Assembly: GCA_963782905.1 (NCBI GenBank)
Contig: CAWALI010000006.1
Location: 33,268 to 97,267 of the forward strand
DNA length: 64,000 nucleotides
Source: an uncultured Actinomycetota bacterium
GTDB taxonomy: Bacteria; Actinomycetota; Actinomycetes; Propionibacteriales; Nocardioidaceae
Reading direction: 5' to 3'
Shown: positions 1 through 64,000 of the stretch, piece after piece
Layout of the letters: the number at the start of each line of letters is the position of its first letter
Numbering within the stretch: the stretch's first letter is position 1
The notes under the pieces: model-generated
The model's input: only the letters and a program-made list of their open reading frames with translations
Database searches by the model: none
What the model was told of the DNA's origin: nothing
Translations under genes and position numbers: made by a program

Positions 1-1059
1 GACGGAGGCCTTCGAGGGGGCGCGCGACAAGGTGGCGGCGTTCATCAAGGCGCCCAGCCGCGACGAGGTGATCTTCACCAAGAACGCCACCGAGGCGCTC
101 AACCTGGTGGCCAACACCCTGGCGTGGGGCGGTGACCTCCGGGTCGGCCCGGGCGACGAGGTCGTCATCACCGAGATGGAGCACCACTCCAACATCGTCC
201 CGTGGCAGCTGCCTCACCGAGCGCACCGGCGCGACGCTGCGGTGGTTCGGGCTGACCGACGACGGCCGCCTCGACCTGTCCGACATCGACGAGCTCGATC
301 ACCGAGCACACCAAGGTCGTCGTCGCTGACCTGGGTGTCCAACATGCTCGGGCACGATCAACCCGGTCGCCGAGATCGCCGACCGCGCGCACGCAGGTCG
401 GCGCGATCGTGGTCGTCGACGCGTCGCAGGCGGCGCCCGCAGCTGCCGGTCGACGTGGCGGCCAGCGGCGCCGACTTGCTGGTCTTCACCGGCCACAAGG
501 TGGTCGGCCCGACCGGCATCGGCGTGCTCTGGGGTCGCCGGGAGGTGCTCGAGGCGCTGCCGCCGTTCCACGGGGGCGGCGAGATGATCGAGACCGTCCG
601 CATGGACGCGCTCGACGTACGCCGGGATCCCGCACAAGTTCGAGGCCGGCACGCCGCCGATCGTCGAGGCCGTCGGTCTCGGCGCCGCGGTCGACTACCT
701 CGCCCACGTCGGCATGGACGCGATCCACGCCCACGAGCAGGCGATCACGGCGTACGCGCTCGAGGGCCTGCAGACCGTGCCCGGGCTGACCGTCATGGGC
801 CCGCTCGACGCCGCCTCGCGCGGCGGCGCGATCTCCTTCGAGCTCGACGGCGTGCACCCGCACGACGTGGCCCAGGTGCTCGACTCGCGCGGCATCGCCG
901 TGCGGGCCGGCCACCACTGCGCCAAGCCCGCGCACGCCCGCTTCGGGGTGCAGAGCTCGACCCGGATGTCGTCGTACCTCTACACGACCCCGGCCGAGAT
1001 CGACGCCCTCGTCGAGGGGCTCCACTACACCCGTTCCTACTTCAAGCTGGGGGAGTACG
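1..1059 (+). pseudogene. sufS: Cysteine desulfurase SufS, 5'-truncated by the window edge and multiply frameshifted (shifts near 212, 297, 322, 399, 446 and 612); 3' end and stop uncertain
   Basis: Recognisable SufS motifs (HHSNIVPWQL, LTERTGATLRWFGLTDDGRLDL, VFTGHKVVGPTGIGVLWGRREVLEALPPFHGGGEMIETV, MDAIHAHEQAITAYALEGL, RAGHHCAKP) appear in three different frames (ORFs 32.., 132.., 409.., 714..). Confidence 0.8.
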
Positions 1060-1508
1060 ATGGACCTCGACTCGCTCTACCAGGAGATCATCCTGGACCA
1101 CTACAAGCACCCTCACCACGCGGGTCTGCGCGACCCGTTCGAGGCGGAGGTGCACCACGTCAACCCCACCTGCGGCGACGAGCTGACCCTGCGCGTCCAC
1201 CTCGCCGACGGCGTCGTCGTCCGGACGTGTCGTACGACGCCATGGGCTGCTCGATCTCGCAGGCCTCCGCGTCGGTGATGGCCGACCTGCTCATCGGCAA
1301 GCCCGTCGACGAGGCCATGACGATCCACCAGACGTTCCTGGAGCTGATGCAGGGCAAGGGGAAGGTCGAGCCCGACGAGGACGTCCTCGAGGACGGCATC
1401 GCGTTCGCCGGAGTCGCCAAGTTCCCCGCCCGCGTCAAGTGCGCCCTCCTGTCCTGGATGGCGTGGAAGGACGCGACCGCACAGAGTCTCGAGAAGGAGA
1501 AGGCATGA
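1060..1508 (+). CDS. sufU: SUF Fe-S cluster scaffold SufU/IscU-like; one frameshift near 1222, read-through continues in the frame of ORF 714..1508
   Basis: N-term MDLDSLYQEIILDHYKHPHH...NPTCGDELTL in frame 1; C-term AMGCSISQASASVMADLLIGKPVDEA...AGVAKFPARVKCALLSWMA in frame 0. Confidence 0.75.
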
Positions 1509-1912
1509 CCAACGACAGCACCGGTGCCCCGGCCCCGACCGCCGCGCACCGCGTCGACCACGGCGACCTGCCCGACGTCCCCGCCGCCGGCGGTGGCACC
1601 AGCACCGTCACCGTCGACGACGTCACCGAGGCGATGAAGGACGTCGTCGACCCCGAGCTCGGCATCAACGTCGTCGACCTCGGCCTGGTCTACGGCGTGC
1701 ACGTCGACGAGGACCACAACGCCGTCATCGACATGACGCTCACGTCCGCGGCCTGCCCGCTGACCGACGTCATCCAGGACCAGACCAACTCCGCCCTCGA
1801 GGGCCTGGTCAACGACGTGGCGATCAACTGGGTCTGGATGCCGCCGTGGGGTCCGGACAAGATCACCGACGACGGTCGCGAGCAGCTGCGCGCCCTCGGC
1901 TTCAACGTCTGA
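1505..1912 (+). CDS. sufT: DUF59/MIP18-family Fe-S assembly protein (SufT-like)
   Basis: ATGA start/stop overlap with sufU; RBS GAGAAGGAGAAGG upstream. Sequence VVDPELGINVVDLGLVYGV...TLTSAACPLTDVI is typical of DUF59. Confidence 0.75.
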   Translation: MTNDSTGAPAPTAAHRVDHGDLPDVPAAGGGTSTVTVDDVTEAMKDVVDPELGINVVDLGLVYGVHVDEDHNAVIDMTLTSAACPLTDVIQDQTNSALEGLVNDVAINWVWMPPWGPDKITDDGREQLRALGFNV

Positions 1913-1932
1913 GGTCCCGCTAGGGTTCGGGC

Positions 1933-2316
1933 ATGAGTGACGCCGACGCGACCGTGACCGAGCCGGACCACCCGGAGGTCCGTGCCTTCTGGGACGTCGC
2001 GCGCATGCACGCCAAGATGAACGCCGCGCCGTCGTACTTCGGGCCGACGCCGCTCGAGTCGGTCCCGCCGCCGGCCTGGTCCTTCGGGTCCGACCCGGCC
2101 GAGGCGGACGCGTTCGTGGAGGCCGCGCTCGCCGACGAGGCGGGCACGACGACCGCCCCGCTCGCCGACTACGACGGCATGCTGCCCGAGGAGGGCGTGC
2201 TCTCGATCCTGTGCGACGGCGAGGGCCGCCCCCGGGCGCTCGTCGAGGTCACCTCGGTCGAGGTCTCCGGCGACGAGGTGCGCGAGCACTTCCGCGTCGT
2301 CCACCGGGGCGCCTGA
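1933..2316 (+). CDS. ASCH (PUA-like) domain protein with an N-terminal extension
   Basis: C-terminal half (ADEAGTTTAPLADYD...VLSILCDGEGRPRALVEVTSVEV...EHF) matches the ASCH pattern recalled from actinobacterial ASCH proteins. Stop overlaps the start of the next gene (TGAGCATG). Confidence 0.5.
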   Translation: MSDADATVTEPDHPEVRAFWDVARMHAKMNAAPSYFGPTPLESVPPPAWSFGSDPAEADAFVEAALADEAGTTTAPLADYDGMLPEEGVLSILCDGEGRPRALVEVTSVEVSGDEVREHFRVVHRGA

Positions 2317-2318
2317 GC

Positions 2319-2864
2319 ATGTCCCGACGCACGACGTACCTCCTCGTCGACGGCGAGAACATCGACGCCACCCTCGGCAACTCGATCCTCGGCCGTCGTC
2401 CACGACCGGAGGAGCGACCGCGCTGGGACCGGCTGCTGGAGTGGACCGAGCGGGCCTTCGACCAGGACGTCACCGGGCTCTTCTTCCTCGCCGCCGGCAC
2501 CGAGCTGCCCACCACCTTCGTCCAGGCCCTGATCGCGATCGGCTACAAGCCGGTCCCCCTCAGCGGCCCGGGCAAGGTCGTCGACATCGCCATCCAGCGC
2601 ACCGCCGAGGCGCTCGTCGACCGCGAGGCCGACGTGGTGCTGGTCAGCCACGACGGCGACTTCGTCGAGCAGGTGTCGCGCCTGTGCGACGGCAGCCGCC
2701 AGGTGGGCGTCGTGGGCTTCAACGAGTTCGTCAACGGGGCGTTCCGTGGGCTGCCCGGGCTGCGGATCATGGATCTCGAGCACGACGTCGGCGCCTTCAC
2801 CTCCGCTCTGCCGCGGGTGCGGGTCATCCCGATCGACGAGTTCGACCCGCTCGACTTCCTCTGA
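2319..2864 (+). CDS. NYN-domain (LabA-like, PIN-fold) predicted RNase
   Basis: MSRRTTYLLVDGENIDATLG...VVLVSHDGDFVEQV resembles NYN/LabA signatures recalled from family descriptions. Translationally coupled to the genes on both sides. Confidence 0.6.
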   Translation: MSRRTTYLLVDGENIDATLGNSILGRRPRPEERPRWDRLLEWTERAFDQDVTGLFFLAAGTELPTTFVQALIAIGYKPVPLSGPGKVVDIAIQRTAEALVDREADVVLVSHDGDFVEQVSRLCDGSRQVGVVGFNEFVNGAFRGLPGLRIMDLEHDVGAFTSALPRVRVIPIDEFDPLDFL

Positions 2865-2867
2865 GCC

Positions 2868-3470
2868 GTGCCCGTCGTCCTGGTCCCACCGGCGCGCCTC
2901 GAGCGCTGGGTCGACAACTTCGTCGGCCGTCACGGCGCGACGTCGTACGCCGTCGTCGACGGTGCCCTGCGCGGGGACGCCGACGACGGCTCGTCGTTCG
3001 TCGCCCGGTTGCCGCTCGCCGCGTCGTACGACGGAGTCCCCGACGTCACCGGCCTGCTCGCCGCGGCCACGTGCCCCGCACCGTGGGGGGTGCTGCTGGT
3101 GCGCAAGGGAGGCTTCGCGGTGGCCCGGCTCGAGGGCGCTCGCCTGGTCGAGCACAAGATCGGCCAGCGCCACGTGCAGGGCCGCACCAAGGCCGGCGGG
3201 CAGAGCCAGCAGCGCTTCGCTCGCCGGCGCGACAACCAGGCGCGGCAGGCCTACGAGGCGGCCGCCGACCACGCCGCCCGCATCCTGCGCCCGGGGCCGC
3301 TGGTGACCGGGGGAGACCGGACCGCGGTCGACGAGGTGCTCGACGACCCCCGGCTGACCGGCATGCGGGTCGTCGAGCCCTGGCTGGCGGTGCCCGATCC
3401 CCGGCGGGCGGTCCTCGACCGGGCCGTCCTCGATGCCCAGTCCTTCTCCGTGGACGTCACCAACGCCTGA
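2868..3470 (+). CDS. Vms1/ANKZF1/VLRF1-like release-factor-fold protein (putative peptidyl-tRNA hydrolase)
   Basis: GTG start 4 nt after the NYN stop. Loop TKAGGQSQQRFARRRDNQ contains a GGQ-like catalytic Gln motif, interpreted here from recall as VLRF1/eRF1-like. About 200 aa. Confidence 0.5.
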   Translation: MPVVLVPPARLERWVDNFVGRHGATSYAVVDGALRGDADDGSSFVARLPLAASYDGVPDVTGLLAAATCPAPWGVLLVRKGGFAVARLEGARLVEHKIGQRHVQGRTKAGGQSQQRFARRRDNQARQAYEAAADHAARILRPGPLVTGGDRTAVDEVLDDPRLTGMRVVEPWLAVPDPRRAVLDRAVLDAQSFSVDVTNA

Positions 3471-3526
3471 CGGCCTCCTGGACCAGCGACGCGGCGGCCT
3501 CCCGCGGCTAGGGTGGCCGGGGAGCA

Positions 3527-5404
3527 GTGAGGGGCTGCCACACCGGGGGACGGATGGAGCATCTGGTGGTGGGGAGAGCGTCACCGACAGGCCGCGAGGT
3601 GGTGCTCCGCGTGCTGGGCGGCGACGCGCCCGTCGCCGTGGTGACGTGGGCGCTGACCGCTCCCGCGGCACTCGTCTGGGCCCGCCGCATCGACGTCGAC
3701 CCGATGAGCGAGCAGGGCGCCTTCCTGCCGATCGGCGCGGGGGCCGTGCTGCTGGTGCTCGTCGGCGTCCTCGCGTGGCAGCCGTTCGCCACCCGGTGGA
3801 TCAGCGCGGTGGCGGCCGGCCTGTTTGCGGCCTGGGTCGCCTTCGCCCTCCAGGTGGGACTCATCGGTACGCCGTTCGGGTACGCCGGCCTCCAGAGCGA
3901 CAACGGCCGGATGACCGCGGCCGTCGTGCGCTACTCGGCGACCGCCTGGTCCTCCGACACCTTCGTGGAGGATGTCCCGTCCGAGTATCCGCCGCTGTTC
4001 CCCTGGTCGGTCGGCCGGCTCTCGCTCCTGACCGACACGCCGGCGTGGCGCCTGGTGGCGCCGGCCGAGGTCCTCCTCCTGTCGTTCGGCGTGGTCGTCG
4101 GCTTCGTGATGTGGAGCAGGCTGGTCCAGCCCCCGGTCGCGCTCGCCTGCTCGGCCGTGTCGCTGCTGGTGTACGGCGTGCCCTTCAAGCCGTTCACCAC
4201 CGTCGCCCTCGTCGTGGTCGTGCCGTGGCTGATCGCGACCTTCACCCACCCTCCTCGCGGCCGTCTGCACTGGCTCCCGGCGGGTGTCATCGGGGGTCTG
4301 GTCGTGCTGACCTACCACGGGTGGATCACGTTCGCCTTCATCGGCGTGCTCGCCGTCGTCGTGGGTGGGTTCCGGCGCGCTCCCGACCGCCGCGCCCATC
4401 TTCGGCACGTGGTCCTCACGGTGCTCGTCATGTCGCTGGTCGCCTCGCCCTACCTGCTGCCGTACGGATGGGCGTTGCTCACCACGGAGGGTGGGCAAGC
4501 CCTCAGCGACCTCGCCCTGACCGCCGAGATCACCGACACCGGCTTCCCCTTCCTCGAGGTCAGCATCCTGGGCGCGCTGCAGCTGGTCGGGCTGGGCGGC
4601 CTGGTGTGGCTGCGTGGCACGACCTTCTGGGCCTGGCCGATGCTCCAGCTCGTCCTGGGCGCGTACGCGTTCTGGCTCGTCTTCGGGCTCCGGTTCGTGG
4701 TCACCGGCCACACGACGATGTTCTACTACGTCGCCCGCCTCAACGGTGAGCTCCTCGCCACGGCCGGAGTGCTCACCCTCGCGTACGTCGGACCGGTCCT
4801 GCTGGAGCGAGGGATACAGCCGCCCCGGGGCTTCGGCGCGGCGGTCGTCGCTGTGTCGCTGGTGTGGGTGGGCTACGGCTACTGGCAGGAGTGGCGACCG
4901 CGCCCCGCCATGCTCGGGACCCAGGGCGACTTCTCGGTGATGGCGCACCTGGAGCCGTCGCCGACCTGTACGTGGCCGCGGTACAAGCCGGACATCGCGT
5001 GGGTCGGCTGCCTTCCCGCCGCGCAGATCCGGGCGGAGGTCGAGTCGGTCCGCGGCGCGGGGGACCGCCCGCACACCCTGTCCGGGGACGAGCGGCTGTT
5101 CTCGTTCCTGCCCTGGCGGGCCTACATGGGGGTGGACCGGAACGCCGCCGGCACGCTGACCCGGTACGACGACCGGCTCGCGGAGCTGGTGCGCCTCGCC
5201 GGCATCCGGGATCCGGCGGAGCTGGCTCGGGCGACCGAGGACACGGAGTTCGGGCCCATCGACGTCTTCGTGATCGGACGCGTCGACGAGGGCCGCCGGT
5301 GGAACTTCCAGACCGCCGAGTTCCGGCCCCGCCAGTTCGCGTCCCCGGCCTGGAAGGTCGTCGACCGCCCGGAGTGGCCGGTGGTGGTGATCATCCGACG
5401 CTGA
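3527..5404 (+). CDS. Polytopic membrane protein, GT-C-type glycosyltransferase-like (AftA-like arabinofuranosyltransferase N and C domains); start codon uncertain (possibly ATG at 3554)
   Basis: About 12 predicted TM segments followed by a soluble C-terminal domain (RLFSFLPWRAYMGVDRNAAGTL...FVIGRVDEGRRWNF). The overlapping antisense 662-aa ORF is judged spurious. Confidence 0.4.
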   Translation: MRGCHTGGRMEHLVVGRASPTGREVVLRVLGGDAPVAVVTWALTAPAALVWARRIDVDPMSEQGAFLPIGAGAVLLVLVGVLAWQPFATRWISAVAAGLFAAWVAFALQVGLIGTPFGYAGLQSDNGRMTAAVVRYSATAWSSDTFVEDVPSEYPPLFPWSVGRLSLLTDTPAWRLVAPAEVLLLSFGVVVGFVMWSRLVQPPVALACSAVSLLVYGVPFKPFTTVALVVVVPWLIATFTHPPRGRLHWLPAGVIGGLVVLTYHGWITFAFIGVLAVVVGGFRRAPDRRAHLRHVVLTVLVMSLVASPYLLPYGWALLTTEGGQALSDLALTAEITDTGFPFLEVSILGALQLVGLGGLVWLRGTTFWAWPMLQLVLGAYAFWLVFGLRFVVTGHTTMFYYVARLNGELLATAGVLTLAYVGPVLLERGIQPPRGFGAAVVAVSLVWVGYGYWQEWRPRPAMLGTQGDFSVMAHLEPSPTCTWPRYKPDIAWVGCLPAAQIRAEVESVRGAGDRPHTLSGDERLFSFLPWRAYMGVDRNAAGTLTRYDDRLAELVRLAGIRDPAELARATEDTEFGPIDVFVIGRVDEGRRWNFQTAEFRPRQFASPAWKVVDRPEWPVVVIIRR

Positions 5405-5470
5405 ACGCGCCTGGTCGTCACCAGCGCTGGGTGAGGAGGGACGGGGCGGTCCACGACTACGCTCGAGGCC

Positions 5471-6391
5471 GTGGCGAACCCCATCGAGATCTCCGGTCTG
5501 GTCAAGTGCTTCGGTCACCTGCGTGCCCTCGACGGCCTCGACCTGACCGTCGCGGCGGGGGAGGTGCACGGCTTCCTCGGGCCCAACGGGTCAGGCAAGT
5601 CGACCACCATCCGGGTGCTGCTGGGCATGCTGCGCAAGGACGGCGGGGAGGCGCGCCTCTTCGGCGCCGACCCGTGGACCGAGGCGGCCGACCTCCACCG
5701 ACGGCTGGCCTACGTGCCCGGAGACGTCAACCTGTGGCCGACGCTGACCGGGGGTGAGGTGATCGACCTGCTGGGCCGCCTGCGGGGAGGGCTCGACGAG
5801 CGTCGCCGCGCGGACCTGCTCGAGCGCTTCGAGCTGGACCCGACGAAGAAGGGACGGACCTACTCCAAGGGCAACCGGCAGAAGGTCGCCCTGGTCGCGG
5901 CCCTCGCCAGTGACGTGGAGCTGCTGGTGCTCGACGAGCCGACCACCGGTCTCGACCCGCTCATGGAATCGGTCTTCCAGGACTGCATCGACGAGTTCCG
6001 GGAGAACGGACGTGCGGTGCTGCTGTCCAGTCACGTGCTCGCCGAGGTCGAGCGGCTGTGCGACCGGGTGAGCATCATCCGGTCCGGGCGGCGGGTGGAG
6101 TCGGGGACGCTCTCGGAGCTGCGGCACCTCACGCGCACGTCGGTGCATGCCGAGACGTCCGCGCCGGTGGTCGGGCTGGAGGTGCTGGCGGGCGTCCACG
6201 ACCTCGCGGTCGAAGGACGGCGTGCCGTGTTCGAGGTCGACACGTCGCACCTCGGCGACGCCCTCGGACTGCTGCAGCGAGCGGGTGTCACGTCCCTGAC
6301 GGCCACCCCACCGACCCTCGAGGAGCTGTTCCTGCGGCACTACGGGGACCACCTCGAGGACACAACCGACACGGAGGACCGGGCGCTGTGA
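5471..6391 (+). CDS. ABC transporter ATP-binding protein
   Basis: Walker [10 protein letters not shown], signature YSKGNRQK, Walker [13 protein letters not shown]. Confidence 0.85.
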
Positions 6392-7965
6392 CCGGCACCG
6401 GCGTCCTGCTGCGTCACTTCCTGCGCCGCGATCGTTGGATGCTCCTGTGGTGGTCGGTCGGCACGATGCTGCTCTACTGGTCGCAGGCCGCCAGTGTGAA
6501 GGGGCTGTACGCGACGCAGGCCGAGTTCGACGCCGCCGCCGCCAGCATGGAGTCCAACGCGGCACTGATCTCCATGGCGGGACCGGCCCGGGCGCTGAAC
6601 ACCGTCGGGGGGCAGGTGTCGTGGCAGGCGACCGCCTTCGGTGCCATCGTCGTGGGGCTCATGTCGATGTTCCTCGTCGTGCGCCACACCCGCGCCGAGG
6701 AGGAGTCCGGCCGCGACGAGCTGCTCCGCGCTGCGGCCGTCGGCCGTGCCGCACCGACCCTGGCCGCCGTGCTCGTGGCCCTGGTGGCCAACGCGCTCGC
6801 CGGCGCGCTGGTCACCGCGAGCCTCGTCGCGGTGCCCCTGGCGGTGCCCGACTCGGTGGCCCTGGGCGCAGGGCTGGCCGCGACCGGGGCGGTGTTCACC
6901 GGGACGGCGCTGCTGGCGGCGCAGCTCACGAGCGGACCACGGGCGGCCTACGGACTGGCCGGAGCGGTCATCGCCGTGGCCTACGTGCTGCGTGCGATCG
7001 GCGACGTCGGCACTCCGGTGCTGACCTGGGTCTCACCGATCGGCTGGTACCAGGGGATGTACGCCTTCTCGGGCCTGCGCTGGTGGCCGTTGGCGATCCT
7101 CCTCGTCGCGGCGGCGGCAAGCCTCGTCGTGGCGCTGCTCGTCTTCGCCCGGCGTGACTTCGGCGCCGGGGTGCTCGCCGCCCGGCCGGGACCGGCGCGC
7201 GCAGCAGGGGCGCTCACCCGTGACGTCGGGCTCGCCACGCGCCTCCAGCGGGGCTCGGTCGTCGGTTGGACGGTCGGGATGTGGCTGATGGGGCTGGCCT
7301 ACGGGTCCATGGGGTCGGACGTCGGTGACCTGCTGGGCAACAGCGATGTCAGCCGCGAGATGTTCGTCCGAGGCAACGGAGGCATCGTCGACGGGTTCTA
7401 CGCCACGGCCATCGTGCTGCTGGCACTCATGGCGTGTGGCTTCGCCGTCAGCAGCGCGTTGCGGCCGCGCGGCGACGAGGTGGACGGCCGGGTCGAGACG
7501 CTGCTCGCCACCGGTCTGTCGAGGACACGGTGGCTCGTCGCCAACCTGGCGGTCACGGTGGTGGGATCCTTCCTCGTCGTGCTCGCCGCCGGACTCGGGC
7601 TCGGCACCGGCTACGCGCTGGTGGCCGGCGACTCCGCCGCCGTGCTCGACTACACGATGGCCACGCTGCCGTACGTCGCCCCGGTGCTGGCGACCGCCTC
7701 GGTGGCCTGCCTGCTGTTCGGACTGGCTCCTCGGCTCGCGGGCCTCGCCTGGCTGGTGCTCGGCTTCGCGGTGGTGGTGCTGATGTTCGGACAGCTCCTC
7801 GGTCTGCCCGACTGGCTCCAAGCCCTGTCGCCGTTCCACCACCTCGCCCTCGTGCCGGCCGAGGACTTCCGGTGGGCACCCTTCCTGGCCGTCGGCGCCG
7901 TGGCCGTCGCTCTCGGCGCGGCGGGCGTGCTCGGGTTCACCCGTCGGGACGTCGAGGTCCGCTAG
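6388..7965 (+). CDS. ABC-2 family transporter permease
   Basis: GTG start overlaps the ATPase stop (GTGA). Hydrophobic multi-TM protein. Confidence 0.7.
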
Positions 7966-7975
7966 CCTCCGAGGC

Positions 7976-8878
7976 ATGTGGCAGCCCGAGCCCGGTTGGC
8001 AGCGTCTCCCGGGAGCCGGCCCGTCCACGTTCGGGGTGTGGTCCGCCGTCGAGGACGGCCGCGAGGTGGTGGTCAAGCGGCTCGTCGCACCGGAGCCGCC
8101 CGACCCGCCCGGCCTGCGCGACCCACGGGACGCCAACTACTGGCGCCGGGCCGCCGATGTGGCGCTGTCGGGCGTGGTACGCCGCACGCCCGGGCTGCGG
8201 GGGGCGGGCGTCGTACGCGTCGAGGAGGACGACGACGGCGTGACGGTCGTCCACGAGCGGGTGGCGGGCGAGGCCCCCGGCGCGCTCTTCATCGCGCGCG
8301 CACTCGGCCGCTTCGCGGGCGCCGACCTGGGTGGCGAGCCGTGGCTGGCCACCGGGCAGCTGCGCACCCGGCTGGGCCTGGTCGAGCGGCGCGGAGGCTG
8401 GCGGACCCTGGCGCGGACCCCGACCGCCGACATCGCCGAGCACCTGTGGACCCGTCGCGAGATGTGGCTGTCGCGCTGCGACGCGCTGCCGCACGTCGCC
8501 CAGCACGGGGACCCGGTGGCGGCCAACGTGCCGGTCCGCGACGGGGACGACGCGGTCGCCATCGACTGGTCGCACCTGGGCACCGGGCCGGTCGGCGCCG
8601 ACCTGGGCTACCTGTCGCTGTCCTCGCGCGAGGAGTTCGAGCCGTTGCTCGACGCCTATCTCGACGGCCTGCCCGCGGGGCTCGCGACCCGGGAGCAGGC
8701 CGAGCTCGGCGCTCGGGTGACGGCCGTCTACACCGCCCTCACCCGCGTCGACTGGGCGCTGGGCCGCGTGGCCGACGGGGAGGGCGCGCTGGCCGGCAAG
8801 TTCCGCCACCCGTCCGTCGCGCCGTACATCATCGCCATGCAGCGGCAGGTGACCCAGATCGAGGCCCTGATCGGCTGA
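7976..8878 (+). CDS. Phosphotransferase-family (APH/choline-kinase-like) protein
   Basis: Kinase-like motifs HGDPVAANV and IDWSHLGTGPVGADLGYL (Brenner/DxD region). Confidence 0.55.
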   Translation: MWQPEPGWQRLPGAGPSTFGVWSAVEDGREVVVKRLVAPEPPDPPGLRDPRDANYWRRAADVALSGVVRRTPGLRGAGVVRVEEDDDGVTVVHERVAGEAPGALFIARALGRFAGADLGGEPWLATGQLRTRLGLVERRGGWRTLARTPTADIAEHLWTRREMWLSRCDALPHVAQHGDPVAANVPVRDGDDAVAIDWSHLGTGPVGADLGYLSLSSREEFEPLLDAYLDGLPAGLATREQAELGARVTAVYTALTRVDWALGRVADGEGALAGKFRHPSVAPYIIAMQRQVTQIEALIG

Positions 8879-8893
8879 GAGCGGGCCAGCGGT

Positions 8894-8960
8894 GGGGTAG
8901 TCCGCGACGAACGGACCCTCGAACCGGGTGATCCGGGGTCCGTTCGTCGCGGACTACCCC
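8894..8960. terminator. Perfect 25-bp-arm inverted repeat (17-nt loop) between two convergent genes; candidate bidirectional terminator
   Basis: GGGGTAGTCCGCGACGAACGGACCC ... GGGTCCGTTCGTCGCGGACTACCCC read directly from the sequence. Confidence 0.5.
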
Positions 8961-8970
8961 GAGATGAGGC

Positions 8971-9909
8971 TCAGAGCTGACTGGCGGAGAACGTGTCGCA
9001 GGCCTCGAGCGTGCCCTGCTCGTAACCGGTGGTGAACCAGCGCACGCGCTGCTCCGACGAGCCGTGGGTCCAGCCCTCGGGGTCGACCCGCTGGCCCGAC
9101 TTCTGCTGGATGCGGTCGTCGCCGACCGTCTTGGCCGAGTCGATGGCCTCGTCGATGTCGCCCTGGTCGAGGTCGGCGAGGATCCCGTCGCCGTCACTGG
9201 CGTCGCGGGTCCACATCCCGGCGTAGCAGTCGGCCTGGAGCTCGAGGCGCACCGCGTCGGACTCGGGACCCTGCTGGGTGCGGACCCTGCCCATGGTGCC
9301 GAGCATGTTCTGGATGTGGTGGCCGTACTCGTGGCCCAGGACGTAGGGCTCGACGAAGTCGCCGCCCTGGCCGCCGAGCTGGCCCTCCAGCACGTCGGAG
9401 AAGAAGGTGGTGTCGAGGTAGACCTGCTGGTCGGTGGGGCAGTAGAACGGGCCGACCTGCGAGGTGGCCTGGCCGCAGCCGGTGTTCACGCCGCCGCTGA
9501 AGGTGACGATCTGGGCCGGGGTGAAGTCGGCGCCGCCCTGCTCGGGGAGGGTCGTGGCCCAGTACTGCTCGAGGGAGTACGCCACGGCCTTGCGGGCACA
9601 GTCGACGTCCTTGTTGGCGTCGGCGCCGGTCTTGCAGTTCGCGTAGCGGTCGCTGTCCTGGTCGAGGCCGGAGGGGTTGCCGCCCTGCCCGGACGGGTCG
9701 ATACCGGTGCCGGTGCCGCCCCCACCGCCGACGCACTGGGTCAGCACGAGGAACAGGATGATCACCAGCACGCCGCCGATGCCGCCGCCGGCCCTGGTGC
9801 CGCCCGGCATCGGGATCCGCATGCCGCCCCCGCCGCCGCCGCCCCCTCCGCCGCGGCCGGCATCGCCGACGCGACCCCTGCTGATGTCAGCCTTCGGGTT
9901 GAACCGCAT
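8971..9909 (-). CDS. YpfJ-family neutral zinc metallopeptidase with Gly-rich N-terminus and a TM anchor
   Basis: HEYGHH zinc motif, poly-Gly tract and one TM helix near the N-terminus; length about 312 aa. Confidence 0.7.
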   Translation of the reverse strand: MRFNPKADISRGRVGDAGRGGGGGGGGGGMRIPMPGGTRAGGGIGGVLVIILFLVLTQCVGGGGGTGTGIDPSGQGGNPSGLDQDSDRYANCKTGADANKDVDCARKAVAYSLEQYWATTLPEQGGADFTPAQIVTFSGGVNTGCGQATSQVGPFYCPTDQQVYLDTTFFSDVLEGQLGGQGGDFVEPYVLGHEYGHHIQNMLGTMGRVRTQQGPESDAVRLELQADCYAGMWTRDASDGDGILADLDQGDIDEAIDSAKTVGDDRIQQKSGQRVDPEGWTHGSSEQRVRWFTTGYEQGTLEACDTFSASQL

Positions 9910-10025
9910 GAGGAGCGCCTTTCGACGGAGCAGGGGGACCGGGGGGCAGGCTATCCCGCGGTGGCCCGATCGCGGGTCCGCGCCGATTCCTAGGGGTGGG
10001 CCCGGCCTCCGTACACTGGGGGGCG

Positions 10026-11624
<1,599 letters not shown>

Positions 11625-11645
11625 CCCGGAGCCGCGCCGACTTGC

Positions 11646-11663
11646 CTTCATGTGGACATGAAG
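11646..11663. promoter_or_regulatory. Palindrome CTTCATGTggACATGAAG in a relatively AT-rich leader upstream of the ABC exporter; candidate operator
   Basis: Perfect 8-bp arms located 50 bp upstream of the 11713 start codon. Confidence 0.3.
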
Positions 11664-11712
11664 TCCTAGCCTCCCGACCGGGACGTTGCGTTTCAGGACC
11701 TGAGGAGGTCAC

Positions 11713-13602
11713 ATGTCGATGATGGGTGGTGCCGGTCGCGGAGCTGTCTTCCGCCACATGCGCACGGACCGGTCCGAGGTGCCGCGCGGCGTGAGCCGCG
11801 AGACCGTACGCCGCGTCCTGTCGTTCGCACGCCCGCACCGGCGGCTGATCGCGATGTTCCTGCTGCTGACCGTCGTCGACGCGTGCCTCGTGGTGGTCAA
11901 CCCGCTGCTCGTGCAGCGCCTGATCGACGACGGCATCACGGGCGACAACGGGACCCTGGTCACCCTGCTGGCGCTGGCCATGGCCGGGGTCGCGGTGCTG
12001 AGCGCGGGCCTGGCGGTGGTGGGCGGCTGGTTCTCCTCGCGGATCGGCGAGGGCCTCATCTTCGACCTGCGCACCCAGGTCTTCGGCCACGTGCAGCGCC
12101 AGAGCCTGGCGTTCTTCACGCGCACCCAGACCGGCGCGCTGGTGTCCCGGCTCAACAACGACGTGATCGGCGCCCAGCGCGCCTTCACCTCCACCCTGTC
12201 GAGCACCGTCTCCAACTCGATCTCGGTGGTCGTGGTCGGCATCGCCATGCTCGCCCTGAGCTGGCAGGTCACCCTGCTGTGCCTGCTGCTCTTCCCGATC
12301 CTGCTGATCACCTCGCGGGTGGTGGGCACCAAGCTGGCCGGGCTCACCCGCGACCAGATGGACGGCAACGCCGACCTGGGCAACGCCATGACCGAGCGCT
12401 TCAACGTCGGCGGGGCCATGCTCCTCAAGCTCTTCGGACGCCGCGGCGAGGAGGACGTCGTCTTCGCCGAGAAGGCCGGCGTCGTCCGCGACCTGGGCGT
12501 GCGGATCTCGCTGATCACCCGCATCTTCGGCGCCGCGATGATGCTCGTCCCGGCGCTGGCCACCGCGTTGGTCTACGGCGTGGGCGGCCACCTGGCGCTG
12601 CGCGACGCCCTCACCATCGGCACCCTCTTCGCCCTGGCCACCCTGCTGCTGCGACTGCTCGGACCGCTCCAGGGACTGTCCAACGTGCGCATCGACGTGA
12701 TGACGGCCCTGGTCAGCTTCGAGCGTGTCTTCGAGGTCCTCGACCTCCCGTCGCTGGTCGCCGAGAAGCCCGACGCGATCGTGCTGCCGCGCACCGCCTC
12801 GCGCCTCGAGTTCGACGACGTGTCCTTCACCTACCCGAGCGCCGACGAGGTCTCGCTGGCGTCGCTGGAGAAGGTCGCCCGGCCCGAGTCCCGCGACAGC
12901 GGGGAGGTCCTCAGCGGCGTCTCCTTCACCGCCGAGCCCGGCCGGATGGTGGCGCTGGTCGGCCCGTCGGGTGCCGGCAAGACGACGGTCACCCACCTCG
13001 TCGCCCGCCTGTACGACGCCACGGCCGGCACCGTGCGTGTCGGGGGCCGCGACGTCCGCGACGTCACCCTGGAGTCGTTGGAGGACGCGGTCGGCTACGT
13101 CACCCAGGACGCCCACATGTTCCACGACACGATCCGCGCGAACCTCGTCTACGCCCGCCCGGGCGCCGGCGACGAGGAGATCTGGGCGGCCCTCGAGGCG
13201 GCCCAGGTGGGCACCCTGGTGCGCGGCCTGCCCGACGGTCTCGACACCGTCGTCGGCGACCGCGGCTACCGACTCTCCGGCGGGGAGCGCCAGCGGCTGG
13301 CCATCGCGCGGCTGCTGCTCAAGTCGCCGTCCATCGTGGTGCTCGACGAGGCCACCGCCCACCTCGACAGCGAGTCGGAGGCCGCCGTCCAGCGCGCCCT
13401 CGACGCGGCCCTGGAGGAGCGCACCTCGCTGGTCATCGCCCACCGGCTCTCCACGGTGCGCAACGCCGACCAGATCCTGGTGATGGAGGGCGGCCGGGTC
13501 GTGCAGACCGGCACCCACGCCTCGCTGCTCGTGGAGGGCGGCCTGTACGCCGACCTCTACGCCACGCAGTTCCGCGAGGACGCGGCCCCGGTCGAGGCCT
13601 GA
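11713..13602 (+). CDS. ABC exporter, fused permease-ATPase (MdlB/MsbA type)
   Basis: N-terminal 6-TM domain followed by an ABC domain with GPSGAGKTT, LSGGERQRLAIAR and IVVLDEATAHLD. Confidence 0.85.
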   Translation: MSMMGGAGRGAVFRHMRTDRSEVPRGVSRETVRRVLSFARPHRRLIAMFLLLTVVDACLVVVNPLLVQRLIDDGITGDNGTLVTLLALAMAGVAVLSAGLAVVGGWFSSRIGEGLIFDLRTQVFGHVQRQSLAFFTRTQTGALVSRLNNDVIGAQRAFTSTLSSTVSNSISVVVVGIAMLALSWQVTLLCLLLFPILLITSRVVGTKLAGLTRDQMDGNADLGNAMTERFNVGGAMLLKLFGRRGEEDVVFAEKAGVVRDLGVRISLITRIFGAAMMLVPALATALVYGVGGHLALRDALTIGTLFALATLLLRLLGPLQGLSNVRIDVMTALVSFERVFEVLDLPSLVAEKPDAIVLPRTASRLEFDDVSFTYPSADEVSLASLEKVARPESRDSGEVLSGVSFTAEPGRMVALVGPSGAGKTTVTHLVARLYDATAGTVRVGGRDVRDVTLESLEDAVGYVTQDAHMFHDTIRANLVYARPGAGDEEIWAALEAAQVGTLVRGLPDGLDTVVGDRGYRLSGGERQRLAIARLLLKSPSIVVLDEATAHLDSESEAAVQRALDAALEERTSLVIAHRLSTVRNADQILVMEGGRVVQTGTHASLLVEGGLYADLYATQFREDAAPVEA

Positions 13603-13622
13603 CCTGCCTCTAGGGTCGGGCC

Positions 13623-14378
13623 ATGGACCTGTCGCTCACCGATCGTGTCTACGTCGTCACCGGGGGAGCGCGCGGACTCGGCCGCGCCACCGCCGACTGC
13701 CTCGTCGCCGAGGGGGCGCGGGTCGTCCTCTCGGGCCGCTCGGCGGAGTCCCTGGACGTCGCGGCCGCCGACCTCGGCGACGCCGCGACCACGATCGAGG
13801 CCGACAACGCCGACCCGGGCACCCCGGCCCGCCTGATCGCCGCCGCCCACGAGCGTTGGGGACGCCTCGACGGCGCCCTCATCTCCGTCGGCGGGCCACC
13901 CCAGGGGGCGGTCACCGCCATGACCGACGAGCAGTGGACCACGGCCTTCGGCTCGGTCTTCCTCGGCGCCGTCCGGCTCGCCCGCGAGATCGGGTCGGCC
14001 CTGGCCGACGGTGGTGCGCTGGCCCTGGTGCTCAGCTCCAGCGTCCGTGCGCCACTGGCCGACATGGCCATCTCCAACGGCCTGCGGCCCGGGCTGGCCA
14101 TGGTCGCCAAGACGCTGGCCGACGAGCTCGGACCCCGCGGCATCCGGGTCAACGGCCTGCTGCCCGGCCGGGTCGCCACGGAGCGGGTGGCCGAGCTCGA
14201 TGCGCTGTCCGGGGATGCGGAGCGGGCGCGGGCGGCCGCCGTGGCCACCATCCCGCTGCGGCGTTACGGCGAGCCGGAGGAGTTCGGCCGGGCGGCGGCC
14301 TTCCTGCTGTCGCCCGCCGCGTCGTTCGTCAACGGCGTCATGCTGCCGGTCGACGGCGGGATGCTGCGGGCGCTCTGA
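13623..14378 (+). CDS. SDR-family oxidoreductase
   Basis: TGGARGLGRA Rossmann motif; about 251 aa. Confidence 0.8.
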   Translation: MDLSLTDRVYVVTGGARGLGRATADCLVAEGARVVLSGRSAESLDVAAADLGDAATTIEADNADPGTPARLIAAAHERWGRLDGALISVGGPPQGAVTAMTDEQWTTAFGSVFLGAVRLAREIGSALADGGALALVLSSSVRAPLADMAISNGLRPGLAMVAKTLADELGPRGIRVNGLLPGRVATERVAELDALSGDAERARAAAVATIPLRRYGEPEEFGRAAAFLLSPAASFVNGVMLPVDGGMLRAL

Positions 14379-15166
14379 GGATCCGCGTCCCGGTCCTTCC
14401 CCCCGGACGCCGGATGCCGGCGCGAGCCGCGCACCGGACCGCGGCCGCCGCGCGACTCGTCGTACACGAGGTAGGCGAAGCCGAAGAGGGCGAGCAGTCC
14501 GAAGAACCACCACTGCAGGCCGTAGAAGAAGTGCGGCCCGTTGTCGAGCTCCGGCAGCTCGGCGCCCGCGAGCGGCTGGTCGGCCTCGGGCGACTCCGAG
14601 CGCACGTCCACGAAGCCGGTCAGCACGTCCTGGTCGATCGCCGGGCCGATCTCTGCGCTGCTGATCGAGCGCGTCGACCGGTCGGTGACCTGGGTGCTGT
14701 CGCCGGTGGCGTCGAGGCGGACCCAGCCCTCCACCTCCACCTCGCCGGCGGGGGGAGGGGGGACGTCCTCGGGGGTGGTGCCCCGGTTGTCGGTGGCGAA
14801 CCAGCCGCGGTCGACGAGCAGACTGGTGCCGTCGGCCATCACCAGCGGCACGACCACGTCGACGCCCGAGGCGCCGTCGCGGGTGCGGTAGCGGACGACG
14901 ACGCTGGAGTCTGCGTCGTACGTGCCGGTCGCGGTGACCCGCGTCCACTCCTCGGCGGAGGTGAGCGGGCGGTCGACGCCCATCACGTCGGTGACGGGCA
15001 CCGGGTCCTGGGTCTCGTTGCGCTGGATGACGGCGTTGCGGTCCTTGCGGTCGTCCAGGCGGTGGAACTGCCACTCGCCGAGGCGCCAGGCCACCCACGC
15101 GAGCGCGAGGACGGTGAGCAGGAAGAGCACCCAGCGTCTGCTGAGCAGGAAGCGGAACCGACGCAC
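14264..15166 (-). CDS. SURF1-family protein (cytochrome oxidase assembly); low-complexity C-terminal tail overlaps the convergent SDR gene by 115 bp
   Basis: N- and C-terminal TM helices; sequences VVRYRTRDGASGVDVVVPL, LVDRGWF and GPHFFYGLQWWFFGLLA. Confidence 0.65.
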   Translation of the reverse strand: MRRFRFLLSRRWVLFLLTVLALAWVAWRLGEWQFHRLDDRKDRNAVIQRNETQDPVPVTDVMGVDRPLTSAEEWTRVTATGTYDADSSVVVRYRTRDGASGVDVVVPLVMADGTSLLVDRGWFATDNRGTTPEDVPPPPAGEVEVEGWVRLDATGDSTQVTDRSTRSISSAEIGPAIDQDVLTGFVDVRSESPEADQPLAGAELPELDNGPHFFYGLQWWFFGLLALFGFAYLVYDESRGGRGPVRGSRRHPASGGKDRDADPQSARSIPPSTGSMTPLTNDAAGDSRKAAARPNSSGSP

Positions 15167-15277
15167 GGCTCGAGGCTATCCGGCGCTCCCGCACCCGGGG
15201 CCGCCGCGTCCGCCCGAAAGGCGGTACCCGCGCCCGCGCACGGGGCCCCGGGACCGCCCACCACCTAGACTGATCAG

Positions 15278-16279
15278 GTGACGACCCGGATGCTGCCCCT
15301 CGCGGACGCCTACGGTCGTGTCGCGACCGACCTGCGCGTCTCCCTGACCGACCGCTGCAACCTGCGGTGCTCCTACTGCATGCCTGCCGAGGGGCTGGAC
15401 TGGCTGCCCGACGACCAGACGCTCACCGACGACGAGGTCGTGCGGCTGATCACCATCGGCGTACGCCGCCTCGGCGTGCAGGAGGTGCGCTTCACCGGCG
15501 GCGAGCCGCTCGTGCGCCGCGGCCTGGTCGACATCGTCCGGCGCACCCACGACCTCGGCGACGTCGAGACGTCGCTGACCACCAACGCCCTGGGCCTGCA
15601 GCGCAACGCCCAGGCGCTGCGCGACGCCGGCCTCGACCGGATCAACGTGAGCCTCGACAGCGTGCGCCGCGAGACGTTCCACGAGGTCACCCGCCGCGAC
15701 CGGCTCGACGACGTGATCGCGGGTCTCGAGGCGGCTCGGGCGGCCGGGCTGTCGCCCCTCAAGCTCAACGCCGTGCTGCTGCGCGGGCTCAACGACGACC
15801 AGGCGCCCGAGCTGCTGCGCTGGGCCGTCGAGCGGGGATACGACCTGCGCTTCATCGAGCAGATGCCGTTGGACGCCCAGCACGGCTGGAGCCGTGCGGA
15901 GATGATCACGGCCGACGAGATCTTCGACGCCCTGAGCGCCGAGTTCGACCTGACCCCGCACGGCGCACCGCGGGGGAGTGCTCCGGCGGAGCTGTTCGAC
16001 GTCGACGGCGGACCCGCCACGGTCGGCATCATCGCCTCGGTCACCCGACCGTTCTGCGGCGACTGCGACCGGGTCCGGCTGACCGCCGACGGCCAGGTGC
16101 GCAACTGTCTCTTCGCCCGCGACGAGTCCGACCTGCGTACGGCGATGCGCGCGGGCGCCTCGGACGAGGAGCTCGCCCAGCGCTGGGTGACCGCGATGGC
16201 CGGCAAGCTCCCGGGACACGGCATCAACGACCCGTCGTTCCTGCAGCCGGACCGACCGATGTCCGCGATCGGCGGCTAG
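15278..16279 (+). CDS. moaA: GTP 3',8-cyclase MoaA (radical SAM)
   Basis: CNLRCSYCMP radical-SAM motif and a C-terminal CGDCDRVRLTADG cluster. Confidence 0.9.
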   Translation: MTTRMLPLADAYGRVATDLRVSLTDRCNLRCSYCMPAEGLDWLPDDQTLTDDEVVRLITIGVRRLGVQEVRFTGGEPLVRRGLVDIVRRTHDLGDVETSLTTNALGLQRNAQALRDAGLDRINVSLDSVRRETFHEVTRRDRLDDVIAGLEAARAAGLSPLKLNAVLLRGLNDDQAPELLRWAVERGYDLRFIEQMPLDAQHGWSRAEMITADEIFDALSAEFDLTPHGAPRGSAPAELFDVDGGPATVGIIASVTRPFCGDCDRVRLTADGQVRNCLFARDESDLRTAMRAGASDEELAQRWVTAMAGKLPGHGINDPSFLQPDRPMSAIGG

Positions 16280-16337
16280 CGCGGACGCGCCGGCGGCCGC
16301 TGACGGTGCTCGACCATGGAGTCGGGGCCGGGCGCCG

Positions 16338-16538
16338 TCAGGCAGGGTGGGCGACGACGTCCTTGAGGAAGCCGCGTGCCCCGAGGAAGTCGCTCAGCGT
16401 GCTGCGGTGCTGGTCGCACGCCAGCCACGTCTTGCGACGCTCCGGCGTGTGGATCTTGGGGTTGTTCCACAGCAGCGCCCAGGTGGCGGGAGCGGTGCAG
16501 CCCTTGGCGGAGCAGGTGTCGGGGAGCTCGTCGCTCAA
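16338..16538 (-). CDS. Small conserved hypothetical Cys/His protein (66 aa), possible zinc ribbon
   Basis: CSAKGC...LACDQH spacing; intact ORF with a leader upstream. Confidence 0.4.
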   Translation of the reverse strand: MSDELPDTCSAKGCTAPATWALLWNNPKIHTPERRKTWLACDQHRSTLSDFLGARGFLKDVVAHPA

Positions 16539-16712
16539 CCTCGACCACCCTCTCGCACGCCACGGCCGCCGGTGGACGGGCCACCGGTAGATGGAGGCGG
16601 TGCCGGACAGCCACGGGGGAAGCCGTCCGGCACCGCTGGTGCCACCTCAGACGGGGGATGCTGGGTGGCGAAGTTGATTCTTGCACGACGCATCGGCAAA
16701 ACCAACAACCGG

Positions 16713-17015
16713 TTACCGGCGAGTGGCGGACGGCGGGAGCTCGCGCGTGGACTCCGATCCACGGAGCTCGAAGCTGTCGTCCTTGCGCGACTCGGGGTTG
16801 GCCATCACGACCGCGACGTACGGCAGCAGCACGGCTCCGGCGACCAGCACCCACCGCAGCCAGCCGGACCCGACGGCGACCGCGCCGACGAAGCACAGGG
16901 TGCGGATCGTCATGGAGATCACGTAGCGGCGCTGACGGGCCGCGATGTCCGCGTGGTGGCTCGTCGCCGCAGTCGTGATGCGCACGGGAACGCTCTGATC
17001 GTCACGGCGGGCCAT
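16713..17015 (-). CDS. DUF3099-like small membrane protein
   Basis: Two TM helices and the motif QRRYVISMTIRTLCFVGAV. Confidence 0.5.
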   Translation of the reverse strand: MARRDDQSVPVRITTAATSHHADIAARQRRYVISMTIRTLCFVGAVAVGSGWLRWVLVAGAVLLPYVAVVMANPESRKDDSFELRGSESTRELPPSATRR

Positions 17016-17113
17016 ATCTTTGATGGTACGTCGGAGCCCCAACGCGGAGCCGGTGCTCGCTAGGCTCCGGAGCACCGCGCACCCTGCCCAGCACCAGCCC
17101 ACCAGGAGGACCC

Positions 17114-17326
17114 GTGTCCAATCGCACCTACCGCGTCACCGAGATCGTCGGCACCTCGCCCGAGGGCGTCGACCAGGCGATCCGCAACGGCATCGAGCGG
17201 GCCGGCAAGACCCTGCGCCACATCGACTGGTTCGAGGTGACCCAGATCCGCGGCCAGGCCAAGGACGGCCAGGTCGAGCACGTCCAGGTCGGCATGAAGG
17301 TCGGCTTCCGGCTCGAGGACGAGTGA
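17114..17326 (+). CDS. Dodecin (flavin-binding)
   Basis: 70 aa; MSNRTYRVTEIVGTSPEGVDQAIRNGIERA... Confidence 0.8.
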   Translation: MSNRTYRVTEIVGTSPEGVDQAIRNGIERAGKTLRHIDWFEVTQIRGQAKDGQVEHVQVGMKVGFRLEDE

Positions 17327-17377
17327 AGCGGCGAGGTCTTTTCGCATACCGCGGGGTAATCACTAGCGTCGAGCAGC

Positions 17378-18103
17378 ATGAGTGACGACACCCGCCCCGC
17401 GTCCCGATCCGTCCTGGTGACGGGCGGCAACCGTGGCATCGGCCGCGCCATCGCCGAGGCCTTCCTCGCCCAGGGCGACAAGGTCGCCGTGACCACCCGC
17501 AGCGGCGGAGCCCCCGACGGGGCGCTGGACGTCCGCTGCGACATCACCGACCCCGACGCCGTCGAGGCGGCGTTCACGACCGTCGAGGAGGCCCACGGGC
17601 CCGTGGAGGTGCTGGTCGCCAACGCCGGGATCACCGCCGACACGCTCGTGCTCCGCATGTCGGAGGAGCAGTGGTCGAGCGTCATCGACACCAACCTCAC
17701 CGGCTCCTTCCGGCTGGCCAAGCGCGCCGCCAAGGGCATGCTGCGGCAGCGTCGCGGACGCATCATCTTCATCTCCTCGGTGGTCGGACTGCTGGGCTCG
17801 GCCGGCCAGGTCAACTACGCCGCCTCCAAGGCGGGCCTGGTGGGCATGGCCCGCTCGCTGGCCCGGGAGCTGGGGTCGCGCTCGATCACCGCCAACGTGG
17901 TGTCGCCCGGCTTCGTGGAGACCGACATGACCGACGTGCTCACCGACGAGCAGAAGCAGATGATCAAGGCGCAGGTCCCGCTGGGGCGCTACGCCGCCAC
18001 GGCCGAGGTCGCCTCGGCCGTGACCTGGTTGGCGTCGGACGGCGCCGCCTACGTGACTGGAGCCGTCATTCCTGTTGACGGCGGACTCGGAATGGGGCAC
18101 TGA
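17378..18103 (+). CDS. fabG: 3-oxoacyl-ACP reductase (FabG/MabA-like)
   Basis: TGGNRGIGRAIA plus the catalytic NYAASKAG motif. Confidence 0.85.
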   Translation: MSDDTRPASRSVLVTGGNRGIGRAIAEAFLAQGDKVAVTTRSGGAPDGALDVRCDITDPDAVEAAFTTVEEAHGPVEVLVANAGITADTLVLRMSEEQWSSVIDTNLTGSFRLAKRAAKGMLRQRRGRIIFISSVVGLLGSAGQVNYAASKAGLVGMARSLARELGSRSITANVVSPGFVETDMTDVLTDEQKQMIKAQVPLGRYAATAEVASAVTWLASDGAAYVTGAVIPVDGGLGMGH

Positions 18104-18105
18104 CA

Positions 18106-18875
18106 TGGGACTTCTCGACGGCAAGCGGATCCTGGTGGCCGGAGTGACGATGGACTCCTCCATCGGCTTCGCCACCGCCAAGGTGGCGCAGGAGCAGGGC
18201 GCCACGGTGCTGATCTCCAACTTCGGGCGGGCGCTGGGCATCACCAAGCGCATCGCCAAGCGGCTCCCGGTCGAGCCGCCGGTGCTCGAGCTCGACGTGA
18301 CCGACGAGGAGCACCTCGCCGGGCTCGCCGACCAGGTGCGGGAGCACGTGGACGGCCTCGACGGCGTCGTGCACTCGATCGCCTACGGCAACCCGGAGAC
18401 CCTGCTGGGTGGCAAGTTCATGGAGGGCCCGTGGGAGGACGTCGCGCAGGCCGTGCAGGTCTCGGCGTACTCGCTCAAGTCCCTCGCGGTGGCCACCCGC
18501 CCGCTGATGTCGCGCGGCGGCTCCATCGTGGGCCTGACGTTCGACGCGACGTCGGCCTGGCCGGCGTACGACTGGATGGGCGTCGCCAAGGCGGCGCTGG
18601 AGAACACGTCGCGGTACGTCGCGCGCGACCTCGGTCCCGAGGGCATCCGCTGCAACCTCGTCTCGGCGGGGCCGCTCAAGACGCTCGCGGCCAAGGCGAT
18701 CCCCGGCTTCGAGGCCCTCGAGTCGTCGTGGAAGGACCGCGCCCCGCTCGGGTGGGACGAGACCGACCAGGTCCCGACCGCGCAGGCCGTGTGCGCGCTG
18801 CTGAGCGACTTCTTCCCCGCGACGACCGGCGAGATCGTGCACGTCGACGGCGGCTTCCACGCGATGGGGCTGTGA
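18106..18875 (+). CDS. fabI: Enoyl-ACP reductase (FabI/InhA-like)
   Basis: MGLLDGKRILVAGV...SIAYG...WMGVAKAALE...; adjacent to fabG as in the mabA-inhA arrangement. Confidence 0.85.
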
Positions 18876-18901
18876 CCCGCGCCGGTCGGTAGCGTGCGCG
18901 C

Positions 18902-20599
18902 GTGACCTCTCTCGTCGAGCTCCGGGTCCTGGAGGGCCCCAACCTCTACTTCCCGCGCGCCGCCATCAAGCTGACCCTCGACGTCACGACGATCGCGGAG
19001 GCGTCGGAGGAGACGGCGCTGCGCTTCGCGCGCCGGATCGGGCTGCGCAGCACCCGGCCGGGCGCGCCGGGGAGCGGCTTTCGCCAGCGGTTCGCGATGC
19101 GGGCGGTGGAGCGGTTGGTGCGGGCGATCGCGGCGGAGTCGGGTACGACGCGGCTCGCGGTGCGGGTGCGCCCGACCAGCGACCCCGACCGCCTCGTCGT
19201 CGCCTATCCGTGGCGGCACCGGGGCCGGGCCGAGTCCCTGGGTCGGGCCGTGGCCGATGCCCTCGACGCGCTGCCGACCCCGGACCTCGAGGCCGCGGTC
19301 AGCGCGGCCGCGGCATCGGTGGCGGCCGCCGAGCCCGGTGACGGGCCGACGACGCTGACCCCGCGCGTCCCCGTCGTCGCGGTGACCGGCACCAACGGCA
19401 AGACCACCACGAGCCGGATGATCGCGCACATCGCACGGGCCCACGGGCTGCTCACCGGCTGGTCCAACACCGACGGCATCTACATCGACGGCGAGCTCGT
19501 CGAGGCGGGGGACTACTCCGGTCCCAGCGGCGCCGGCCGGGTGCTGGCCCACCCGCAGGTCCAGCTGGCCGTCACCGAGACCGCCCGGGGCGGGATCCTG
19601 CTCAAGGGCATCGGGCTGCGCCACAACGACGTGTCGGTGGTCACCAACGTCACCGCCGACCACCTCGGCCTCCAGGGGATCGACACCGTCGACCAGCTGG
19701 CCGAGGTGAAGTCCGTCGTCCCGCAGATCACCCGCAAGGACGGCTGGGCGGTCCTCAACGCCGACGACCCGCGGGTGCTGGCCATGCGCGCGGTCACGAA
19801 GGCGAAGCCGTGGATCTTCTCCCGCGACCCCGACTCCCCGGCGATCCGCGAGGTCGTCGGCCACGGCGGCCGGGCGACCACCGTCATCGACGGCTGGGTC
19901 ACGGTCCTGCGTCCCGGGGCGGATCCCGAGCCGCTGGTCGAGCTGGTCGACGTACCCATGACGCTCGCCGGGCTCTCGCGCTTCAACGTGGAGAACACCC
20001 TCGCTGCCACCTCGGCGGCCCTGGCGGTCGGCCTGCCCGCATCGGCGGTGGTCGAGGGGCTGCGGTCGTTCCTGCCCGACGCCGAGCACAACCCCGGGCG
20101 GATGAACTTCTTCACCCTGCCCGTCGACGGCGACGGCCTCTCGGTGGTCATGGACCTCGCCCACAACGAGGCCGGGCTGGAGGCCCTGCTGGAGATCATG
20201 GGCGGCGTACGACGCCCCGGCGCCCGGCTCCTCCTCGGCCTCGGCGCGGTGGGGGACCGGACCGACGAGCTCATCGACACCCTGGGTGAGATCGGCGCCA
20301 AGGGCAGCGACGTGGTGGCGATCGGCCACAAGGAGCACTACCTCCGCGGTCGCACGATTGACGAGATCGACACCCTGCTGCGCGCCGGAGCCGCTCGCGT
20401 CGGGGTCGAGGACATCGAGACCCACGACACCGAGGTCGCCTGCCTGGCCGCGCTGGTGGCGCAGGCACGACCCGGCGACGTCGTCGGGCTCATGTGCCAC
20501 GCCGAGCGCCAGGAGGCCTACGACTGGATCGCGGCTCACGGCGGTACGCCGGACTCGCCCGAGGTCCTGGCCGCGAAGGTGCGCGCAGCGTCGGTGTGA
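18902..20599 (+). CDS. Cyanophycin-synthetase-like protein with CphA N-domain and Mur-ligase (M) domain but no ATP-grasp domain
   Basis: N-term ELRVLEGPNLYFPRAAIKL resembles the CphA N domain; VAVTGTNGKTTTSRMIAHI is the Mur-ligase P-loop. Paralogous to the 923-aa cphA at 23147..25918 but only 565 aa. Confidence 0.65.
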   Translation: MTSLVELRVLEGPNLYFPRAAIKLTLDVTTIAEASEETALRFARRIGLRSTRPGAPGSGFRQRFAMRAVERLVRAIAAESGTTRLAVRVRPTSDPDRLVVAYPWRHRGRAESLGRAVADALDALPTPDLEAAVSAAAASVAAAEPGDGPTTLTPRVPVVAVTGTNGKTTTSRMIAHIARAHGLLTGWSNTDGIYIDGELVEAGDYSGPSGAGRVLAHPQVQLAVTETARGGILLKGIGLRHNDVSVVTNVTADHLGLQGIDTVDQLAEVKSVVPQITRKDGWAVLNADDPRVLAMRAVTKAKPWIFSRDPDSPAIREVVGHGGRATTVIDGWVTVLRPGADPEPLVELVDVPMTLAGLSRFNVENTLAATSAALAVGLPASAVVEGLRSFLPDAEHNPGRMNFFTLPVDGDGLSVVMDLAHNEAGLEALLEIMGGVRRPGARLLLGLGAVGDRTDELIDTLGEIGAKGSDVVAIGHKEHYLRGRTIDEIDTLLRAGAARVGVEDIETHDTEVACLAALVAQARPGDVVGLMCHAERQEAYDWIAAHGGTPDSPEVLAAKVRAASV

Positions 20600-20607
20600 G
20601 CGGGAGG

Positions 20608-20732
20608 GGCCCGGCGGTCCCGTCGCGGGGGCTGCCCGGCGCGTCCCATGGCGGGAGCGGCCCGGCGCGTCCGTCGCGGAAGTGCCGGGCGTGTCCCGTC
20701 GCGGGACGTGCCCGGCGCGTCCCATGGCGGAG
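20608..20732. repeat. Degenerate tandem repeat, about 5 copies of a ~25-bp GC-rich unit (GCCCGGCGCGTCCCATGGCGG-like)
   Basis: Read directly from the sequence; lies between the cphA-like gene and the HNH pseudogene. Confidence 0.6.
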
Positions 20733-20891
20733 CTGGGTAGCGGTGCAGAGCCGAGGCGCAACGTTGCGGGGCCGCTGGGTGACCGGGACCTGCCGGCGCG
20801 CACCAGCTCGGTGGCCCCTCGTCGGCGTGACTGATCAGGACGTGCCTGTGCCCCCGCCGGTGTCACCGAGGCGGGGTGCGGGGCGTGGTGG

Positions 20892-22396
20892 TCACTGGTC
20901 CGGCGGGTTAGCGCCCAGGTGGGCGCGGGCGGCGCGGGCGTCGGGCACCTCGATCAGGCTGGGGCCGTGCTGGCGCTCGCCGTCGTCGGGCCAGGCGCGT
21001 CCGGTGGCGGTGCTGCCGGTGTGGTCACGCCGGTAGGTGTGTCCCAGCGGGCTGGTCCAGAGGTAGACGCCCGGGCTGGTCATCTCGTAGCGCCATCGGC
21101 CGTGGGTCTTGAGCCGGTGGTGCAGCCGACACAACGCGGCAAGGTTGTCGGTCGAGGTCGGGTCCGCCGTCCTCGGGGTGGTCGTGGTCGTAGGCGACGA
21201 TGTGGTCGAGGTCGCAGTGGCGGGCGTTGCGACCACACCACGGGAACACACACGTCCCGTCCCGGACGATCACGTGCTCACGGATCTTCTCGGTCGGCTT
21301 GTAGCCCTGGCACTCGAGGCGCTCACGCAGGTCGATGACCTGCTTCACCACCACCTGGGCGTCGGGGCGTCCGCACCAGGCCCGGATCTGCTCCACCGAC
21401 AGCACCCGCTGGCCGGCCTGCTCGACCCGCGCACACAGCGCCTCGCCGGTGGGGTTGTCGAACTCGGTGATGGCGTCGGCGGACAGGTGGGCGTAGAGCA
21501 CCACCTGGGTCACCGGAGCCACCGCAGCGACCGGAGCGCCGGCAGCGCCGGACGGTGTCGAGACGGGCCCCTGCGGGCCCTGCGCAACCGGCGAGGAGCC
21601 GGCCGGGTTGGCGGCACCGTCGGCCACTTGGGACGTCGTCGTCGTCGAAGCCGATGGTGAGCTGGTGCCGGGCGAGGTCCCCCAGGGCGGTGGCCCGGCG
21701 GCCGTCGACGGTGTCGGTGGAGCCGAGCCGGGCGAGGTGCTCGGCACCCGACGTGACCGCCGCGGCCAGGGCGAGGGCGTCGGGGATCTCCAGGCTCGCC
21801 TCGAGGCCCATGGTGCCGTCGTAGGAGGCCTGCTGGGTGTCGAAGGTGACGTGCCGCTTGTCCGCGGACTTCTCCAGCGCGTCGGCCACGGCCTCGGGCA
21901 TGAACCGGACCCGGGCCTCCTGCACCAGCCGGTCCAACGCCGACGGCGTCAGCTTGGAGGCGCACCAGAACACCTGCTCGTCCACGTACGACGCGGCCTG
22001 CAGGGACAGGTCGATGGTGGTGTCCGCGATCAGCCGGGCCCGCCACCCCGCCACCAGGCCGGCCTGGACGGCACCCCACAGCTGCGGGAGGCGGTAGGCG
22101 ACCTCGACGCACTCGGTGAGGAACCGGCCCGCACTGTCGTTGGTGCGTCCCAGCATGGTCGCGAACTCGGGCACGCAGAACTCGTCGATCATCGGTGACC
22201 CCTCGCCGGCGAACGTCTTGGGTGAGGTGAAGCAGGCTTCCGCGAACTCGGGGTCCGCGAGGTGCAGGTCGGCCCAGTGCACCCCGAGGCGCATCATCTC
22301 GACGTCGGCCCGATCGGCCGCCTTCTTCTGATCCCGCACCGCACGCAGCAGCGCGGCCGGGGTCTCCGGCAGCGCGGGTGCGGTGGTCTTGGCCAT
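20892..22396 (-). pseudogene. DUF222 + HNH endonuclease (REP13E12-family) gene, split over three frames by at least 2 frameshifts
   Basis: N-terminal part (ORF 21323..22396) interpreted as DUF222. HNH core GTCVFPWCGRNARHCDLDHIVAYD is in ORF 21025..21747, and the C-terminus LCRLHHRLKTHGRW is in ORF 20892..21251. Confidence 0.7.
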
Positions 22397-22509
22397 GACC
22401 CCATTCCAGCAGGGACCACCGACATCGCAGCCTCAGAATCGACGGTTCCGACCGGCATGTGGACACCACTTTCGACGGGTTTCCCGAGCGGTCGGGCCGG
22501 GCTTCGAGA

Positions 22510-22775
22510 CGTGCCTGACGGCCCTCCTCCACCGGCGGTGACCGACGCGGGGACGTGGTGTCGAGACGGCGCTGACGCGCCTTCCTCGATCGGCGGTGAC
22601 CGACGCGGCACGTGGTCCAGCGACGGCGCTGACGCGCTCTCCTCGATCGGCGGCGACCGACTCGACGCGTACTTCAGCGCCGGCGCTGACGCGCCTTCCT
22701 CCACCAGCGGCGACCGATGCCGCGCGTACTTCAGCGACGGCGCTGACGCGCCTCCTCGACCAGCGATCGAGCGGC
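22510..22775. repeat. Tandem repeat, about 4.6 copies of a 57-bp unit (GGCGCTGACGCGCCTTCCTCGATCGGCGGTGACCGACGCGGCACGTGGTCCAGCGAC)
   Basis: Read directly from the sequence; no convincing coding potential. Confidence 0.7.
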
Positions 22776-22779
22776 CCAG

Positions 22780-23146
22780 TCAGGTGTCGCCGGGGTCGAC
22801 CTGCTCGCCGGGGGCGCCGATGTCGAGGTCACCCTCGACGATCACGGCGGTCATGCCCCATGGGGGACCGGGTCTCGTGCAGCTCGCCGGGCTCCCAGAC
22901 CGCGGCGGAGCCGGCCGTGAGGCGGCGTACGGCACCCTCCGCGCCGGCGACCTCGGCCTCGCCCGAGAGGACGATGAGCAGCTGACGCCCACCGGCCGGG
23001 TGGCGACCGATGACGCCGCCGGGGACGAGGGAGACAGCCACGAGGTGGGCGTCCGCGCTGATGCCGAACGCGCCCACCGAGAAGCCGCGGCTCCCGTGCG
23101 CCTCGACCGGCCGGTGGGGCAGGTCGGTGAGCGAGAGGATCCGCAC
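22780..23146 (-). CDS. Cupin-domain protein immediately downstream of cphA; one frameshift near 22850
   Basis: MRILSLTDLP...GGVIGRHPAGGRQLLIVLSGEAEV...WEPGELHE, then continues in another frame as WGMTAVIVEGDLDIGA. Confidence 0.5.
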
Positions 23147-25918
23147 TCAGGACTCCGTCGGCGCGGTGTAGTCGGGGTCGGCGGCCGGGGTGTCCGACGA
23201 GGCGCCGGCACCGGCCTGGGCCTGGGAGGACCAGTTCTCCAGCTCGGTCATCACCTCGGCGTGCTTGTCCACGCAGACGACGACGAGGTCGCCCTTGTTG
23301 GCGCGGTTGAGCGCGTGGCGCACCGCGGAGATCTCGTCGAGCACCTCCTCGGCCTGCTTGCACCGGGAGCCCTCGGCCATGGCGTTGCGCACGCCCTCGA
23401 GGACCAGTCCGGCGACGTCACCGCGCTCGCGGCCGCGCAGGGCGACGTCCTCGCGCACGATGCAGACGTCGAAGTGCTGGGCGGCGATGTGGCCGAGCTC
23501 GCGCATGTCCTCGTCGCGACGGTCGCCGGCGGTGGCGATGATGCCGATCCGCGACGGCCGGGCCAGGTCGTGCGACGACTCCAGCGAGTCACCGACCCGG
23601 TCGACGAAGTCGCCCAGCATCTTCATGCCCGGCGCGTTGTGGCAGTAGTCGACGATGACGTTGACGCCGTTGACCTCGACCTCGTTGAGACGGCCGGGGG
23701 AGAGGTAGTAGTTCGTCGAGAAGCTGCGCAGGCCCTGCCGGATGTCGTGCAGGGGGGCACCGGCGGCGAACGCCGCGGCGGCCGCGGCCAGCGCGTTCTG
23801 GACGTTCATCCGGGCCTTGCCGCCGAAGGTCGCGGGCAGCAGGTGGGTCCAGGCCAGCTGCATCTCCCGGCGTCCGTGGCGTACGACGATCATCTCGCCG
23901 CGCTCGGACGGGTCGAGGACCAGCGCCTTGCCGCCCCGGCGGCAGTGCGCGTCGATCATGTCGCGGGCGTCCGAGCCCGGCTCCTCCATGGAGAACCACA
24001 CGACCTGGCCCGAGCACCGCCGGCGCATCTCGCGCACCAGCGGGTCGTCGGCGTTGAGGACCGCGTGGCCGTCGCGGGGGACGGCCTCGACGATGACCGC
24101 CTTGACATCGGCGAGCTGCTCGACGGTGTCGATGCCGCGCAGGCCGAGGTGGTCGGGCTGCACGTTGAGCACGACGGCCACGTCGTTGCGCTCGTAGCCG
24201 AGGCCCTCACGCAGGATGCCACCGCGGGCCACCTCGAAGACGGCCGTGTCGACGCGCGGGTTCTGCAGCACCATCCGGGCCGAGCGGGGACCGCTGGCGT
24301 CGGCGCGGATGACGAGTCGCTCGTCGATGACGACCCCGTCGGTGGAGGTCATGCCGACCTTGCGGCCCATCCCCTTGAAGATGTGGCTGATCATCCGGCT
24401 GGTGGTGGTCTTCCCGTTGGTGCCGGTGACGGCGATGATCGGGATCCGCGACGTGGCGCCGGGCGGGAAGAGCATGTCGACGACCGGCTTGGCGATGAAC
24501 TGCGGCTCGCCGATGGTCGGATGGGTGTGCATCCGGAAGCCGGGAGCGGCGTTGACCTCGCAGATCGCGCCGCCGGCCTCACGGACCGGCTCGGTGATGT
24601 CGGGGCAGATGAAGTCGATGCCGGCGATGTCGAGGCCGACCATCCGGGCGGCCTCCTCGGCGATCTCGACGTTCTCCGGGTGGGCCTCGAAGGTGCGGTC
24701 GATCGAGATGCCGCCCGTGGACATGTTGCCGGTGAGTGCGAGCCTGACCATCTCGCCCTCGGCCGGCACGGACTCCAGGGAGTGGCCCTGGCCGGCCAGC
24801 ACCTCGAGCGCCGCGGCGTCGACCTTGATCCGGGTGAGGACCTTCTCGTGGCCGACCCCGCGACGGGGGTCGGCGTTGGTCAGGTCGACGAGCTGCTCGA
24901 CGGTCGACGTGCCGTCACCGGTCACCGACGCGGGCACCCGCTCGGCGATCGCGACCATCCGCCCGTCGATGATCAGGCAGCGGTAGTCCTTGCCGGTCAC
25001 CATCGTCTCCACGATCACGACGCCGCGCCGCGACTGCTCGCGGGCGATCTGGAAGGCACCGCGGACGTCGTCCTCCGACCGCAGGTCCAGGCAGACACCG
25101 CGGCCGTGGTTGCCGTCGAGCGGCTTGACGACGACGGGGTAGCCGATGCGGCGGGCCGCAGCCACCGCGGCGTCGGCGGAGCGCACCGACTCCTGCTTGG
25201 GCACCGGCAGGCCTGCCGCGCCGAGGAGCTTGGTGGTGAGGTCCTTGTCGGAGGCGATGTCCACGGCGATCGAGCTGGTCTCGCTGGTCATCGTGGCCCG
25301 GATGCGCTTGGCGTGCACGCCCTGTCCGAGCTGGACCAGGGAGTACTGGTTGAGCCGGATCCACGGGATGTCGCGCGAGACGGCCTCGTCCACGATGGCC
25401 TGCGTCGAGGGACCGAAGGCGGTCCGCTCCGCACGGCGGATGAAGGCGTCGCGCTCGGTCTCCCAGTCGAAGTCCGGGTCGCCCTGGACGAGGTGGTTGA
25501 CGAGTCGTACGGCGAGCTTGCCGGCCTCGAGGCCGACCTGCTCGTCGATGTACCCGTAGATGATGTTGTAGTGGCCCTTGTGGCCCTTGACCGAGCGGGT
25601 CTTGCCGCGCCGGATGTCGTGCCCGACGACCTGCTGCAGCGACAGCGCGACGTGCTCGGCGACGTGGCCCAGCCAGGTGCCCTCCTGCAGCCGCTCGAGG
25701 AAGCCGCCGCGGCGACCTCGCGAGCAGGAGTGCTCCCGCAGCCCCGGCAGCATCGCGACCAGCTCGTCGGAGAAGCCGGGCAGGGTGTTGGTGGGGAACT
25801 CCTCCAGCGAGCCGAGGTCGACGACCAGGTGCACCGACTTGTCGTACGACCAGACGTTGGCCCCGCGGTAGACGCGGGTCTCGAGGATCGTGAGGTCGGG
25901 CGTGGGGCGCTCGCTCAT
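23147..25918 (-). CDS. cphA: Cyanophycin synthetase CphA (N domain + ATP-grasp + Mur-ligase domain), 923 aa, intact
   Basis: ATP-grasp region (KPLDGNHGRGV) and M domain (IIAVTGTNGKTTTSRMISHI); start codon overlaps the cphB stop. Confidence 0.9.
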   Translation of the reverse strand: MSERPTPDLTILETRVYRGANVWSYDKSVHLVVDLGSLEEFPTNTLPGFSDELVAMLPGLREHSCSRGRRGGFLERLQEGTWLGHVAEHVALSLQQVVGHDIRRGKTRSVKGHKGHYNIIYGYIDEQVGLEAGKLAVRLVNHLVQGDPDFDWETERDAFIRRAERTAFGPSTQAIVDEAVSRDIPWIRLNQYSLVQLGQGVHAKRIRATMTSETSSIAVDIASDKDLTTKLLGAAGLPVPKQESVRSADAAVAAARRIGYPVVVKPLDGNHGRGVCLDLRSEDDVRGAFQIAREQSRRGVVIVETMVTGKDYRCLIIDGRMVAIAERVPASVTGDGTSTVEQLVDLTNADPRRGVGHEKVLTRIKVDAAALEVLAGQGHSLESVPAEGEMVRLALTGNMSTGGISIDRTFEAHPENVEIAEEAARMVGLDIAGIDFICPDITEPVREAGGAICEVNAAPGFRMHTHPTIGEPQFIAKPVVDMLFPPGATSRIPIIAVTGTNGKTTTSRMISHIFKGMGRKVGMTSTDGVVIDERLVIRADASGPRSARMVLQNPRVDTAVFEVARGGILREGLGYERNDVAVVLNVQPDHLGLRGIDTVEQLADVKAVIVEAVPRDGHAVLNADDPLVREMRRRCSGQVVWFSMEEPGSDARDMIDAHCRRGGKALVLDPSERGEMIVVRHGRREMQLAWTHLLPATFGGKARMNVQNALAAAAAAFAAGAPLHDIRQGLRSFSTNYYLSPGRLNEVEVNGVNVIVDYCHNAPGMKMLGDFVDRVGDSLESSHDLARPSRIGIIATAGDRRDEDMRELGHIAAQHFDVCIVREDVALRGRERGDVAGLVLEGVRNAMAEGSRCKQAEEVLDEISAVRHALNRANKGDLVVVCVDKHAEVMTELENWSSQAQAGAGASSDTPAADPDYTAPTES

Positions 25919-26943
25919 GCAGGGTCTCCGTCCGGAGCAGGGGTGGGGGTGGGGGCAGCGACAGGGGGAGTCACGGGGGCGGTGGCCGGAGCGGTGGGCT
26001 CGGTCACCCGGCGGGCGCGGGCCAGCCGTCGGCGCAGGTTGGTGGGGGAGATGTCGCCGGCGGCGATGTCACGGGCGAGCTTGCGCAGGTCGCGGCCGGC
26101 CTCGGCGATCTCCTCCGCCTCGCTGTCGTCGATGACCGGCTCGCGGGGCACCAGCGCGCGCGCCGTCAGGTCGTACGCCGACCCGGCGGGCAGCACGTGG
26201 AGGGTCACGCCACTGGCCAGCAACGGCGCCGACTGACGGGCCTCGTGGGCGTTGGACACCATCCTGGCCGGGTCGAGGATCGTCACGGCGCCCCTGCCGG
26301 CGACGCGCAGCACCTCGTGGCCGTCGATGACGTCCACGATGGCGGCGGTGTCCTCGTCGACGCCGATGCCGAGCAGCTGCGGGCTCTGAGCCACGATCAT
26401 CAGCAGCCGGCCGTAGCGGTTGCGCTGGTCGAAGTGCTGGTCGATGACGGTCGAGCCGACGAGGCCGAGGCCGGCGGCGACCTGCGTCATCCGCTGCTTG
26501 GGCGTCGCGCCGCCCGACCCGAAGGCCACCATGTGCGAGGACTGGATGCTGGCGCCGGCCGACGTACCGGCGACCACGGCTCCCCGCTCGTGGGCGGCGA
26601 CGATCGCGTCGCCGAACGGCGTGCCGCAGACGACGCCGGACAGCTTGAGCTGGTTGCCACCGGTCATGAAGATCCCGGTGGCGTCGTCGATGGCCGCGAC
26701 CAGCGCGGCGTCGTGGGCGTCCTCGCGGCTCTCGGGACGGGCGGCGCGGACCTGCCCGGCGCCCAGCTTGGTGAAGAGCGCCTCGTAGACCTCGACGATC
26801 TCGGGGCCGAGCGAGGAGGCGGTCGGGATGACGACGATGCGGGCGTCGTGGCCGCCGCTGGCGACCACGAACTCCGTGAGGATGGTGCGCCTGCGCAGCT
26901 TGTCCTCGGCGCCGCCGATGATCATGAGGGGTCCTGAGGGCAT
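25915..26943 (-). CDS. cphB: Cyanophycinase CphB (peptidase S51)
   Basis: LMIIGGAEDK...GTSAGASI (Ser nucleophile)...VIDQHF; ATG start at 26941-26943. Confidence 0.85.
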   Translation of the reverse strand: MPSGPLMIIGGAEDKLRRRTILTEFVVASGGHDARIVVIPTASSLGPEIVEVYEALFTKLGAGQVRAARPESREDAHDAALVAAIDDATGIFMTGGNQLKLSGVVCGTPFGDAIVAAHERGAVVAGTSAGASIQSSHMVAFGSGGATPKQRMTQVAAGLGLVGSTVIDQHFDQRNRYGRLLMIVAQSPQLLGIGVDEDTAAIVDVIDGHEVLRVAGRGAVTILDPARMVSNAHEARQSAPLLASGVTLHVLPAGSAYDLTARALVPREPVIDDSEAEEIAEAGRDLRKLARDIAAGDISPTNLRRRLARARRVTEPTAPATAPVTPPVAAPTPTPAPDGDPA

Positions 26944-26970
26944 GACAGGCAGGCTATCGGCTGGGACAGT

Positions 26971-27528
26971 GTGCCCGTGCACGAGACGCCAGCCACCCAG
27001 ACGACGCCAGCCCGCAGGCTGGTGGTCATGCGCCACTCCAGGGCCGAGTCGTGGGGCGAGTCCGACCAGGGCCGCCCCCTCGAGCCGCGTGGGCGCGACG
27101 ACGCCGCGGCGGCCGGACGGTGGTTCGCGGCGCAGGGCTTCGTGCCCGACCACGCGCTGGTGTCGACCGCCAGCCGCACCCGGGAGACCTGGGAGGCGGT
27201 CGCGGCCGCCGCCGGCTGGGAGCTCGAGCCGGACTTCGACACCGGCCTCTACGCCGCCGGCCCCGAGGCCGCCCTCGACCTCATCCGCGAGGTGCCGGCA
27301 GGCGCCACCGACGTGATCGTCGTCGGCCACAACCCGACGATGGCCTACCTGGCCCAGCTGCTCGACGACGGCGGCGGAGACCCCGAGGCGGGTGCCGCGA
27401 TGGTCGGCGGCTTCCCGACGTCGGCCGTCACGGTCCTGGAGTACGACGGCGCCTGGGTCGACCTGGACATGGCCTCCGCCTCGGTGGTCGCCTTCCACGT
27501 CGGTCGGGCCGAGGTGAGTGGGGGCTGA
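26971..27528 (+). CDS. sixA: Histidine-phosphatase superfamily protein (SixA-like phosphohistidine phosphatase)
   Basis: RHSRAE catalytic motif, VVGHNP. Confidence 0.65.
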   Translation: MPVHETPATQTTPARRLVVMRHSRAESWGESDQGRPLEPRGRDDAAAAGRWFAAQGFVPDHALVSTASRTRETWEAVAAAAGWELEPDFDTGLYAAGPEAALDLIREVPAGATDVIVVGHNPTMAYLAQLLDDGGGDPEAGAAMVGGFPTSAVTVLEYDGAWVDLDMASASVVAFHVGRAEVSGG

Positions 27529-27536
27529 GCACCCGG

Positions 27537-28289
27537 GTGTCCCTCGTCGCCCGGCTGCGGGCCGCGGGCTGCGTCTTCGCCGAGGACGAGGCGCGTCTGC
27601 TCGTCGGCACCGGCCTGACCGGCGAGGCCCTGGAGCTCCTGGTGGCGCGCCGCCTCGCAGGCGAGCCGCTGGAGACGGTGCTGGGCTGGGTCGACTTCGC
27701 GGGCCGCCGCCTCAGCGTGGTGGCGGGCGTCTTCGTGCCGCGACGCCGCACCGAGCTGCTGGCCCGGGTCGCCGCGTCGTACGCCGGTCCCTCCAGCGTC
27801 CTGCTGGAGCTGTGCTGCGGCGTCGCCCCGGTGGCCGCCGTCGTGCCGGCGGGCGAGGTGCACGCCAGCGACGTGGACCCGGTCGCGCTCGACTGCGCAC
27901 GACGCAACGTCCCGCACGCCACCCTCCACCTCTCCGACCTGTACGCCGCCCTCCCGGACGCCCTGCGCGGGCGCGTCGACGTGCTCGTGGCCAACGCGCC
28001 GTACGTGCCGACGGAGCGGATCGCCCTGATGCCGCCCGAGGCCCGCGACCACGAGCCCGCGGTCGCGCTGGACGGCGGCGTCGACGGTGTCGACCTGCAC
28101 CGGCGGATCTCGGCGGGCGCGCCCGCGTGGCTGGCGCCCGGGGGAGTCCTGCTCGTCGAGACCAGTCCGGCCCAGGCGCCGCTCACCACGGCCGCGATGC
28201 GCGAGGCCGGGCTGAGCGCCGAGGTGCGCACCGACGACGAGATCGGCGGCTGCGTGGCGGTCGGGGTCAGACCGGGGGAGCCGGGGTGA
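27537..28289 (+). CDS. HemK/PrmC-like SAM-dependent (N5-glutamine-type) methyltransferase
   Basis: GTG start; NAPYVP substrate-binding motif and VLLELCCGVAPV SAM motif. Confidence 0.6.
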   Translation: MSLVARLRAAGCVFAEDEARLLVGTGLTGEALELLVARRLAGEPLETVLGWVDFAGRRLSVVAGVFVPRRRTELLARVAASYAGPSSVLLELCCGVAPVAAVVPAGEVHASDVDPVALDCARRNVPHATLHLSDLYAALPDALRGRVDVLVANAPYVPTERIALMPPEARDHEPAVALDGGVDGVDLHRRISAGAPAWLAPGGVLLVETSPAQAPLTTAAMREAGLSAEVRTDDEIGGCVAVGVRPGEPG

Positions 28290-29454
28290 CGATCCCGTCG
28301 GCGGCGTCGGCCGCCTCGATCTCCTCCCGCGAGATGCCGAGCAGGTAGAGGATCGTGTCGAGGTAGGGCACGTTGACCGAGGCGTCGGCGGCGTCGCGGA
28401 CCAGCGGCTTGGCGTTGTAGGCGATGCCGAGCCCGGCGGCGTTGAGCATGTCGAGGTCGTTGGCCCCGTCGCCGATGGCGATGGTGGCGTCGACGGGCAC
28501 CCCGATGTCCGCGGCGAACTCGCGCAGCGCGGTGGCCTTGCCGGCCCGGTCCACGACGGCGCCCACGACGCGTCCGGTGAGGCGGCCGTCGACGATCTCG
28601 AGCTCGTTGGCCCGCGAGTAGTGGATGCCGAGGTCGGCGGCCAGTCTGTCGGGTGATGTGGGTGAAGCCACCCGAGACGATCGCGAACCGGTAGCCCAGG
28701 CGGCGCAGCATCCGGACCATCGTGCGGGCGCCGGGGGCCAGCTCGATGGAGTCGTAGACCTCGGCGAGGGCCGACTCCGGCACGCCCTCCAGCAGCGCGA
28801 CGCGCTCGCGCAGGGACTCCTCGAAGTCGAGCTCGCCCCGCATCGCCCGCCTCGGTGACGGCGGGCGACCTCCGCCTCCGACCGGCGTGCGCGGCGATCA
28901 TCTCGATGACCTCGCCCTGGATGAGGGTGGAGTCGACGTCCATCACGATGAGCCGCATCGCCGCGGCGCAGCAGGCTGGCCGGCTGCACGGCGATGTCGA
29001 TGCCCTGGGTGGCGGCCTCGGTGGCGAGCAGCGGCCGCAGCACCTCGGGCTCCACGCCCGAGATGGACAGGTCGATGGCCGTCACCGGGTAGCGCGCCAT
29101 CCGCTCGATGCGGTCGATGTTGGCGCCGCAGTCGGCGATCCGGCCGGCGATGGCGGACATCGCTGCGGCCCGGAGCGGGGCGCCCAGCACGGTCACGTGG
29201 GAGCGGCCCGAGCCCGCCTCCCGGTTGTCCCCGACGCCGCGGTCGACCTCGACCTGCATCCCCAGCGAGGACGCGGTCTCCTCGACGGCGTCGCGCAGCT
29301 TCTTCCAGTCCCGCGGTGCGGTGATGAGCACCCCGAGCACCAGCCGGCGGCGCAGCACGATCTGCTCGATGTCGACGACCTCGACGCCGGCCGCCGACAG
29401 GGTCGCGAACATCGCGGAGGTGACGCCGGGCCGGTCCTTGCCGGTCAGGGTCAC
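28267..29454 (-). pseudogene. serB: Phosphoserine phosphatase SerB (ACT domains + HAD), interrupted by about 3 frameshifts (near 28970, 28860 and 28640)
   Basis: N-term ACT region is in the 29454 frame. RLIVMDVDSTLIQGEVIE is in ORF 27345..28958, MRGELDFEESLRERV...GGFTHI is in ORF 27428..28843, and the C-term GDGANDLDML is back in the 28267 frame. Confidence 0.75.
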
Positions 29455-29529
29455 CAGGAGGGTCTTGGGCTCGTCTTCCGTCCGCGTCGCTCATCTCGCG
29501 CCCGAGGCTATCCCCGCCGCGCGGGGTGC

Positions 29530-30264
29530 TCAGGACTCCGGCCACACCTCGGGCGAGCAGGCGGCGACCACGGCCCGCCGTGAGGCGCGCTCGAGGGGCG
29601 CCAGCGCGTCCCGGCGCCGTGCGATCTCGTACGACGACAGCGCACCGCCGTCGTCCTCCAGCGCCAGGTCGACGATCGCCCACCCCTGGAGCCCGCGCGC
29701 GGCCAGGTCGGTGCAGCGGGCCGGCACGCCCAGCGGCGCCTCCAGGTCGGGACGGTGCCGCAGGTTCATCAGCCGGTCGGCCACCTCCGGGCGCCACCGG
29801 GCGACGTCGAGGTCCGCGAGCAGGGTGGCGGCGTCGACGAGCGCGGCCCGCAGCGCCCGGTCCGCCTCGCCCACGTCGGGCAGCTGGCGCGGCGCGGACG
29901 GCAGCACCCGCCACCGCACGACCTCGCCCACCACGGCGGGCACCAGGGCGAACGACGCCAGCACGACGGCCTCCCCGGAGTCCACCGCCCGGTCGTTGAG
30001 GTCGCGGGGTCCGCCCAGCCCGAGCAGGTCGCCCTCCACCGGCAGCGCGATCCCGGCCCGGTCGGCGCCGCTGCGGCGGGCCGCGACGAAGGCGTCGAGG
30101 AGCGTCGTGCCGGAGCCGTCGGTGACGTCCTCCAGACCCTCGACGACGTGACCGAGGTCGCCGTGGGTGACGGCGTCGAGGACGTGGTCGGTGACCTCGT
30201 CGCCGCGCAGCCAGGCGGTCAGCCACCACGCGAGGCGGCCGGACAGGGGGAGTTCGAGTGACAC
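29530..30264 (-). CDS. Hypothetical protein (Asp/Ala/Leu-rich, no recognisable motif); start codon uncertain
   Basis: Long ORF with coding-like codon usage. Confidence 0.35.
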   Translation of the reverse strand: MSLELPLSGRLAWWLTAWLRGDEVTDHVLDAVTHGDLGHVVEGLEDVTDGSGTTLLDAFVAARRSGADRAGIALPVEGDLLGLGGPRDLNDRAVDSGEAVVLASFALVPAVVGEVVRWRVLPSAPRQLPDVGEADRALRAALVDAATLLADLDVARWRPEVADRLMNLRHRPDLEAPLGVPARCTDLAARGLQGWAIVDLALEDDGGALSSYEIARRRDALAPLERASRRAVVAACSPEVWPES

Positions 30265-30325
30265 GGCTGACGACGATACGTCGGGTGCGTCGGGAGCGCG
30301 GTCCCCGCTGGATAGGGTGAGCCGC

Positions 30326-31127
<802 letters not shown>

Positions 31128-31156
31128 GGCTGCACCCCACCGGATAGGGTCTGGCC

Positions 31157-31620
31157 ATGGACTGGCTGCTGCGACATCTCTGGGAGGCATGGCTCGGTCT
31201 GGCCATCGTGCTCGGGGTCGCCGAGATGTTCAGCCTCGACCTGATCGTGGGCATGCTCGCCGTCGGTGCCGTCGTCGGCATGGTCCTGGCCATCGCCGAC
31301 GTGCCCTTCGCCGTCCAGGTCCTCGGCGCGGCCGGAGCCTCGGTCGCCATGCTGGCCCTGGTCCGCCCGTCCATGGTGAAGAACCTGCACGGCGGGCCCG
31401 ACCTCGCCCTCGGCCACGGCAAGCTGGTGGGCACGCAAGGGATCGTGACCACCGAGATGAGCGGCCTGTCCACGGGCCGCATCCAGCATCGGCGGGGAGG
31501 ACTGGTCGGCGCGTCCCTACGACGAGACGTTGACCATCCCCGCGGGCGAGACCGTCGAGGTCCTCGCCATCAAGGGCGCGACGGCGTACGTGCACCCGGT
31601 CGCCCGGCTCGAGCTACTGA
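31157..31620 (+). CDS. NfeD-family membrane protein; frameshift near 31490, 3' end uncertain
   Basis: TM N-terminus. OB-fold C-terminus (TIPAGETVEVLAIKGATAYVHPVA) lies in a different frame (ORF 31530..). Confidence 0.55.
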
Positions 31621-31657
31621 CCCGCTCCACCACCATCACCACCCACGGGGGAACTAC

Positions 31658-32845
31658 ATGCCCACAGCACTGCTGGTCCTGTTCGTGCTGCTCGTCCTGT
31701 TCGTCGTCGTGCTGCTCGCCAAGACGGTCCGGATCGTGCCCCAGGCGCGCGCCGCGATCGTCGAGCGGTTCGGCAAGTACAAGGGCACGCTGCCGGCCGG
31801 GCTCAACATCCTGGTGCCGTTCATCGACAGGATGCGCTACCTCATCGACCTGCGCGAGCAGGTGGTGAGCTTCCCGCCGCAGCCGGTGATCACCGAGGAC
31901 AACCTGGTGGTCTCCATCGACACCGTCATCTACTTCCAGGTCACCGACCCGGTCGCCGCGACGTACGAGATCGCCAACTACATCCAGGCCATCGAGCAGC
32001 TCACCATGACGACGCTGCGCAACATCGTCGGTGGCATGGACCTCGAGGAGACGCTCACCAGCCGCGACTCCATCAACTCCGGCCTGCGTGGCGTCCTCGA
32101 CGAGGCGACCGGCAAGTGGGGCATCCGGGTCAACCGTGTCGAGCTCAAGGGCATCGACCCGCCGCCCTCCATCAAGGACTCGATGGAGAAGCAGATGCGG
32201 GCCGACCGCGAGAAGCGCGCCGTCATCCTCACCGCCGAGGGTCAGCGCCAGGCCGCGATCCTCACCGCCGAGGGCTCCAAGCAGTCGCAGATCCTCAACG
32301 CCCAGGGTGACCGGGAGTCGCAGATCCTGCGGGCCCAGGCCGACCGCGAGGCCTCGATCCTGCGCGCCCAGGGTGAGGGCCAGGCCATCCAGACGGTCTT
32401 CCAGGCCATCCACGACGGTCAGCCCGACCAGTCGCTGCTGGCCTACCAGTACCTGCAGATGATGCCCAAGATCGCCGAGGGCAGCGCCAACAAGGTGTGG
32501 GTCATCCCCTCCGAGATCACCAAGGCGATGGAGGGGCTCGGCTCCTCGATCCACGAGATCGCGGGCATCCCCAAGGACGCCACCCCGCGCACCCGCGTCG
32601 ACATGGGCCCGTCCGAGCCGGAGGGCGGTGTCAGCCCATCCGGTGACGCCGAGCTCAGCGACGCCAGCAAGGCCGTCGAGGAGGCCATCGCGGCCGCCGA
32701 GCTGGCGGCCCGGCCGACGGGTCGCGCCAGCAGCACGCCCAACACCTCCGGTGGGACGACCCCGCCGGTCGCCTCCGAGCCGGTCGACCCGTCGCCCGGC
32801 GAGGGCCCGGTCGACCCGAGTGCCCCGGGGGCAGCCGGCCAGTGA
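31658..32845 (+). CDS. SPFH/band-7 (stomatin-like) protein with a long Ala/Gln-rich coiled coil and Pro-rich tail
   Basis: TM anchor, then VRIVPQARAAIVERFGKY...EDNLVVSIDTVIYFQV; classic nfeD-SPFH pairing. Confidence 0.8.
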   Translation: MPTALLVLFVLLVLFVVVLLAKTVRIVPQARAAIVERFGKYKGTLPAGLNILVPFIDRMRYLIDLREQVVSFPPQPVITEDNLVVSIDTVIYFQVTDPVAATYEIANYIQAIEQLTMTTLRNIVGGMDLEETLTSRDSINSGLRGVLDEATGKWGIRVNRVELKGIDPPPSIKDSMEKQMRADREKRAVILTAEGQRQAAILTAEGSKQSQILNAQGDRESQILRAQADREASILRAQGEGQAIQTVFQAIHDGQPDQSLLAYQYLQMMPKIAEGSANKVWVIPSEITKAMEGLGSSIHEIAGIPKDATPRTRVDMGPSEPEGGVSPSGDAELSDASKAVEEAIAAAELAARPTGRASSTPNTSGGTTPPVASEPVDPSPGEGPVDPSAPGAAGQ

Positions 32846-33600
32846 CCTGGATCGAGGCCGTGCTGATCGCCCTGGCGGGCGTGGCGGCCGGAACCATCAA
32901 CACGGTGGTGGGGTCGGGGACGTTGATCACGTTCCCGACCCTGCTGGCGTTCGGCGTACCCCCGGTGACCGCCAACGTGTCCAACTCCATCGGGCTCGTG
33001 CCGGGCTCGGTCACCGGGGCCGTGGGCTACCGCCGCGAGCTGCGGGGCCAGCGCGCGCGCCTCCTGCACCTGGCCAGCGCCTCGGGCATCGGTGGCCTGC
33101 TCGGTGGCGTCCTGCTGCTGTGGCAGCCGGGTGCGTTCGAGGTCGTCGTGCCGGCGCTCATCCTCCTCGGCCTGCTGCTGGTGCTGGCCGGTCCGCGCAT
33201 CTCGGCGTACGTCGCCCGCCGCCACGAGGCCAGCGGAGGGCTGCCCGAGCGCGGCGCGTGGTGGGTGTGGCCGGGCATGTTCGCGTGTGGCGTGTACGGC
33301 GGCTACTTCGGCGCCGCCCAGGGCGTGCTGATGATGGCGGTGCTCGGCATCGGCGTGGATGAGACCCTGCAGCGGCTCAACGGCGCCAAGAACGTCCTCG
33401 CCGCCCTGGTCAACGGCATCTCCGGGCTGCTCTTCATCCTGCTCGCCGACGTGGACTGGAGGATCGTCGGGCTCATCGCGATCGGTGCCGTCGTCGGCGG
33501 GGTGCTCGGCTCCTCGGTCGGCCGCCGGCTGCCGGCGCCCGTGCTGCGCGGGTTCATCGTGGTGGTCGGCGTCGTGGCGCTGGTCGCCTTCCTCGTCTGA
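32842..33600 (+). CDS. TSUP (TauE/SafE) family membrane transporter
   Basis: Eight TM helices with internal repeats; start overlaps the SPFH stop. Confidence 0.7.
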   Translation: MTWIEAVLIALAGVAAGTINTVVGSGTLITFPTLLAFGVPPVTANVSNSIGLVPGSVTGAVGYRRELRGQRARLLHLASASGIGGLLGGVLLLWQPGAFEVVVPALILLGLLLVLAGPRISAYVARRHEASGGLPERGAWWVWPGMFACGVYGGYFGAAQGVLMMAVLGIGVDETLQRLNGAKNVLAALVNGISGLLFILLADVDWRIVGLIAIGAVVGGVLGSSVGRRLPAPVLRGFIVVVGVVALVAFLV

Positions 33601-33747
33601 GCACTGTCCCGACCGCGCGTGAGCGCGACGAGGCTTCAGACCGGGGGCACCGGGCATCCGCTCCCCGGTGCCGTTCCTGGTGGTCGGCCCGCCTGGTCCG
33701 CGGGGTCGCGCGGCAGCGGGGCCTCACCATCTGAGCGCCGTCGGGGC

Positions 33748-34746
33748 TCAGTGCTGCCGCACGTAAGCCCCGAGCCACCGGTCGATCTCGTCGTAGACCT
33801 TCGCCCGGACGTCGGGCAGGGACAGCACCACGTCGTGGCGTGCACCGTCGACGGCGATGCTGGTGACGTGCCGGCCCAGGCTGGGAGCCCAGCGCCGGAT
33901 CTGCTCGACGTCCAGCACGACGTCGTTGCTGTGCACGGCCTCGCCCATGGTGGTGGGCCACGCGGAGGTCGCCGACGACAGCACCAGGCAGGGCGCGGGC
34001 ACGTCGAGGCCGCGGTGCAGCTCGGCGTGGCCGCGGCGCACGGCGCGCAACCACCCGACGTACACCGGATAGGACTCGACGGGCTTCCAGTCGAGGTTGA
34101 AGTCGAACTCGCCGTGGTGGTCGCGGTGCAGCGACTGGGTGTAGACGCCGCTGACCTTGCGGGGGATGAGTCGCCGCGGCCGGCGCGCGCCCATCCGGTC
34201 GATGGCGATCCGGGCGGCCGGGGTGCGGAGCCAGGCCGAGCCCTGCAGGTCGAACCAGGGTGAGTTGAGGAAGACGCCCGCCAGGGCCACGGGGCGACGC
34301 TCGTGCAGCCACAGCGGCAGGGTCAGCCCGCCGGTGGAGTGGGCGGTGGCCACCACCGTGGCGTGCCCGGCGGTCACCCGCTCCCACGCGGCGTCGAGGT
34401 CGGGGAAGTACTCCCGGAGGTCCTCGACGTAGTTGGGCGTCTGGTGCTCGAGCAGCGACCGGCCGTACTTGCGCAGGTCGAGGGCGTAGAAGTCGTAGCC
34501 CCGGGCGTTCCACCACTCGGCGTACTCGGTGTGGAAGAAGTAGTCGGCGAAGCCATGGACGTGCAGCACGGCCCGGTCGGTCGGCTCGGCGGCCGGGCGG
34601 TGGACCAGCGTGGCGCGGACCGGACCCTCCGCGTCCTCGCCGAGGTCGAGGGTCTCCACGGTGTACGGCGCGCCGAGGACGTCGTACGTCGGGTCAGGGG
34701 CCATGGCGCGCACGATATCGGGCGACCGCCGCGGGAGGGACGGCAC
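33748..34746 (-). CDS. Alpha/beta hydrolase (lysophospholipase-like)
   Basis: HGFADYFFH...AHSTGG nucleophile elbow. Confidence 0.65.
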   Translation of the reverse strand: MPSLPRRSPDIVRAMAPDPTYDVLGAPYTVETLDLGEDAEGPVRATLVHRPAAEPTDRAVLHVHGFADYFFHTEYAEWWNARGYDFYALDLRKYGRSLLEHQTPNYVEDLREYFPDLDAAWERVTAGHATVVATAHSTGGLTLPLWLHERRPVALAGVFLNSPWFDLQGSAWLRTPAARIAIDRMGARRPRRLIPRKVSGVYTQSLHRDHHGEFDFNLDWKPVESYPVYVGWLRAVRRGHAELHRGLDVPAPCLVLSSATSAWPTTMGEAVHSNDVVLDVEQIRRWAPSLGRHVTSIAVDGARHDVVLSLPDVRAKVYDEIDRWLGAYVRQH

Positions 34747-34797
34747 GAGGGGCCACGGACGCTGTCCGGGGCCCCTCGTGGTCGTGCGTGTGGTCGA

Positions 34798-36387
34798 TCA
34801 GCTCGACGCGTGGGTGTCGCTCTCCACGACCGGCGCCGAGGCGTCGTCCTGCGCGTCGTCCGGCTGGCCGCCGGGGTTGTGGTTGGGGCCGTCGGCCCGC
34901 ACGAGCTCCTCGATCTGCTTGCCGCAGTCGGCGTCGACGGCCTTCCAGTAGGCGAAGGCGCGCTCGAGGACGTCGCCCTCGACCCCGCCGAGGAGGTGAC
35001 CGGCGACCGTCTTGACGAAGTTGGCCCGGATCTCGTCGTCCCACACCTCGCGGACGAGGGCGCCGGCCTGTCCGAAGTCGTCGTCGTCGCTGCGCAGCGT
35101 GTAGGCCTGGCGCACCATCGCGCCGTCGGCCTCCCAGCCGTCGCTCACCTCGCCGACCTCATCGGCGTACCCGCGACCGAACGAGTTGGGCGCGTAGACC
35201 GGGTCGTCGGCGCGGTGCTCGTAGGCCATCGGCCCGTCCTGCGTGTAGGTGTTGATCTCCACCCGGGGGCGGTTGACCGGCAGCTGCAGGTAGTTGGGGC
35301 CGATGCGGTAACGGTGCGTGTCGGAGTAGGCGAAGGCGCGCCCGAGCAGCATCTTGTCGGGGGAGAAGCCGATGCCGGGGACGGTGGCCGACGGCTCGAA
35401 GGCCGCCTGCTCGATCTCGGCGAAGAAGTTCTCCGGGTTGCGGTCGAGCGTCATGGTGCCGACCTCGATGAGCGGGTAGTCGCTGTGCGGCCACACCTTG
35501 GTGAGATCGAACGGGTTGAACCGGTAGGTCCGGGCGTCCTCGTAGGGCATCGCCTGGATCGACAGGGTCCACGACGGGTGGTCGCCGGCCGCGATGGAGT
35601 CGTAGAGGTCGCGACGGTGGAAGTCGGCGTCCTCGCCGGCGATCCGGGTGGCGTCGGCGTCGGCCAGGCCCTCGACGCCCTGGTTGCTGTGGAAGTGGTA
35701 CTTCACCCAGTGCTTCTCACCGGCGGCGTTGATCCACAGGTAGGTGTGCGAGCCGTAGCCGTTCATGTGGCGGTAGGACTTCGGGATGCCGCGGTCGCCC
35801 ATGAGGTAGGTGACCTGGTGCGCCGACTCGGGATTGAGCGACCAGAAGTCCCACTGCATGTTGTTGTCGCGCAGCCCGTTGCCGCCGCGGCGCTTCTGCG
35901 AGCGGATGAAGTGCGGGAACTTCATGGTGTCGCGGATGAAGAACACGGGGGTGTTGTTGCCGACGAGGTCGTAGTTGCCCTCAGACGTGTAGAACTTCAG
36001 CGCGAAGCCGCGGGGGTCGCGCCAGGTGTCGGGGGAGCCCTGCTCGCCGGCGACGGTGGAGAAGCGCGCGAGCATCTCGGTCTTCACGCCCGGCTGGAAG
36101 AGGCCGGCCTTGGTGTAGGCGCTGACGTCCTGCGTCGTCTCGAACCGGCCGAAGGCGCCGGAGCCCTTGGCGTGCACGTTGCGCTCCGGGATCCGCTCCC
36201 GGTTGAAGTGCGCCATCTGGCTGAGGAAGTGCACGTCGTGGAGCAGGATCGGCCCGTCGGCGCCGAGGGTCAGCGAGTTGCGGTCGCTGGGAGCGGGGGC
36301 GCCGGTGTCCGTCGTCGAGCCGAGCGACGCCTCCGACGAAGGAGCCGTGGCGATCGAGGTGTCCGTGGGCTGGGGGAGGTCGGGCAT
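34798..36387 (-). CDS. katA: Catalase (monofunctional, small-subunit clade)
   Basis: [30 protein letters not shown]-like region, and the heme Tyr region [12 protein letters not shown]. Confidence 0.9.
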
Positions 36388-36516
36388 GTCACTCCTGGTG
36401 GTCGTGGTGGTGTGGTGCGAGCGCTGCCGGGTCCTTGAGGAGGCTGCGTGTGACGCATCTCCAACGTCGCACTCGATCTGGAACAGGTCAAGAAAACGCG
36501 CCCGGCGGGGTGGGGT

Positions 36517-36933
36517 TCATCCGAGGAGGTCGGGGCGGCCGAACATCTCCGCGGTGGCCCGGGCGCTCGGGGTGCCCGCGTCGGGGTCGGCGCCGCCCGC
36601 GAGCAGGGCCGCCACCACGTCGTCCTCACCCTTGAAGACCGCGCCGGCCAGCGGCGACTGACCGCGGGCGTTGGGTCGGTCGGGGTCGGCGCCGCGGCCC
36701 AGCAGCATGGTGACGGTCCCGGCATGGCCGTGGTACGCCGCGAGCATCAGGACGGTGTTGCCGTCGCCGTCGGGGTGGTTGGCCGGGAAGCCACCGTCGA
36801 CGTAGCGGGCGAGCAGCTCGGTCTGCCCCTCGCGGGCGCAGTCCATGGCGAAGGCGACGATGCCGGCGAGCTGGTCCTCGGACGGTCGGTCCTCGTCGCT
36901 CGTGGGCTCGGTGTGGTCGGGGGTGTCGGTCAT
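36517..36933 (-). CDS. Ankyrin-repeat protein (AnkB-like catalase partner)
   Basis: GNTVLMLAAYHGHAGTVTMLLGRGADPD and a second repeat; located directly upstream of the catalase. Confidence 0.7.
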   Translation of the reverse strand: MTDTPDHTEPTSDEDRPSEDQLAGIVAFAMDCAREGQTELLARYVDGGFPANHPDGDGNTVLMLAAYHGHAGTVTMLLGRGADPDRPNARGQSPLAGAVFKGEDDVVAALLAGGADPDAGTPSARATAEMFGRPDLLG

Positions 36934-37009
36934 GGTCCAGCGAGCGTAGGGGGCGCCTCCGACATCGGGCGATCTGCCTCGGCGGGCCGACCCCGACCCG
37001 TATCCTCCG

Positions 37010-38116
37010 GTGGTGTCGACAGCTCTCGGAACCGTGCCCCGACGGGTGGCGTCGCACGTGCACGACCGGGTCGAGGGCTGGCGCACGGGATCGCCGGCGA
37101 GCCAGGTCTACGTGCTGTGCATCCTGCTCGTCGTCTCCGCCGTCTCCTTCGTCGCGTCCTGGGTGGCCTACGACCTGGTGCCCCTCACCCTGTGGTTCGT
37201 GTGGCTCCTGCTCGGGGTGCTGCTGCTGCGGACGGTGCCGTTGCTCGCACTGTCCGCGGCCGTCCTCGTCGCGGCGGGGGTCGCGACGCTGCACCACGGC
37301 CTGGACGGGCCTTCGGCGGCCGGCCTGGTCACCCTGGCGGTGTCCGTGGGCCTGGTGGCCGGCCAGTCCAGCCGGCAACGCTCCGGCCTTCCGGTCGCCC
37401 TGAGCGAGCCGATGCTGGCCCAGCTGCGGGACCGCCTGCAGCGACAGGGCGTCGTACCCGACCTGCCGGCGCCGTGGCGGTCCCAGTCGGCGATGCTCAG
37501 CGCCCACGGCACGCGGTACGCCGGCGACTTCCTGGTCGCCGACCTGCGGGAGGAACGGCACCTCGAGATGGTGCTGGTCGACGTGTGCGGCAAGGGGGCC
37601 TCGGTCGGTCCCCAGGCCCTCCAGTTCGCCGGTGCCCTCGGCGGCCTGCTCGGGGCGCTGCCGCCCGACGCGCTGATGCGGGCGGCCAACGCGTTCCTGC
37701 TGCGCCAGGACTCCGACGAGTCCTTCGCCACCGCCGTGCACGTCCGCGTCGACCTGGAGACCGGCGACTACACGATCACCAGTGCCGGGCACCCGCCCGT
37801 GCTCCACTGGCGCCCCGCGCTGTCGCAGTGGGCTGTCGACAACGCACGCGGTACGGCGCTCGGCGTGGTCCCGGACCCGGAGCTGCGGGCCAGCGAGGGC
37901 CGCCTCGGCGAGGGGGAGGCCTTGATGTTCTACACCGACGGGGTCATCGAGACGCGGGGCCGGGACCTCGACGACGGCCTGGCGTGGCTGCGCGAGGTGG
38001 CACGCACCGCTGTGCAGGCTCACGGCTTCGCGGGCGTCGCCCGGGCAGTCCTGCGCGAGGTGCCGCGCGGCGACGACGACCGGGCCGTGCTGGTGCTCGA
38101 CCTGGGCGCCGCGTGA
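37010..38116 (+). CDS. Membrane-anchored PP2C-family Ser/Thr phosphatase (SpoIIE/RsbU-like)
   Basis: N-terminal TM region plus AGDFLVAD...LVDVCGKG...AGHPP...FYTDGV. Confidence 0.7.
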   Translation: MVSTALGTVPRRVASHVHDRVEGWRTGSPASQVYVLCILLVVSAVSFVASWVAYDLVPLTLWFVWLLLGVLLLRTVPLLALSAAVLVAAGVATLHHGLDGPSAAGLVTLAVSVGLVAGQSSRQRSGLPVALSEPMLAQLRDRLQRQGVVPDLPAPWRSQSAMLSAHGTRYAGDFLVADLREERHLEMVLVDVCGKGASVGPQALQFAGALGGLLGALPPDALMRAANAFLLRQDSDESFATAVHVRVDLETGDYTITSAGHPPVLHWRPALSQWAVDNARGTALGVVPDPELRASEGRLGEGEALMFYTDGVIETRGRDLDDGLAWLREVARTAVQAHGFAGVARAVLREVPRGDDDRAVLVLDLGAA

Positions 38117-38129
38117 CCCGGCCGGGCCC

Positions 38130-38783
38130 CTAGTCCCGGACCCGGCCGGTCTCGTACCCCCACATCGCGACCTCCACCCGGTTGCGGGCGCCGAGCTTGG
38201 CCATGAGGCTGCCGATGTGGGTCTTCACCGTGCTGAGGCTGATGTGGAGCTCGGTGGCGATCTCTGCGTTGGTGCGACCCCGCGCGAGGGTGAGCAGCAC
38301 CTGCTCCTCGCGTTCGGTGAGCGGGTCGAGGGGCTGGGCGGGAGCCGCCCGACCCGTGCCCGCGAACGTCGACAGCAGCCGGCGGGTGATGCTGGGCGAG
38401 ATGAGCGAGTCACCGCGGGTGGCCGCCCGGATCGCCTCGCCGAGCAGCTCGGGTCCGGCGTCCTTCAGCAGGAAGCCGGTGGCGCCGGCCGACAGCGCAC
38501 CGTGCACGTACTCGTCGAGGTCGAAGGTGGTGATCACGACGACCGCGACCGGATCCTCGACGCCCGGCCCGGCCAGCAGGCGGGTCGCTTCGACGCCGTC
38601 GAGGACGGGCATCCGGATGTCCATCAGGCACACGTCGGGGCGGAGCTCGCGGGCCAGCCGCACCGCCTCCTGCCCGTCGCGCGCCTCTCCCACGACCTCG
38701 ATGCCCTCCAGGGTGCCGAGGATCAGTCGCAGGCCGGTCCGCACGAGATCCTGGTCGTCGGCGACCAGCACCCGGATGCTCAC
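38130..38783 (-). CDS. NarL/LuxR-family response regulator
   Basis: REC domain (VLVADDQDLVR...DVCLMDIRMP) plus C-terminal HTH (LTEREEQVLLTLARGRTNAEIA). Confidence 0.85.
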   Translation of the reverse strand: MSIRVLVADDQDLVRTGLRLILGTLEGIEVVGEARDGQEAVRLARELRPDVCLMDIRMPVLDGVEATRLLAGPGVEDPVAVVVITTFDLDEYVHGALSAGATGFLLKDAGPELLGEAIRAATRGDSLISPSITRRLLSTFAGTGRAAPAQPLDPLTEREEQVLLTLARGRTNAEIATELHISLSTVKTHIGSLMAKLGARNRVEVAMWGYETGRVRD

Positions 38784-39955
38784 GCCGGCACCTGCCGCGG
38801 CAGTGTCGCGCTGACGGCCCAGCCGCGACCGGGGCAGGGACCTGCCCGGCACGCGCCACCCAGGAGCAGCGCGCGTTCCTCCATCCCGGTGAGCCCGAAC
38901 CCCGCTTCGGGGGCGGGGTCGCCCGCGCGCCGGTCACCGTCGTCGCGGACGACGAGGCTGACCGTCGACTCCTCGCCGGCGACGCGCACGTCGACCAGGG
39001 TGGCGTTCCGGGCATGCCGCAGGGCGTTGGTGACCGCCTCCTGAGCGATCCGGAAGACCGCGGCGTCGATCGCCGCCGGGAGTGCGGCGAGGTCACCCGA
39101 GACCCTGACCTCCACCCGCGGTCCGGCGGGCGATGCCCCGGACAACCGTTCGAGGTCGGCCACGCCGGGCTGCGGGGCGTAGTCGACGGGTGCCCCGTTG
39201 CGCAGCACGCGGACCATCGCCCGCATCTCCGCGAGCGTGCGCGTCGCCTCCAGCTCGATCACCTCCAGCGCCTCGAGGGGCGACGACGGGCTGGTCGCCG
39301 CGAGGGCGCGCCCTGCCTGGGCCTGGACGGCGATGGCAGAGACGTGGTGCGCCACCGTGTCGTGCAGCTCGCGCGCCAGCAGGACCCGCTCCTCCGACTT
39401 CACCTGCTCCATCCGTCGCTCGCCGGAGCCGTGCTGCGAACGCACGGCCCAGCCCACGGCGAAGGCGGACATCAGGACACCGACGCCGCCGACTGCCTCG
39501 GCCACCCCGGGCCAGTCGGCGACGATCGCGATGGTGGCCGGGACCAGGATGATCGCCAGACCCGCCACTGCCTCTCGCCCGGAACCCCACCGGAAGAGGG
39601 AGTAGGGCAGCAGCAGGACGTAGAGCATCGTGTACACGTCGAGCGCCGGTGCGTCGGACGCGATCAGGCCGATGTCCACGACCGCGACCACGCCGAAGGT
39701 GGTCGCGACCACGACGAGCGGGTGCGTACGCCGCCACAGCAGCAGCGGCGCCAGTCCGAGCGTCAACACCACCGACAGCCCCGGTAGCGGCATGTCCTCG
39801 CGCAGGGCACCCTCCAGCACCACGCAGACCGTCACGAACGCCAGCAGCGCCCAGTCCCGCCACACCCGAACCGGCGGGGCCGAGGGCCGGGGTTCCTCCA
39901 GCAGGGACCGCAGTGGATTGCTCACCCCCTCAGCGTAGGGACGGAGTGCCGCCAT
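38780..39955 (-). CDS. Sensor histidine kinase (HisKA_3 / NarX-type)
   Basis: TM N-terminus, then ARELHDTVAHHVS H-box and an HATPase domain with GFGLTGMEER. Confidence 0.8.
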   Translation of the reverse strand: MAALRPYAEGVSNPLRSLLEEPRPSAPPVRVWRDWALLAFVTVCVVLEGALREDMPLPGLSVVLTLGLAPLLLWRRTHPLVVVATTFGVVAVVDIGLIASDAPALDVYTMLYVLLLPYSLFRWGSGREAVAGLAIILVPATIAIVADWPGVAEAVGGVGVLMSAFAVGWAVRSQHGSGERRMEQVKSEERVLLARELHDTVAHHVSAIAVQAQAGRALAATSPSSPLEALEVIELEATRTLAEMRAMVRVLRNGAPVDYAPQPGVADLERLSGASPAGPRVEVRVSGDLAALPAAIDAAVFRIAQEAVTNALRHARNATLVDVRVAGEESTVSLVVRDDGDRRAGDPAPEAGFGLTGMEERALLLGGACRAGPCPGRGWAVSATLPRQVPA

Positions 39956-40131
39956 GGGACCGGCCGAAAGTCTGACGCGGCCCCCGGCCGAAGGCACGAC
40001 GGGCTCGGAGCCTCACGGCCGATGCCCGGCGACCACGATCCCCGTCACGGTGGGGTCTGGTCCTGCGCACCCGGTGCAGGCCGCCACAGGAGGCACCATG
40101 TCCAGCGCACTCGAACGCGAGGGTTTGAGCC

Positions 40132-41031
40132 ATGATCACAGTTGAGTCCCTGACCCGGAGGTATGCCGGCTTCACCGCCGTCGACAACGTCTCGTTCACC
40201 GCCCGGCCCGGCCGCGTGACCGGTTTCCTCGGTCCCAACGGCGCCGGCAAGTCCACCACGATGCGCGTCATGGTCGGTCTGACCGTCCCGACATCCGGCT
40301 CCGCGACCATCAACGGAGAACGGTTCGCCGACCTACCCAATCCCGGCCTCGAGGTGGGCGTCCTGCTGGACGCCTCCGCGCAGCACGCCGGTCGCACCGG
40401 CCGTGAGATCCTCGCGGTCGCCGGGGCCACGATGGGGCTGCCCGGCTCTCGCGTCGACGAGATGCTCGAGCTGGTCAGCCTGACACCCACCGAGGCCAGG
40501 CGCCGGGTGCGCAACTACTCGCTCGGCATGCGTCAACGCCTCGGCATCGCCACCGCGCTGCTCGGCGACCCACGGGTGCTGATCCTCGACGAGCCCGCCA
40601 ACGGGCTCGACCCCGCGGGGATCCGGTGGATGCGCGACCTGCTGACGGGCTTCGCCGGCCGGGGCGGCACGGTGCTGCTGTCCTCGCACCTGCTGCACGA
40701 GATCGAGGTCATCGCCGACGACCTGGTCGTCATCGGCAACGGCAGGATCGTCGCGTCCGGCACCAAGGAAGAGCTCCTCGCGGCCGCCGGGACGCTCGCC
40801 CGCTCGACCTCACCGCGCGACCTCGCTCACGCGCTCGAGCAGGCCGGGATCCCCAGCACGCTCGCCGGGGACGGCTCGGTCCGCACCGATGCCGATCCCG
40901 CCCAGGTCGGGGCCGTGGCCCTGACCGCCGGCATCGCCCTCACCGAGCTCCGGTCCGCCGAGGGCGCCGGTCTCGAAGACATGTTCCTGTCGCTCACCGC
41001 CGACACCCAGCGCGAAGGAGTTGCGGCATGA
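40132..41031 (+). CDS. ABC transporter ATP-binding protein
   Basis: GPNGAGKST, YSLGMRQRL, LILDEPANGLD. Confidence 0.85.
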   Translation: MITVESLTRRYAGFTAVDNVSFTARPGRVTGFLGPNGAGKSTTMRVMVGLTVPTSGSATINGERFADLPNPGLEVGVLLDASAQHAGRTGREILAVAGATMGLPGSRVDEMLELVSLTPTEARRRVRNYSLGMRQRLGIATALLGDPRVLILDEPANGLDPAGIRWMRDLLTGFAGRGGTVLLSSHLLHEIEVIADDLVVIGNGRIVASGTKEELLAAAGTLARSTSPRDLAHALEQAGIPSTLAGDGSVRTDADPAQVGAVALTAGIALTELRSAEGAGLEDMFLSLTADTQREGVAA

Positions 41032-41843
41032 CCGCCACGACCGTCCCGGCGGCCTCCAGCACGGAGGCCGCACCGGTCCGCCGGACCGCCCGTCCCATCC
41101 CGACCGCTCGGCTCGTCACGGTCGAGCTGCGCAAGATGTTCGACACCCGCTCGGGATTCTGGATGCTCGTCAGCATCGGCGTCCTGTCGGTCGCCGCGAC
41201 CGGGGCGGTCATCGTCTTCGCTCCCGACAGCGCCGTCACCTATGACAGCTTCGCGACGGCGATCGGCCTCCCGATGTCGGTCATCCTGCCGATGATCGCG
41301 ATCCTGGCCGTCACGAGTGAGTGGAGCCAGCGCAGTGGGCTCACGACGTTCACGCTGGTGCCGAGCCGCGGACGCGTGATCGGCGCCAAGGCCGTCGCGA
41401 CCGTCGTGGTCGGCCTCGGCTCGATGGCCGTCGCCTTCGCGGTGGGCGCCGTCGGCAACCTGGCCGGCTCCGCGCTCGCCGGCGTCGACACCGTCTGGGA
41501 CGTGCCGCTGTCCACCGCACCCCAGATCGTGCTCGGCAACCTCATCGGCATGGCGATCGGCTTCACCCTCGGCGTGGTGCTGAGGGCCTCGGCCGCGGCG
41601 ATCGTCGCCTACTTCGTGGTCTCGTTCGTGCTGCCCGGCGTCCTCGAGCTGCTCGCGTTGGTGCGGGATTGGTTCCTGGACCTGCAGCCGTGGATCGACT
41701 GGAACTACACGCAGGTGGAACTCTTCGACGGCGCCACGAACACCGGTGAGGAGTGGGCGATGCTCGCCTCGACCACGATGATCTGGATCGTCATCCCCCT
41801 CGTCGTCGGGCTGCTCTTCCTGCGCCGCTCCGAGGTCAAGTAG
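41028..41843 (+). CDS. ABC-2 family permease
   Basis: Start overlaps the ATPase stop; six TM helices. Confidence 0.65.
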   Translation: MTATTVPAASSTEAAPVRRTARPIPTARLVTVELRKMFDTRSGFWMLVSIGVLSVAATGAVIVFAPDSAVTYDSFATAIGLPMSVILPMIAILAVTSEWSQRSGLTTFTLVPSRGRVIGAKAVATVVVGLGSMAVAFAVGAVGNLAGSALAGVDTVWDVPLSTAPQIVLGNLIGMAIGFTLGVVLRASAAAIVAYFVVSFVLPGVLELLALVRDWFLDLQPWIDWNYTQVELFDGATNTGEEWAMLASTTMIWIVIPLVVGLLFLRRSEVK

Positions 41844-41858
41844 TCACACACGGGCGGC

Positions 41859-41892
41859 GGTGTCCGGAACTCATCCGTGCGTTCCGGACACC
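41859..41892. promoter_or_regulatory. Perfect 12-bp-arm inverted repeat GGTGTCCGGAAC-N10-GTTCCGGACACC (terminator hairpin or operator upstream of malQ)
   Basis: Read directly from the sequence; no T-tract follows. Confidence 0.4.
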
Positions 41893-42025
41893 CGCGGTGT
41901 CGTGGTGGACCGGCTCAGCGTGCGAACAGGCCGCGATTCTCTGCGTCCGAGGCCGGCGGGCATCCTGGTGTCCGCGAGCAGCGGTGCGCTCGGCTACGCT
42001 CGCGTCTGCCGATGGAGGGAGTGTC

Positions 42026-43450
42026 ATGGGGGAGCTGGACAAGCCGTTCGATCGTCGTCGGGCAGGCGTCCTCCTGCATGTGACGTCCCTGCCCGGACGT
42101 GGGCCCACCGCTGGTTCGAACGACGGCGACCTCGGTGACGAGGCCTACCGGTTCGTTGACTTCCTCGCCGCCGCCGGGTGCTCGGTCTGGCAGGTGCTGC
42201 CGCTGGTGCCGACACATCCGGGGGATGGCTCGCCCTACAACGCTCCGTCCGCGATGGCGGGCAACGCCGCGATGATCAGCCGGGCACACCAGGCCGCTCA
42301 CCATCTCGAGTCTCCGTCCACGCTGGACGAACACCAGCGGTCTGCCTTCTCGTCGTGGTGTGCCGCCCAGGCCGACTGGCTGGATCCGTACGTCGAGTTC
42401 ACGGCGCTGCGCGAGCTCCACGACGGCGCTCCTTGGCTGTCCTGGGCACCTGCGCTGCGCGACCGCGACCCGCGCTCGGTCGCGGATGCGCTCACCCCAC
42501 TCAGCGACCGCCTGGAGTCGCTGCGCTTCGAGCAGTGGGTCTTCACCGTGCAGTGGGCGCGCCTTCGCGAGTACGCCGCGTCCCAGGGCGTGCTGCTGTT
42601 CGGCGACCTGCCGATCTTCGTGTCCCTCGACAGTGCCGACGTGTGGGCCTCGCGGGAGTTGTTCCAGCTGGGCGAGGAGGGGCGCCCGGTGACGGTGTCC
42701 GGTTGCCCGCCCGACTACTTCGCGGCCGAGGGGCAGCGATGGAACAACCCGCACTACGACTGGGATGCGATGGCGGCGGACGGGTTCGACTGGTGGCGGC
42801 GCCGGATCGCGCGCCAGCGCGAGCTGTTCGACCTGGTCCGCATCGATCACTTCCGGGCGTTCGAGGCGGCGTGGCACGTGCCGGCCGACGCCCCCACGGC
42901 CCGTGGTGGCCGGTGGGTCCCGGGGCCGGGCGCAGACATCTTGTCGGTCCTGGTCGACAGCGCAGGACCGGGGTCGTTGGTGGCGGAGGACCTCGGAGTC
43001 ATCACGTCGGAGGTCGAGGAGCTGCGGATCCGGTTCGGTCTGCCCGGGATGAAGGTCCTGCAGTTCGCCTTCGACGGTGACCGCGACAACCCCTACCTCC
43101 CCGGCCACCACGGTGAGCAGAGCGTCGTCTACACAGGCACCCACGACAACGACACCACCCTGGGGTGGTGGGAGCTGTTGGACGAGCAGACCCGCGACCG
43201 CGTCCGCTCCTGTCTCCCTGATCCGGAGGAGGCGATGCCGTGGGCGTTGATCCGACTCGCCATGCAGTCGACGGCTCGGCTCAGCGTCGTACCCGCCCAG
43301 GACATTCTCGGACTCGGCAGCCAGAGCCGGATGAACACACCCGGCACCCCCCAGGGCAACTGGGCCTGGCAAGCGCCTGCCGGGGCCTTCGACGTCCACC
43401 TCGCCACCAGGATCCGGGAGCTCCTGGCCGCCACGGACAGGCTCGGTTGA
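42026..43450 (+). CDS. malQ: 4-alpha-glucanotransferase (amylomaltase, GH77)
   Basis: GVLLHVTSLP, RIDHFRAFE and TGTHDNDT motifs. Confidence 0.85.
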   Translation: MGELDKPFDRRRAGVLLHVTSLPGRGPTAGSNDGDLGDEAYRFVDFLAAAGCSVWQVLPLVPTHPGDGSPYNAPSAMAGNAAMISRAHQAAHHLESPSTLDEHQRSAFSSWCAAQADWLDPYVEFTALRELHDGAPWLSWAPALRDRDPRSVADALTPLSDRLESLRFEQWVFTVQWARLREYAASQGVLLFGDLPIFVSLDSADVWASRELFQLGEEGRPVTVSGCPPDYFAAEGQRWNNPHYDWDAMAADGFDWWRRRIARQRELFDLVRIDHFRAFEAAWHVPADAPTARGGRWVPGPGADILSVLVDSAGPGSLVAEDLGVITSEVEELRIRFGLPGMKVLQFAFDGDRDNPYLPGHHGEQSVVYTGTHDNDTTLGWWELLDEQTRDRVRSCLPDPEEAMPWALIRLAMQSTARLSVVPAQDILGLGSQSRMNTPGTPQGNWAWQAPAGAFDVHLATRIRELLAATDRLG

Positions 43451-43634
43451 CCACGCTGTCCAGACCGCAGAAGCTGCACGACGTCCCTACGGTCGTGGCG
43501 CACGTGCGAGTTGCAGCGCGAAGGGTCCACCATCCCGGTGGGGCGCGTCGATCCGCCGCCTGGCGGCTTCCCCACGAATGAGTAGATGGGTGCATGGGGT
43601 GGTCCCCGCCTGCTGGCCCGGTTAGCGTCGATGG

Positions 43635-44432
43635 ATGAATGCGGATGGAGTGGCGCCCTTCCCGGCGGATGCCTTCGAGCGGGTGTTGTGTGTCGTCGCC
43701 CATCCCGACGACGTCGAGTACGGAACCTCCTCGGCAGTCGCGGCCTGGACAAGCCAGGGGGTGGAGGTGGCGTACCTGCTCTTGACGCACGGCGAGGCGG
43801 GCATGGATGCCAGCGCCCCCGACCGGACTGCTGAGCTCCGCGTGCGTGAGCAGGTTGCCGGCTCGACCGCTGTCGGGGTGGCGCAGGTCGACTTCCTGTC
43901 CTACCCCGATGGCGTCCTGGTCTACTCCTTGGACCTGCGCCGCGACATCGCCCGCGCGATCCGCCGGTTCCGTCCCGATGCCGTTCTCGTGGGTTCGTGG
44001 GAGGTGGAGTTCGTCGCCGGCCTGAACCAGGCCGACCACCGTGTCGCCGGCCTCGCCGCCCTGGACGCAGTGAGGGACGCGGGCAACCGGTGGGTGTTCC
44101 CCGAGCTGCTGGATGGCGAGGGTCTCGAGCCGTGGTCGCCGCGATGGTTGCTCGTGTCGGGCGACACCCGACCTACGCACGGCGTTGACGTCACCGGCCA
44201 GGCCCTGGAACGGGGGATCGCTTCGCTGGAGGCTCATCGCGAGTATCTCGCCGGCCTCCCTGGACACCCTCCACCCCGGCCGATGATCAGCGGAATCACC
44301 GCGATGCAGGGGCAGCGGATGGGTGTCGCTCACGCGGTGCTGTTCCGTGCCTTCGACTTCCATGCGCCGCCGCCCATCGCCATGGAAGCAATGACGTTGG
44401 CCGGGACGGAGGCCCCCACCGTCGGTGACTGA
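43635..44432 (+). CDS. PIG-L/LmbE-family deacetylase
   Basis: VVAHPDDVEYG zinc-binding motif. Confidence 0.75.
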   Translation: MNADGVAPFPADAFERVLCVVAHPDDVEYGTSSAVAAWTSQGVEVAYLLLTHGEAGMDASAPDRTAELRVREQVAGSTAVGVAQVDFLSYPDGVLVYSLDLRRDIARAIRRFRPDAVLVGSWEVEFVAGLNQADHRVAGLAALDAVRDAGNRWVFPELLDGEGLEPWSPRWLLVSGDTRPTHGVDVTGQALERGIASLEAHREYLAGLPGHPPPRPMISGITAMQGQRMGVAHAVLFRAFDFHAPPPIAMEAMTLAGTEAPTVGD

Positions 44433-44628
44433 CGGGCGTGGGCCGCGCTCGAGACGTCGAAGCACCCGATCCTCTGGACCTGCACTCAGATCCTGCTTCC
44501 GAACCGACGCCCAGCCGAGAGGGCGATCGCCGCCGACGCACGTCACACATCACAGTGCCGCTCCTTCCACCGCGTCTGGTGCGGGCCCTCGGCTCGCGGT
44601 CCCCAGCCGAAGGAGTTCCGCGTGCGCG

Positions 44629-45162
44629 CTACCGCTTCACCCAGGGCCCGAAGGTGCGGCGATCCGCAGCCCAGTCCACGGTGTTCGTGCTCTCGTCCTT
44701 GAACTGCACGGCGACCCGGACTCGTCGTGGGTTGTCGAGGCAGCGGCGCGGGATCCGGATCGACACGGGCTTGTCGGTGAAGACGTCGGCGCGAAGTCGT
44801 ATCCCTCGACACTGCACATAAGACCGACGACCATCGAAGGACCGCACGCGTGCGAGCACCTCGTCGAAGTCGGTGTTGGCGCGGAACGCGACGTAGTAGT
44901 CCGGCCGGCGTCCGTGGCCGGAGTCGATCCAGAAGGCGTAGAGCTGTCCGGTTCGTAGTGGAACACCTGAGTGAACGCGCACCATCACCGAGTCCCGATG
45001 GACGACCCGTACGCGCGAGATGTCCACGGAGGTCGAGTCGCCGACGGGATCATCGAACACCGTGGTGTCTCCCATCGCTGGCCCAGGAGCCATGGCAAGG
45101 GTCAGGCCAAGCATCCACATGGACAGTCCTCGAATGGACCACTTCGTTGCGAGCATGCGCAT
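44629..45162 (-). CDS. Secreted hypothetical protein (signal peptide; Arg-rich)
   Basis: N-term MRMLATKWSIRGLSMWMLGLTLAMAPGPAMG resembles a signal peptide; no known motifs. Confidence 0.4.
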   Translation of the reverse strand: MRMLATKWSIRGLSMWMLGLTLAMAPGPAMGDTTVFDDPVGDSTSVDISRVRVVHRDSVMVRVHSGVPLRTGQLYAFWIDSGHGRRPDYYVAFRANTDFDEVLARVRSFDGRRSYVQCRGIRLRADVFTDKPVSIRIPRRCLDNPRRVRVAVQFKDESTNTVDWAADRRTFGPWVKR

Positions 45163-45327
45163 CCCCGTTCACCACGACCCCTGTCGCCCTCATCGTCGGC
45201 TGTTTCAACGCCGCTGGCAAGGTCGTGTCTCCCGCACCCACCGCATGACGGGCCCGGCCGTGAGGCGTGATCTGACCCCGCGAGCCACGGTCTTGCGCTG
45301 CACGCAGGAGCACGACGTGGACTCGGG

Positions 45328-45714
45328 TCAGCCCTTCGCGGGATCGTCGACGTTGACGGTCGGGATGCCGCCACCCACCCGGGCGATGACGGCCAGAGAT
45401 GGCTCCCGGGCGGGGTTCGACTCGCGGTGAACGGTCCAGGCCGGAACGTGGACGAAGTCGCCGGGGCCGGCATCGAGGTAACCGTCGTAGCCCTCGAACT
45501 CGAGACGTAGCACGCCGCGCACGATGTACAGGCTCGACTCGTTCCGCTCGTGGTGGTGCCAGCCCGACACCGCTCCAGGCTCAGTGACGACCTGGCCGGC
45601 CCAGAGCAGCGGGAGCTCGAAGGCCAGGGCACGACTCATGCCGGGCGTCGGGTCGGCCGAAGCCACGTCGGCCGGCGTGAAGACCCGTACGGGCCGAGGC
45701 ACCTCACCGCTCAT
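45328..45714 (-). CDS. Cupin-domain protein
   Basis: GAVSGWHHHE...YIVRG...GDFVHVPAWTVH (two His-containing cupin motifs). Confidence 0.6.
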   Translation of the reverse strand: MSGEVPRPVRVFTPADVASADPTPGMSRALAFELPLLWAGQVVTEPGAVSGWHHHERNESSLYIVRGVLRLEFEGYDGYLDAGPGDFVHVPAWTVHRESNPAREPSLAVIARVGGGIPTVNVDDPAKG

Positions 45715-45827
45715 GACGTCAGCGTGCCACGACCGGGCGCCCCTCACGACCCACGACCAGCACGACACGGCCGACACCGGCCGCGAGCCGACCCTGTTCG
45801 GGGAGGAGACCCCGATAACGTCCGGGG

Positions 45828-47561
45828 GTGGCCAGTCCTCGACGATCCGGTGCTCGTCGACGCAGCGCGTCCCCCCGCCGGAGCGGCACACGACGACAGC
45901 AGCGGCCCTTGCCGGCCGCCGGGCCGGGGGAGCGGCTGTGGGTGCTCGACGTCCCGTACGCGACGCAGGTCGACGGCGCCACCTGGCACCCTGCCGTCAA
46001 GACCCACCTGTACGTCGGGTGCACCCTGCCCGCGCACCTCGCGCCGTACTCTCCGGGGCCGTACACGCTCGGTCAGTTCATCGAGAACACCCTCAATCCC
46101 GACCATCCGACGCCGAGCCCCGAGCCGACCGACGAGCTCGAGCCCCGGAGGATCCAGTTCGAAGCAGCCGATGCGATCGCGGCGCGCGCCGCGGCGGGCG
46201 GACGCCAGTTCCTGCTCGCCGACGAGCCCGGCGTGGGCAAGACCATCGCCGCGGTCCTCGGGGCGACGGCGGTGGGCGACCTCCGCGGTGCGCGACGGGT
46301 GCTGGTCGTGGCCGACCGGCCCGCCGCGATCACGATCGGGCACTGGTGTCGCACGATCACGGCTCTGGGACATGGCGGTCTGGAGTGGGTCGTGATCACG
46401 TGGGACCGGCTGGAGAAGGTCAAGGACCACACCTGGGACGTGATCATCGCGGACGAGGCCCACGCCCTGCGACGTACGACGACGAAGCGGTGGAAGCTCT
46501 GGGCGCAGATCTCGGGGCACGGCCGGCCGCACGACAAGGCGCCGTTCGTCATCGCGACCACCGCGACGCCCGGACACACGCCGCTCGAGCTGCCGTACCT
46601 GGCTCCCGCATACGCGCAGGTCCTCGGCGAGTCGATGAGGGAGTGGACCTCGGGGGCGCAACCCGGGGACGCCTTCGCCACCGCGCTCGAGCGCCACGGC
46701 GTCGGGGTGGAACGGGGACGCTACGGCGCGACGTGGACCACCGATCCGGCGCGGCGCGCTGCGGACCTCAAGCTCGTGCGCGGCTGGCTCGACGAGGAGC
46801 GGCCTCCGGCGATGCTGCACCGGGCCGCGCCGTGGGGTCCGGTGCCGATCTCCGGCATGCCCGTGGCGCTCACGCCCGCGGAGCGAACGGCGTACGAGGC
46901 CGAGTGGGGGGAGTTCTGTCGTGAGATGGACATCGCCCGCCGCGGCCGCAATGTCGCGAAGGGGCGGGCCGCGCTCCTGCGCTTCCGGCAGAAGGCCGGG
47001 CTCATTCGGGTCGACTCGACGGTCGCCTGGATCGCCCAGCAGGTCGAGGGCGAGCGACAGGTGGCGTGCTCGGTCGAGTTCGTCGCGACCGCCGCCGACC
47101 CGATCGCCGACCGGCTACGCGACTCGGGCATCGACGTCGCCACGATCTACGGCCGCGACCGGTTCGATCCAGAGGTCGAGCGGCTCCGGTTCCAGACCGG
47201 GCAGGCGAAGGTCTGCGTCTTCACCACGGTCGCCTCCATCAGCCTGCACGCCGGCGAGACCCTCGCCGACGGCCGCCGTGCGAGCACGGAGCCGCGGGTG
47301 GGTGTCTTCCACCAGGCCCGTTTCTCGGGCATCGCCGGGCGACAGGTGACCGGCCGCACCCACCGCGACCACCACGTCTCGCCGTGGCACATCGCGTACG
47401 CCGAGGGCACCGTCGAGGAGCAGGTCGGCAAGGTGATGGTGGAGCGGATCGCCGCGGCCTCCGACACCGTGGGCGGCGACACCACCGGCCTCGCCGACCT
47501 CGCCCAGCTGCTGGGAGCCGACTGGCTGCCGATCACGACCCTGACCGAGGGCGGTGCCTGA
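45828..47561 (+). CDS. SNF2-like (SF2) ATPase with a non-canonical Arg-rich/Cys-His N-terminal domain; start codon uncertain
   Basis: Motif I LLADEPGVGKTIAAV, motif II VIIADEAHAL and a motif VI-like QVTGRTHRDHH. The approximately 110-aa N-terminal region is unrelated to helicases. Confidence 0.5.
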   Translation: MASPRRSGARRRSASPRRSGTRRQQRPLPAAGPGERLWVLDVPYATQVDGATWHPAVKTHLYVGCTLPAHLAPYSPGPYTLGQFIENTLNPDHPTPSPEPTDELEPRRIQFEAADAIAARAAAGGRQFLLADEPGVGKTIAAVLGATAVGDLRGARRVLVVADRPAAITIGHWCRTITALGHGGLEWVVITWDRLEKVKDHTWDVIIADEAHALRRTTTKRWKLWAQISGHGRPHDKAPFVIATTATPGHTPLELPYLAPAYAQVLGESMREWTSGAQPGDAFATALERHGVGVERGRYGATWTTDPARRAADLKLVRGWLDEERPPAMLHRAAPWGPVPISGMPVALTPAERTAYEAEWGEFCREMDIARRGRNVAKGRAALLRFRQKAGLIRVDSTVAWIAQQVEGERQVACSVEFVATAADPIADRLRDSGIDVATIYGRDRFDPEVERLRFQTGQAKVCVFTTVASISLHAGETLADGRRASTEPRVGVFHQARFSGIAGRQVTGRTHRDHHVSPWHIAYAEGTVEEQVGKVMVERIAAASDTVGGDTTGLADLAQLLGADWLPITTLTEGGA

Positions 47562-47647
47562 CCGGGCCCGGCCCGGGTCCGGCCGGTCACGGACCGGCGA
47601 TCGCAGATCCAGAAGCGAGGGAGGACGGCCCCGCCTACGCTGGTCCC

Positions 47648-48157
47648 ATGGCCGAGGTGAGTCCGGTTCCCCGTTCCCGGCCCCTCGAGCGAGGTTCCGA
47701 GCGCGCCATGTTGGAGAGCATGCTCGACTGCTATCGCGCGACGGTGGTCAACAAGGTCGCCGGACTGACCGATGCTCAGGCGTTCGCGGCCGCCGTGCCA
47801 CCTTCGACACTCACTCCCGCGACCGTGGTCAAGCACCTGGCGGGAACGGAGCGGTTCTGGTTCAGCATCGACTTCGCCGCTCTCGACGTGCCGTGGCCAT
47901 GGACTGACGACGACCTGCACGGCAACTTCCGCATCGAGGCCGGCGACACCCTGGCCGGGATCGTGGGTGACTACCTCCACGAGTGCGAGCTCTCCCGCCA
48001 GGCGATCGCTGACGCCCACCTCGACCAGCCCGCTCGCGGCGAGGAGATGGACTTCACCCTCCGATTCGCACTGCTGCACATGATCGAGGAGACCGCACGG
48101 CACTGCGGGCATCTCGACCTGCTGCGCGAGGCCACGGACGGCGCCGTAGGCTTCTAG
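47648..48157 (+). CDS. DinB/DUF664-family (four-helix-bundle metal-binding) protein
   Basis: HxxxE...H pattern (HLAGTERFW ... HMIEETARHCGHLDLL). Confidence 0.6.
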   Translation: MAEVSPVPRSRPLERGSERAMLESMLDCYRATVVNKVAGLTDAQAFAAAVPPSTLTPATVVKHLAGTERFWFSIDFAALDVPWPWTDDDLHGNFRIEAGDTLAGIVGDYLHECELSRQAIADAHLDQPARGEEMDFTLRFALLHMIEETARHCGHLDLLREATDGAVGF

Positions 48158-48166
48158 GCCGGAGGC

Positions 48167-48982
48167 TTGCCTGTGGTGCCCAGCACGGCTGATGCGGTGT
48201 CAGCGTCCGTCGCCTGTGCCCGGGCACGGGGTCTTCCTGCCGATGATCCCGAGGTCATCGCCGAGGGGTACAGCGTCCGTGTGCGCCTCAGGCCCGCAGC
48301 CGTCGTCACCCGCGTGGTCACCACTGGGCGAGAGCTACGCCCAGAACCCTTGCCGTGGCTGGAACGTGAAGTGGCTGTCGCGCAGTTCCTGGCCGCGTCG
48401 AGCGTCCCCGTCGTGGGTCCGTGGGAGCACCCAGGGCCCCACCTCGCGGAAGGGCTCGACGTGTCCTTGTGGCACTGGGCCGACCACGACTCGAGCGAGG
48501 TGTCGGGCGCCGACTTCGGGGCGATGCTGGGACGTCTGCACGATGCCCTCGCGTCGTACCCCGGTGACCTGCCCACGCTGGTGGGCCCCCTCACCGACAT
48601 CACCACGGCACTCAACATCTCGTCTGATCCAACCCTCCACCGCGCGGCGGCCGAGCTGCTCCCACTGGCCCTGTCCTGGCCGCGCCGCCCCCTGCACGGA
48701 GACGCCCACACAGGGAATGTCCTGGTGACGCCGTCGGGCCCCCTCTGGACGGATTTCGAGGACGTCTGTGTGGGGCCGGTGGAGTGGGACCTGGCTTCGA
48801 TGACGGTCACTGACGACGCGCTCGATGCCTACCCCGGCCACATCGATCGAACCCGACTCGCCGACTGCCGTGACCTTCGTCGTCTGCAGGTATTGGCAAG
48901 CCTGCTGGTGGGGGTCCACGACGATGCTGCGCTCCGCACGTCGCTCAGGACGCACCTCGACCGACGTCGCGATCAGCACTGA
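48167..48982 (+). CDS. Aminoglycoside/choline-kinase-type phosphotransferase (APH family)
   Basis: LHGDAHTGNVL (Brenner motif) and DFEDVCVGPVEWDLA. Confidence 0.65.
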   Translation: MPVVPSTADAVSASVACARARGLPADDPEVIAEGYSVRVRLRPAAVVTRVVTTGRELRPEPLPWLEREVAVAQFLAASSVPVVGPWEHPGPHLAEGLDVSLWHWADHDSSEVSGADFGAMLGRLHDALASYPGDLPTLVGPLTDITTALNISSDPTLHRAAAELLPLALSWPRRPLHGDAHTGNVLVTPSGPLWTDFEDVCVGPVEWDLASMTVTDDALDAYPGHIDRTRLADCRDLRRLQVLASLLVGVHDDAALRTSLRTHLDRRRDQH

Positions 48983-49100
48983 ACCTGGGCTGATCAACGA
49001 GAGATGGAATCCGCCGGTGCTGGGGGCGCCGCTCGTCGCGGTGGGGATCATGGTTTGGGGTTCGTGCTGGTGCGTGGTCCGGTGGGGCTCCGAGCGGACG

Positions 49101-50387
49101 TCAGCCGAGCAGGGCTGCGCGGGCCACGTCGCCGCCCGGTGCCCGGCGCAGTTCCTCGCCGATCGTGCGGGCCAGGTCCGGGGCAGGGCCGTCGAGGACG
49201 GCGCGCACGGCGGCACGCAGGTCCGCGGAGGTGACCACGTTCGGGTCGAGCGCTGCCCCCAGCCCGGCGGCCTCGATCGCCGCCGCCCCCGCGAACTGGT
49301 CGGTGGAGAACGGCAACACCACCATCGGCACCCCGGCAGTGAGCGCCTCCGTCACGCTGTTGTTGCCGCCGTGTGTGACCAGCACCGCCGTCCGGTGCAG
49401 CAGGGCGACCTGCGGCAGGTAGGGACGCATCAGCCAGTCCGGCGGAGCCTGCGGCAGGCCGGTGGCGGAGCCGGTGGCCACCGCGACCCGAAGGCCGAGC
49501 GGGCGCAGCGCGTCCAGCACCGTCGCCAGCACGTCCCCGCGCGCCGACAAGAAGCTGCCGAAGCTGACGTAGATCACCGGCCGGTCGTCGACGGCGAGCC
49601 AGTCCCGGACGTCGTCGGTCGCCGGCTCGGCCCGCACGGCCGAGCCGAGAAACGCGTGCGGTGGCAGCAACGCCGTGCGTGCCGGGTCGTGCAGAGCGGC
49701 CGGGTAGTTCAGCATCAGCAGGTCACCGTGCTCGGCGAACGCGTCCGCCGACGGCGTGGCACCGGGTGCCAGCTCGTGCAGGGCGGTGTTCCACTCCGCA
49801 GTGAAGGCGTCCCGGACGTCGCGGCACAGCCGGTGCAGGGCGGCGAGGTCGGACTCCGGCGCGGTGAAGGCGGTCGGCCAGGCGGGCGGGTAGCCGTACA
49901 CCTCGTCTCCGACCGGCAGCGCGGACGGGTGGCCGAGCACGACATCGGCGTACGGGACGCCCGCCACGGCCAGCGCGAGGCGGGCGCTGAACGCCAGATG
50001 GTCGACGATCACGTGGTCGGGCTTCACCCGGTCGACGACGTCCAGGACGGCCCGGGCCCGGTCCACCGGCTCCCACAGCAGGTCGGTGCGCCGCGCCTCG
50101 GCCTGGTAGCGCAGCGTCGCCACCATGCCGTGCCGGGTGGCCGCGAAGAAGCCACGCAGCGCTGCGTCCTCGCCGGGTGGCTGCTGCTCGACCCGGATGA
50201 CACCGGGATTCGAGCCCCGGCCCAGCACCAGATGGGCACGGTCGAAGCCGAACCCGGCGACGATGTCGGCGGTCGCCGGGCCGGTTGCCACCACCACAGG
50301 CTCGCCGGCGTCCCGCCAGGCCGTCGCGAGAGTCGCCAACGGCAGCAGGTGCGACGCGTAGTCCGGACTGATCACCAAGAGGGTCAT
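49101..50387 (-). CDS. GT1-family (MGT/UDP-glycosyltransferase) glycosyltransferase
   Basis: C-terminal nucleotide-sugar motif VTHGGNNSVTEALTAGVPMVVLPFSTDQ. Confidence 0.75.
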   Translation of the reverse strand: MTLLVISPDYASHLLPLATLATAWRDAGEPVVVATGPATADIVAGFGFDRAHLVLGRGSNPGVIRVEQQPPGEDAALRGFFAATRHGMVATLRYQAEARRTDLLWEPVDRARAVLDVVDRVKPDHVIVDHLAFSARLALAVAGVPYADVVLGHPSALPVGDEVYGYPPAWPTAFTAPESDLAALHRLCRDVRDAFTAEWNTALHELAPGATPSADAFAEHGDLLMLNYPAALHDPARTALLPPHAFLGSAVRAEPATDDVRDWLAVDDRPVIYVSFGSFLSARGDVLATVLDALRPLGLRVAVATGSATGLPQAPPDWLMRPYLPQVALLHRTAVLVTHGGNNSVTEALTAGVPMVVLPFSTDQFAGAAAIEAAGLGAALDPNVVTSADLRAAVRAVLDGPAPDLARTIGEELRRAPGGDVARAALLG

Positions 50388-50400
50388 GCGAGTGACCGTG

Positions 50401-52512
50401 TCACGAGCGGCCCGCCGTACGGGCGGCACCGGCGTAGATCGCGCTCAACCGGTCGGCCATGGCCTGCACGGTGAAGTCGGCGCTGATCCGCTCCAGCGCC
50501 AGGTCCATCCGCTCGACCTGACCCGGCGCGGAGGCGAGGCGGAACGCGGCCCGCATCGCACGGGCCACCTCGTCCGGCCGGCGGGTGTCGACGAGTACGC
50601 CGGTCACCCCGTCATCGATGTAGGTGGCCGGTCCGCCGGCCGACGGGCCCACCACCACCAGCCCGGAGGCCAGGGCCTCCACCAGCGCCAGGCCGAACTC
50701 CTCCTTGAGGCTGCTGCACACGTACACCCCGCCCGGGCCGATGCCGCCTGCCGTGCCCGCCCGCGCGGCCGCCAGCCAGACCGCCACCACGTCGTTGGGG
50801 CGGTGACCGGGCATCAGCAGGCCCGCAGCGGCCGCGGGGGACCGCGTCACCAGCTCGGCGATCAGGTCGAGCTGCTCGCGTTCGTCCGGGGAGGGATCGG
50901 CCAGGTCACCGCCGACGATGAGCAGGTTGCACCGCTCGGCCAGCTCAGCATCGCCGGCCCACGCCTCGACCAGGGTCGCCATTCCCTTGACCCGGTGCAG
51001 GCGCCCCACGCTGATCACCAGCGGCAGCCGTCTACGGTGCTCGGGCAGCGCGGCGACGAGCGCGTCGAGCTCGGCCAGCGCCGGGCCGGGCGTTCCGGGC
51101 CGCTCCACCTCGGCGGCAGCCGTGGCACTGACTCTCAGGTCGATGCCCTCCGGCACCACGGTGAACCGGCCGGGCTGCCCGGCCACGTCCAGCCCGAGCA
51201 GCTCGCGCATGTCGCGCTGCAGCTCGGGGCGGGGGAAGAGAACGATATGTGCCGAGTCCTCGGCCAGTCGCTGCACGAGACGGGCACGGAACCAGTAGTG
51301 CTCCCGCTCGTCGATGGTGCCGAAGTTGCGCCGGTGCAGGCCACCGGTCATGTCCAGGGCATGGATGACGGCGTGCGGGTCGGGCGCGAGGGTGAACACC
51401 ACCGGGATACCCAGCTCGCGGGCCACCTCGGCAGCGGCCAGGCTGCCCACCTCCGCCATCCGCAGGTGCAGGACGTCGGCGCGGTGCGTCCGCAGCACGC
51501 GGCGGATCCCGCGTTCCGCCGCGACCCGCGACGGCCAGGCCTGCGCGGCGGAGGCGGCCTCGGTGAGCAGGGGCACCGGGGTCAGCAGGTGCCCCTCGGC
51601 CGGGGTCAGCGCGTCCAGGGCGGCGCGGGAGGTGCCGCGGGACAGCGTCAGCACCCGGTCGACACCGGGCCCGGTCGCCAGCGCGTCACCCAGCCGGACC
51701 AGCAGCGTGGCGACCCCGCCGTTGTCTCCTGCGCCCGCCCGGCTGAGGTCACGGTCGATGTCGGCGTGCAGGAAGAGCTGGGCGACGGTCAGTCCGGGCC
51801 CGCTGCCGCCACGCTCGGCGGCGTCGATACCCAGATCGATCGCGGCAAGCCGGGCGACGGTTCCCAGGTCCCCGTCGGCCGCGCTGAGGTGACGGATCAG
51901 CGCCACCGTGGCGGCCTCGGCCGGGCGGTCGCCCAGGGCGGCGACGGCGGTCAGCCGTACCGTCGGGTGCTCGCCGTCGTCGGCGGCGAGCTGGAGCAGC
52001 GCGCGTCCGGCGATCGGACCGGGCACCAGGCCAAGGGTCTCCACCAGCCTGCTGCGGGCCGCCGGACCGGCCGCCCCGGTGAGCGCACCTTCGATGGCGA
52101 GCGAGACCTGCCCCGGCGCGGAGACGGCCCATCGGGCGAGCGTGCGTTGGGCGAGGACGCCGGAGAACCCACCGCTCACGACGACCCGGACCAGCCTGCC
52201 GATCGCGTCGAGGCGGGGCAGCCGAGCCTTGAGCGCCCAGCTCGCGTGCTCACGCAGGAATGCCCGGGGGTGCGACAGCAGCTCGGACAGGAGGGCGTCG
52301 GCCTCGTCGTCGAACACCCTGGCAAGGGCATGCACGGCCGCCACCGCGGTCAGCTCGTCGTCCTCGTGGATCACCGCGGCCAGCAGCCGCACCGGTTCCG
52401 GTCCGCCCTCGCCGCCGGCGGCGGCCGCGAGGCGGTCCCCGCTGCGCAGCACGTCCACCACGAACGGTGCCTGCTGGACCTCGTCGAGGATGTGCCGCAA
52501 AGACAGCGCCAT
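50401..52512 (-). CDS. GT4-family glycosyltransferase with a long N-terminal Ala/Leu-rich (HEAT-like) extension
   Basis: C-terminal GT4 core (VISVGRLHRVKG...EEFGLALVEALASGLVVV); the N-terminal roughly 350 aa are helical-repeat-like. Confidence 0.6.
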   Translation of the reverse strand: MALSLRHILDEVQQAPFVVDVLRSGDRLAAAAGGEGGPEPVRLLAAVIHEDDELTAVAAVHALARVFDDEADALLSELLSHPRAFLREHASWALKARLPRLDAIGRLVRVVVSGGFSGVLAQRTLARWAVSAPGQVSLAIEGALTGAAGPAARSRLVETLGLVPGPIAGRALLQLAADDGEHPTVRLTAVAALGDRPAEAATVALIRHLSAADGDLGTVARLAAIDLGIDAAERGGSGPGLTVAQLFLHADIDRDLSRAGAGDNGGVATLLVRLGDALATGPGVDRVLTLSRGTSRAALDALTPAEGHLLTPVPLLTEAASAAQAWPSRVAAERGIRRVLRTHRADVLHLRMAEVGSLAAAEVARELGIPVVFTLAPDPHAVIHALDMTGGLHRRNFGTIDEREHYWFRARLVQRLAEDSAHIVLFPRPELQRDMRELLGLDVAGQPGRFTVVPEGIDLRVSATAAAEVERPGTPGPALAELDALVAALPEHRRRLPLVISVGRLHRVKGMATLVEAWAGDAELAERCNLLIVGGDLADPSPDEREQLDLIAELVTRSPAAAAGLLMPGHRPNDVVAVWLAAARAGTAGGIGPGGVYVCSSLKEEFGLALVEALASGLVVVGPSAGGPATYIDDGVTGVLVDTRRPDEVARAMRAAFRLASAPGQVERMDLALERISADFTVQAMADRLSAIYAGAARTAGRS

Positions 52513-52674
52513 GCTCGGTGTTCGGCGCCGGGCCCGGAGCGGATGGCCCCCAGGACCGGGTGGTCTGGACCACCTCACCGGGGAGCTCCCCGGTGGGATC
52601 ACCCACCCGGCGTGCGGACACTCGGGGGAGTGGTCCACACTGGTCACCTGCCAGTCTCGTCAGGGGCTGGCCTC

Positions 52675-52748
52675 GCGGACGTGGTGTAGTTGCAGCACGC
52701 TTCCCTTCCAGGGAAATGGTCGAGGTTCAAATCCTCGCGTCCGCTCCA
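52675..52748 (+). tRNA. tRNA-Gly (anticodon TCC)
   Basis: Acceptor GCGGACG/CGTCCGC, T-arm CGAGG-TTCAAAT-CCTCG, anticodon loop CTTCCAG (U33, A37), 3' T-CCA encoded, 4-nt variable loop. Confidence 0.6.
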
Positions 52749-52811
52749 CTCCTTTCAGGGCCGGAGCTCGACAGCAGCGGGCGCTGCGTGCAGGCCGAGG
52801 CGGTCCCCGCC

Positions 52812-55244
52812 TCACAGCGCCCGGGTGCGCACCATCCGCAGCACCTCTTCGGAGCGTTCGGTGAGCGCACCGACCACCACGGGCGCGGCCCGGGCGGCCG
52901 CCACCTCGCGGGCGTGCCCCACCCACGCCTCGTCGATCGCGAACACCGGGAAGAGACTGAAGGTGAGGGCCAGGCCGGGGATCATCCCGCCCTCGTGCAG
53001 GGCGGGCAGCGCCTCGATGTAGCGCTCGGCGTACGGAGCCAGCACCTCGTCCTGGCCGGGCCGCCAGAAGGCTGCCCCCACGGTGCTCGCGGTCTGGATG
53101 GGCACGGCGCGCTCCACCAGCGCGGTCCACGCCTCCTCCTTCGCCTCGGCGGAGGATGCGCTCGCCCGCACGCAGAGCGCACGGACCCAGGCGTCGGGGT
53201 CGGGGTCCCGCTCCTGCAGGGCCTGCACGGCATGGGTGTCCACGTCGCCGAGCTCGGCCCGGCGCTGCAGGACGAACCACTGCAGGTCCAGGTCGTCGCC
53301 GGCCCGTTCACGCAGCGAGGCGAGGTCCTCCTCGCCCGCCGCCGTCCGGGCCAGCGTGCGCAGCGCCGAGTGCCGCGACACCCCTGCGTCCACCAGGTGA
53401 CGGGCCGCGGCGGCCACCTGCGCCTCCAGGCCGACCCGCTCCGACTCGGGCGCCCACTGCTGGGCGGCGCCGAGGGCGAGCGCGAGGCACGGCTCGGCGA
53501 CCGTCTCCACGGTCTCCACCGACAGCACGTCGGTGAACGCGCCCACAGCCTCGGCGGCTGTCGCCTCCGCGCTGGACAGCATGTCCCACACGGTGGCCAT
53601 CGCCACGGCGCGGGCCAGGGTCGTGGGCAGGCCCGAGGGGTGGCCGATGAGTATCTCGCGCCCGGCGACGTCAGGTCGGGTCGTGGCGAACGTGGTGTCG
53701 TCGTGGTTCACCAGGTAGAGGTCGGCCTGGGGCAGACCCTCGACGGCGGTGCGCTCGCCCTCCACCTCCACGCGGGCGGAGCCCACCTCCTCGAGCGCCT
53801 CGCCGGCGCGGCGGTAGGCGCCCACGCCCACCACCTGCGGGTGCGGGGCACCGTGTGCGCCGACGGCGGTGAGCACCAGGCCGTCGTCGGTGTGATCGAT
53901 GCCCAGGCGGTCGACGCCGGCTGTCTCCAGCCACGCGGTGCGCCACGGCTGGAGGTCGCGGCCGCTGGCCCGCTCCAAGGAGCGGACGAGGTCGTCGAGG
54001 GTCGTGTTGCCCCAGGCGTGCTCGGCGAAGTAGGCGCTCATGCCCACGCAGAACGTGTCCTCACCCACGAAGTGCATGAGCTGCTTGAGGACCGCCGCGC
54101 CCTTGGGATAGGTGATGGAGTCGAAGATCGACTCGGCGTCGGCCACGGTGGGCACGGATTGGCGGATGGGGTGCGAGCTGGGCCCCTGGTCGGCGAGGTA
54201 GGCGTTCAGCTTGTCGCCCACCAGGTTGTTGGCGGCCGTGTCGCCGTACGCGGTGGCCCGCTCGGCCGCCCACATGCAGGCGAACTCGGCGAAGGCCTCG
54301 TTGAGCCAGAGGTCGTCCCACCAGCGCATGGTGACGATGTTGCCGAACCACATGTGCGCCATCTCGTGCAGCAGCACGTTGGTGAACAGCTGCCACTCGC
54401 CGGTGGTGGGCTCGTGGCGGCGCAGGACGCTGTCGGCCCAGGTGACGCAGCCGTAGTTCTCCATCGCCCCGCCGAACTCGGCCAGGAACACCTGGTCGTA
54501 CGAGCGCTGCGGGAACGGCATGCCGAAGCGCTCGCCGAAGAAGGCGAGGCCCTGGGCCGTGAGCGTGAACAGCTGCTCGGCGTCGCGCTCCAGCGCCGAG
54601 GCCAGGGTCCGCCGGGCGTAGAGGCCGAGGTCGTACCCGCCGGCCTCCTGGCGCACCTCCACGAACGGGCCCGCCACCACCACAGGGTTGTAGGTGGAGA
54701 GCGGCGGCGTGGGCTCGAACGTCCACCGACGCCCGCCCTCGACGTCCTCGATGAGCGGGTCGCCGGAGTTGCTCACCACGGTCCACGCCGCCGGCGCGGT
54801 GACCGTGAACGCGTGAGGTGCCTTGAGGTCGGGCTGGTCGAAGCAGGCCCAGGCGTAGCGCGCCTCGTCGGGCTCGAAGCTGGTCCACACGTAGACGTTG
54901 TCGTCGCCGGGGTCGACGGCACGGTGCACCCCCCGTCCGTGGGTGGTGTCCCGCTGCATCGTGGCCACCACCAGCTCGTTGTCCTCGGCGAGGTCGGCCA
55001 GCGCGATCCGTCCTTCGACCGCTGCGGGCAACGGCTCGCCGTTGAGCCTGGCCGACTCCACCTCGGCGCAGCAGTCGACGAACGTCGACGCCCCGGCGGT
55101 GCCCGTGAAGCGCACCGTGCTGACGGCCCGGAAGCCGGGACCGTCGAGCATCTGGGCGAGGTCGATGTCGATGTCGTAGGAGGTGACCGACAGCAGCGCC
55201 GCACGCTCGACGGCCTCCTCCTGTCGAAGACTGCGGACGGGCAC
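52812..55244 (-). CDS. pepN: Aminopeptidase N (M1 family)
   Basis: GAMEN exopeptidase motif (GGAMENYG) and HEMAHMWFGN...LWLNEAFA zinc motif. GTG start at 55244 chosen by alignment to typical PepN N-termini. Confidence 0.85.
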   Translation of the reverse strand: MPVRSLRQEEAVERAALLSVTSYDIDIDLAQMLDGPGFRAVSTVRFTGTAGASTFVDCCAEVESARLNGEPLPAAVEGRIALADLAEDNELVVATMQRDTTHGRGVHRAVDPGDDNVYVWTSFEPDEARYAWACFDQPDLKAPHAFTVTAPAAWTVVSNSGDPLIEDVEGGRRWTFEPTPPLSTYNPVVVAGPFVEVRQEAGGYDLGLYARRTLASALERDAEQLFTLTAQGLAFFGERFGMPFPQRSYDQVFLAEFGGAMENYGCVTWADSVLRRHEPTTGEWQLFTNVLLHEMAHMWFGNIVTMRWWDDLWLNEAFAEFACMWAAERATAYGDTAANNLVGDKLNAYLADQGPSSHPIRQSVPTVADAESIFDSITYPKGAAVLKQLMHFVGEDTFCVGMSAYFAEHAWGNTTLDDLVRSLERASGRDLQPWRTAWLETAGVDRLGIDHTDDGLVLTAVGAHGAPHPQVVGVGAYRRAGEALEEVGSARVEVEGERTAVEGLPQADLYLVNHDDTTFATTRPDVAGREILIGHPSGLPTTLARAVAMATVWDMLSSAEATAAEAVGAFTDVLSVETVETVAEPCLALALGAAQQWAPESERVGLEAQVAAAARHLVDAGVSRHSALRTLARTAAGEEDLASLRERAGDDLDLQWFVLQRRAELGDVDTHAVQALQERDPDPDAWVRALCVRASASSAEAKEEAWTALVERAVPIQTASTVGAAFWRPGQDEVLAPYAERYIEALPALHEGGMIPGLALTFSLFPVFAIDEAWVGHAREVAAARAAPVVVGALTERSEEVLRMVRTRAL

Positions 55245-55446
55245 AGGCGTGGTCCTCACTCGAGGTCGGGTGCTGCGGACGGCGCCCGAGGTGAGCGACG
55301 TACGCAGCCTAGGGCCCGGTGCACGCCGGAGCGAGGGCTCACCGGTGGCACGGAGGCACGGAGGTCGGAGCCGCAGTAGCCTCACAGGCGTGACAGTCTC
55401 GCGACGAGGAATGCCAGAGCGAGCCGTCGAATCGGGAGGCGCCAGG

Positions 55447-58400
55447 ATGTTCACTCGAGTTGCCATCGTGAATCGCGGCGAGGCCGCGATGAGGCTGATC
55501 CACGCCGTGCGGGACCTGAACGCGCACGGTGGTGGGGCACCGATCCAGACGATCGCGCTGCACACCGACGAGGAACGGACGGCGATGTTCGCGCGGGAGG
55601 CCGACGAGGCCTTCTCGCTGGGTCCGGCCTCGGCACGCCCGTACATCGACCTGGCCGTCCTGGAGCGGGTGCTGGTCGAGTGCGCCGCAGACGCGGTGTG
55701 GGTGGGTTGGGGGTTCGTCGCCGAGGACCCCGCGTTCGCCGAGCTGTGCGAGCGCCTCGGCGTCACGTTCGTGGGTCCGAGCGCCGACGCGATGCGCCGG
55801 CTGGGCGACAAGATCGGATCCAAGCTCCTCGCGCAGGAGGTGGGCGTGCCGGTCGCGCCGTGGAGCGGCGGTGGGGTCGACACGCTGGACGCGGCGCTGG
55901 ACGCCGCCGCACGCATCGGCTACCCGCTCATGCTCAAGGCGACCGCCGGCGGGGGCGGCCGGGGCATCCGCAGGGTCGACTCGACCGCCGACCTCGAGGA
56001 CGCCTACCAACGCACCCGCGACGAGGCCGAGCGCGCCTTCGGCAGCGGCGTGGTCTTCCTCGAGCGCCTCGTGACCGGGGCACGGCACGTCGAGGTCCAG
56101 CTGATCGCCGACGGTCACGGCACCGCGTGGGCGGTGGGCGTCCGCGACTGCACCGTGCAGCGGCGCAACCAGAAGGTCATCGAGGAGTCGGCGTCGCCGC
56201 TGCTCGACCGGAGCCAGACCGATGAGCTCAAGGCGTCCGCCGAGCGGCTGGCCCTCGCGGTGGGGTACGTCGGCGCGGGGACGGTCGAGTTCCTCTACCA
56301 CCCGGGTGAGCGGTCGTTCGCCTTCCTCGAGGTCAACACCCGCCTGCAGGTCGAGCACCCGATCACCGAGACGACCACGGACCTCGATCTGGTCAGGGCG
56401 CAGCTGCACGTCGCCGCTGGTGGCCGGCTCGAGGGGCCGAAGCCTCTCGAGCGGGGACACGCCGTCGAGGCCCGGCTCAACGCCGAGGACCCGGACCGGG
56501 ACTTCGCGCCCTCGCCCGGACGGATCGCGCTGCTCGACCTGCCCTCGGGGCCGGGGATCCGCGTCGACACCGGCGTCGGCGAGGGCGACACCATCCCCGC
56601 CGACTTCGACTCGATGATCGCCAAGATCATCGCCTACGGCAGCACCCGCGACGAGGCGCTGGCCCGGCTGCGTCGGGCGATGGGGGAGACCACCGTCGTG
56701 ATCGAGGGGGGTGCCACCAACAAGAGCTTCATCCTCGACCTGCTGCGAGCAGTCCGAGGTCGTCGACGGCGAGGCGGGCTGGGCCGACACCAGCTGGATC
56801 GACCGGGTCCGCGCCGAGGGACGACTCGTCGTGCACGAGCACTCCGGCATCGCCGTCGTCGCGGCCGGCATCGAGGCCTACCAGGACGAGGCGCAGGTCG
56901 AGGTCACCCGACTGCTGGAGAGCGCCCACGGAGGTCGACCGCAGGTGCAGCACAAGGTCGGCCGCGCGGTCGACTTCAAGCTGCGCGGGACGGCGTACAA
57001 GGTCACCGTCCTCCAGATCGGTCCGCACCGGTACCGGGTCGGCGTGGCGGCGGGCGGTGCCGAGCACGTCGTGGTCGCCGACGTCGAGCGGCTCGACGCC
57101 TTCCACACCCGGCTGACGGTCGGCGACCAGCGCCACCACCTGGTCACCGCCACCCATGGTCCCGTCCACATGATCGAGGTCGACGGTGTGGCCCACCGGG
57201 TCAGCCGCGACGAGGGCGGGGTGCTCCGCTCGCCGGCACCCGCGCTCGTCGTCGCCTCTCCCGTCGCGGTCGGCGACCTGGTCGCGGCCGCGGCTCCGGT
57301 CCTGGTCCTGGAGAGCATGAAGATGGAGACGGTGCTGCGGGCGCCGTTCGCGGCCCGGGTCCGTGAGGTCCTGGTGCCGACCGGGAGCCAGGTCGAGACC
57401 GGCGCCCCGCTGGTGCGCCTCGAGCCCGTCGAGGAGGACGCCGCCGAGGAGGCGGCGCCGTCCGACGAGGCCGGACCCGCCCTCGACCTGCCGCCCTTCG
57501 TGCCGGCCGACTCCGCGCGGGAACGCGCCGCGCGCAGCCGCGACGACGTCGCGGCGATGGTCATGGGGTACGACGTGGACGCGAGCGAGGACGGCGACGT
57601 GATCGCGGACTATCTCGTGGCCCGCGACGAGCTCGTGGCGGCGGGCGTCGACGTGGTGGCCGACGAGATGGAGCTCCTGCGCCTCTTCGCCGACCTCGCC
57701 GAGCTCAGCCGCAACCGCCCCGCCGGGGAGGACCTGCACACCGAGCTGCGCGTGCACAGCCCGAAGGAGCACTTCCACGCCTTCCTGCAGAGCCTCGACG
57801 TGGACCGGGGCGGACTCCCCGAACCGTTCCGCGACCGCCTCATCAGGGTGCTCGCCCACTACGGCGTGACCGACCTGGACCGGACTCCGCAGCTGGAGGA
57901 GGCGGTGTTCCGGATCTTCCTGGCGCAGCAGCGACCCGACCCCGAGGTCCGCCTGGCGACCGAGCTGCTGCAACGCTGGATCGTCGAGCCGCCCCCGGCC
58001 GAGGAGCTGGCCGGGCCGGCGCGCGACCTCCTCGAGCGGCTCGTCAGGTCCACCCAGCTCCGCTTCCCGGCGGTCGGCGACCTGGCCCGCAGCACTCGCT
58101 TCCGCTGGTTCGACCAGCCGCTGGTCGACGCGGAGCGCTCGAGCGTGCTGGCGGGGGTCCGCGACGAGGTGGAAGCCCTGGCCGCGGATCCCGACACTCC
58201 GGACCGGACCGCACGGCTGGAGGCGCTGGCCGCGATCCCGGAGCAGATCGTGCGGTTCCTCGCGGAGCGGCTGGAGGGCGGCGTCCCGGAGCACGAGCCG
58301 ATGCTCGAGGTGCTGGTGCGCCGGCACTACCGCGAGCACGACCTGCACGGACTGCGGTCCTTCGTGCGTGACGGGCGGACGTTCGCGGAGGCCGACTACG

Positions 58401-60970
58401 TCCTCGACGACCGCCCCACCCGGGTGGTCTCCACGGTCGGCACCGTCGCCGAGCTCCGCGATCCGGACAGCCCGCTGGTCACGGCCGTCAGCGAGGAGAT
58501 CGCCGCCCGTGCTGCTGATCAAGAGGTGGTGCTCGACCTCTACCTGCACTGGCCGGAGGCCCCGGACGTGCCGGAGCAGGCCAGCGCCGAGCTCGCCCGC
58601 ATCGTCGGAACCCTGCCCCTCGCCCACGACGTACGCCGGATCGCCGTGGCGGTCTGTCCCGGCGCGGGCAGGTCGGTCACCTACTTCACCTTGCGTCCCG
58701 TCGTCGACGACGGCATCGTCGAGGACGACCTCGTCCGTGGCGTGCACCCGATGGTCGGTCGCCGTCTGGACCTCTGGCGGTTGCGCGACTTCCACGTCAC
58801 CCGCGTCGAGGCCCCCGAGGACGTGCTCCTCTACGAGTGCGTCGCCCGGGAGAACCCCGCCGACCGGCGGCTGGTCGCCCTGGCCCAGGTCCGTCAGCTC
58901 GCCGTCGTCCGCGACGAGGACGGCAGGGTCACCGGCCTGCCCCACGCGGAGCGGGCGGTGGAGAACTGCCTCGAGGCCATCCGCCGCGTCCGTGCGTCGC
59001 GCGGCGCGGCCGGCAGCAGGCTCGACACCAACCACGTGTGGGTGCAGGTGTGGCCGGTGGTCGAGGTCGACGTGGGCCAGCTCACCACGCTGCAGGACAA
59101 GATCACTCCGCTCACCGACGGCGCCGGCATCGAGGAGGTGCTCGCCCAGGGCCGTGTCGTCGGTTCCGACGGCCGCCCGACACCCATCGCGATCCGGTTC
59201 CACGCCCGTCCCGGCGCCGGTGTCACGGCGTCCATCGAGGGCCCTCCGACCGAGCGGCTCAAGCCCCTCGACGAGTACGCCGCCAAGGTCGCCCGCGCCC
59301 GTCGCCGTGGCCTGGTCTACCCCTACGAGCTCGAGGGAGTGCTCGCCGGTCCGGACGGGAGCCTCGTCGAGCACGACCTCGACGACACCGGCACCCTGGT
59401 GCCCGTCGACCGGCCGCACGGACTGAACAAGGCGGGGATCCTGGTCGCCGTCGTGACCACCCCGACCGCGCTGCACCCGGAGGGAGTCACCCGCGTCGTG
59501 CTCTGCGGTGATCCGACGAAGGCGCTCGGCGCCGTGTCGGAGCCGGAGTGCTCTCGCATCATCGCCGCGATCGACCTGGCCGAGCGGATGCAGGTGCCGG
59601 TGGAGTGGTACGCCCTCTCTGCGGGAGCCCGGATCTCGATGGACTCCGGCACGGAGAACATGGACTGGGTGGCGGCCGGGCTCAAGCGGATCATCGAGTT
59701 CACCCAGGCCGGCGGCGAGATCAACGTCGTCGTGGCGGGCATCAACGTGGGGGCGCAGCCGTACTGGAACGCCGAGGCGACGATGCTCATGCACACCAAG
59801 GGCATCCTGGTGATGACGCCGGACAGCGCGATGGTGCTCACCGGGAAGCAGTCGCTCGACTTCTCCGGCGGCGTGTCCGCGGAGGACAACTTCGGCATCG
59901 GTGGCTACGACCGGGTGATGGGCCCGAACGGGCAGGCGCAGTACTGGGCGCCCGACCTGGCCGGCGCCTTCGCGGTGCTGCTGGCGCACTACGACCACAC
60001 CTATGTCGTGCCCGGTGAGTCGCGGCCGCGGCAGGCCCCCACCACCGACCCCACGGACCGCGACGTCTCGTCGTACCCGCACGTGTCGGCGGACAGTGAC
60101 TTCACCACGGTCGGCGAGATCTTCTCCGCGGCCGCCAACCCGGACCGCAAGAAGGCCTTCGACATCCGCACGGTCATGCGGGCCCTGGCCGACCAGGACC
60201 ACCCGACGCTGGAGCGATGGGCCGGGATGGCCGACGCGGACACCGCCGTGGTCCAGGACGCACACCTCGGCGGTCATCCCGTGTGCCTGCTCGGGATCGA
60301 GTCGCGGCCGGTCCCACGGCGCGGCTTCCCGCCCACCGACGGTCCGGACATCTACACCGCCGGCACCCTGTTTCCCCGTTCGTCGAAGAAGGCGGCCCGG
60401 GCGATCAACGCGGCGAGCGGGAACCGACCGCTGGTCGTGCTGGCGAACCTGTCCGGCTTCGACGGCTCGCCGGACTCGATGCGCAACCTCCAGCTGGAGT
60501 ACGGCGCGGAGATCGGCCGTGCGATCGTCAACTTCGACGGCCCGATCGTCTTCTGCGTCATCTCGCGCTACCACGGCGGCGCGTTCGTGGTCTTCTCCAA
60601 GGCCCTGAACCCGAACATGACCGTGCTCGCCCTGGAGGGCTCCTACGCGTCGGTCATCGGAGGTGCTCCGGCGGCGGCGGTCGTGTTCGCCGGCGAGGTC
60701 GAGAAGCGTACGTCGGCAGACCCTCGCGTCCGGGACGTCGAAGCAGGCATCGCCGACGCCACAGGACCGGACCGGAGCCGCCTGGTCGTCGAGCTGGCCG
60801 ACCTGAGGGCAGCGGTGCGACCGGAGAAGATCGGGGAGGTCGCCGCCGAGTTCGACGGCGTGCACGACATCCACCGGGCAGTCCGCGTGGGCTCGGTGGA
60901 CGAGGTGATCCCGGTCGCGCGGCTCCGGCCCCGGGTGATCGAGGCCATCGAGAGTGGGCTGAGCCGTTAG
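55447..60970 (+). CDS. Single-chain multidomain acyl-CoA carboxylase (biotin carboxylase + BCCP + carboxyltransferase; LCC-like), about 1840 aa, with one frameshift near 56740
   Basis: BC ATP-grasp domain (55447..~56740), biotinyl-Lys motif LESMKMET, and C-terminal CT domain (ACC/PCC beta-like). Continues in ORF 56711..60970. Confidence 0.8.
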
Positions 60971-61170
60971 TCGCGTGAGTGCCCGTCCTCCGACATGCCC
61001 GCTCGGCGCCGGGGGAGGAGGAGCTTCACGACCGGGTGGACGCGGACATCGCGCTGGTAGCTGCCGTCGGGCCGCAGTCATGTCGTGCGTCCGCGCCGTC
61101 AGCGACAAGCGTGTCACCGCCCGTTGACGGCGCCCTCCCTCTACCGGACATGCCGATGTGAGGATCTTGG

Positions 61171-62064
61171 TCAGTCGCTGGCGGGAGCCTTCGCTGTACC
61201 TGCCGCAGCGCGGTGGCCGATCTCGACCGCGAGGGCCAAGGGGAGGATGAAGTCCACCAGCGCGAAAGCGATCGCCGGGCCGAGGTAGACCGCAGCACCG
61301 CCCAGTTGCGAGCCGATGATGATGAGCCCGAGGGAGCCAAACCGGAAGACTGACACCAGCCCAGTTGTCGTGACCACCTCAGTGTCCCGCCTGCCCCCGA
61401 GGAGCCCGGACAATGCCCCGATAGCGCCTGCGACCACGACGATGACCAGTGCGGTGACGATGACCCACGATCCGAACATCGTCTTGATGGTGCTCCAGTT
61501 CGCGGCGATGCCGGTCGCCAGCGCGATCACCAAGGCGAGGTTGGCGATCCTCACCAGACTCGCCTGCCAGTCGGTGGCGTGCTCGGTGTAGCGGGAGCGG
61601 ATGAACAACCCGACCACCAGTGGGAGCAGCACCAGCGCTAGCAGGCTCTTGACGATGTCCCAGGCGCTGATTGACGCGCCGGTCAACACTTGGCCCGCCC
61701 ATAGAGGCACGGCGACGATGTTGACCAACTGGAGCACCACGACCACCGACACCGCGAGTGGGAGATCGGCCCGCCCTGCCAGTTGGGCTGCCTTCAACGA
61801 CGCGGCGCTGCCTGCTCCCAGAGTTGCAAGGACCAGGCCGGGCACGTACTGGTCACCCATCGGCGACACCTCGGCGATGCTCCAAGCGATAGCCGGGATC
61901 ACCACGGCGTTGACGATCACCATCACGATGACCAGCCCGGCACGGTGAAGCGGTGCCACGAGTTGAGCCACGGTAAACGTCATGCCGAGAGACAAGACCG
62001 TCGCGCCCACCGAGATAGCGATTCCGGCGTTGAACAGCGCGTTGAGGAGTTGGTCGCCGGTCAC
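61171..62064 (-). CDS. BASS-family (bile acid:Na+ symporter / ACR3-like) membrane transporter
   Basis: About 9 TM helices; GTG start at 62064 with an RBS GGGAG upstream. Confidence 0.6.
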   Translation of the reverse strand: MTGDQLLNALFNAGIAISVGATVLSLGMTFTVAQLVAPLHRAGLVIVMVIVNAVVIPAIAWSIAEVSPMGDQYVPGLVLATLGAGSAASLKAAQLAGRADLPLAVSVVVVLQLVNIVAVPLWAGQVLTGASISAWDIVKSLLALVLLPLVVGLFIRSRYTEHATDWQASLVRIANLALVIALATGIAANWSTIKTMFGSWVIVTALVIVVVAGAIGALSGLLGGRRDTEVVTTTGLVSVFRFGSLGLIIIGSQLGGAAVYLGPAIAFALVDFILPLALAVEIGHRAAAGTAKAPASD

Positions 62065-62228
62065 TTGTGGCTCCCTTGCTGGTTGGCTCCGATGCCCCCG
62101 ATGGCGAGGTCCGGGCTCCATCTGATGGTCGGGCGCACGGGCCCGGAAGAGCATCACCCACGTGGGGTGAGCGCGCCGACGCCTTTCAGGGCAACGCACT
62201 CACATGCCGCGATGCGCGGATCTGGCTG

Positions 62229-62786
62229 ATGAGCGGGTATGGCCGAAGAACAGTCGGGTACGTGCTCGCCATGGATGCGCACCCAGAGGTACCCGATCAG
62301 CCGAGGATGCCGTCGAAGACAGCCGGGCTGCTCTACGGCCTTGGGTTCGGCGGCTTCGTCGACGGCATCGTGCTGCACCAGATACTTCAGTGGCACCACA
62401 TGGTGAGCCATGTCGAGGGTTACCCGACCGACACGGTGGCGGGCCTTGAAGTGAACACCCTGGCGGACGGCTTCTTCCACGTAGCAACGTGGTTCTTGCT
62501 CCTGGGTGGCTCGATCGCAGCCATCAAGGCTTGGCGCGAAGGTCGTTTCGCCCCAAGTTGGTCCTTCCACTTCGGTCTGGTCCTAGCAGGCTGGGGCATC
62601 TTCAACCTGGTCGAGGGCATCATCGACCACCACATTCTGAGTGTGCACCACGTTCGCGATGACCTCGGCTCACCGCTGGCATGGGACCTTGGTTTCTTGG
62701 CATTCGGCGCGCTGCTGGTGATCGGCGGGTGGCTGATGCACAAGCGCGGCCTGGCGACAATGGAGCGGCACGCCTCGGCGACCTAA
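62229..62786 (+). CDS. DUF2243-like membrane protein
   Basis: Conserved GLLYGLGFGGFVDGIVLHQILQWHHM and HHILSVHHV motifs. Confidence 0.55.
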   Translation: MSGYGRRTVGYVLAMDAHPEVPDQPRMPSKTAGLLYGLGFGGFVDGIVLHQILQWHHMVSHVEGYPTDTVAGLEVNTLADGFFHVATWFLLLGGSIAAIKAWREGRFAPSWSFHFGLVLAGWGIFNLVEGIIDHHILSVHHVRDDLGSPLAWDLGFLAFGALLVIGGWLMHKRGLATMERHASAT

Positions 62787-63277
62787 GTGCCTCCCCCTGC
62801 CGCCCGTCAGGCGCGCGGATCTGCCGCGTCGAGCGCGCGGATCTGTCCTCGGGTGGGAAAGCCATGGGTCCATCTTCCTCACAGCCCTGGGGTTCGACAG
62901 CACGTCGCTGCCGTGGGACCCGCCGCTGCCACTCCAGTAGACCCCCGGCGCTCTGGGCGCCGCGCGTCGTCGGCGTACGCAGAGCAGATCGGCGTCACCG
63001 CGAGACAGGCACTCTTCGGACGGTGACCCTCTCGGCACCTGCTCAACCGGACGTCAAGTCGTAGCAACCGTTGTCGCCTGGGAAGGATCAGGCAACGACC
63101 TCCGGCCAGTCACGCCAGCACCGACCTCCTCCAGCACCCGGAGATGCCCCACCTGGGCCTCCGAAAGGTCTGGACGTGCTGGTTTCGCACGCTCGTGCCG
63201 GTGAGCGGGCGTGTGGCTCTCTCACCCCGGGCGGATCAGCTGTCCGCCCGAGGACCTACGCTCCGGGCGTGCCTCGG

Positions 63278-63748
63278 ATGACCGTCAAACTGTTGTTGTT
63301 GGACGAGCATGACCGTGTTCTTCTCATCCGCGCGACGGATCCACCGACGGGACGGCAGTGGTGGTATCCCGTCGGTGGCGGCGTCGAGTCGGGGGAGTCC
63401 CTCCAACAGGCCGCCAGCCGCGAGGCCTATGAGGAGACGGGGCTGGCGGAGCTGCCGAAGGGGACCCTCGTCTGGACCCGCGACCACACCTACCAGTACG
63501 ACGGACGAACCTCCGATGTTCATGAGGACTGGCTTCTCCACTCGGTCCAACACTTCGAGCCGGCCCCAGCAGACCTGAGCGCCTACGAGTCCAGAAGCGT
63601 CCTGGGGTTCCGCTGGTGGCACGCCGAGGAGTTGTCCCGGACGTCGGATGCCGTGTTCCCTCCCAGGCTCGGGGATCTGCTGTCGACGTTGCTGCGGGAC
63701 GGACCGCCGTCGGTTCCGGTTGACATCACCGAGCAGGACAGCAACTGA
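63278..63748 (+). CDS. NUDIX hydrolase
   Basis: Nudix box GGVESGESLQQAASREAYEETG. Confidence 0.8.
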   Translation: MTVKLLLLDEHDRVLLIRATDPPTGRQWWYPVGGGVESGESLQQAASREAYEETGLAELPKGTLVWTRDHTYQYDGRTSDVHEDWLLHSVQHFEPAPADLSAYESRSVLGFRWWHAEELSRTSDAVFPPRLGDLLSTLLRDGPPSVPVDITEQDSN

Positions 63749-64000
63749 TCGTTGAGTTCGCTCGCGGTGATTCATCGAAGAACCTACAAGCGCCAAGTCC
63801 GCTCATGCCGCCACCCGAGCGTCCACTCATTCCGACGTGGCGGCGGCCGGTGCTGCGAGGCGGCGGTCGCCATCGGGGCCGCCGCCAGCCCCTTGTCCGG
63901 CGGCCTCGGATACTCGGTTGTCGTGAGTGGCGGTCGTACGTAGGAATAGGTCCATGTTGGTGACACCGAGCGTGGAGTCGTTGGCCGTGATCATCGAGGA

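What the first reader, a model, noticed from the sequence alone, without database searches (positions are those of the whole stretch)
1933..3470. Translationally coupled ASCH - NYN RNase - Vms1/VLRF1-like operon: candidate RNA/ribosome quality-control module
Three genes run with 2-4 nt junctions, TGAGCATG then TGAGCCGTG. The first is an ASCH (PUA-like, RNA-binding) protein. The second is a NYN/LabA PIN-fold nuclease. The third is a 200-aa protein whose TKAGGQSQQRFARRRDNQ loop looks like the catalytic Gln loop of eRF1-fold peptidyl-tRNA hydrolases of the Vms1/ANKZF1/VLRF1 type. An RNA binder, an RNase and a release-factor-like hydrolase in one operon suggest a stalled-ribosome or aberrant-tRNA processing system. 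It could also act as a defence or abortive-infection module. As far as I know it is uncharacterised experimentally in Actinobacteria. It sits directly downstream of the SUF operon, so its co-transcription status matters.
Basis: partly seen in the sequence, partly recalled or inferred. Interest (0 to 1): 0.72.

Follow-up and report, generated by a model that had tools for sequence, protein, structure and literature searches.

The report
Vms1-like release factor beside SUF operon
The three tightly packed genes are real and the third is a clear member of the already-named acVLRF1 (Vms1-like) release-factor family, but related genomes show the trio is a lineage-specific juxtaposition behind the iron-sulfur (SUF) operon, not a conserved RNA or ribosome quality-control module.

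Summary
Three + strand genes (1933-2316, 2319-2864, 2868-3470) are separated by 2 and 3 nt and lie 20 nt after sufT.

- **Gene 3** is an unambiguous acVLRF1 (Pfam PF18859 150 bits; NCBIfam NF041024 232 bits). It has the GGQSQ loop, and an AF2 model (pLDDT 96) matches eRF1, aRF1, Pelota and Vms1. The family was defined in 2019, and NCBI already names homologues 75-89% identical to gene 3 this way.
- **Gene 2** is an NYN nuclease with its acidic residues intact. It most likely belongs to the actinobacterial Rv0207c-type group, whose usual neighbour is trmB.
- **Gene 1** is only a remnant of an ASCH gene. It has no Pfam hit, has lost the motif lysine and lacks about 50 internal residues.

The trio is not conserved. 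Among 80 Nocardioidaceae species, acVLRF1 follows sufT in all 70 loci where a same-strand sufT was detected within the 6 kb upstream. NYN is present in 11, adjacent to acVLRF1 in 7, and the contiguous trio occurs in 6. No NYN or ASCH was found at 80 distant acVLRF1 loci. The sufT-acVLRF1 interval varies from 2 to 5479 nt.

The best reading is a stand-alone, untested ribosome-rescue hydrolase, probably read through from the SUF operon, with unrelated passenger genes. Interest is low to moderate.

The parts
1577..1912 (+). sufT-type gene (FeS_assembly_P/DUF59), last gene of the SUF operon. The listed ORF from 1439 is an over-extension.
   Evidence: Pfam PF01883 64 bits. tblastn with N. daphniae SufT covers residues 1-111 at 86% identity over 1577-1909.
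1933..2316 (+). Gene 1: short, degenerate derivative of a YhfF-type ASCH gene (127 aa).
   Evidence: No Pfam or NCBIfam hit. A profile of its homologues hits PDB 1T62 (DUF984) at E 1e-5 and 3S9X (ASCH domain) at E 0.015. The AF2 model has pLDDT 74, and its top Foldseek matches are 1T62 and 3S9X with TM about 0.5. Alignment with long-form orthologues shows loss of the Lys of GxKTAT and of about 50 internal residues. The long forms score 70-84 bits on Pfam ASCH.
2319..2864 (+). Gene 2: NYN (PIN-like) nuclease, probably of the actinobacterial NYN.2/Rv0207c-type group (181 aa).
   Evidence: Pfam PF01936 30.6 bits against a cutoff of 24.2. D11, G12, E13, N14, D16, D89, D105, S110, D112 and D114 are invariant in 33 homologues. 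Some sources name homologues 'putative heme uptake system protein'. Janibacter orthologues (67% identity) follow trmB, as described for NYN.2 in PMC5499597.
2868..3470 (+). Gene 3: acVLRF1, a single-domain Vms1-like eRF1-fold predicted peptidyl-tRNA hydrolase (200 aa). GGQSQ loop at residues 110-114, arginines at R116 and R119-121.
   Evidence: Pfam PF18859 150.4 bits, E 4e-44. NCBIfam NF041024 231.9 bits against a cutoff of 125. G110, G111, S113, Q114, R116 and R119-121 are near-invariant in 53 diverse homologues. AF2 pLDDT 96, pTM 0.89. Foldseek against PDB finds eRF1 and aRF1 at E 4e-6 and Vms1 (6R84_R) at E 2e-4.
8971..9909 (-). Zn-metallopeptidase gene (PF04228). It is part of the conserved synteny block downstream of acVLRF1 and is context only.
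   Evidence: Pfam 230 bits. tblastn 66% identity to the N. daphniae neighbour. The same gene lies downstream of acVLRF1 in L086, L088, L089, L122, L161 and L170.
10026..11624 (+). ABC-F type ATPase gene (ABC_tran, ABC_tran_Xtn, ABC_tran). It marks the far end of the conserved synteny block and is context only.
   Evidence: Pfam. 85% identity to the N. daphniae neighbour over 532 aa. It recurs downstream in L086, L088, L089, L122, L161 and L170.

Best explanation
The region is the 3' tail of the SUF (Fe-S assembly) operon of a Nocardioides-like actinobacterium. Its conserved resident is acVLRF1. This is a 200-aa protein made of an eRF1-middle-domain (RNase H-like) fold plus a short N-terminal extension, with no stop-codon-reading domain.

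By homology with eRF1 and Vms1, acVLRF1 most likely enters the A site or peptidyl-transferase centre of a stalled ribosome or 50S-peptidyl-tRNA complex. There it would place the Gln of its long GGQSQ loop, anchored by the Arg-rich helix (R116, R119-121), and release the nascent chain without reading a codon. That makes it a stand-alone rescue factor.

The two genes before it are passengers in a variable interval. One is a decayed ASCH-derived gene. The other is an Rv0207c-type NYN RNase whose usual neighbour elsewhere is the tRNA m7G methyltransferase gene trmB.

In this genome the three genes are probably co-transcribed, most likely by read-through from the suf genes, and gene starts lie 2-3 nt after the preceding stops. 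They do not form a conserved functional module.

Shown here: gene structure, family membership, fold, motif conservation and neighbourhood statistics. Inferred: catalytic activity, substrate, and co-transcription with suf.
For: - **Family and fold of gene 3:**
- **Prior definition:** PMC6514570 defines acVLRF-1, gives its GGxSQ motif and the loss of the codon domain, and calls bacterial VLRF-1 proteins stand-alone.
- **SUF linkage in Nocardioidaceae:** in 80 species loci, acVLRF1 has sufT upstream on the same strand in 70. Most of the other 10 are contigs cut short upstream. The gap ranges from 2 to 5479 nt and is under 150 nt in 18 loci.
- **Variable interval:** it holds dozens of unrelated ORF clusters, mostly singletons.
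- **Rarity of the trio:** ASCH-type genes occur in 24 of 80 loci, NYN in 11, NYN adjacent to acVLRF1 in 7, and the contiguous trio in 6.
- **SUF linkage in distant lineages:** a Mycobacteriales MAG (L086, 37% identity), L088, and 12 of the 60 distant metagenomic loci that have at least 500 nt of upstream sequence.
- **No partner elsewhere:** no NYN or ASCH at those distant loci. The nearest upstream genes there are SufT (8), thymidine phosphorylase (7), OYE-type oxidoreductase (3) and singletons.
- **NYN contexts elsewhere:** after trmB in Janibacter, alone in Brachybacterium, Agrococcus and a Nocardioidaceae MAG.
- **Junctions:** no terminator-like structure at either end of the trio.
Against: - No experiment on any acVLRF1 was found in the searched literature, so hydrolase activity is inferred. 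For eukaryotic Vms1/ANKZF1 it is debated whether the activity is peptidyl-tRNA hydrolysis or an RNase activity (PMC6514570; from my own knowledge, the proposed RNase reaction is cleavage of the tRNA CCA end).
- NYN has settled in the sufT-acVLRF1 interval in several Nocardioides lineages. It is directly coupled to acVLRF1 in N. daphniae with a 4-nt overlap, and it lies between sufT and acVLRF1, with two genes between it and acVLRF1, in L174. A local functional link is therefore not excluded.
- The short ASCH form co-occurs exactly with NYN and is still under purifying selection (dN/dS about 0.45). That is unexplained if both are mere passengers.
- My NYN profile was built from close homologues and could miss very divergent NYN genes at distant loci. 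The Pfam census partly covers this, for the nearest upstream genes only.
- Only the 80 best of more than 590 genomic acVLRF1 loci could be retrieved.
Confidence: 0.72

Rival explanations
1. The ASCH-like protein, the NYN RNase and acVLRF1 form one RNA or ribosome quality-control module. An RNA binder recruits the complex, the RNase cuts the problem mRNA or tRNA, and acVLRF1 releases the peptide.
For: Junctions of 2-3 nt in the window and a 4-nt NYN/acVLRF1 overlap in N. daphniae. The NYN catalytic residues are intact. The NYN.2 group is linked to the tRNA gene trmB elsewhere. The short ASCH form co-occurs with NYN in all 11 loci. All three genes are under purifying selection.
Against: The trio is contiguous in only 6 of 80 related species. 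Insertions, including opposite-strand genes, split ASCH from NYN or NYN from acVLRF1 in L007, L015, L021, L025, L034 and L174. Most acVLRF1 genes (69 of 80 close loci, 80 of 80 distant loci) have no NYN nearby. NYN orthologues mostly lie elsewhere. Gene 1 has lost the ASCH motif lysine and a third of the domain. The pattern fits one insertion event in one subclade.
Confidence: 0.12
2. acVLRF1 is a functional extension of the SUF regulon. It would be co-expressed with Fe-S assembly genes under iron or oxidative stress to rescue ribosomes that stall when mRNA is oxidised or Fe-S-dependent tRNA/rRNA modification fails. This is compatible with the best explanation and adds a regulatory claim.
For: sufT precedes acVLRF1 on the same strand in 70 of 80 Nocardioidaceae loci, with gaps of 2-124 nt in 18. 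The same holds in a Mycobacteriales MAG and in L088, which has a 5-nt gap, and in 12 of 60 distant metagenomic loci, 11 of them within 200 nt. No terminator lies between sufT and the trio in the window. The 2019 family paper does not report this linkage.
Against: Other acVLRF1 clades are not SUF-linked: a Propionibacteriaceae MAG and 48 of 60 distant loci. The whole block from SUF to Zn-peptidase and ABC-F is syntenic across these genomes, so adjacency may be inherited gene order. The interval tolerates kilobases of unrelated and opposite-strand genes. No expression data were available.
Confidence: 0.2
3. The trio is an anti-phage defence or abortive-infection module, or a toxin-antitoxin-like element.
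For: NYN/PIN-like nucleases and release-factor-like proteins occur in some defence systems (general knowledge). Gene 2 has a marginal PADLOC match to a generic NYN model (E 0.009, 13 bits).
Against: Genes 1 and 3 have no PADLOC hit and gene 2 has only the marginal match. The viral-contig scan found no acVLRF1 relative. GC content is native. The genes sit in a stable core-genome position behind an essential housekeeping operon in dozens of species. No mobile-element genes were recognised in the conserved flanks.
Confidence: 0.02

Closest known systems
acVLRF-1 family (Actinobacteria/Chloroflexi Vms1-like release factor; Pfam PF18859, NCBIfam NF041024; Burroughs & Aravind 2019, PMC6514570)
   Same: Full-length HMM matches far above the cutoffs, the GGxSQ loop (GGQSQ), the Arg-rich helix, no stop-codon domain, a short N-terminal extension and an eRF1-M/RNase H-like fold.
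   Different: Nothing in the protein itself differs. The context described here, at the 3' end of the SUF operon, is not mentioned in the defining paper, which calls bacterial VLRF-1 proteins stand-alone.
Yeast Vms1 / human ANKZF1 (eukaryotic RQC release factor)
   Same: The catalytic VLRF1 fold with a long Gln-bearing loop. The model aligns to Vms1 on the 60S subunit (6R84_R, E 2e-4, TMq 0.47).
   Different: At 200 aa, the protein has room only for the catalytic fold and a short N-terminal extension, so the Rei1-type zinc finger, ankyrin repeats, VIM motif and Cdc48 coupling described for the eukaryotic proteins in PMC6514570 are absent. Sequence identity in the structural alignment is only 8-11%. 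The loop motif is GGxSQ rather than GxuQ.
NYN.2 group of PIN-like nucleases (M. tuberculosis Rv0207c type; Matelska et al. 2017, PMC5499597)
   Same: The NYN domain with conserved acidic residues and very high sequence conservation across Actinobacteria. Orthologues at 67% identity lie directly after trmB.
   Different: Here the gene lies between an ASCH remnant and acVLRF1 behind sufT, with no trmB or MmpL gene nearby and no trmB in the whole 64-kb window. Orthology to Rv0207c itself could not be tested directly because no Mtb sequence was available.
YhfF-type ASCH domain proteins (Pfam PF04266; PDB 1T62, 3S9X)
   Same: A remote profile match and the best structural matches are to these structures. 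Long-form orthologues in the same genomic position are bona fide ASCH proteins.
   Different: Gene 1 fails the Pfam model. It lacks the Lys of the GxKTAT motif and about 50 residues carrying the EGEGD..W..H..FF segment.
ArfB (YaeJ) and other single-protein bacterial rescue factors
   Same: The predicted job is the same: codon-independent release of peptidyl-tRNA on stalled ribosomes by one small protein with a catalytic Gln loop (PMC6514570).
   Different: The fold is unrelated. ArfB uses the bacterial RF-PH domain, while acVLRF1 uses the archaeo-eukaryotic eRF1 fold.

Membership tests
acVLRF1 (PF18859 / NF041024) | Full-length match to the family HMMs above the curated cutoffs | tested here: met
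   PF18859 150.4 bits (cutoff 27.1). NF041024 231.9 bits (cutoff 125), covering residues 3-198.
acVLRF1 (PF18859 / NF041024) | GGxSQ catalytic-loop motif with the conserved Gln (PMC6514570) | tested here: met
   G110-G111-Q112-S113-Q114. G110, G111, S113 and Q114 are at least 90% conserved in 53 diverse homologues.
acVLRF1 (PF18859 / NF041024) | Conserved arginines at the start of the helix after the loop | tested here: met
   R116 is invariant and R119-R121 are near-invariant. The helix spans residues 112-139 in the model.
acVLRF1 (PF18859 / NF041024) | eRF1 middle-domain (RNase H-like) fold, no stop-codon-binding domain, short N-terminal extension | tested here: met
   The 200-aa AF2 model has pLDDT 96. 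The top PDB matches are eRF1, aRF1, Pelota, Vms1 and Balon. Residues 1-66 form a small extra alpha/beta unit.
acVLRF1 (PF18859 / NF041024) | Peptidyl-tRNA hydrolase (or tRNA-cleaving) activity on stalled ribosomes | not testable with these tools
   No experimental paper on the family was found.
NYN domain (PF01936), NYN.2 / Rv0207c-type group | Pfam NYN match above the gathering score | tested here: met
   30.6 bits against 24.2, residues 6-135.
NYN domain (PF01936), NYN.2 / Rv0207c-type group | Conserved acidic metal-binding residues of the PIN-like site | tested here: met
   D11, E13, D16, D89, D105, D112 and D114 are invariant in 33 homologues.
NYN domain (PF01936), NYN.2 / Rv0207c-type group | Gene located downstream of trmB (and next to an MmpL gene in mycobacteria) | tested here: not met
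   There is no trmB in the 64-kb window. The feature is met in Janibacter orthologues. It is a typical neighbourhood, not an absolute criterion.
ASCH domain (PF04266) | Match to the Pfam ASCH model | tested here: not met
   No family matched even at E<=10. Long-form orthologues score 70-84 bits.
ASCH domain (PF04266) | Conserved Lys-containing motif (GxKTAT in the YhfF type) and the complete beta-barrel | tested here: not met
   The window has AGTTTA with no Lys and lacks about 50 residues that the long forms have.
ASCH domain (PF04266) | Remote sequence or structure similarity to solved ASCH/DUF984 proteins | tested here: met
   Profile against PDB: 1T62 E 1e-5, 3S9X E 0.015. Foldseek: 1T62 E 1e-4, TM 0.50-0.54. 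The model is only moderately confident (pLDDT 74).
   The trio is contiguous in 6 of 80 Nocardioidaceae species. NYN is adjacent to acVLRF1 in 7 of 80. There is none in 80 distant loci.
Known anti-phage defence systems (PADLOC) | Match of any component to a defence-system model; presence on phages | tested here: not met
   Only a 13-bit generic NYN match. The viral-contig scan found no acVLRF1 relative.

The most novel reading that the evidence does not exclude
In a Nocardioides subclade, an Rv0207c-type NYN RNase and a remodelled ASCH fragment have been recruited next to acVLRF1 on the SUF transcript. Together they would form a stress-coupled rescue pathway. acVLRF1 would free or clip peptidyl-tRNA on stalled ribosomes, as Vms1/ANKZF1 does. 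The NYN enzyme would process the resulting tRNA or the faulty mRNA. Expression would be tied to Fe-S or oxidative stress through SufR.
Probability: 0.1. Interest if true: 0.7.

Novelty: new member of a known kind. Interest (0 to 1): 0.3.

Why it matters
acVLRF1 is the bacterial cousin of the eukaryotic RQC release factor Vms1/ANKZF1, and no member of the family has been tested experimentally. A 200-aa, single-domain version would be a simple system for asking how a Vms1-type loop works on a bacterial ribosome, and whether it hydrolyses the ester bond or cuts the tRNA.

The useful new point from this work is not the trio. It is the recurrent placement of acVLRF1 at the 3' end of the SUF operon in two actinobacterial orders. 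That gives a concrete and cheap hypothesis to test: co-expression with Fe-S stress genes. The ASCH-NYN-VLRF1 module idea itself should be set aside unless biochemical evidence appears.

Tried and rejected
- **Full-text search for 'acVLRF1':** no papers. The spelling in the literature is acVLRF-1/VLRF-1, and only the 2019 definition paper is relevant.
- **Genome-collection scan with a diverse alignment:** the 80 loci kept were all Nocardioidaceae, so distant lineages had to be reached another way. I used exact-protein look-ups and a metagenome scan ranked on a distant member.
- **Cluster look-ups for taxonomy of distant members:** most are unnamed metagenomic proteins. Only a Propionibacteriaceae MAG and a Mycobacteriales MAG could be placed.
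- **Sigma-70 promoter and intrinsic-terminator scans:** nothing found. These patterns are poorly suited to actinobacteria, so this is weak evidence.
- **Folding of the two flanking intergenic stretches:** no structure beyond shuffles.
- **Rfam and tRNA scans:** only an unrelated tRNA-Gly at 52675-52748.
- **Horizontal acquisition:** rejected on composition.
- **Defence role:** rejected.
- **dN/dS by NG86:** only a rough guide, because GC3 is extreme and dS is compressed.
- **Direct orthology of gene 2 to M. tuberculosis Rv0207c:** not testable, because no collection with that sequence was available.
Full report
**Observation**

The three ORFs exist as described.

| Gene | Coordinates | Start codon | Length |
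|---|---|---|---|
| 1 | 1933-2316 | ATG | 127 aa |
| 2 | 2319-2864 | ATG | 181 aa |
| 3 | 2868-3470 | GTG | 200 aa |

- The junctions read TGAgcATG and TGAgccGTG, which are 2 and 3 nt.
- The trio starts 20 nt after a SufT-type gene. tblastn places the true SufT at 1577-1912.
- Best hits for all three proteins are Nocardioides species.
- No terminator-like site or unusual hairpin flanks the trio, and composition is native.
- Co-transcription with the suf genes is therefore plausible but untested.

**Gene 3**

- It is an unambiguous acVLRF1: Pfam PF18859 at 150 bits and NCBIfam NF041024 at 232 bits against a cutoff of 125.
- Burroughs & Aravind defined the family in 2019 (PMC6514570). They describe a Vms1-like eRF1-superfamily clade of Actinobacteria and Chloroflexi that lost the stop-codon domain, carries a GGxSQ loop, and occurs as a stand-alone gene in bacteria.
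- The window protein has GGQSQ at residues 110-114. G110, G111, S113, Q114, R116 and R119-121 are at least 90% conserved among 53 diverse homologues.
- An AlphaFold2 model is very confident (pLDDT 96, pTM 0.89).
- Its best PDB matches are eRF1 and aRF1 (E 4e-6), Pelota, Vms1 on the 60S subunit (6R84_R, E 2e-4) and Balon.
NCBI already names homologues 75-89% identical to gene 3 'acVLRF1 family peptidyl-tRNA hydrolase'.
- I found no experimental study of the family.

**Gene 2**

- It passes the Pfam NYN model (30.6 bits against 24.2).
- It keeps the invariant acidic residues D11, E13, D16, D89, D105, D112 and D114, so an active PIN-like nuclease is likely.
- Its family is very conserved across actinobacterial families, at 66-92% identity.
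- Some sources name members 'putative heme uptake system protein'.
- Matelska et al. (PMC5499597) describe exactly such a group, NYN.2. It is typified by M. tuberculosis Rv0207c, has unknown function, and is usually encoded downstream of trmB. I infer this assignment; I could not test it directly.
- Contexts of orthologues vary. In Janibacter (67% identity) the gene follows trmB with no acVLRF1 nearby. In Brachybacterium, Agrococcus and a Nocardioidaceae MAG it stands alone.

**Gene 1**

- It has no Pfam or NCBIfam hit, even at E<=10.
- A profile of its homologues reaches the DUF984/ASCH structures 1T62 (E 1e-5) and 3S9X (E 0.015).
- A moderate AF2 model (pLDDT 74) has the same two structures as its top structural matches, with TM about 0.5.
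- Alignment with genes at the same position in other Nocardioidaceae shows two forms:
  - A long form of 175-183 aa carries GxKTAT and an EGEGD..W..H..FF segment. It scores 70-84 bits on Pfam ASCH.
  - A short form, to which the window gene belongs, has lost the lysine and about 50 residues.
- 'ASCH' is therefore true by descent, but the domain is degenerate.
- The short form is still under purifying selection (dN/dS about 0.45, a rough estimate).

**Neighbourhood**

A genome-collection scan returned 80 species-level loci, all Nocardioidaceae. Profile searches of six-frame ORFs gave these counts:

| Feature | Loci (of 80) |
|---|---|
| sufT upstream of acVLRF1, same strand | 70 (most of the other 10 are contigs truncated upstream) |
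| sufT-acVLRF1 gap under 150 nt | 18 |
| ASCH-type gene present | 24 |
| NYN present | 11 |
| NYN directly adjacent to acVLRF1 | 7 |
| Contiguous ASCH-NYN-acVLRF1 trio | 6 |

- The sufT-acVLRF1 gap ranges from 2 to 5479 nt.
- The interval contains dozens of unrelated ORF clusters, mostly singletons, some on the opposite strand.
- In L007, L015, L021, L025 and L034 other genes split the trio.
- In L174 an opposite-strand DUF3140 gene lies between NYN and acVLRF1.
- In N. daphniae the order is sufT-NYN-acVLRF1, without ASCH.
- The short ASCH form occurs only in the NYN-bearing loci. This fits one rearrangement in one subclade.

**Distant lineages**

- A Mycobacteriales MAG (37% identity) has SUF, NUDIX, VWA and then acVLRF1.
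- L088 has sufU-sufT-acVLRF1 with a 5-nt gap.
- A Propionibacteriaceae MAG is not SUF-linked.
- A metagenome scan ranked on the distant member gave 80 further loci. Among the 60 with at least 500 nt upstream, 12 have sufT upstream, 11 of them within 200 nt.
- None of these 80 loci has a detectable NYN, ASCH or trmB gene.
- A Pfam census of the nearest upstream ORFs found FeS_assembly_P (8), thymidine phosphorylase (7), OYE-type oxidoreductase (3) and singletons.
- Downstream, a Zn-peptidase gene on the opposite strand and an ABC-F gene recur, as they do in the window at 8971-9909 and 10026-11624. This indicates a conserved syntenic block.
- The viral-contig scan with the acVLRF1 alignment found no relative, and no component has a significant match to a PADLOC defence model.

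**Interpretation**

The only recurrent association is SUF followed by acVLRF1. NYN and the ASCH remnant are lineage-specific occupants of a variable interval.

I therefore read gene 3 as a stand-alone, codon-independent release or rescue factor. This is inferred from homology with eRF1 and Vms1. In this genome it is probably expressed by read-through from the suf operon.

I read genes 1 and 2 as functionally separate. Gene 2 is a conserved but uncharacterised RNase that is linked elsewhere to tRNA methylation genes.

A local functional link in this subclade cannot be excluded, and I put it at about 0.1. The SUF linkage may reflect co-regulation (about 0.2) or simply inherited gene order.

**Novelty and interest**

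The family, its motif and its predicted role are published and annotated, so the gene is another member of a known, experimentally untested kind. The SUF-operon linkage is a modest new observation that can be tested directly. Overall interest is 0.3.

Noticed in passing
window 2-1052 (sufS) and 1063-1490 (sufU): Both essential SUF genes are split over two reading frames. sufS runs in frame 2 up to about 604 and then in frame 3. sufU runs in frame 1 up to 1212 and then in frame 3 from 1227. The first sufS segment is only 58% identical to the N. daphniae protein, against 92% for the second, which suggests further garbling. These are most likely indel errors in the assembly rather than pseudogenes. 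The N. daphniae record CP038462 (L090) shows similar fragmentation.
   Followed up: partly
window 1933-2316; L016, L019, L040, L042, L046, L048, L057, L060 (long form); L006, L007, L010, L014, L015, L024, L025, L026, L034, L035 (short form): The ASCH-type gene between sufT and acVLRF1 exists in a full-length form and in a short form that lacks the motif lysine and about 50 residues. The short form is found only where the NYN gene is present, yet it stays conserved (61-86% identity, dN/dS about 0.45). Why a truncated ASCH is retained together with NYN is unexplained.
   Followed up: partly
L006-L085, interval between sufT and acVLRF1: The interval is a hotspot of gene-content variation, from 2 to 5479 nt. 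It holds about 95 ORF clusters, most seen in a single species, on both strands. The flanks (SUF upstream; Zn-peptidase and ABC-F downstream) stay syntenic.
   Followed up: partly
L096, L111, L129, L133, L141 and others (metagenome loci): In another acVLRF1 clade the gene immediately upstream, about 32 nt away on the same strand, is a thymidine/pyrimidine-nucleoside phosphorylase (7 loci). This is a second lineage-specific neighbourhood.
   Followed up: no
window 2763-2861 (C-terminus of gene 2): The NYN protein ends in a nearly invariant tail, LPRVRVIPIDEFDPLDFL, outside the Pfam NYN match (residues 6-135). It may be a partner-binding motif. M. tuberculosis Rv0207c was reported to bind MmpL3 (PMC6656915).
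   Followed up: no
window 3527-5404: The gene after acVLRF1 is a 625-aa membrane protein with weak matches to arabinofuranosyltransferase AftA N- and C-terminal domains (72 and 27 bits). The start codon is uncertain. It is not present at this position in the other loci examined.
   Followed up: no
window 10026-11624: An ABC-F (ribosome-associated ATPase type) gene lies 6.5 kb downstream of acVLRF1 and recurs near acVLRF1 in distant loci (L086, L088, L122, L161, L170). This may be synteny only, but both proteins are predicted ribosome binders.
   Followed up: no
window 52675-52748: tRNA-Gly(TCC) is the only Rfam or ARAGORN hit in the 64-kb window.
   Followed up: no

Follow-up and report, generated by a model that had tools for sequence, protein, structure and literature searches.

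What could a cyanophycin synthetase (CphA)-like protein without an ATP-grasp (G) domain do beside a canonical cphA–cphB pair? Cyanophycin biosynthesis is currently described with CphA1, which combines N, G and M domains, and with CphA2, which has N and G domains and a vestigial M domain. In CphA1, G lengthens the Asp backbone and M attaches arginine to the side chains. The question is raised by a Nocardioides ORF of 565 codons with a GTG start, in which a preliminary description, made from the sequence alone, recognized a CphA-type N domain followed directly by a Mur-ligase-type M domain. Here we analysed this N+M gene within its window (the whole stretch of 64,000 nucleotides) and compared it with its relatives in other bacteria.

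Domain architecture of the N+M protein

The features of the locus are collected in Table 1. GC content at third codon positions (GC3) of the ORF is 0.95, as in genuine genes of this window of 72% GC. Its product matches Pfam Mur_ligase_M (66.7 bits) and Mur_ligase_C (40.7 bits), both above the cut-offs, and the NCBIfam cyanophycin synthetase model TIGR02068 with 378 bits (E 6.5e-113), covering only positions 476–849 of 862; the equivalog cut-off of 850 bits is unreached by this protein and likewise by proteins of other N+M clades. The protein is 39% identical to residues 485–911 of the local CphA, and the solved CphA1 7lg5 matches it with 247 bits. In the N region, residues 6–17 read ELRVLEGPNLYF. 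The P-loop Gly163, within residues 159–177 (VAVTGTNGKTTTSRMIAHI), follows directly after the N domain, whereas its counterpart in the local CphA is Gly499.

Table 1. Features of the N+M locus, with positions in the window
Feature	Positions	Strand	Evidence
fabG-like SDR	17378..18103	+	Pfam
inhA/fabI-like enoyl reductase	18075..18875	+	Pfam
N+M gene (565-aa CphA-like ligase without G domain)	18902..20599	+	ORF, translation, domain matches
Divergent CphA-type N domain, residues 1–146	18902..19339	+	hhalign, N-only model, mapping to SuCphA1
M-domain core, Mur_ligase_M, residues 161–372	19382..20017	+	Pfam, conservation versus CphA1
M-domain lid, Mur_ligase_C, residues 399–531	20096..20494	+	Pfam, conservation
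Lid segment H476-K477-E-H-Y480-L-R482-G-R484	20327..20353	+	Clade-wise column profiles, MAFFT with E. coli MurE
26-nt tandem array, 5.4 copies	20600..20735	+	TRF, RNA fold
HNH-endonuclease-like gene split over three frames	20892..22396	-	ORF translations, stitched protein
Small cupin gene, immediately downstream of cphA	22829..23146	-	Pfam Cupin_2, GC3 0.90
Canonical cphA1, 923 aa, N+G+M	23147..25918	-	TIGR02068, Pfam, motifs
cphB (cyanophycinase), maximal ORF	25915..27498	-	TIGR02069, Peptidase_S51

No ATP-grasp Pfam match was found in the N+M protein, and a CphA G-domain HMM run on the six-frame translation of the window found nothing in the N+M ORF, its matches being the cphA ORF and an unrelated carboxylase only. 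A stand-alone G-type ATP-grasp gene elsewhere in the window was also rejected as a candidate, the other ATP-grasp signal being that of a fused acyl-CoA carboxylase. These searches, the Pfam and TIGR02068 matches and the position of the P-loop bear out the preliminary description, both on the missing G domain and on the M domain placed directly after N.

The N domain is divergent at the level of direct comparison. Pfam PF18921 gave no match even at E<=10, neither with the whole protein nor with residues 1–157, and BLASTP against the N domain of the local CphA gave E 2.8 only. We do not take these negatives as absence of an N domain, because profile and structure methods overturned them. A CphA-N HMM detected the domain with 19.7 bits (E 2e-6, in a set of 68 sequences) and matched close relatives over the full domain (5e-10 and 1e-10), and hhalign aligned the N region with the CphA N domain over 146 columns at 98.3% probability (E 2.5e-14). 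With an N-only AlphaFold model (pLDDT 96.4), PDB ranks 1–14 were all CphA1 or CphA2. The CphA-type N domain is thus upheld, and the alternative of a generic Mur-ligase/CapB-type protein fails, as the N region aligns to the CphA N domain instead.

The AlphaFold2 model of the whole protein (pLDDT 95.1, pTM 0.92) had its best PDB matches in CphA1, with TM values of 0.80–0.83. Such values are out of reach for M alone, because M comprises 73% of the query and matches to MurE reach TM 0.52–0.55 only. In the predicted structure, the N domain is shown packed on M as in CphA1. The protein is thereby confirmed as a CphA-type N domain joined straight to a complete M domain, without G.

A cphA that is truncated, fragmentary or wrongly assembled, or a pseudogene, could give a similar appearance, and some short CphA-like proteins in databases do have this look. 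P0194, P0196, P0190 and P0270 fall within CphA1 clades, and their N domains are close to canonical. However, the clade of our protein is deep and separate from CphA1 in a neighbour-joining tree, which is distance-based, midpoint-rooted and without support values, and which we use solely to tell deep N+M clades apart from sporadic short proteins of CphA1 origin. Moreover, there are hundreds of full-length orthologues of 520–600 aa, GC3 is of the coding type, and the AlphaFold model is confident and compact. The artefact reading is effectively refuted.

A lost peptidase site and an intact ligase site

Mapping of residues to SuCphA1 shows the zinc-peptidase (primer-generating) site of the N domain, Cx19HxxEH, as lost in the N+M protein, with HxxEH replaced by R67-A-V-E70-R71 (RAVER). 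In the same mapping the N domain has lost its polymer-groove residues as well, and the GPN turn is invariant.

The preliminary description had proposed a check on the catalytic residues of M; all are present and conserved family-wide. The motif residues comprise the P-loop G163–T169, T190, E226, R229, N249, D253–H254 and K270 in the core, and R400, H421–N422, G451–D452–R453 and E511 in the lid, and the protein keeps every residue that at least 85% of CphA1 M domains share. Among 146 N+M family members, no variation is seen at K167, T169, E226, R229, N249, D253, K270, N365, R400, D418, H421, N422, D452, R453 and R482, and conservation of H254 is at least 90%. Equivalents in TeCphA1 and SuCphA1 bind ATP/Mg or are essential (PMC9427784, PMC9262961), and the catalytic set of the CphA1 M domain includes the P-loop Lys, Mg ligands, D585/H586 and lid Arg/His (PMC9262961, PMC9427784). 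By residue conservation, the ATP/Mg/acyl-phosphate machinery of the N+M protein is shown to be intact.

These residues bear on whether the protein is an enzyme at all. A regulatory or scaffolding subunit, binding CphA1 or cyanophycin without ligation, would agree with the dead active site of the N domain, and CphA2 gives an example of CphA-family domains persisting without catalysis (PMC10273328). However, conservation of the P-loop Lys, Mg ligands, DH, lid Arg/His and GDR in 146 sequences of several phyla is unexpected for a non-enzyme; moreover, the dead M domain of CphA2 is truncated, whereas the M domain here is full length with its lid. We thus regard a non-catalytic partner as very improbable. 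Because the ATP, Mg and catalytic residues of M are conserved family-wide, the protein is no decaying paralog, and the regulatory or inactive paralog that the preliminary description had offered as an alternative is disfavoured by their strict conservation across phyla.

A family-wide change in the lid

In CphA1 the lid segment of Table 1 reads K-E-D-x-D-L-R-G-R, and clade-wise column profiles show that the N+M family differs throughout. The MAFFT alignment, which runs through an indel-rich segment here, places residues 476–484 against D414-N-P-R417 of E. coli MurE. CphA1's conserved Asp at the DNPR-equivalent is lost in every N+M clade and replaced by K, T or L/M (Lys477 in our protein), and a conserved Tyr is inserted (Y480). 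In addition, the residue after GDR is T, S or P in the N+M family and R in CphA1. The DNPR motif of MurE selects the amino-acid substrate (PMC3829189), and we use it as a proxy for the Arg-binding residues of CphA1. Because the Asp is lost in every clade and a conserved Tyr is gained, the amine donor may differ from arginine; the family-wide lid change hints at an amine substrate different from that of CphA1. In Lys-adding MurE, the Glu equivalent to E511 helps to hold the basic side chain. This residue is conserved in the N+M protein, so that the donor may yet be a basic one.

Gene neighbourhood in the window

The neighbouring cphA–cphB pair is canonical, as had been claimed. The local cphA1 scores 1177 bits with TIGR02068 (cut-off 850), has the Pfam domains Cyanophycin_syn, ATP-grasp and Mur_ligase_M/C, and encodes intact Cx19HxxEH and M motifs, with the DH motif reading NVQPDHLG. 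Its partner cphB scores 244 bits with TIGR02069 (cut-off 127), with the conserved part at residues 191–441 of the maximal ORF; a His_Phos_1 ORF on the opposite strand (26971–27528) overlaps the 5′ extension, and the true cphB start probably lies near 26930. The N+M gene and cphA are convergent, with stop codons 2.5 kb apart.

Between the N+M gene and the cphA operon lies the split HNH-like gene, a probable pseudogene by its reading frames, whose stitched protein matches Pfam HNH with 20 bits, just below the cut-off. Its assignment as a DUF222/HNH gene was rejected, with DUF222 undetected and HNH sub-threshold even then only after frame stitching. The 26-nt array begins at the first base past the N+M stop codon and folds as a long hairpin (-105.7 kcal/mol, z -3.3), and is possibly a transcript end. 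On the upstream side, inhA is separated from the N+M gene by 26 bp on the same strand, and fabG, inhA and the N+M gene may be co-transcribed. This synteny is conserved within Actinomycetota only, on which ground fabG and inhA were rejected as functional partners of the N+M enzyme.

Linkage to cphA1 and cphB across bacteria

Co-occurrence of orthologs with cphA/cphB, another check proposed in the preliminary description, extends well beyond this locus. Of 24 informative loci, 19 have the cphA1/cphB pair next to the N+M gene, with examples from Actinomycetota, Chloroflexota, Gammaproteobacteria and Myxococcota. No N+M neighbours other than cphA1 and cphB are conserved across phyla. Three arrangements occur, with the N+M gene convergent, downstream of cphA1 or upstream of cphB. 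In Actinomycetota it is tail-to-tail with cphA and outside the cphA operon, and in other taxa its distance to cphA is 30–400 bp. In the partner CphA1s the M motifs are intact, and nearly all of these proteins keep Cx19HxxEH. Rescue of a defective partner was rejected on this account; because the M and N sites of the partners are intact, the N+M gene complements no defect.

The other five loci (L012 and L081–L084) have no cphAB within 8–10 kb. Four of these are from Thermomicrobiales/Sphaerobacteraceae and have an Rce1-like (CPBP) membrane protease gene 23–27 bp upstream, and one Rce1-linked locus also carries genes for an M14 carboxypeptidase and for a peptide ABC transporter. The features of this subgroup would suit a ligase for a non-cyanophycin acceptor, such as another carboxylate-bearing peptide or an envelope component, with cphAB proximity arising from duplication and not from shared function; the Actinomycetota gene behind fabG–inhA on the same strand and the lid motif unlike that of CphA1 point in the same direction. 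However, retention of the cphA/cphB linkage over four phyla and in three arrangements argues for selection, fabG–inhA synteny is seen in one phylum only, and almost all M residues conserved in CphA1 are kept. Hence, we consider a non-cyanophycin acceptor unlikely.

Spread of the N+M family and comparison with known systems

The first homology search and the A1 profile search gave almost solely Nocardioides sequences, and the diversity of N+M proteins was obtained from a representative library together with a profile built from distant members alone. Family members have about 520–600 aa, an N domain that begins with an invariant E-x-R-x-L-x-G-P-N and passes straight into M, a Y-L-R-G-R lid motif and no HxxEH, and our protein fits all of these traits. 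Deep clades are found in Actinomycetota, in Chloroflexota and in Proteobacteria/Myxococcota. Judged by sequence traits, the N+M architecture is a family, widespread across at least four phyla. The loss of the N-domain peptidase site, the large family and the Thermomicrobiales subgroup away from cphAB go beyond the preliminary description. Its statement that no N+M-only architecture had been characterised agrees with the literature searched, in which no description was found. A search of openly accessible literature turned up no paper on the family, nor did we find an NCBIfam model or a solved structure for it, and a bioinformatics survey mentions no N+M protein (PMC10206079). The family is apparently uncharacterised.

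CphA1, as solved from Synechocystis UTEX2470 (7LG5) and Trichodesmium (7WAE), shares with the N+M protein the N fold, the M core and lid, the ATP/Mg/catalytic residues and the packing of N on M, and a cphB neighbourhood is common to both genes. In contrast to CphA1, the N+M protein has no G domain, no Cx19HxxEH and no polymer-groove residues, and its lid is without the Asp and has an added Tyr. Because G is absent, the N+M protein is unable to extend the backbone. CphA2 (7TA5, 8FXH) is likewise a reduced CphA paralog beside CphA1 with a non-catalytic, diverged N domain, and combines an active G domain with a truncated, inactive M domain (PMC10273328). However, the reduction is opposite: CphA2 keeps G as its sole active site with an M domain of about 150 residues, whereas the N+M protein drops G and keeps full M. 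Moreover, CphA2 is cyanobacterial, whereas the N+M family occurs in Actinomycetota, Chloroflexota, Proteobacteria and Myxococcota.

With MurE and other Mur ligases (E. coli 1E8C, M. tuberculosis 2WTZ), the N+M protein shares the Mur_ligase_M/C folds, the P-loop, acyl-phosphate chemistry and a lid motif with a conserved Arg, the Arg of MurE DNPR aligning to R482. It differs in that a CphA N domain replaces the UDP-binding N-terminal Mur domain and in that the gene lies outside any cell-wall gene cluster; no MurC/D/E/F family cut-off is reached, and the best MurE model gives 93.5 bits (cut-off 476), compared with 378 for the CphA model. Membership in MurT/GatD was not indicated by the MurT model (39 bits, cut-off 800) or by Pfam, with no DUF1727 match, and no GatD glutaminase gene is found beside the N+M gene, whose neighbours are fabG, inhA, the HNH-like pseudogene and the cupin gene. 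The tandem cphA/cphA′ genes of Betaproteobacteria (for example Nitrosomonas europaea, L061) resemble the N+M arrangement in that a second CphA-like gene adjoins cphA1, but there both genes retain G, and the N+M gene has none.

Proposed function

In cyanophycin synthesis, labour is divided between domains G and M (PMC9262961), and without G the N+M protein alone is unable to make cyanophycin from Asp, Arg and ATP (PMC9262961). Taking homology and gene neighbourhood together, we lean, with slightly better than even confidence, towards a stand-alone, catalytically competent CphA-type side-chain ligase that would act in trans in cyanophycin metabolism. The dedicated side-chain ligase of the preliminary description, possibly for another amino acid, gains indirect support from cphA/cphB linkage across phyla and from the lid change. 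According to this model, the enzyme would use ATP to activate an aspartate beta-carboxyl on a cyanophycin-type chain, and would then join an amino acid to it, in trans beside CphA1. The acceptor could be a chain end left unmodified after the G-domain step, or poly-Asp-like stretches; the N domain would help to line, together with Mcore, a cleft for the acceptor, as it does in CphA1, and the amine donor may be other than arginine.

Small acceptors have to be weighed as well. A primer or dipeptide synthetase would work on free Asp, or on Asp peptides of very short length, instead of long chains; by adding Arg or a relative, it would give beta-Asp-Arg-type starters for CphA1, whose first ligation steps are very slow (PMC9262961). 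The complete M chemistry would serve this role, and the lost polymer-groove residues of N would be less important with small substrates. However, nearly all partner CphA1s keep Cx19HxxEH, so primers are already supplied, and the N domain in its CphA1-like place on M suggests a cleft for a polymer-type acceptor. We judge such a synthetase to be quite unlikely.

A bolder form of the trans-acting ligase model can be advanced only tentatively, and it may well prove wrong. N+M enzymes would attach a non-arginine residue to aspartyl side chains, so that CphA1 and the ligase together would produce a distinct or mixed-side-chain cyanophycin-like polymer in four phyla, and in the Rce1-linked Thermomicrobiales subgroup this chemistry would have been turned to a further substrate.

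If the lid change does reflect a different donor, N+M enzymes would lend themselves naturally to producing cyanophycins with novel side chains, a goal of polymer biotechnology. For the origin of CphA, the N+M architecture could be a relic of a time when no ATP-grasp module had yet entered between N and M, or could instead be derived by deletion. N+M is a third widespread cyanophycin-related architecture, which keeps only the side-chain-adding half, and its retention beside cphA1/cphB in four phyla implies that some step by which the polymer is made, finished or diversified has gone unrecognised.

RESULTS

The open reading frame reported in the preliminary description, with a GTG start and 565 aa, exists in this window of 72% GC, the source genome of which is a Nocardioides. 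Its GC3 (codon-position GC) is 0.95, as in genuine genes of the window, and the closest named relatives of its product (hereafter N+M protein) come from Nocardioides sp. Soil805 (96% identity) and Soil777 (95%); an artefact is effectively excluded. Pfam Mur_ligase_M and Mur_ligase_C matched residues 161–531, and the top curated family was cyanophycin synthetase TIGR02068 (378 bits, E 6.5e-113), with a match that spanned only model positions 476–849 of 862 and fell far short of the cut-off of 850 bits. The Mur-ligase-type M part showed 39% identity to residues 485–911 of the local CphA; against solved CphA1 structures, its score was 247 bits. Its P-loop begins at residue 163, versus 499 in the local CphA, no ATP-grasp Pfam match was found in the protein, and a CphA G-domain HMM gave no match in the ORF. 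Thus, the backbone-extending G domain is absent, as had been claimed.

For the N region, the Pfam CphA N-domain model gave no match even at E ≤ 10, and BLASTP against the local CphA gave a weak but collinear match (E 2.8). With an HMM made from 20 N domains of CphA, the target scored 19.7 bits (E 2e-6, 68 sequences in the set), and its nearer relatives P0125 (5e-10) and P0150 (1e-10) matched over the full domain. Profile–profile comparison aligned target residues 2–147 with CphA 9–170 (98.3% probability, E 2.5e-14, 146 columns). Moreover, when the whole protein was modelled with AlphaFold2 (pLDDT 95.1, pTM 0.92), the best PDB matches were CphA1 chains (query-normalised TM 0.80–0.83), whose alignment to the model runs from the N-terminal end to M and is interrupted where G is missing, while MurE matches reached TM 0.52–0.55 at most. 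Because M accounts for no more than 73% of the query and MurE reaches only these values, the N domain must superpose too, in the same placement relative to M. In a separate model of residues 1–150 (pLDDT 96.4), ranks 1–14 were all CphA1 or CphA2 chains (TM 0.52–0.63), and lower ranks were noise. Sensitive methods therefore agree that this region is a CphA N domain.

SuCphA1 numbering (the CphA1 of PMC9262961) was transferred onto this domain. The zinc-peptidase motif HxxEH is replaced by R67-A-V-E70-R71, the Cys region is deleted, and none of H57, C59, S60, R70, H79, E82, H83, E90 and Y110 is conserved in the N+M family. In SuCphA1 these residues form a cryptic endo-cyanophycinase and the polymer groove, and give primer independence (PMC9262961). 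The N-terminal G-P-N turn is the only element invariant in both CphA1 and N+M families. Since the peptidase and groove residues are lost, the N domain is retained as a fold packed on M rather than as an enzyme. That the N+M protein is itself a primer or dipeptide synthetase seems distinctly unlikely to us.

M domains of 67 short proteins, six second genes from proteobacterial or myxobacterial loci and 20 CphA1s were aligned. All positions at least 85% conserved in CphA1 are kept in the short family; K167, T168, T169, E226, R229, N249, D253, K270, N365, R400, D418, H421, N422, D452, R453, R482 and E511 are invariant among 146 family sequences, and H254 is at least 90% conserved. The conserved residues of the family correspond to the P-loop Lys/Thr, Mg ligands and ATP-contacting lid Arg/His of TeCphA1 (K499, T500, T522, E558, R731 and H748; PMC9427784) and to D585/H586 of SuCphA1, mutation of which kills its M domain (PMC9262961). 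Judged from these residues, the N+M protein is not a decaying paralog, and a role as non-catalytic partner is highly improbable.

Column profiles compared clade by clade gave two systematic differences in the lid. Directly after the invariant G-D-R, 65% of CphA1s have Arg, where the N+M clades carry Thr, Ser or Pro (target T454). The segment leading into R-G-R, also invariant, has the pattern K-E-D-x-D-L-R-G-R in CphA1, against x-(H/E)-(K/T/L)-x-x-Y-L-R-G-R in the N+M family (target H476-K477-E-H-Y480-L-R482). E. coli MurE D414-N-P-R417 aligns onto this segment, in an alignment that crosses an indel-rich stretch, with its Arg on R482 and its Asp on the conserved CphA1 Asp. In MurE, this motif contacts the amino acid being added at its distal group, and in Lys-adding S. 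aureus MurE the motif Asp and a downstream Glu bind the epsilon-amino group (PMC3829189). The Asp is lost in every N+M clade, a conserved Tyr is gained and the Glu (E511) is kept. Although aligned through an indel-rich segment, these changes are consistent with a donor other than arginine, without proving it.

In all, 1.84 billion cluster representatives were searched exhaustively, with 8949 matches; among the best 150 of these, 67 representatives had an N region of 120–260 aa followed by a full M domain. A crude neighbour-joining tree of M domains separated two kinds of short protein. Actinobacterial (including the target), Chloroflexota and proteobacterial/myxobacterial proteins form deep clades apart from CphA1, while scattered ones, including P0190, P0194, P0196 and P0270, nest within CphA1 clades. 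The library proteins P0190, P0194, P0196, P0256 and P0270 have about 600 aa, with a near-canonical CphA1 N domain (160–200 bits) and an M domain. We read the nested proteins as either recent, sporadic losses of G or incomplete gene calls, and separate them from the deep N+M family. In addition, Francisella noatunensis 'MurE' and Solemya velum symbiont 'MurF', which group with CphA in a Mur-ligase phylogeny (bioRxiv 10.1101/2022.11.30.518518), could be further G-less CphA-like ligases.

In the window, a fabG-like SDR and an inhA-like enoyl reductase lie upstream on the same strand (gap 26 bp). The canonical pair noted earlier is indeed adjacent: the N+M gene is convergent with cupin-cphA-cphB, the stop codons being 2.5 kb apart. 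This gap holds two tandem arrays, one forming a hairpin and the other with a 57-nt unit, and an HNH-like gene split among three frames (table). The 26-nt array folds to a single long hairpin (−105.7 kcal/mol, z −3.3) and may be a transcript end or REP-like element. With its frames stitched, the HNH-like gene scored 20 bits with Pfam HNH, slightly below the cut-off; it is probably a frameshifted endonuclease pseudogene, inserted between genes that nearly adjoin in other taxa. Elsewhere in the window, the true cphB start is probably near 26930, and the frame overlap in the acyl-CoA carboxylase may stem from a frameshift or a sequencing error, or merely reflect overlapping open frames.

Features of the window and of compared loci
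Feature	Position	Strand	Remarks
N+M gene	18902-20599	+	
26-nt tandem array	20600-20735		5.4 copies, consensus GCGGGAGCTGCCCGGCGCGTCCCGTC; begins at first base past N+M stop
HNH-like gene	20892-22396	-	three frames; motifs CVFPWCGRNARHCDLDH and CRLHHRLKTHGRW
57-nt tandem repeat	22502-22765		4.7 copies, 82% matches; between HNH-like probable pseudogene and cupin gene downstream of cphA
Maximal cphB ORF	25915-27498	-	~190-aa N-terminal extension without cyanophycinase homology
His_Phos_1 ORF	26971-27528	+	strongly coding, GC3 0.94; overlaps cphB N-terminal extension
Large fused acyl-CoA carboxylase	55180-60970	+	ATP-grasp signal, biotin-lipoyl, ACC_central, carboxyl transferase; overlapping frames 55180-57363 and 56702-60970
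N+M, cphB, cphA (L085, Chloroflexota)	8001-13306		in that order, one strand
Rce1-like (CPBP) gene, L012	2460-3386		
Rce1-like (CPBP) gene, L081, L082, L083	about 7013-7978		

A scan of species-representative genomes gave 80 loci, 14 of which matched over the whole protein length, and five more were added through exact-protein look-up. The check for co-occurrence with cphA/cphB proposed earlier showed linkage in 19 of the 24 informative loci. Kribbella, Terrabacter, several Actinomycetota MAGs and three Chloroflexota loci have a full cphA1 with cphB directly downstream in convergent orientation, with gaps down to 30–400 bp. A co-oriented second gene comes after cphB and cphA1 in Luteimonas, Lysobacterales, Steroidobacteraceae, two other gammaproteobacterial MAGs and Plesiocystis. 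It encodes an M domain without G, its N terminus matches the N profile of the family weakly, and in Luteimonas it begins 10 bp past the cphA end. Since fabG-inhA-moaA synteny is limited to Actinomycetota, cphA and cphB are the sole neighbours conserved across phyla. In L085, a frame break within the cphA G domain leads to the gene caller's 594-aa 'RimK(faint)+Mur ligase' protein. Two tandem cphA-like genes, both with G domains, occur in the betaproteobacterial and related loci L018, L040, L048, L052, L055, L061, L063, L064, L066, L077 and L080; the M domain of the upstream copy is only ~26–33% identical to the queries, save in L018, where both copies are about equally similar (38–43%).

The exceptions were four Thermomicrobiales/Sphaerobacteraceae loci, which lack cphAB within 8–10 kb and have an Rce1-like (CPBP) membrane protease gene immediately upstream, and one locus with neither. 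The N+M gene lies 23–27 bp downstream of the Rce1-like gene in L081–L083, and in L012 the Rce1-like match ends ~100 bp upstream of it; in L083, genes for an M14 carboxypeptidase and an oligopeptide ABC transporter also follow downstream. Such a context may reflect a functional shift. The subgroup is the best support for a ligase acting on an acceptor unrelated to cyanophycin, which for the N+M protein we consider unlikely.

DISCUSSION

In CphA1, G appends Asp at the chain end and M puts Arg on the side chain of that Asp (PMC9262961). Given an N domain packed on a fully equipped M domain, the lack of G and upkeep beside cphA1 and cphB, the acceptor, donor and physiological role that we infer for the N+M protein would most simply be those of a trans-acting side-chain ligase for cyanophycin-type chains. 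Partner CphA1s retain the P-loop, E-x-ARGG, PGR, D-x-x-HN and GDRRD, and nearly all retain Cx19HxxEH. Thus, the N+M protein is an addition to a complete CphA1 rather than a substitute for a broken part, and complementation of a defective partner is ruled out.

The preliminary reading of a CphA paralog with N+M-only architecture is supported in its architecture, fold, intact catalytic residues and gene linkage. It could have failed on an N region not alignable to the CphA N domain or on loss of the M catalytic residues, and both were looked for: the former aligns by HMM, profile–profile comparison and structure models, and the latter are all kept. As that description had also supposed, no characterised example was found in the cyanophycin synthetase literature, NCBIfam has no model devoted to any of the family's clades, and none of its members has a solved structure. 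CphA2 kept G while its M decayed (PMC10273328); the N+M protein is the mirror image, with M kept and G missing, and because G is absent it falls outside CphA1 and CphA2 as defined. It is part of a separate branch of the CphA family that is widespread and apparently uncharacterised, and with its gene a pathway closely studied by structural methods gains a component that had gone unrecognised.

Follow-up and report, generated by a model that had tools for sequence, protein, structure and literature searches.

Gene content and composition of the region

The analysed window was a 64,000-nucleotide stretch of the chromosome (~72% GC) of a Nocardioides-like actinobacterium. Within it, the block at 44629–52748 was flanked by malQ, a PIG-L gene and the M1 aminopeptidase gene pepN, as identified with Pfam. 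The malQ start codon is probably near 42026, not 41753. Gene content and order in the block, checked with Pfam and ARAGORN, agreed with the initial annotation.

The first gene (44629–45162, − strand), an ORF call, encoded a 177-aa protein with a signal-peptide-like N-terminus and no match in Pfam, NCBIfam or PADLOC. Next to it lay a gene for a small cupin (45328–45711, − strand; Cupin_2, E = 2.4e-11). Three genes followed on the + strand: a 577-aa helicase (45828–47561; Pfam ResIII/SNF2-rel/DEAD), a protein of the DinB superfamily (47639–48157; MST/DinB_2, E = 2e-39) and, starting 10 nt after the latter, an APH-fold kinase (48167–48982; PF01636, E = 3e-15, 57 bits). The DinB protein belonged to the 'mycothiol S-transferase' (MST) family of Pfam (PF04978, 135.8 bits, cut-off 27). 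Two glycosyltransferase genes were located on the − strand: a UDPGT/EryCIII-like GT1 (49101–50429) and a GT4 with a HEAT-repeat region (HEAT-GT4, called at 50401–52647; Pfam HEAT_2, Glyco_transf_4 and Glycos_transf_1). Since homologues of the latter have 703 aa, its true start is at approximately 52512. The block ended with a tRNA-Gly(TCC) gene (52675–52748, + strand; ARAGORN, Rfam tRNA 58.7 bits).

The composition of the block was atypical in part only. GC at four-fold degenerate sites was 0.89–0.91 in the genes of the helicase, GT1 and HEAT-GT4 and in pepN, and 0.73–0.82 in PIG-L and the genes of the secreted protein (0.73), MST (0.77), APH kinase (0.79) and cupin (0.81). The clearly lower synonymous-site GC of these four small genes and PIG-L suggests that part of this filler may have been acquired horizontally.

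Domain architecture of the helicase

The helicase comprised three segments. Residues 1–35 (45828–45932) formed a disordered tail rich in Arg, Ser and Pro with SPRR repeats. Model confidence was low there (pLDDT < 50 over residues 1–23) and many of the gaps between loci were multiples of three. The tail was present in the actinobacterial orthologues shown whose sequences reach that far, and it presumably binds DNA. Residues 36–105 (45933–46142) are predicted to form a divergent DUF5710 domain. They aligned with the N-domain of distant relatives with a probability of 99.2% (hhalign, E = 3e-19), and the same segment of one such relative (P0382) passed the Pfam DUF5710 model (38.2 bits, cut-off 26.5). 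The assignment of the window protein was made solely by this profile–profile comparison: Pfam DUF5710 did not match it directly and was not among the 25 most-matched Pfam families of 69 orthologues. The AlphaFold2 model placed strands at residues 36–40, 52–54 and 59–64 and helices at 69–74 and 81–89. The initial annotation had described a novel Cys-His N-domain. No Cys or His was conserved in this domain in the orthologue alignment, which, together with the DUF5710 match, ruled out a new or zinc-binding fold. The domain corresponds to a known, uncharacterised one and not to a housekeeping helicase family.

Residues 106–577 (46143–47561) are predicted to adopt the two-lobed SNF2 fold. The motif residues were invariant, including Walker A (GVGKT), DEAH and motif VI (QxxGRxHR). 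The best match in a PDB profile search was the Sulfolobus SWI2/SNF2 core 1z63 (E = 6e-20). When the AlphaFold2 model (pLDDT 88.8, pTM 0.86) was compared with the PDB by Foldseek, almost all of the 50 best matches were Snf2-family ATPases (E about 1e-16). The Pfam SNF2-rel_dom score of 24.4 bits was just below the cut-off of 24.9. The helicase is a member of a small uncharacterised SNF2 subfamily.

Promoter and start of the helicase gene

An alignment of 83 upstream regions revealed a conserved promoter/operator module (45775–45827, + strand), with the palindrome GAGCCGGCTC in relatives at about 45783–45792 and a −10 hexamer (TAACGT) at 45816–45821. Because the hexamer lies only 6 nt ahead of the GTG at 45828, the mRNA is probably leaderless. 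This start codon alternated between GTG and ATG among loci. A generic sigma-70 scan found no promoter. A position weight matrix detected no other strong copy of the module in about 1.8 Mb of loci. Similarity between loci at the DNA level began at 45783 in all seven loci tabulated and was limited to 45783–~47575 in these and in the 83-sequence alignments. The module travels with the helicase gene.

Distribution and descent of the helicase

Relatives of the helicase were detected in 277 species genomes, and the best 80 were 88–96% identical to it; at least 80 species genomes of Nocardioidaceae encoded a helicase with identity of this order. Any one neighbouring gene family was common to at most 10 of the 83 helicase loci. 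The 143 immediate neighbours in about 80 genomes were assigned to 156 Pfam families, each of which occurred at most six times. In Prescottella equi, Dietzia and Modestobacter the gene was likewise solitary, with housekeeping genes on its flanks. The gene is monocistronic, a single-gene unit that has a conserved promoter to itself.

The very high identity and the ever-changing neighbours could be explained if the helicase and its promoter were a self-contained module moving horizontally between actinobacteria. The conservation edges at 45783 and about 47575 were sharp, and the loci shared no neighbours. In a neighbour-joining tree, which carries no support values, a clade of Brachybacterium, which belongs to a different order, was nested inside Nocardioidaceae, as were Microlunatus and an Ornithinibacter bin. 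Four-fold-site identity of the helicase gene to Brachybacterium was 0.59, against 0.61 to Aeromicrobium. Two metagenome bins contained two helicase copies each, but the relatives are mostly draft genomes and metagenome bins, in which what looks like a rearrangement or a second copy (L059/L067, L031/L075) may in some cases be an artefact of assembly or binning.

Within Nocardioides, however, synonymous divergence of the helicase equalled that of neighbouring or unlinked genes when the same pairs of genomes were compared. Four-fold-site identity, expected to be about 0.41 for unrelated genes, was 0.724 for the helicase and 0.741 for malQ in one relative (L028), 0.722 and 0.750 in another (L056), and 0.809 in Nocardioides sediminis, where HEAT-GT4 and GT1 reached 0.816 and 0.859. 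Amino acid identity of the helicase was 92–95%, against 85–91% for the malQ and glycosyltransferase genes compared. Synonymous sites as similar as those of co-located genes argue against recent transfer; they indicate vertical inheritance within Nocardioidaceae under strong purifying selection. In addition, there was an early transfer into Brachybacterium. No terminal repeats and no recombinase were found, and small syntenic groups of two to four species each do exist. The glycosyltransferase pair was equally devoid of conserved flanks, so it is the genomes themselves that are prone to shuffling. We consider a horizontally moving helicase module unlikely.

Possible role of the helicase

The role proposed here draws on fold and family membership. 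For SNF2 proteins, translocation along duplex DNA without strand separation is reported as established (cited in PMC5512222). Most likely, by analogy with SNF2 enzymes, the tail and the DUF5710 domain would hold the protein to DNA or to a partner bound there, the two RecA-like lobes would move along the duplex while leaving its strands paired, and this movement would dislodge or remodel proteins on the DNA as part of a housekeeping process involving DNA or transcription. No conserved partner gene across the helicase loci pointed to a pathway.

The helicase shares with 1z63 the two RecA-like lobes, the SNF2-type motifs and the expected duplex-DNA translocation, at only 13–18% identity. Unlike SNF2 proteins of that type, it has no SWIM-protein partner, chromodomain, HSA or other accessory domain; the basic tail and DUF5710-like domain stand in their place. 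Escherichia coli RapA/HepA, which recycles RNA polymerase, is likewise a bacterial, chromosomal, stand-alone SNF2 ATPase (Foldseek E = 4e-14, sequence-profile E = 2e-9), and a RapA-like clearing of DNA-bound complexes is plausible. RapA differs in its length of 968 aa and its N-terminal RNA polymerase-binding domains, and the helicase scored 20.2 on the NCBIfam RapA model (cut-off 576).

The same architecture was found in DUF5710-SNF2 helicases of other bacteria (P0314, P0382, P0256, P0253 and P0254), which aligned collinearly over the full length with 28–43% identity and have a homologous N-domain. In contrast to the window protein, they lack the basic tail, and some have two DUF5710 copies or LAGLIDADG/HINT inteins. 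The window clade has a four-residue deletion in the DUF5710 core, which is why the Pfam model does not detect it. Some likeness also exists to strawberry-notch-like and methylase-coupled SNF2 ATPases (DarB type) found in phages and conjugative elements: orthologues weakly matched Helicase_C_4 (39/69) and AAA_34 (10/69), and phage helicase phrog_62 was matched. Unlike the DarB type, the helicase has a chromosomal housekeeping setting, with no fused or adjacent methyltransferase in the Pfam-annotated loci or the top neighbour families, and the single match in viral contigs was remote (26% identity).

The initial annotation had proposed a defence-associated motor, that is, an anti-phage or anti-plasmid ATPase such as DrmD, BrxH or DpdE. 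Weak partial matches to the BrxHI/HII, DrmD, DpdE and HmaA models would fit this, as would the phrog_62 match of family relatives and the Brachybacterium vulturis gene, which lies within 10 kb of AbiEii, Abi_2 and a Schlafen/AlbA_2 gene. However, the matches scored 12–24 bits against NCBIfam cut-offs of 500–1100 and covered motifs I–II only; in PADLOC and NCBIfam the scores were 20–50 times under the family cut-offs. None of the 83 loci had a conserved partner gene, and the 25 most frequent of the 156 families among the 143 immediate neighbours included no methylase or nuclease. Defence genes tend to be patchily distributed and to evolve fast, whereas this gene is near-universal, 88–96% identical in the 80 best loci and of vertical synonymous divergence. 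In P. equi, Dietzia and Modestobacter it is flanked by housekeeping genes. The proposal found no support from these sub-threshold matches and non-recurring neighbours, and a defence function is quite improbable.

Adjacency to the tRNA-Gly gene

The block abuts the tRNA gene, several of its genes have low GC at four-fold sites (0.73–0.82), and relatives differ in what lies between malQ and the tRNA. It had accordingly been described as an old island or simply a variable region. The second description holds: gene order was not conserved across the genus, and the region is variable, not core. The first, an island integrated at tRNA-Gly whose integrase was since lost, is largely refuted and very improbable. 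When an integrase targets a tRNA gene, the resulting island lies at the 3′ end of the tRNA. Here the tRNA is transcribed away from the block, which lies on its 5′ side, and pepN occupies the 3′ side. The 3′ end of the tRNA was unique in the window, without a direct repeat; the only 17-nt near-match was inverted, 12.5 kb distant and at chance level. Neither an integrase nor a transposase was found among 37 ORFs, comprising every called gene at 33.7–62.2 kb and most larger ones at 9.9–13.6 and 18.9–33.6 kb, and terminal repeats were likewise not found. More than half of the block consists of genes of native composition (helicase, GT1 and HEAT-GT4), each conserved genus-wide at other genomic sites. 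The block was not seen as a unit in relatives; its genes travel separately. It thus shares with tRNA-linked islands the adjacency and some atypical genes, but differs in the side of the tRNA, the integrase, the att repeat and the inheritance as a unit.

Glycosyltransferase pair and small genes

HEAT-GT4 had more than 100 homologues, with 80–93% identity in Nocardioides and ~60% in Actinoplanes, Nakamurella and Kineosporia, nearly all of them 685–712 aa long. In five loci (L083, L084, L089, L090 and L091), GT1 was encoded 14 nt downstream of HEAT-GT4, with 84–92% amino acid identity. The pair was kept with differing flanks in N. sediminis, N. conyzicola and three metagenome assemblies, and none of these five loci contained a tRNA. 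The two genes, HEAT-GT4 first and GT1 second, form a fixed operon that is vertically conserved across Nocardioides (83–93% amino acid identity). Its probable task, we infer, is to make a single glycoconjugate, the two enzymes each transferring a sugar in turn.

The secreted-protein gene resembles the filler in composition. By its relatives it belongs with malQ, which a homologue (78–79%) adjoined in L063 and L090/L091. The DinB/MST, APH-like kinase and cupin genes are poorly conserved variable filler of lower GC3. Among 82 loci, a cupin homologue was within 10 kb of the helicase in one (L052, 66%) and the DinB/MST gene was beside it in none; no fetched locus contained a homologue of the kinase.

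The initial annotation had also suggested that the kinase, both glycosyltransferases and the DinB protein could form one modification cassette for small molecules (for example macrolides or aminoglycosides). This is highly improbable: the four genes are adjacent, the kinase has the APH fold and the best NCBIfam matches of GT1 are macrolide-type glycosyltransferase models, but resistance models scored far below their cut-offs (GT1: MGT subfamily 108.8 against 260, Mgt 59 against 700, OleI 58 against 700, Rgt 47 against 800; kinase: APH(6) 17.8 against 325), GT1 pairs with HEAT-GT4 in five relatives' loci in which tblastn found no kinase or DinB homologue, and the DinB–kinase pair differs in codon composition from the glycosyltransferase pair and converges on it from the opposite strand.

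Origin of the region

The best explanation, to which we assign a probability of about 70%, is a rearrangement-prone stretch of chromosome in which unrelated, independently inherited modules are neighbours and the position next to tRNA-Gly is a coincidence. The modules would be the glycosyltransferase operon, the helicase with its own promoter and the filler genes. In close relatives, malQ, the secreted-protein gene, PIG-L, the glycosyltransferase pair, a two-component pair and the helicase recurred near each other in differing order and orientation. In L056 the helicase was 1.1 kb from tRNA-Gly(TCC), with no glycosyltransferase, kinase or DinB genes between. Overall, the finding is an ordinary one, with a helicase that is strongly conserved yet uncharacterised.

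Gene content and order

Because the window has a GC content of about 72% throughout, genes were called by third-position GC and the calls were then checked against Pfam and NCBIfam. Both steps supported malQ (about 42026–43450, +) and a PIG-L deacetylase gene (43635–44432, +). These were followed by the gene for a 177-aa protein with a signal-like N-terminus and without a family (44629–45162, −; the secreted protein below), a cupin gene identified with Pfam/NCBIfam (45328–45711, −), the gene for a 577-aa SNF2-type ATPase (45828–47561, +; the helicase below) and a gene whose product passed the gathering score of the mycothiol S-transferase/DinB superfamily over the full model (MST/DinB; 47639–48157, +; PF04978, 135.8 bits, cut-off 27). 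Next came an APH-fold kinase gene matching PF01636, the generic APH fold (48167–48982, +), a GT1 glycosyltransferase gene (49101–50429, −), a gene for a GT4 glycosyltransferase fused to HEAT repeats (HEAT-GT4; 50401–52512, −), tRNA-Gly(TCC) (52675–52748, +) and the M1 aminopeptidase gene pepN (52812–55916, −). Gene calls and domain searches gave the same content and order as the initial annotation, whose inventory was therefore correct. The rest of the scanned window encoded a catalase, a SpoIIE phosphatase, a two-component pair, ABC transporters, a cyanophycin synthetase, SerB and an acetyl-CoA carboxylase, and the scanned parts are ordinary chromosome. An Rfam search of the window returned no RNA element besides the tRNA.

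The long malQ reading frame (565 aa from 41753) overlapped the end of an ABC-2 permease gene (about 41028–41840); the true start is probably near 42026, as homologues have 474 aa. Over the last 3 kb of the window (61000–64000), which contained an SBF-family transporter gene (61171–62199, −), GC fell to about 0.66 from about 0.72 elsewhere. The best match of the PIG-L deacetylase was BshB1, and the GT4 resembled MshA, both at sub-threshold scores. PIG-L, GT4 and MST/DinB protein are encoded in one neighbourhood, and PIG-L also lay within 10 kb of the glycosyltransferase pair in two relatives' loci (L090 and L091). A link between the three through GlcNAc-glycoside deacetylation or thiol-conjugate chemistry is possible.

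Island features

The genes between PIG-L and the tRNA (44629–52748) had been suspected to form a tRNA-linked genomic island. Four defining island features were tested: the side of the tRNA, an att repeat, an integrase and inheritance as a unit. Integrases that target tRNA genes deposit their cargo 3′ of the tRNA. Here the block is found 5′ of the plus-strand tRNA-Gly, and pepN takes the 3′ side. Phage_integrase, transposase and recombinase domains were absent from all genes between 33.7 and 62.2 kb and from the larger open reading frames scanned between 9.9 and 33.6 kb. The proposed search for a directly repeated tRNA 3′ end was also negative, with no second copy of the 25-nt end in the window at up to three mismatches. 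The 3′ 17-mer from the T-arm/acceptor region had an inverted match with two mismatches at 40112–40128 (−), 12.5 kb away. The 17-mer gave three matches against a mean of 0.27, a count of three being reached in 1 of 100 shuffles, and the near-match at 40112–40128 is within chance expectation. It sits directly upstream of an ABC ATPase gene. A repeat scan of 40–58 kb found GC-rich matches at chance level only.

Compositional skew was found in part. GC at four-fold sites was lower (0.73–0.82) in five small genes (secreted protein, MST/DinB, kinase, cupin and PIG-L), but the helicase, GT1 and HEAT-GT4 equalled pepN (0.89–0.91), and the GC level stayed flat over the block at about 0.69–0.75.

In relatives, the helicase, the glycosyltransferase pair and the malQ-linked genes were found apart and in other orders, and they were not present or absent as a unit. 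In close relatives malQ, the secreted protein, PIG-L, the glycosyltransferase pair, a LuxR-type two-component pair and the helicase recurred within about 15 kb, reordered and reoriented. At one such locus (L056) the helicase gene was 1.1 kb from tRNA-Gly(TCC), and glycosyltransferase, kinase and DinB genes were absent between them. Comparative genomics thus gave no block carried as one unit. With the block on the wrong side of the tRNA, no att repeat in the window, no integrase in the scanned genes and no co-inheritance of the genes, the island reading was rejected. The fallback of the initial annotation, a variable region, held. The block is an ordinary mosaic.

Glycosyltransferase pair

HEAT-GT4 had more than 100 homologues with 80–93% identity in Nocardioides and soil assemblies, and further ones at about 60% in Actinoplanes, Nakamurella and Kineosporia. 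At five loci (N. sediminis, N. conyzicola and three metagenome assemblies) a GT1 gene began 14 nt after HEAT-GT4; all other surroundings differed, and none of the five contained a tRNA. Because the pair is fixed while other neighbours change, the partner of GT1 is HEAT-GT4, not the kinase or DinB protein. In one close relative (L089, 17529–22112), a Transposase_mut gene and a fragment of a phage integrase lay 5–10 kb from the pair, which is consistent with a rearrangement-prone region.

The kinase, glycosyltransferases and DinB protein had also been proposed as an antibiotic-modification cassette. The NCBIfam models of macrolide and rifamycin GT1 enzymes all scored below their cut-offs (MGT 108.8 against 260, Mgt 59.3 against 700, OleI 57.6 against 700 and Rgt 47.3 against 800). 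The kinase reached 17.8 with the APH(6) resistance model (cut-off 325), and only the generic PF01636 was met. With GT1 belonging to HEAT-GT4 and the resistance models far below their cut-offs, the cassette found no support.

Domain structure of the helicase

The helicase contained superfamily 2 motifs I, II and VI with SNF2-type signatures. The motif residues G135-G137-K138-T139, D209-E210 (DEAH), Q506, G509-R510 and H512-R513 were invariant in 69 orthologues and 17 diverse relatives. With the Pfam model SNF2-rel_dom the window protein scored 24.4, against a gathering score of 24.9; two distant relatives reached 67.7 (P0254) and 51.3 (P0314), and 66 of the 69 orthologues matched at E ≤ 1. The best sequence match of the core in the PDB was the Sulfolobus SWI2/SNF2 core (1z63, E 6e-20). 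The AlphaFold2 model (pLDDT 88.8, pTM 0.86) had disordered residues 1–23, followed by an N-domain of three strands and two helices. Nearly all of the top 50 Foldseek matches in the PDB were Snf2-family ATPases at a probability of 1.00, including Chd1, Ino80, ISWI, CSB, Mot1 and RapA.

The N-domain had been described as Cys/His-containing and resembling a DNA- or zinc-binding module. It is not a zinc module, because it contains no conserved Cys or His. Residues 36–105 aligned with the N-domain of distant relatives, of which the aligned segment in one (P0382) matched DUF5710 (PF18974) with 38.2 bits (cut-off 26.5). Profile–profile comparison of the two N-domain alignments (hhalign) gave a probability of 99.2% and an E-value of 3e-19. 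The proposed profile and structure check therefore tied the N-domain to the DUF5710 of relatives, but the DUF5710 model had no direct match to the window protein and was not among the 25 families most often matched by the 69 orthologues. The Pfam model misses this clade probably because of a 4-residue deletion. A literature search on DUF5710 found nothing relevant. The helicase is an uncharacterised SNF2 ATPase, probably of a DUF5710-bearing subfamily.

Distribution and genomic neighbours

Homologues with 68–90% identity occurred in Nocardioides, Aeromicrobium, Marmoricola and Brachybacterium. When one genome per species was scanned, 277 contained a relative of the helicase, and identity was 88–96% in the best 80. 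With HMMER, 1.84 billion cluster representatives were searched, and 441 relatives were returned at E ≤ 0.001. A single one of them stood for the whole clade at more than 50% identity; the others comprised a few full-length proteins at 40–51% and a wider set at 30–43%, some of which carried an N-terminal Pfam DUF5710 domain. Four proteins of 30–43% identity (P0253, P0254, P0256 and P0271; 940–1100 aa) contained LAGLIDADG/HINT inteins within the ATPase core. Two metagenome bins had two helicase copies each on separate contigs (L059/L067 and L031/L075). The nearly identical upstream regions of L059 and L067 suggest that these two copies are strain mixtures or assembly duplicates, not true paralogues.

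When all genes within ±10 kb were clustered, no family occurred at more than 10 of 83 loci, and no conserved partner emerged. At about 80 loci, the 143 immediate neighbours were spread over 156 Pfam families, of which alpha/beta hydrolase was the commonest with six occurrences; the 25 most frequent included no methylase or nuclease. Other window genes were found near the helicase only in four close relatives (malQ, the ABC gene or the secreted-protein gene). Orthologues with 40–60% identity in Prescottella equi, Dietzia and Modestobacter were likewise solitary amid housekeeping genes.

Promoter module

DNA similarity between loci started at 45783 (seven tabulated loci and an alignment of 83 sequences) and stopped within about 15 nt past the stop codon. 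A promoter/operator module of about 53 nt (45775–45827) was kept upstream of the helicase gene in about 80 genomes with unrelated flanks. The conserved 45–55 nt had the consensus GGACGTGGGCGAGCCGGCTCTGTTCGTGGAGGAGACCCCGATAGCGTCCGGGG, followed by GTG or ATG. In the window, the hexamer TAnnGT (45816–45821) ended 6 nt before the start codon and also provided an in-frame stop. We infer that it acts as the −10 element of a leaderless mRNA. The module of relatives contained the palindrome GAGCCGGCTC, and GGACGTGGGCGAGCCGGCTCTGTTCG is a putative operator of the helicase gene. A weight-matrix search of about 1.8 Mb of fetched loci found no further strong copies of the upstream 26-mer. A generic sigma-70 and terminator scan had no match, and hairpins past the stop codon of the helicase gene were no better than in shuffled sequences (z −1.0). 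In its spacing, the upstream region does not appear to fit the LexA box of actinobacteria or the RecA-independent damage promoter. Over the first 35 or so codons many gaps between loci were multiples of three, and GTG and ATG alternated at one start position, from which we conclude that the Arg-rich tail is translated.

Descent of the helicase

Judging from its high identity, sharply bounded conservation and variable neighbours, the helicase might have been a horizontally moving module. As a test, four-fold-site identities of the helicase and of other genes were compared within each genome pair (expectation for unrelated genes, about 0.41). Between the window and three relatives' loci, malQ and helicase identities were 0.741 and 0.724 (L028), 0.750 and 0.722 (L056), and 0.769 and 0.696 (L063). 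For N. sediminis, HEAT-GT4 had 0.816, GT1 0.859 and the helicase 0.809; for L003, the ABC gene had 0.754 and the helicase 0.853. Since identities within a genome pair were alike, the helicase is of the same age as its genomic companions, and a recent transfer within Nocardioides was rejected. No conserved flanks or terminal repeats were found around the helicase, and shuffling is a trait of these genomes, since the glycosyltransferase pair loses flanking synteny likewise. At the protein level the helicase is more constrained (92–96% identity) than its companions (85–94%) and under strong purifying selection. The comparison showed that it is inherited vertically within Nocardioidaceae.

In a neighbour-joining tree without support values, the Brachybacterium sequences (e.g. 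L002) formed one clade nested within Nocardioidaceae. In the same tree, also without support values, Microlunatus aurantiacus and an Ornithinibacter MAG, which could be mis-binned, were placed in the Nocardioides crown. This nesting of sequences from other families and orders suggests an old inter-order transfer of the single helicase gene.

Relation to known systems and possible role

The initial annotation had considered the helicase a DNA-targeting or defence-associated motor. Against models of defence SNF2 helicases (DISARM DrmD, BREX BrxHI/HII, Dpd DpdE and HmaA), it scored 12–24 bits over motifs I–II only, with NCBIfam cut-offs of 500–1100. Defence partner genes were absent from the window, and no partner family was among the top neighbour families at about 80 loci. 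Scores this far below the cut-offs and the absence of partner genes spoke against a defence motor. A phage origin was dismissed, as IMG/VR yielded one remote match (26% identity, 420-kb contig) and the BFVD matches were generic SNF2 helicases with 10–18% identity. The helicase also differed from RapA/HepA, reaching 20.2 bits over motifs I–II only with the NCBIfam model PRK04914 (cut-off 576) and having 577 aa and a different N-terminus, whereas RapA has 968 aa.

SNF2 enzymes translocate on duplex DNA without unwinding it (PMC5512222). The helicase combines a SNF2 fold and motifs with a basic disordered tail and a DUF5710-type N-domain, and its gene forms a monocistronic unit that has a conserved promoter of its own. 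By analogy with SNF2 enzymes, the tail and N-domain may tether it to DNA or to a DNA-bound partner, and the ATPase would translocate, displacing or remodelling bound proteins, in a role that would be housekeeping rather than defence. It is a rather speculative proposal, to which we give a probability of roughly 0.15, that the helicase is an unrecognised housekeeping DNA translocase of Nocardioidaceae and several other actinobacterial lineages, under autonomous control of its own leaderless promoter/operator. It would play a RapA-like role where RapA is lacking, clearing stalled polymerases or nucleoid proteins, and would be useful enough for Brachybacterium to have acquired it by transfer between orders.

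The result is mainly a negative one: in an actinobacterium of high GC content, odd genes clustered beside a tRNA are not necessarily an island. The side of the tRNA on which the block lies, att repeats and a synonymous-site comparison with co-located genes are quick checks that decide the matter. The residual value lies in the helicase, a member of a small SNF2 subfamily, which is conserved at about 90% identity in Nocardioidaceae and always stands alone. Should its function be worked out, it would join RapA as a bacterial SNF2 remodeller.
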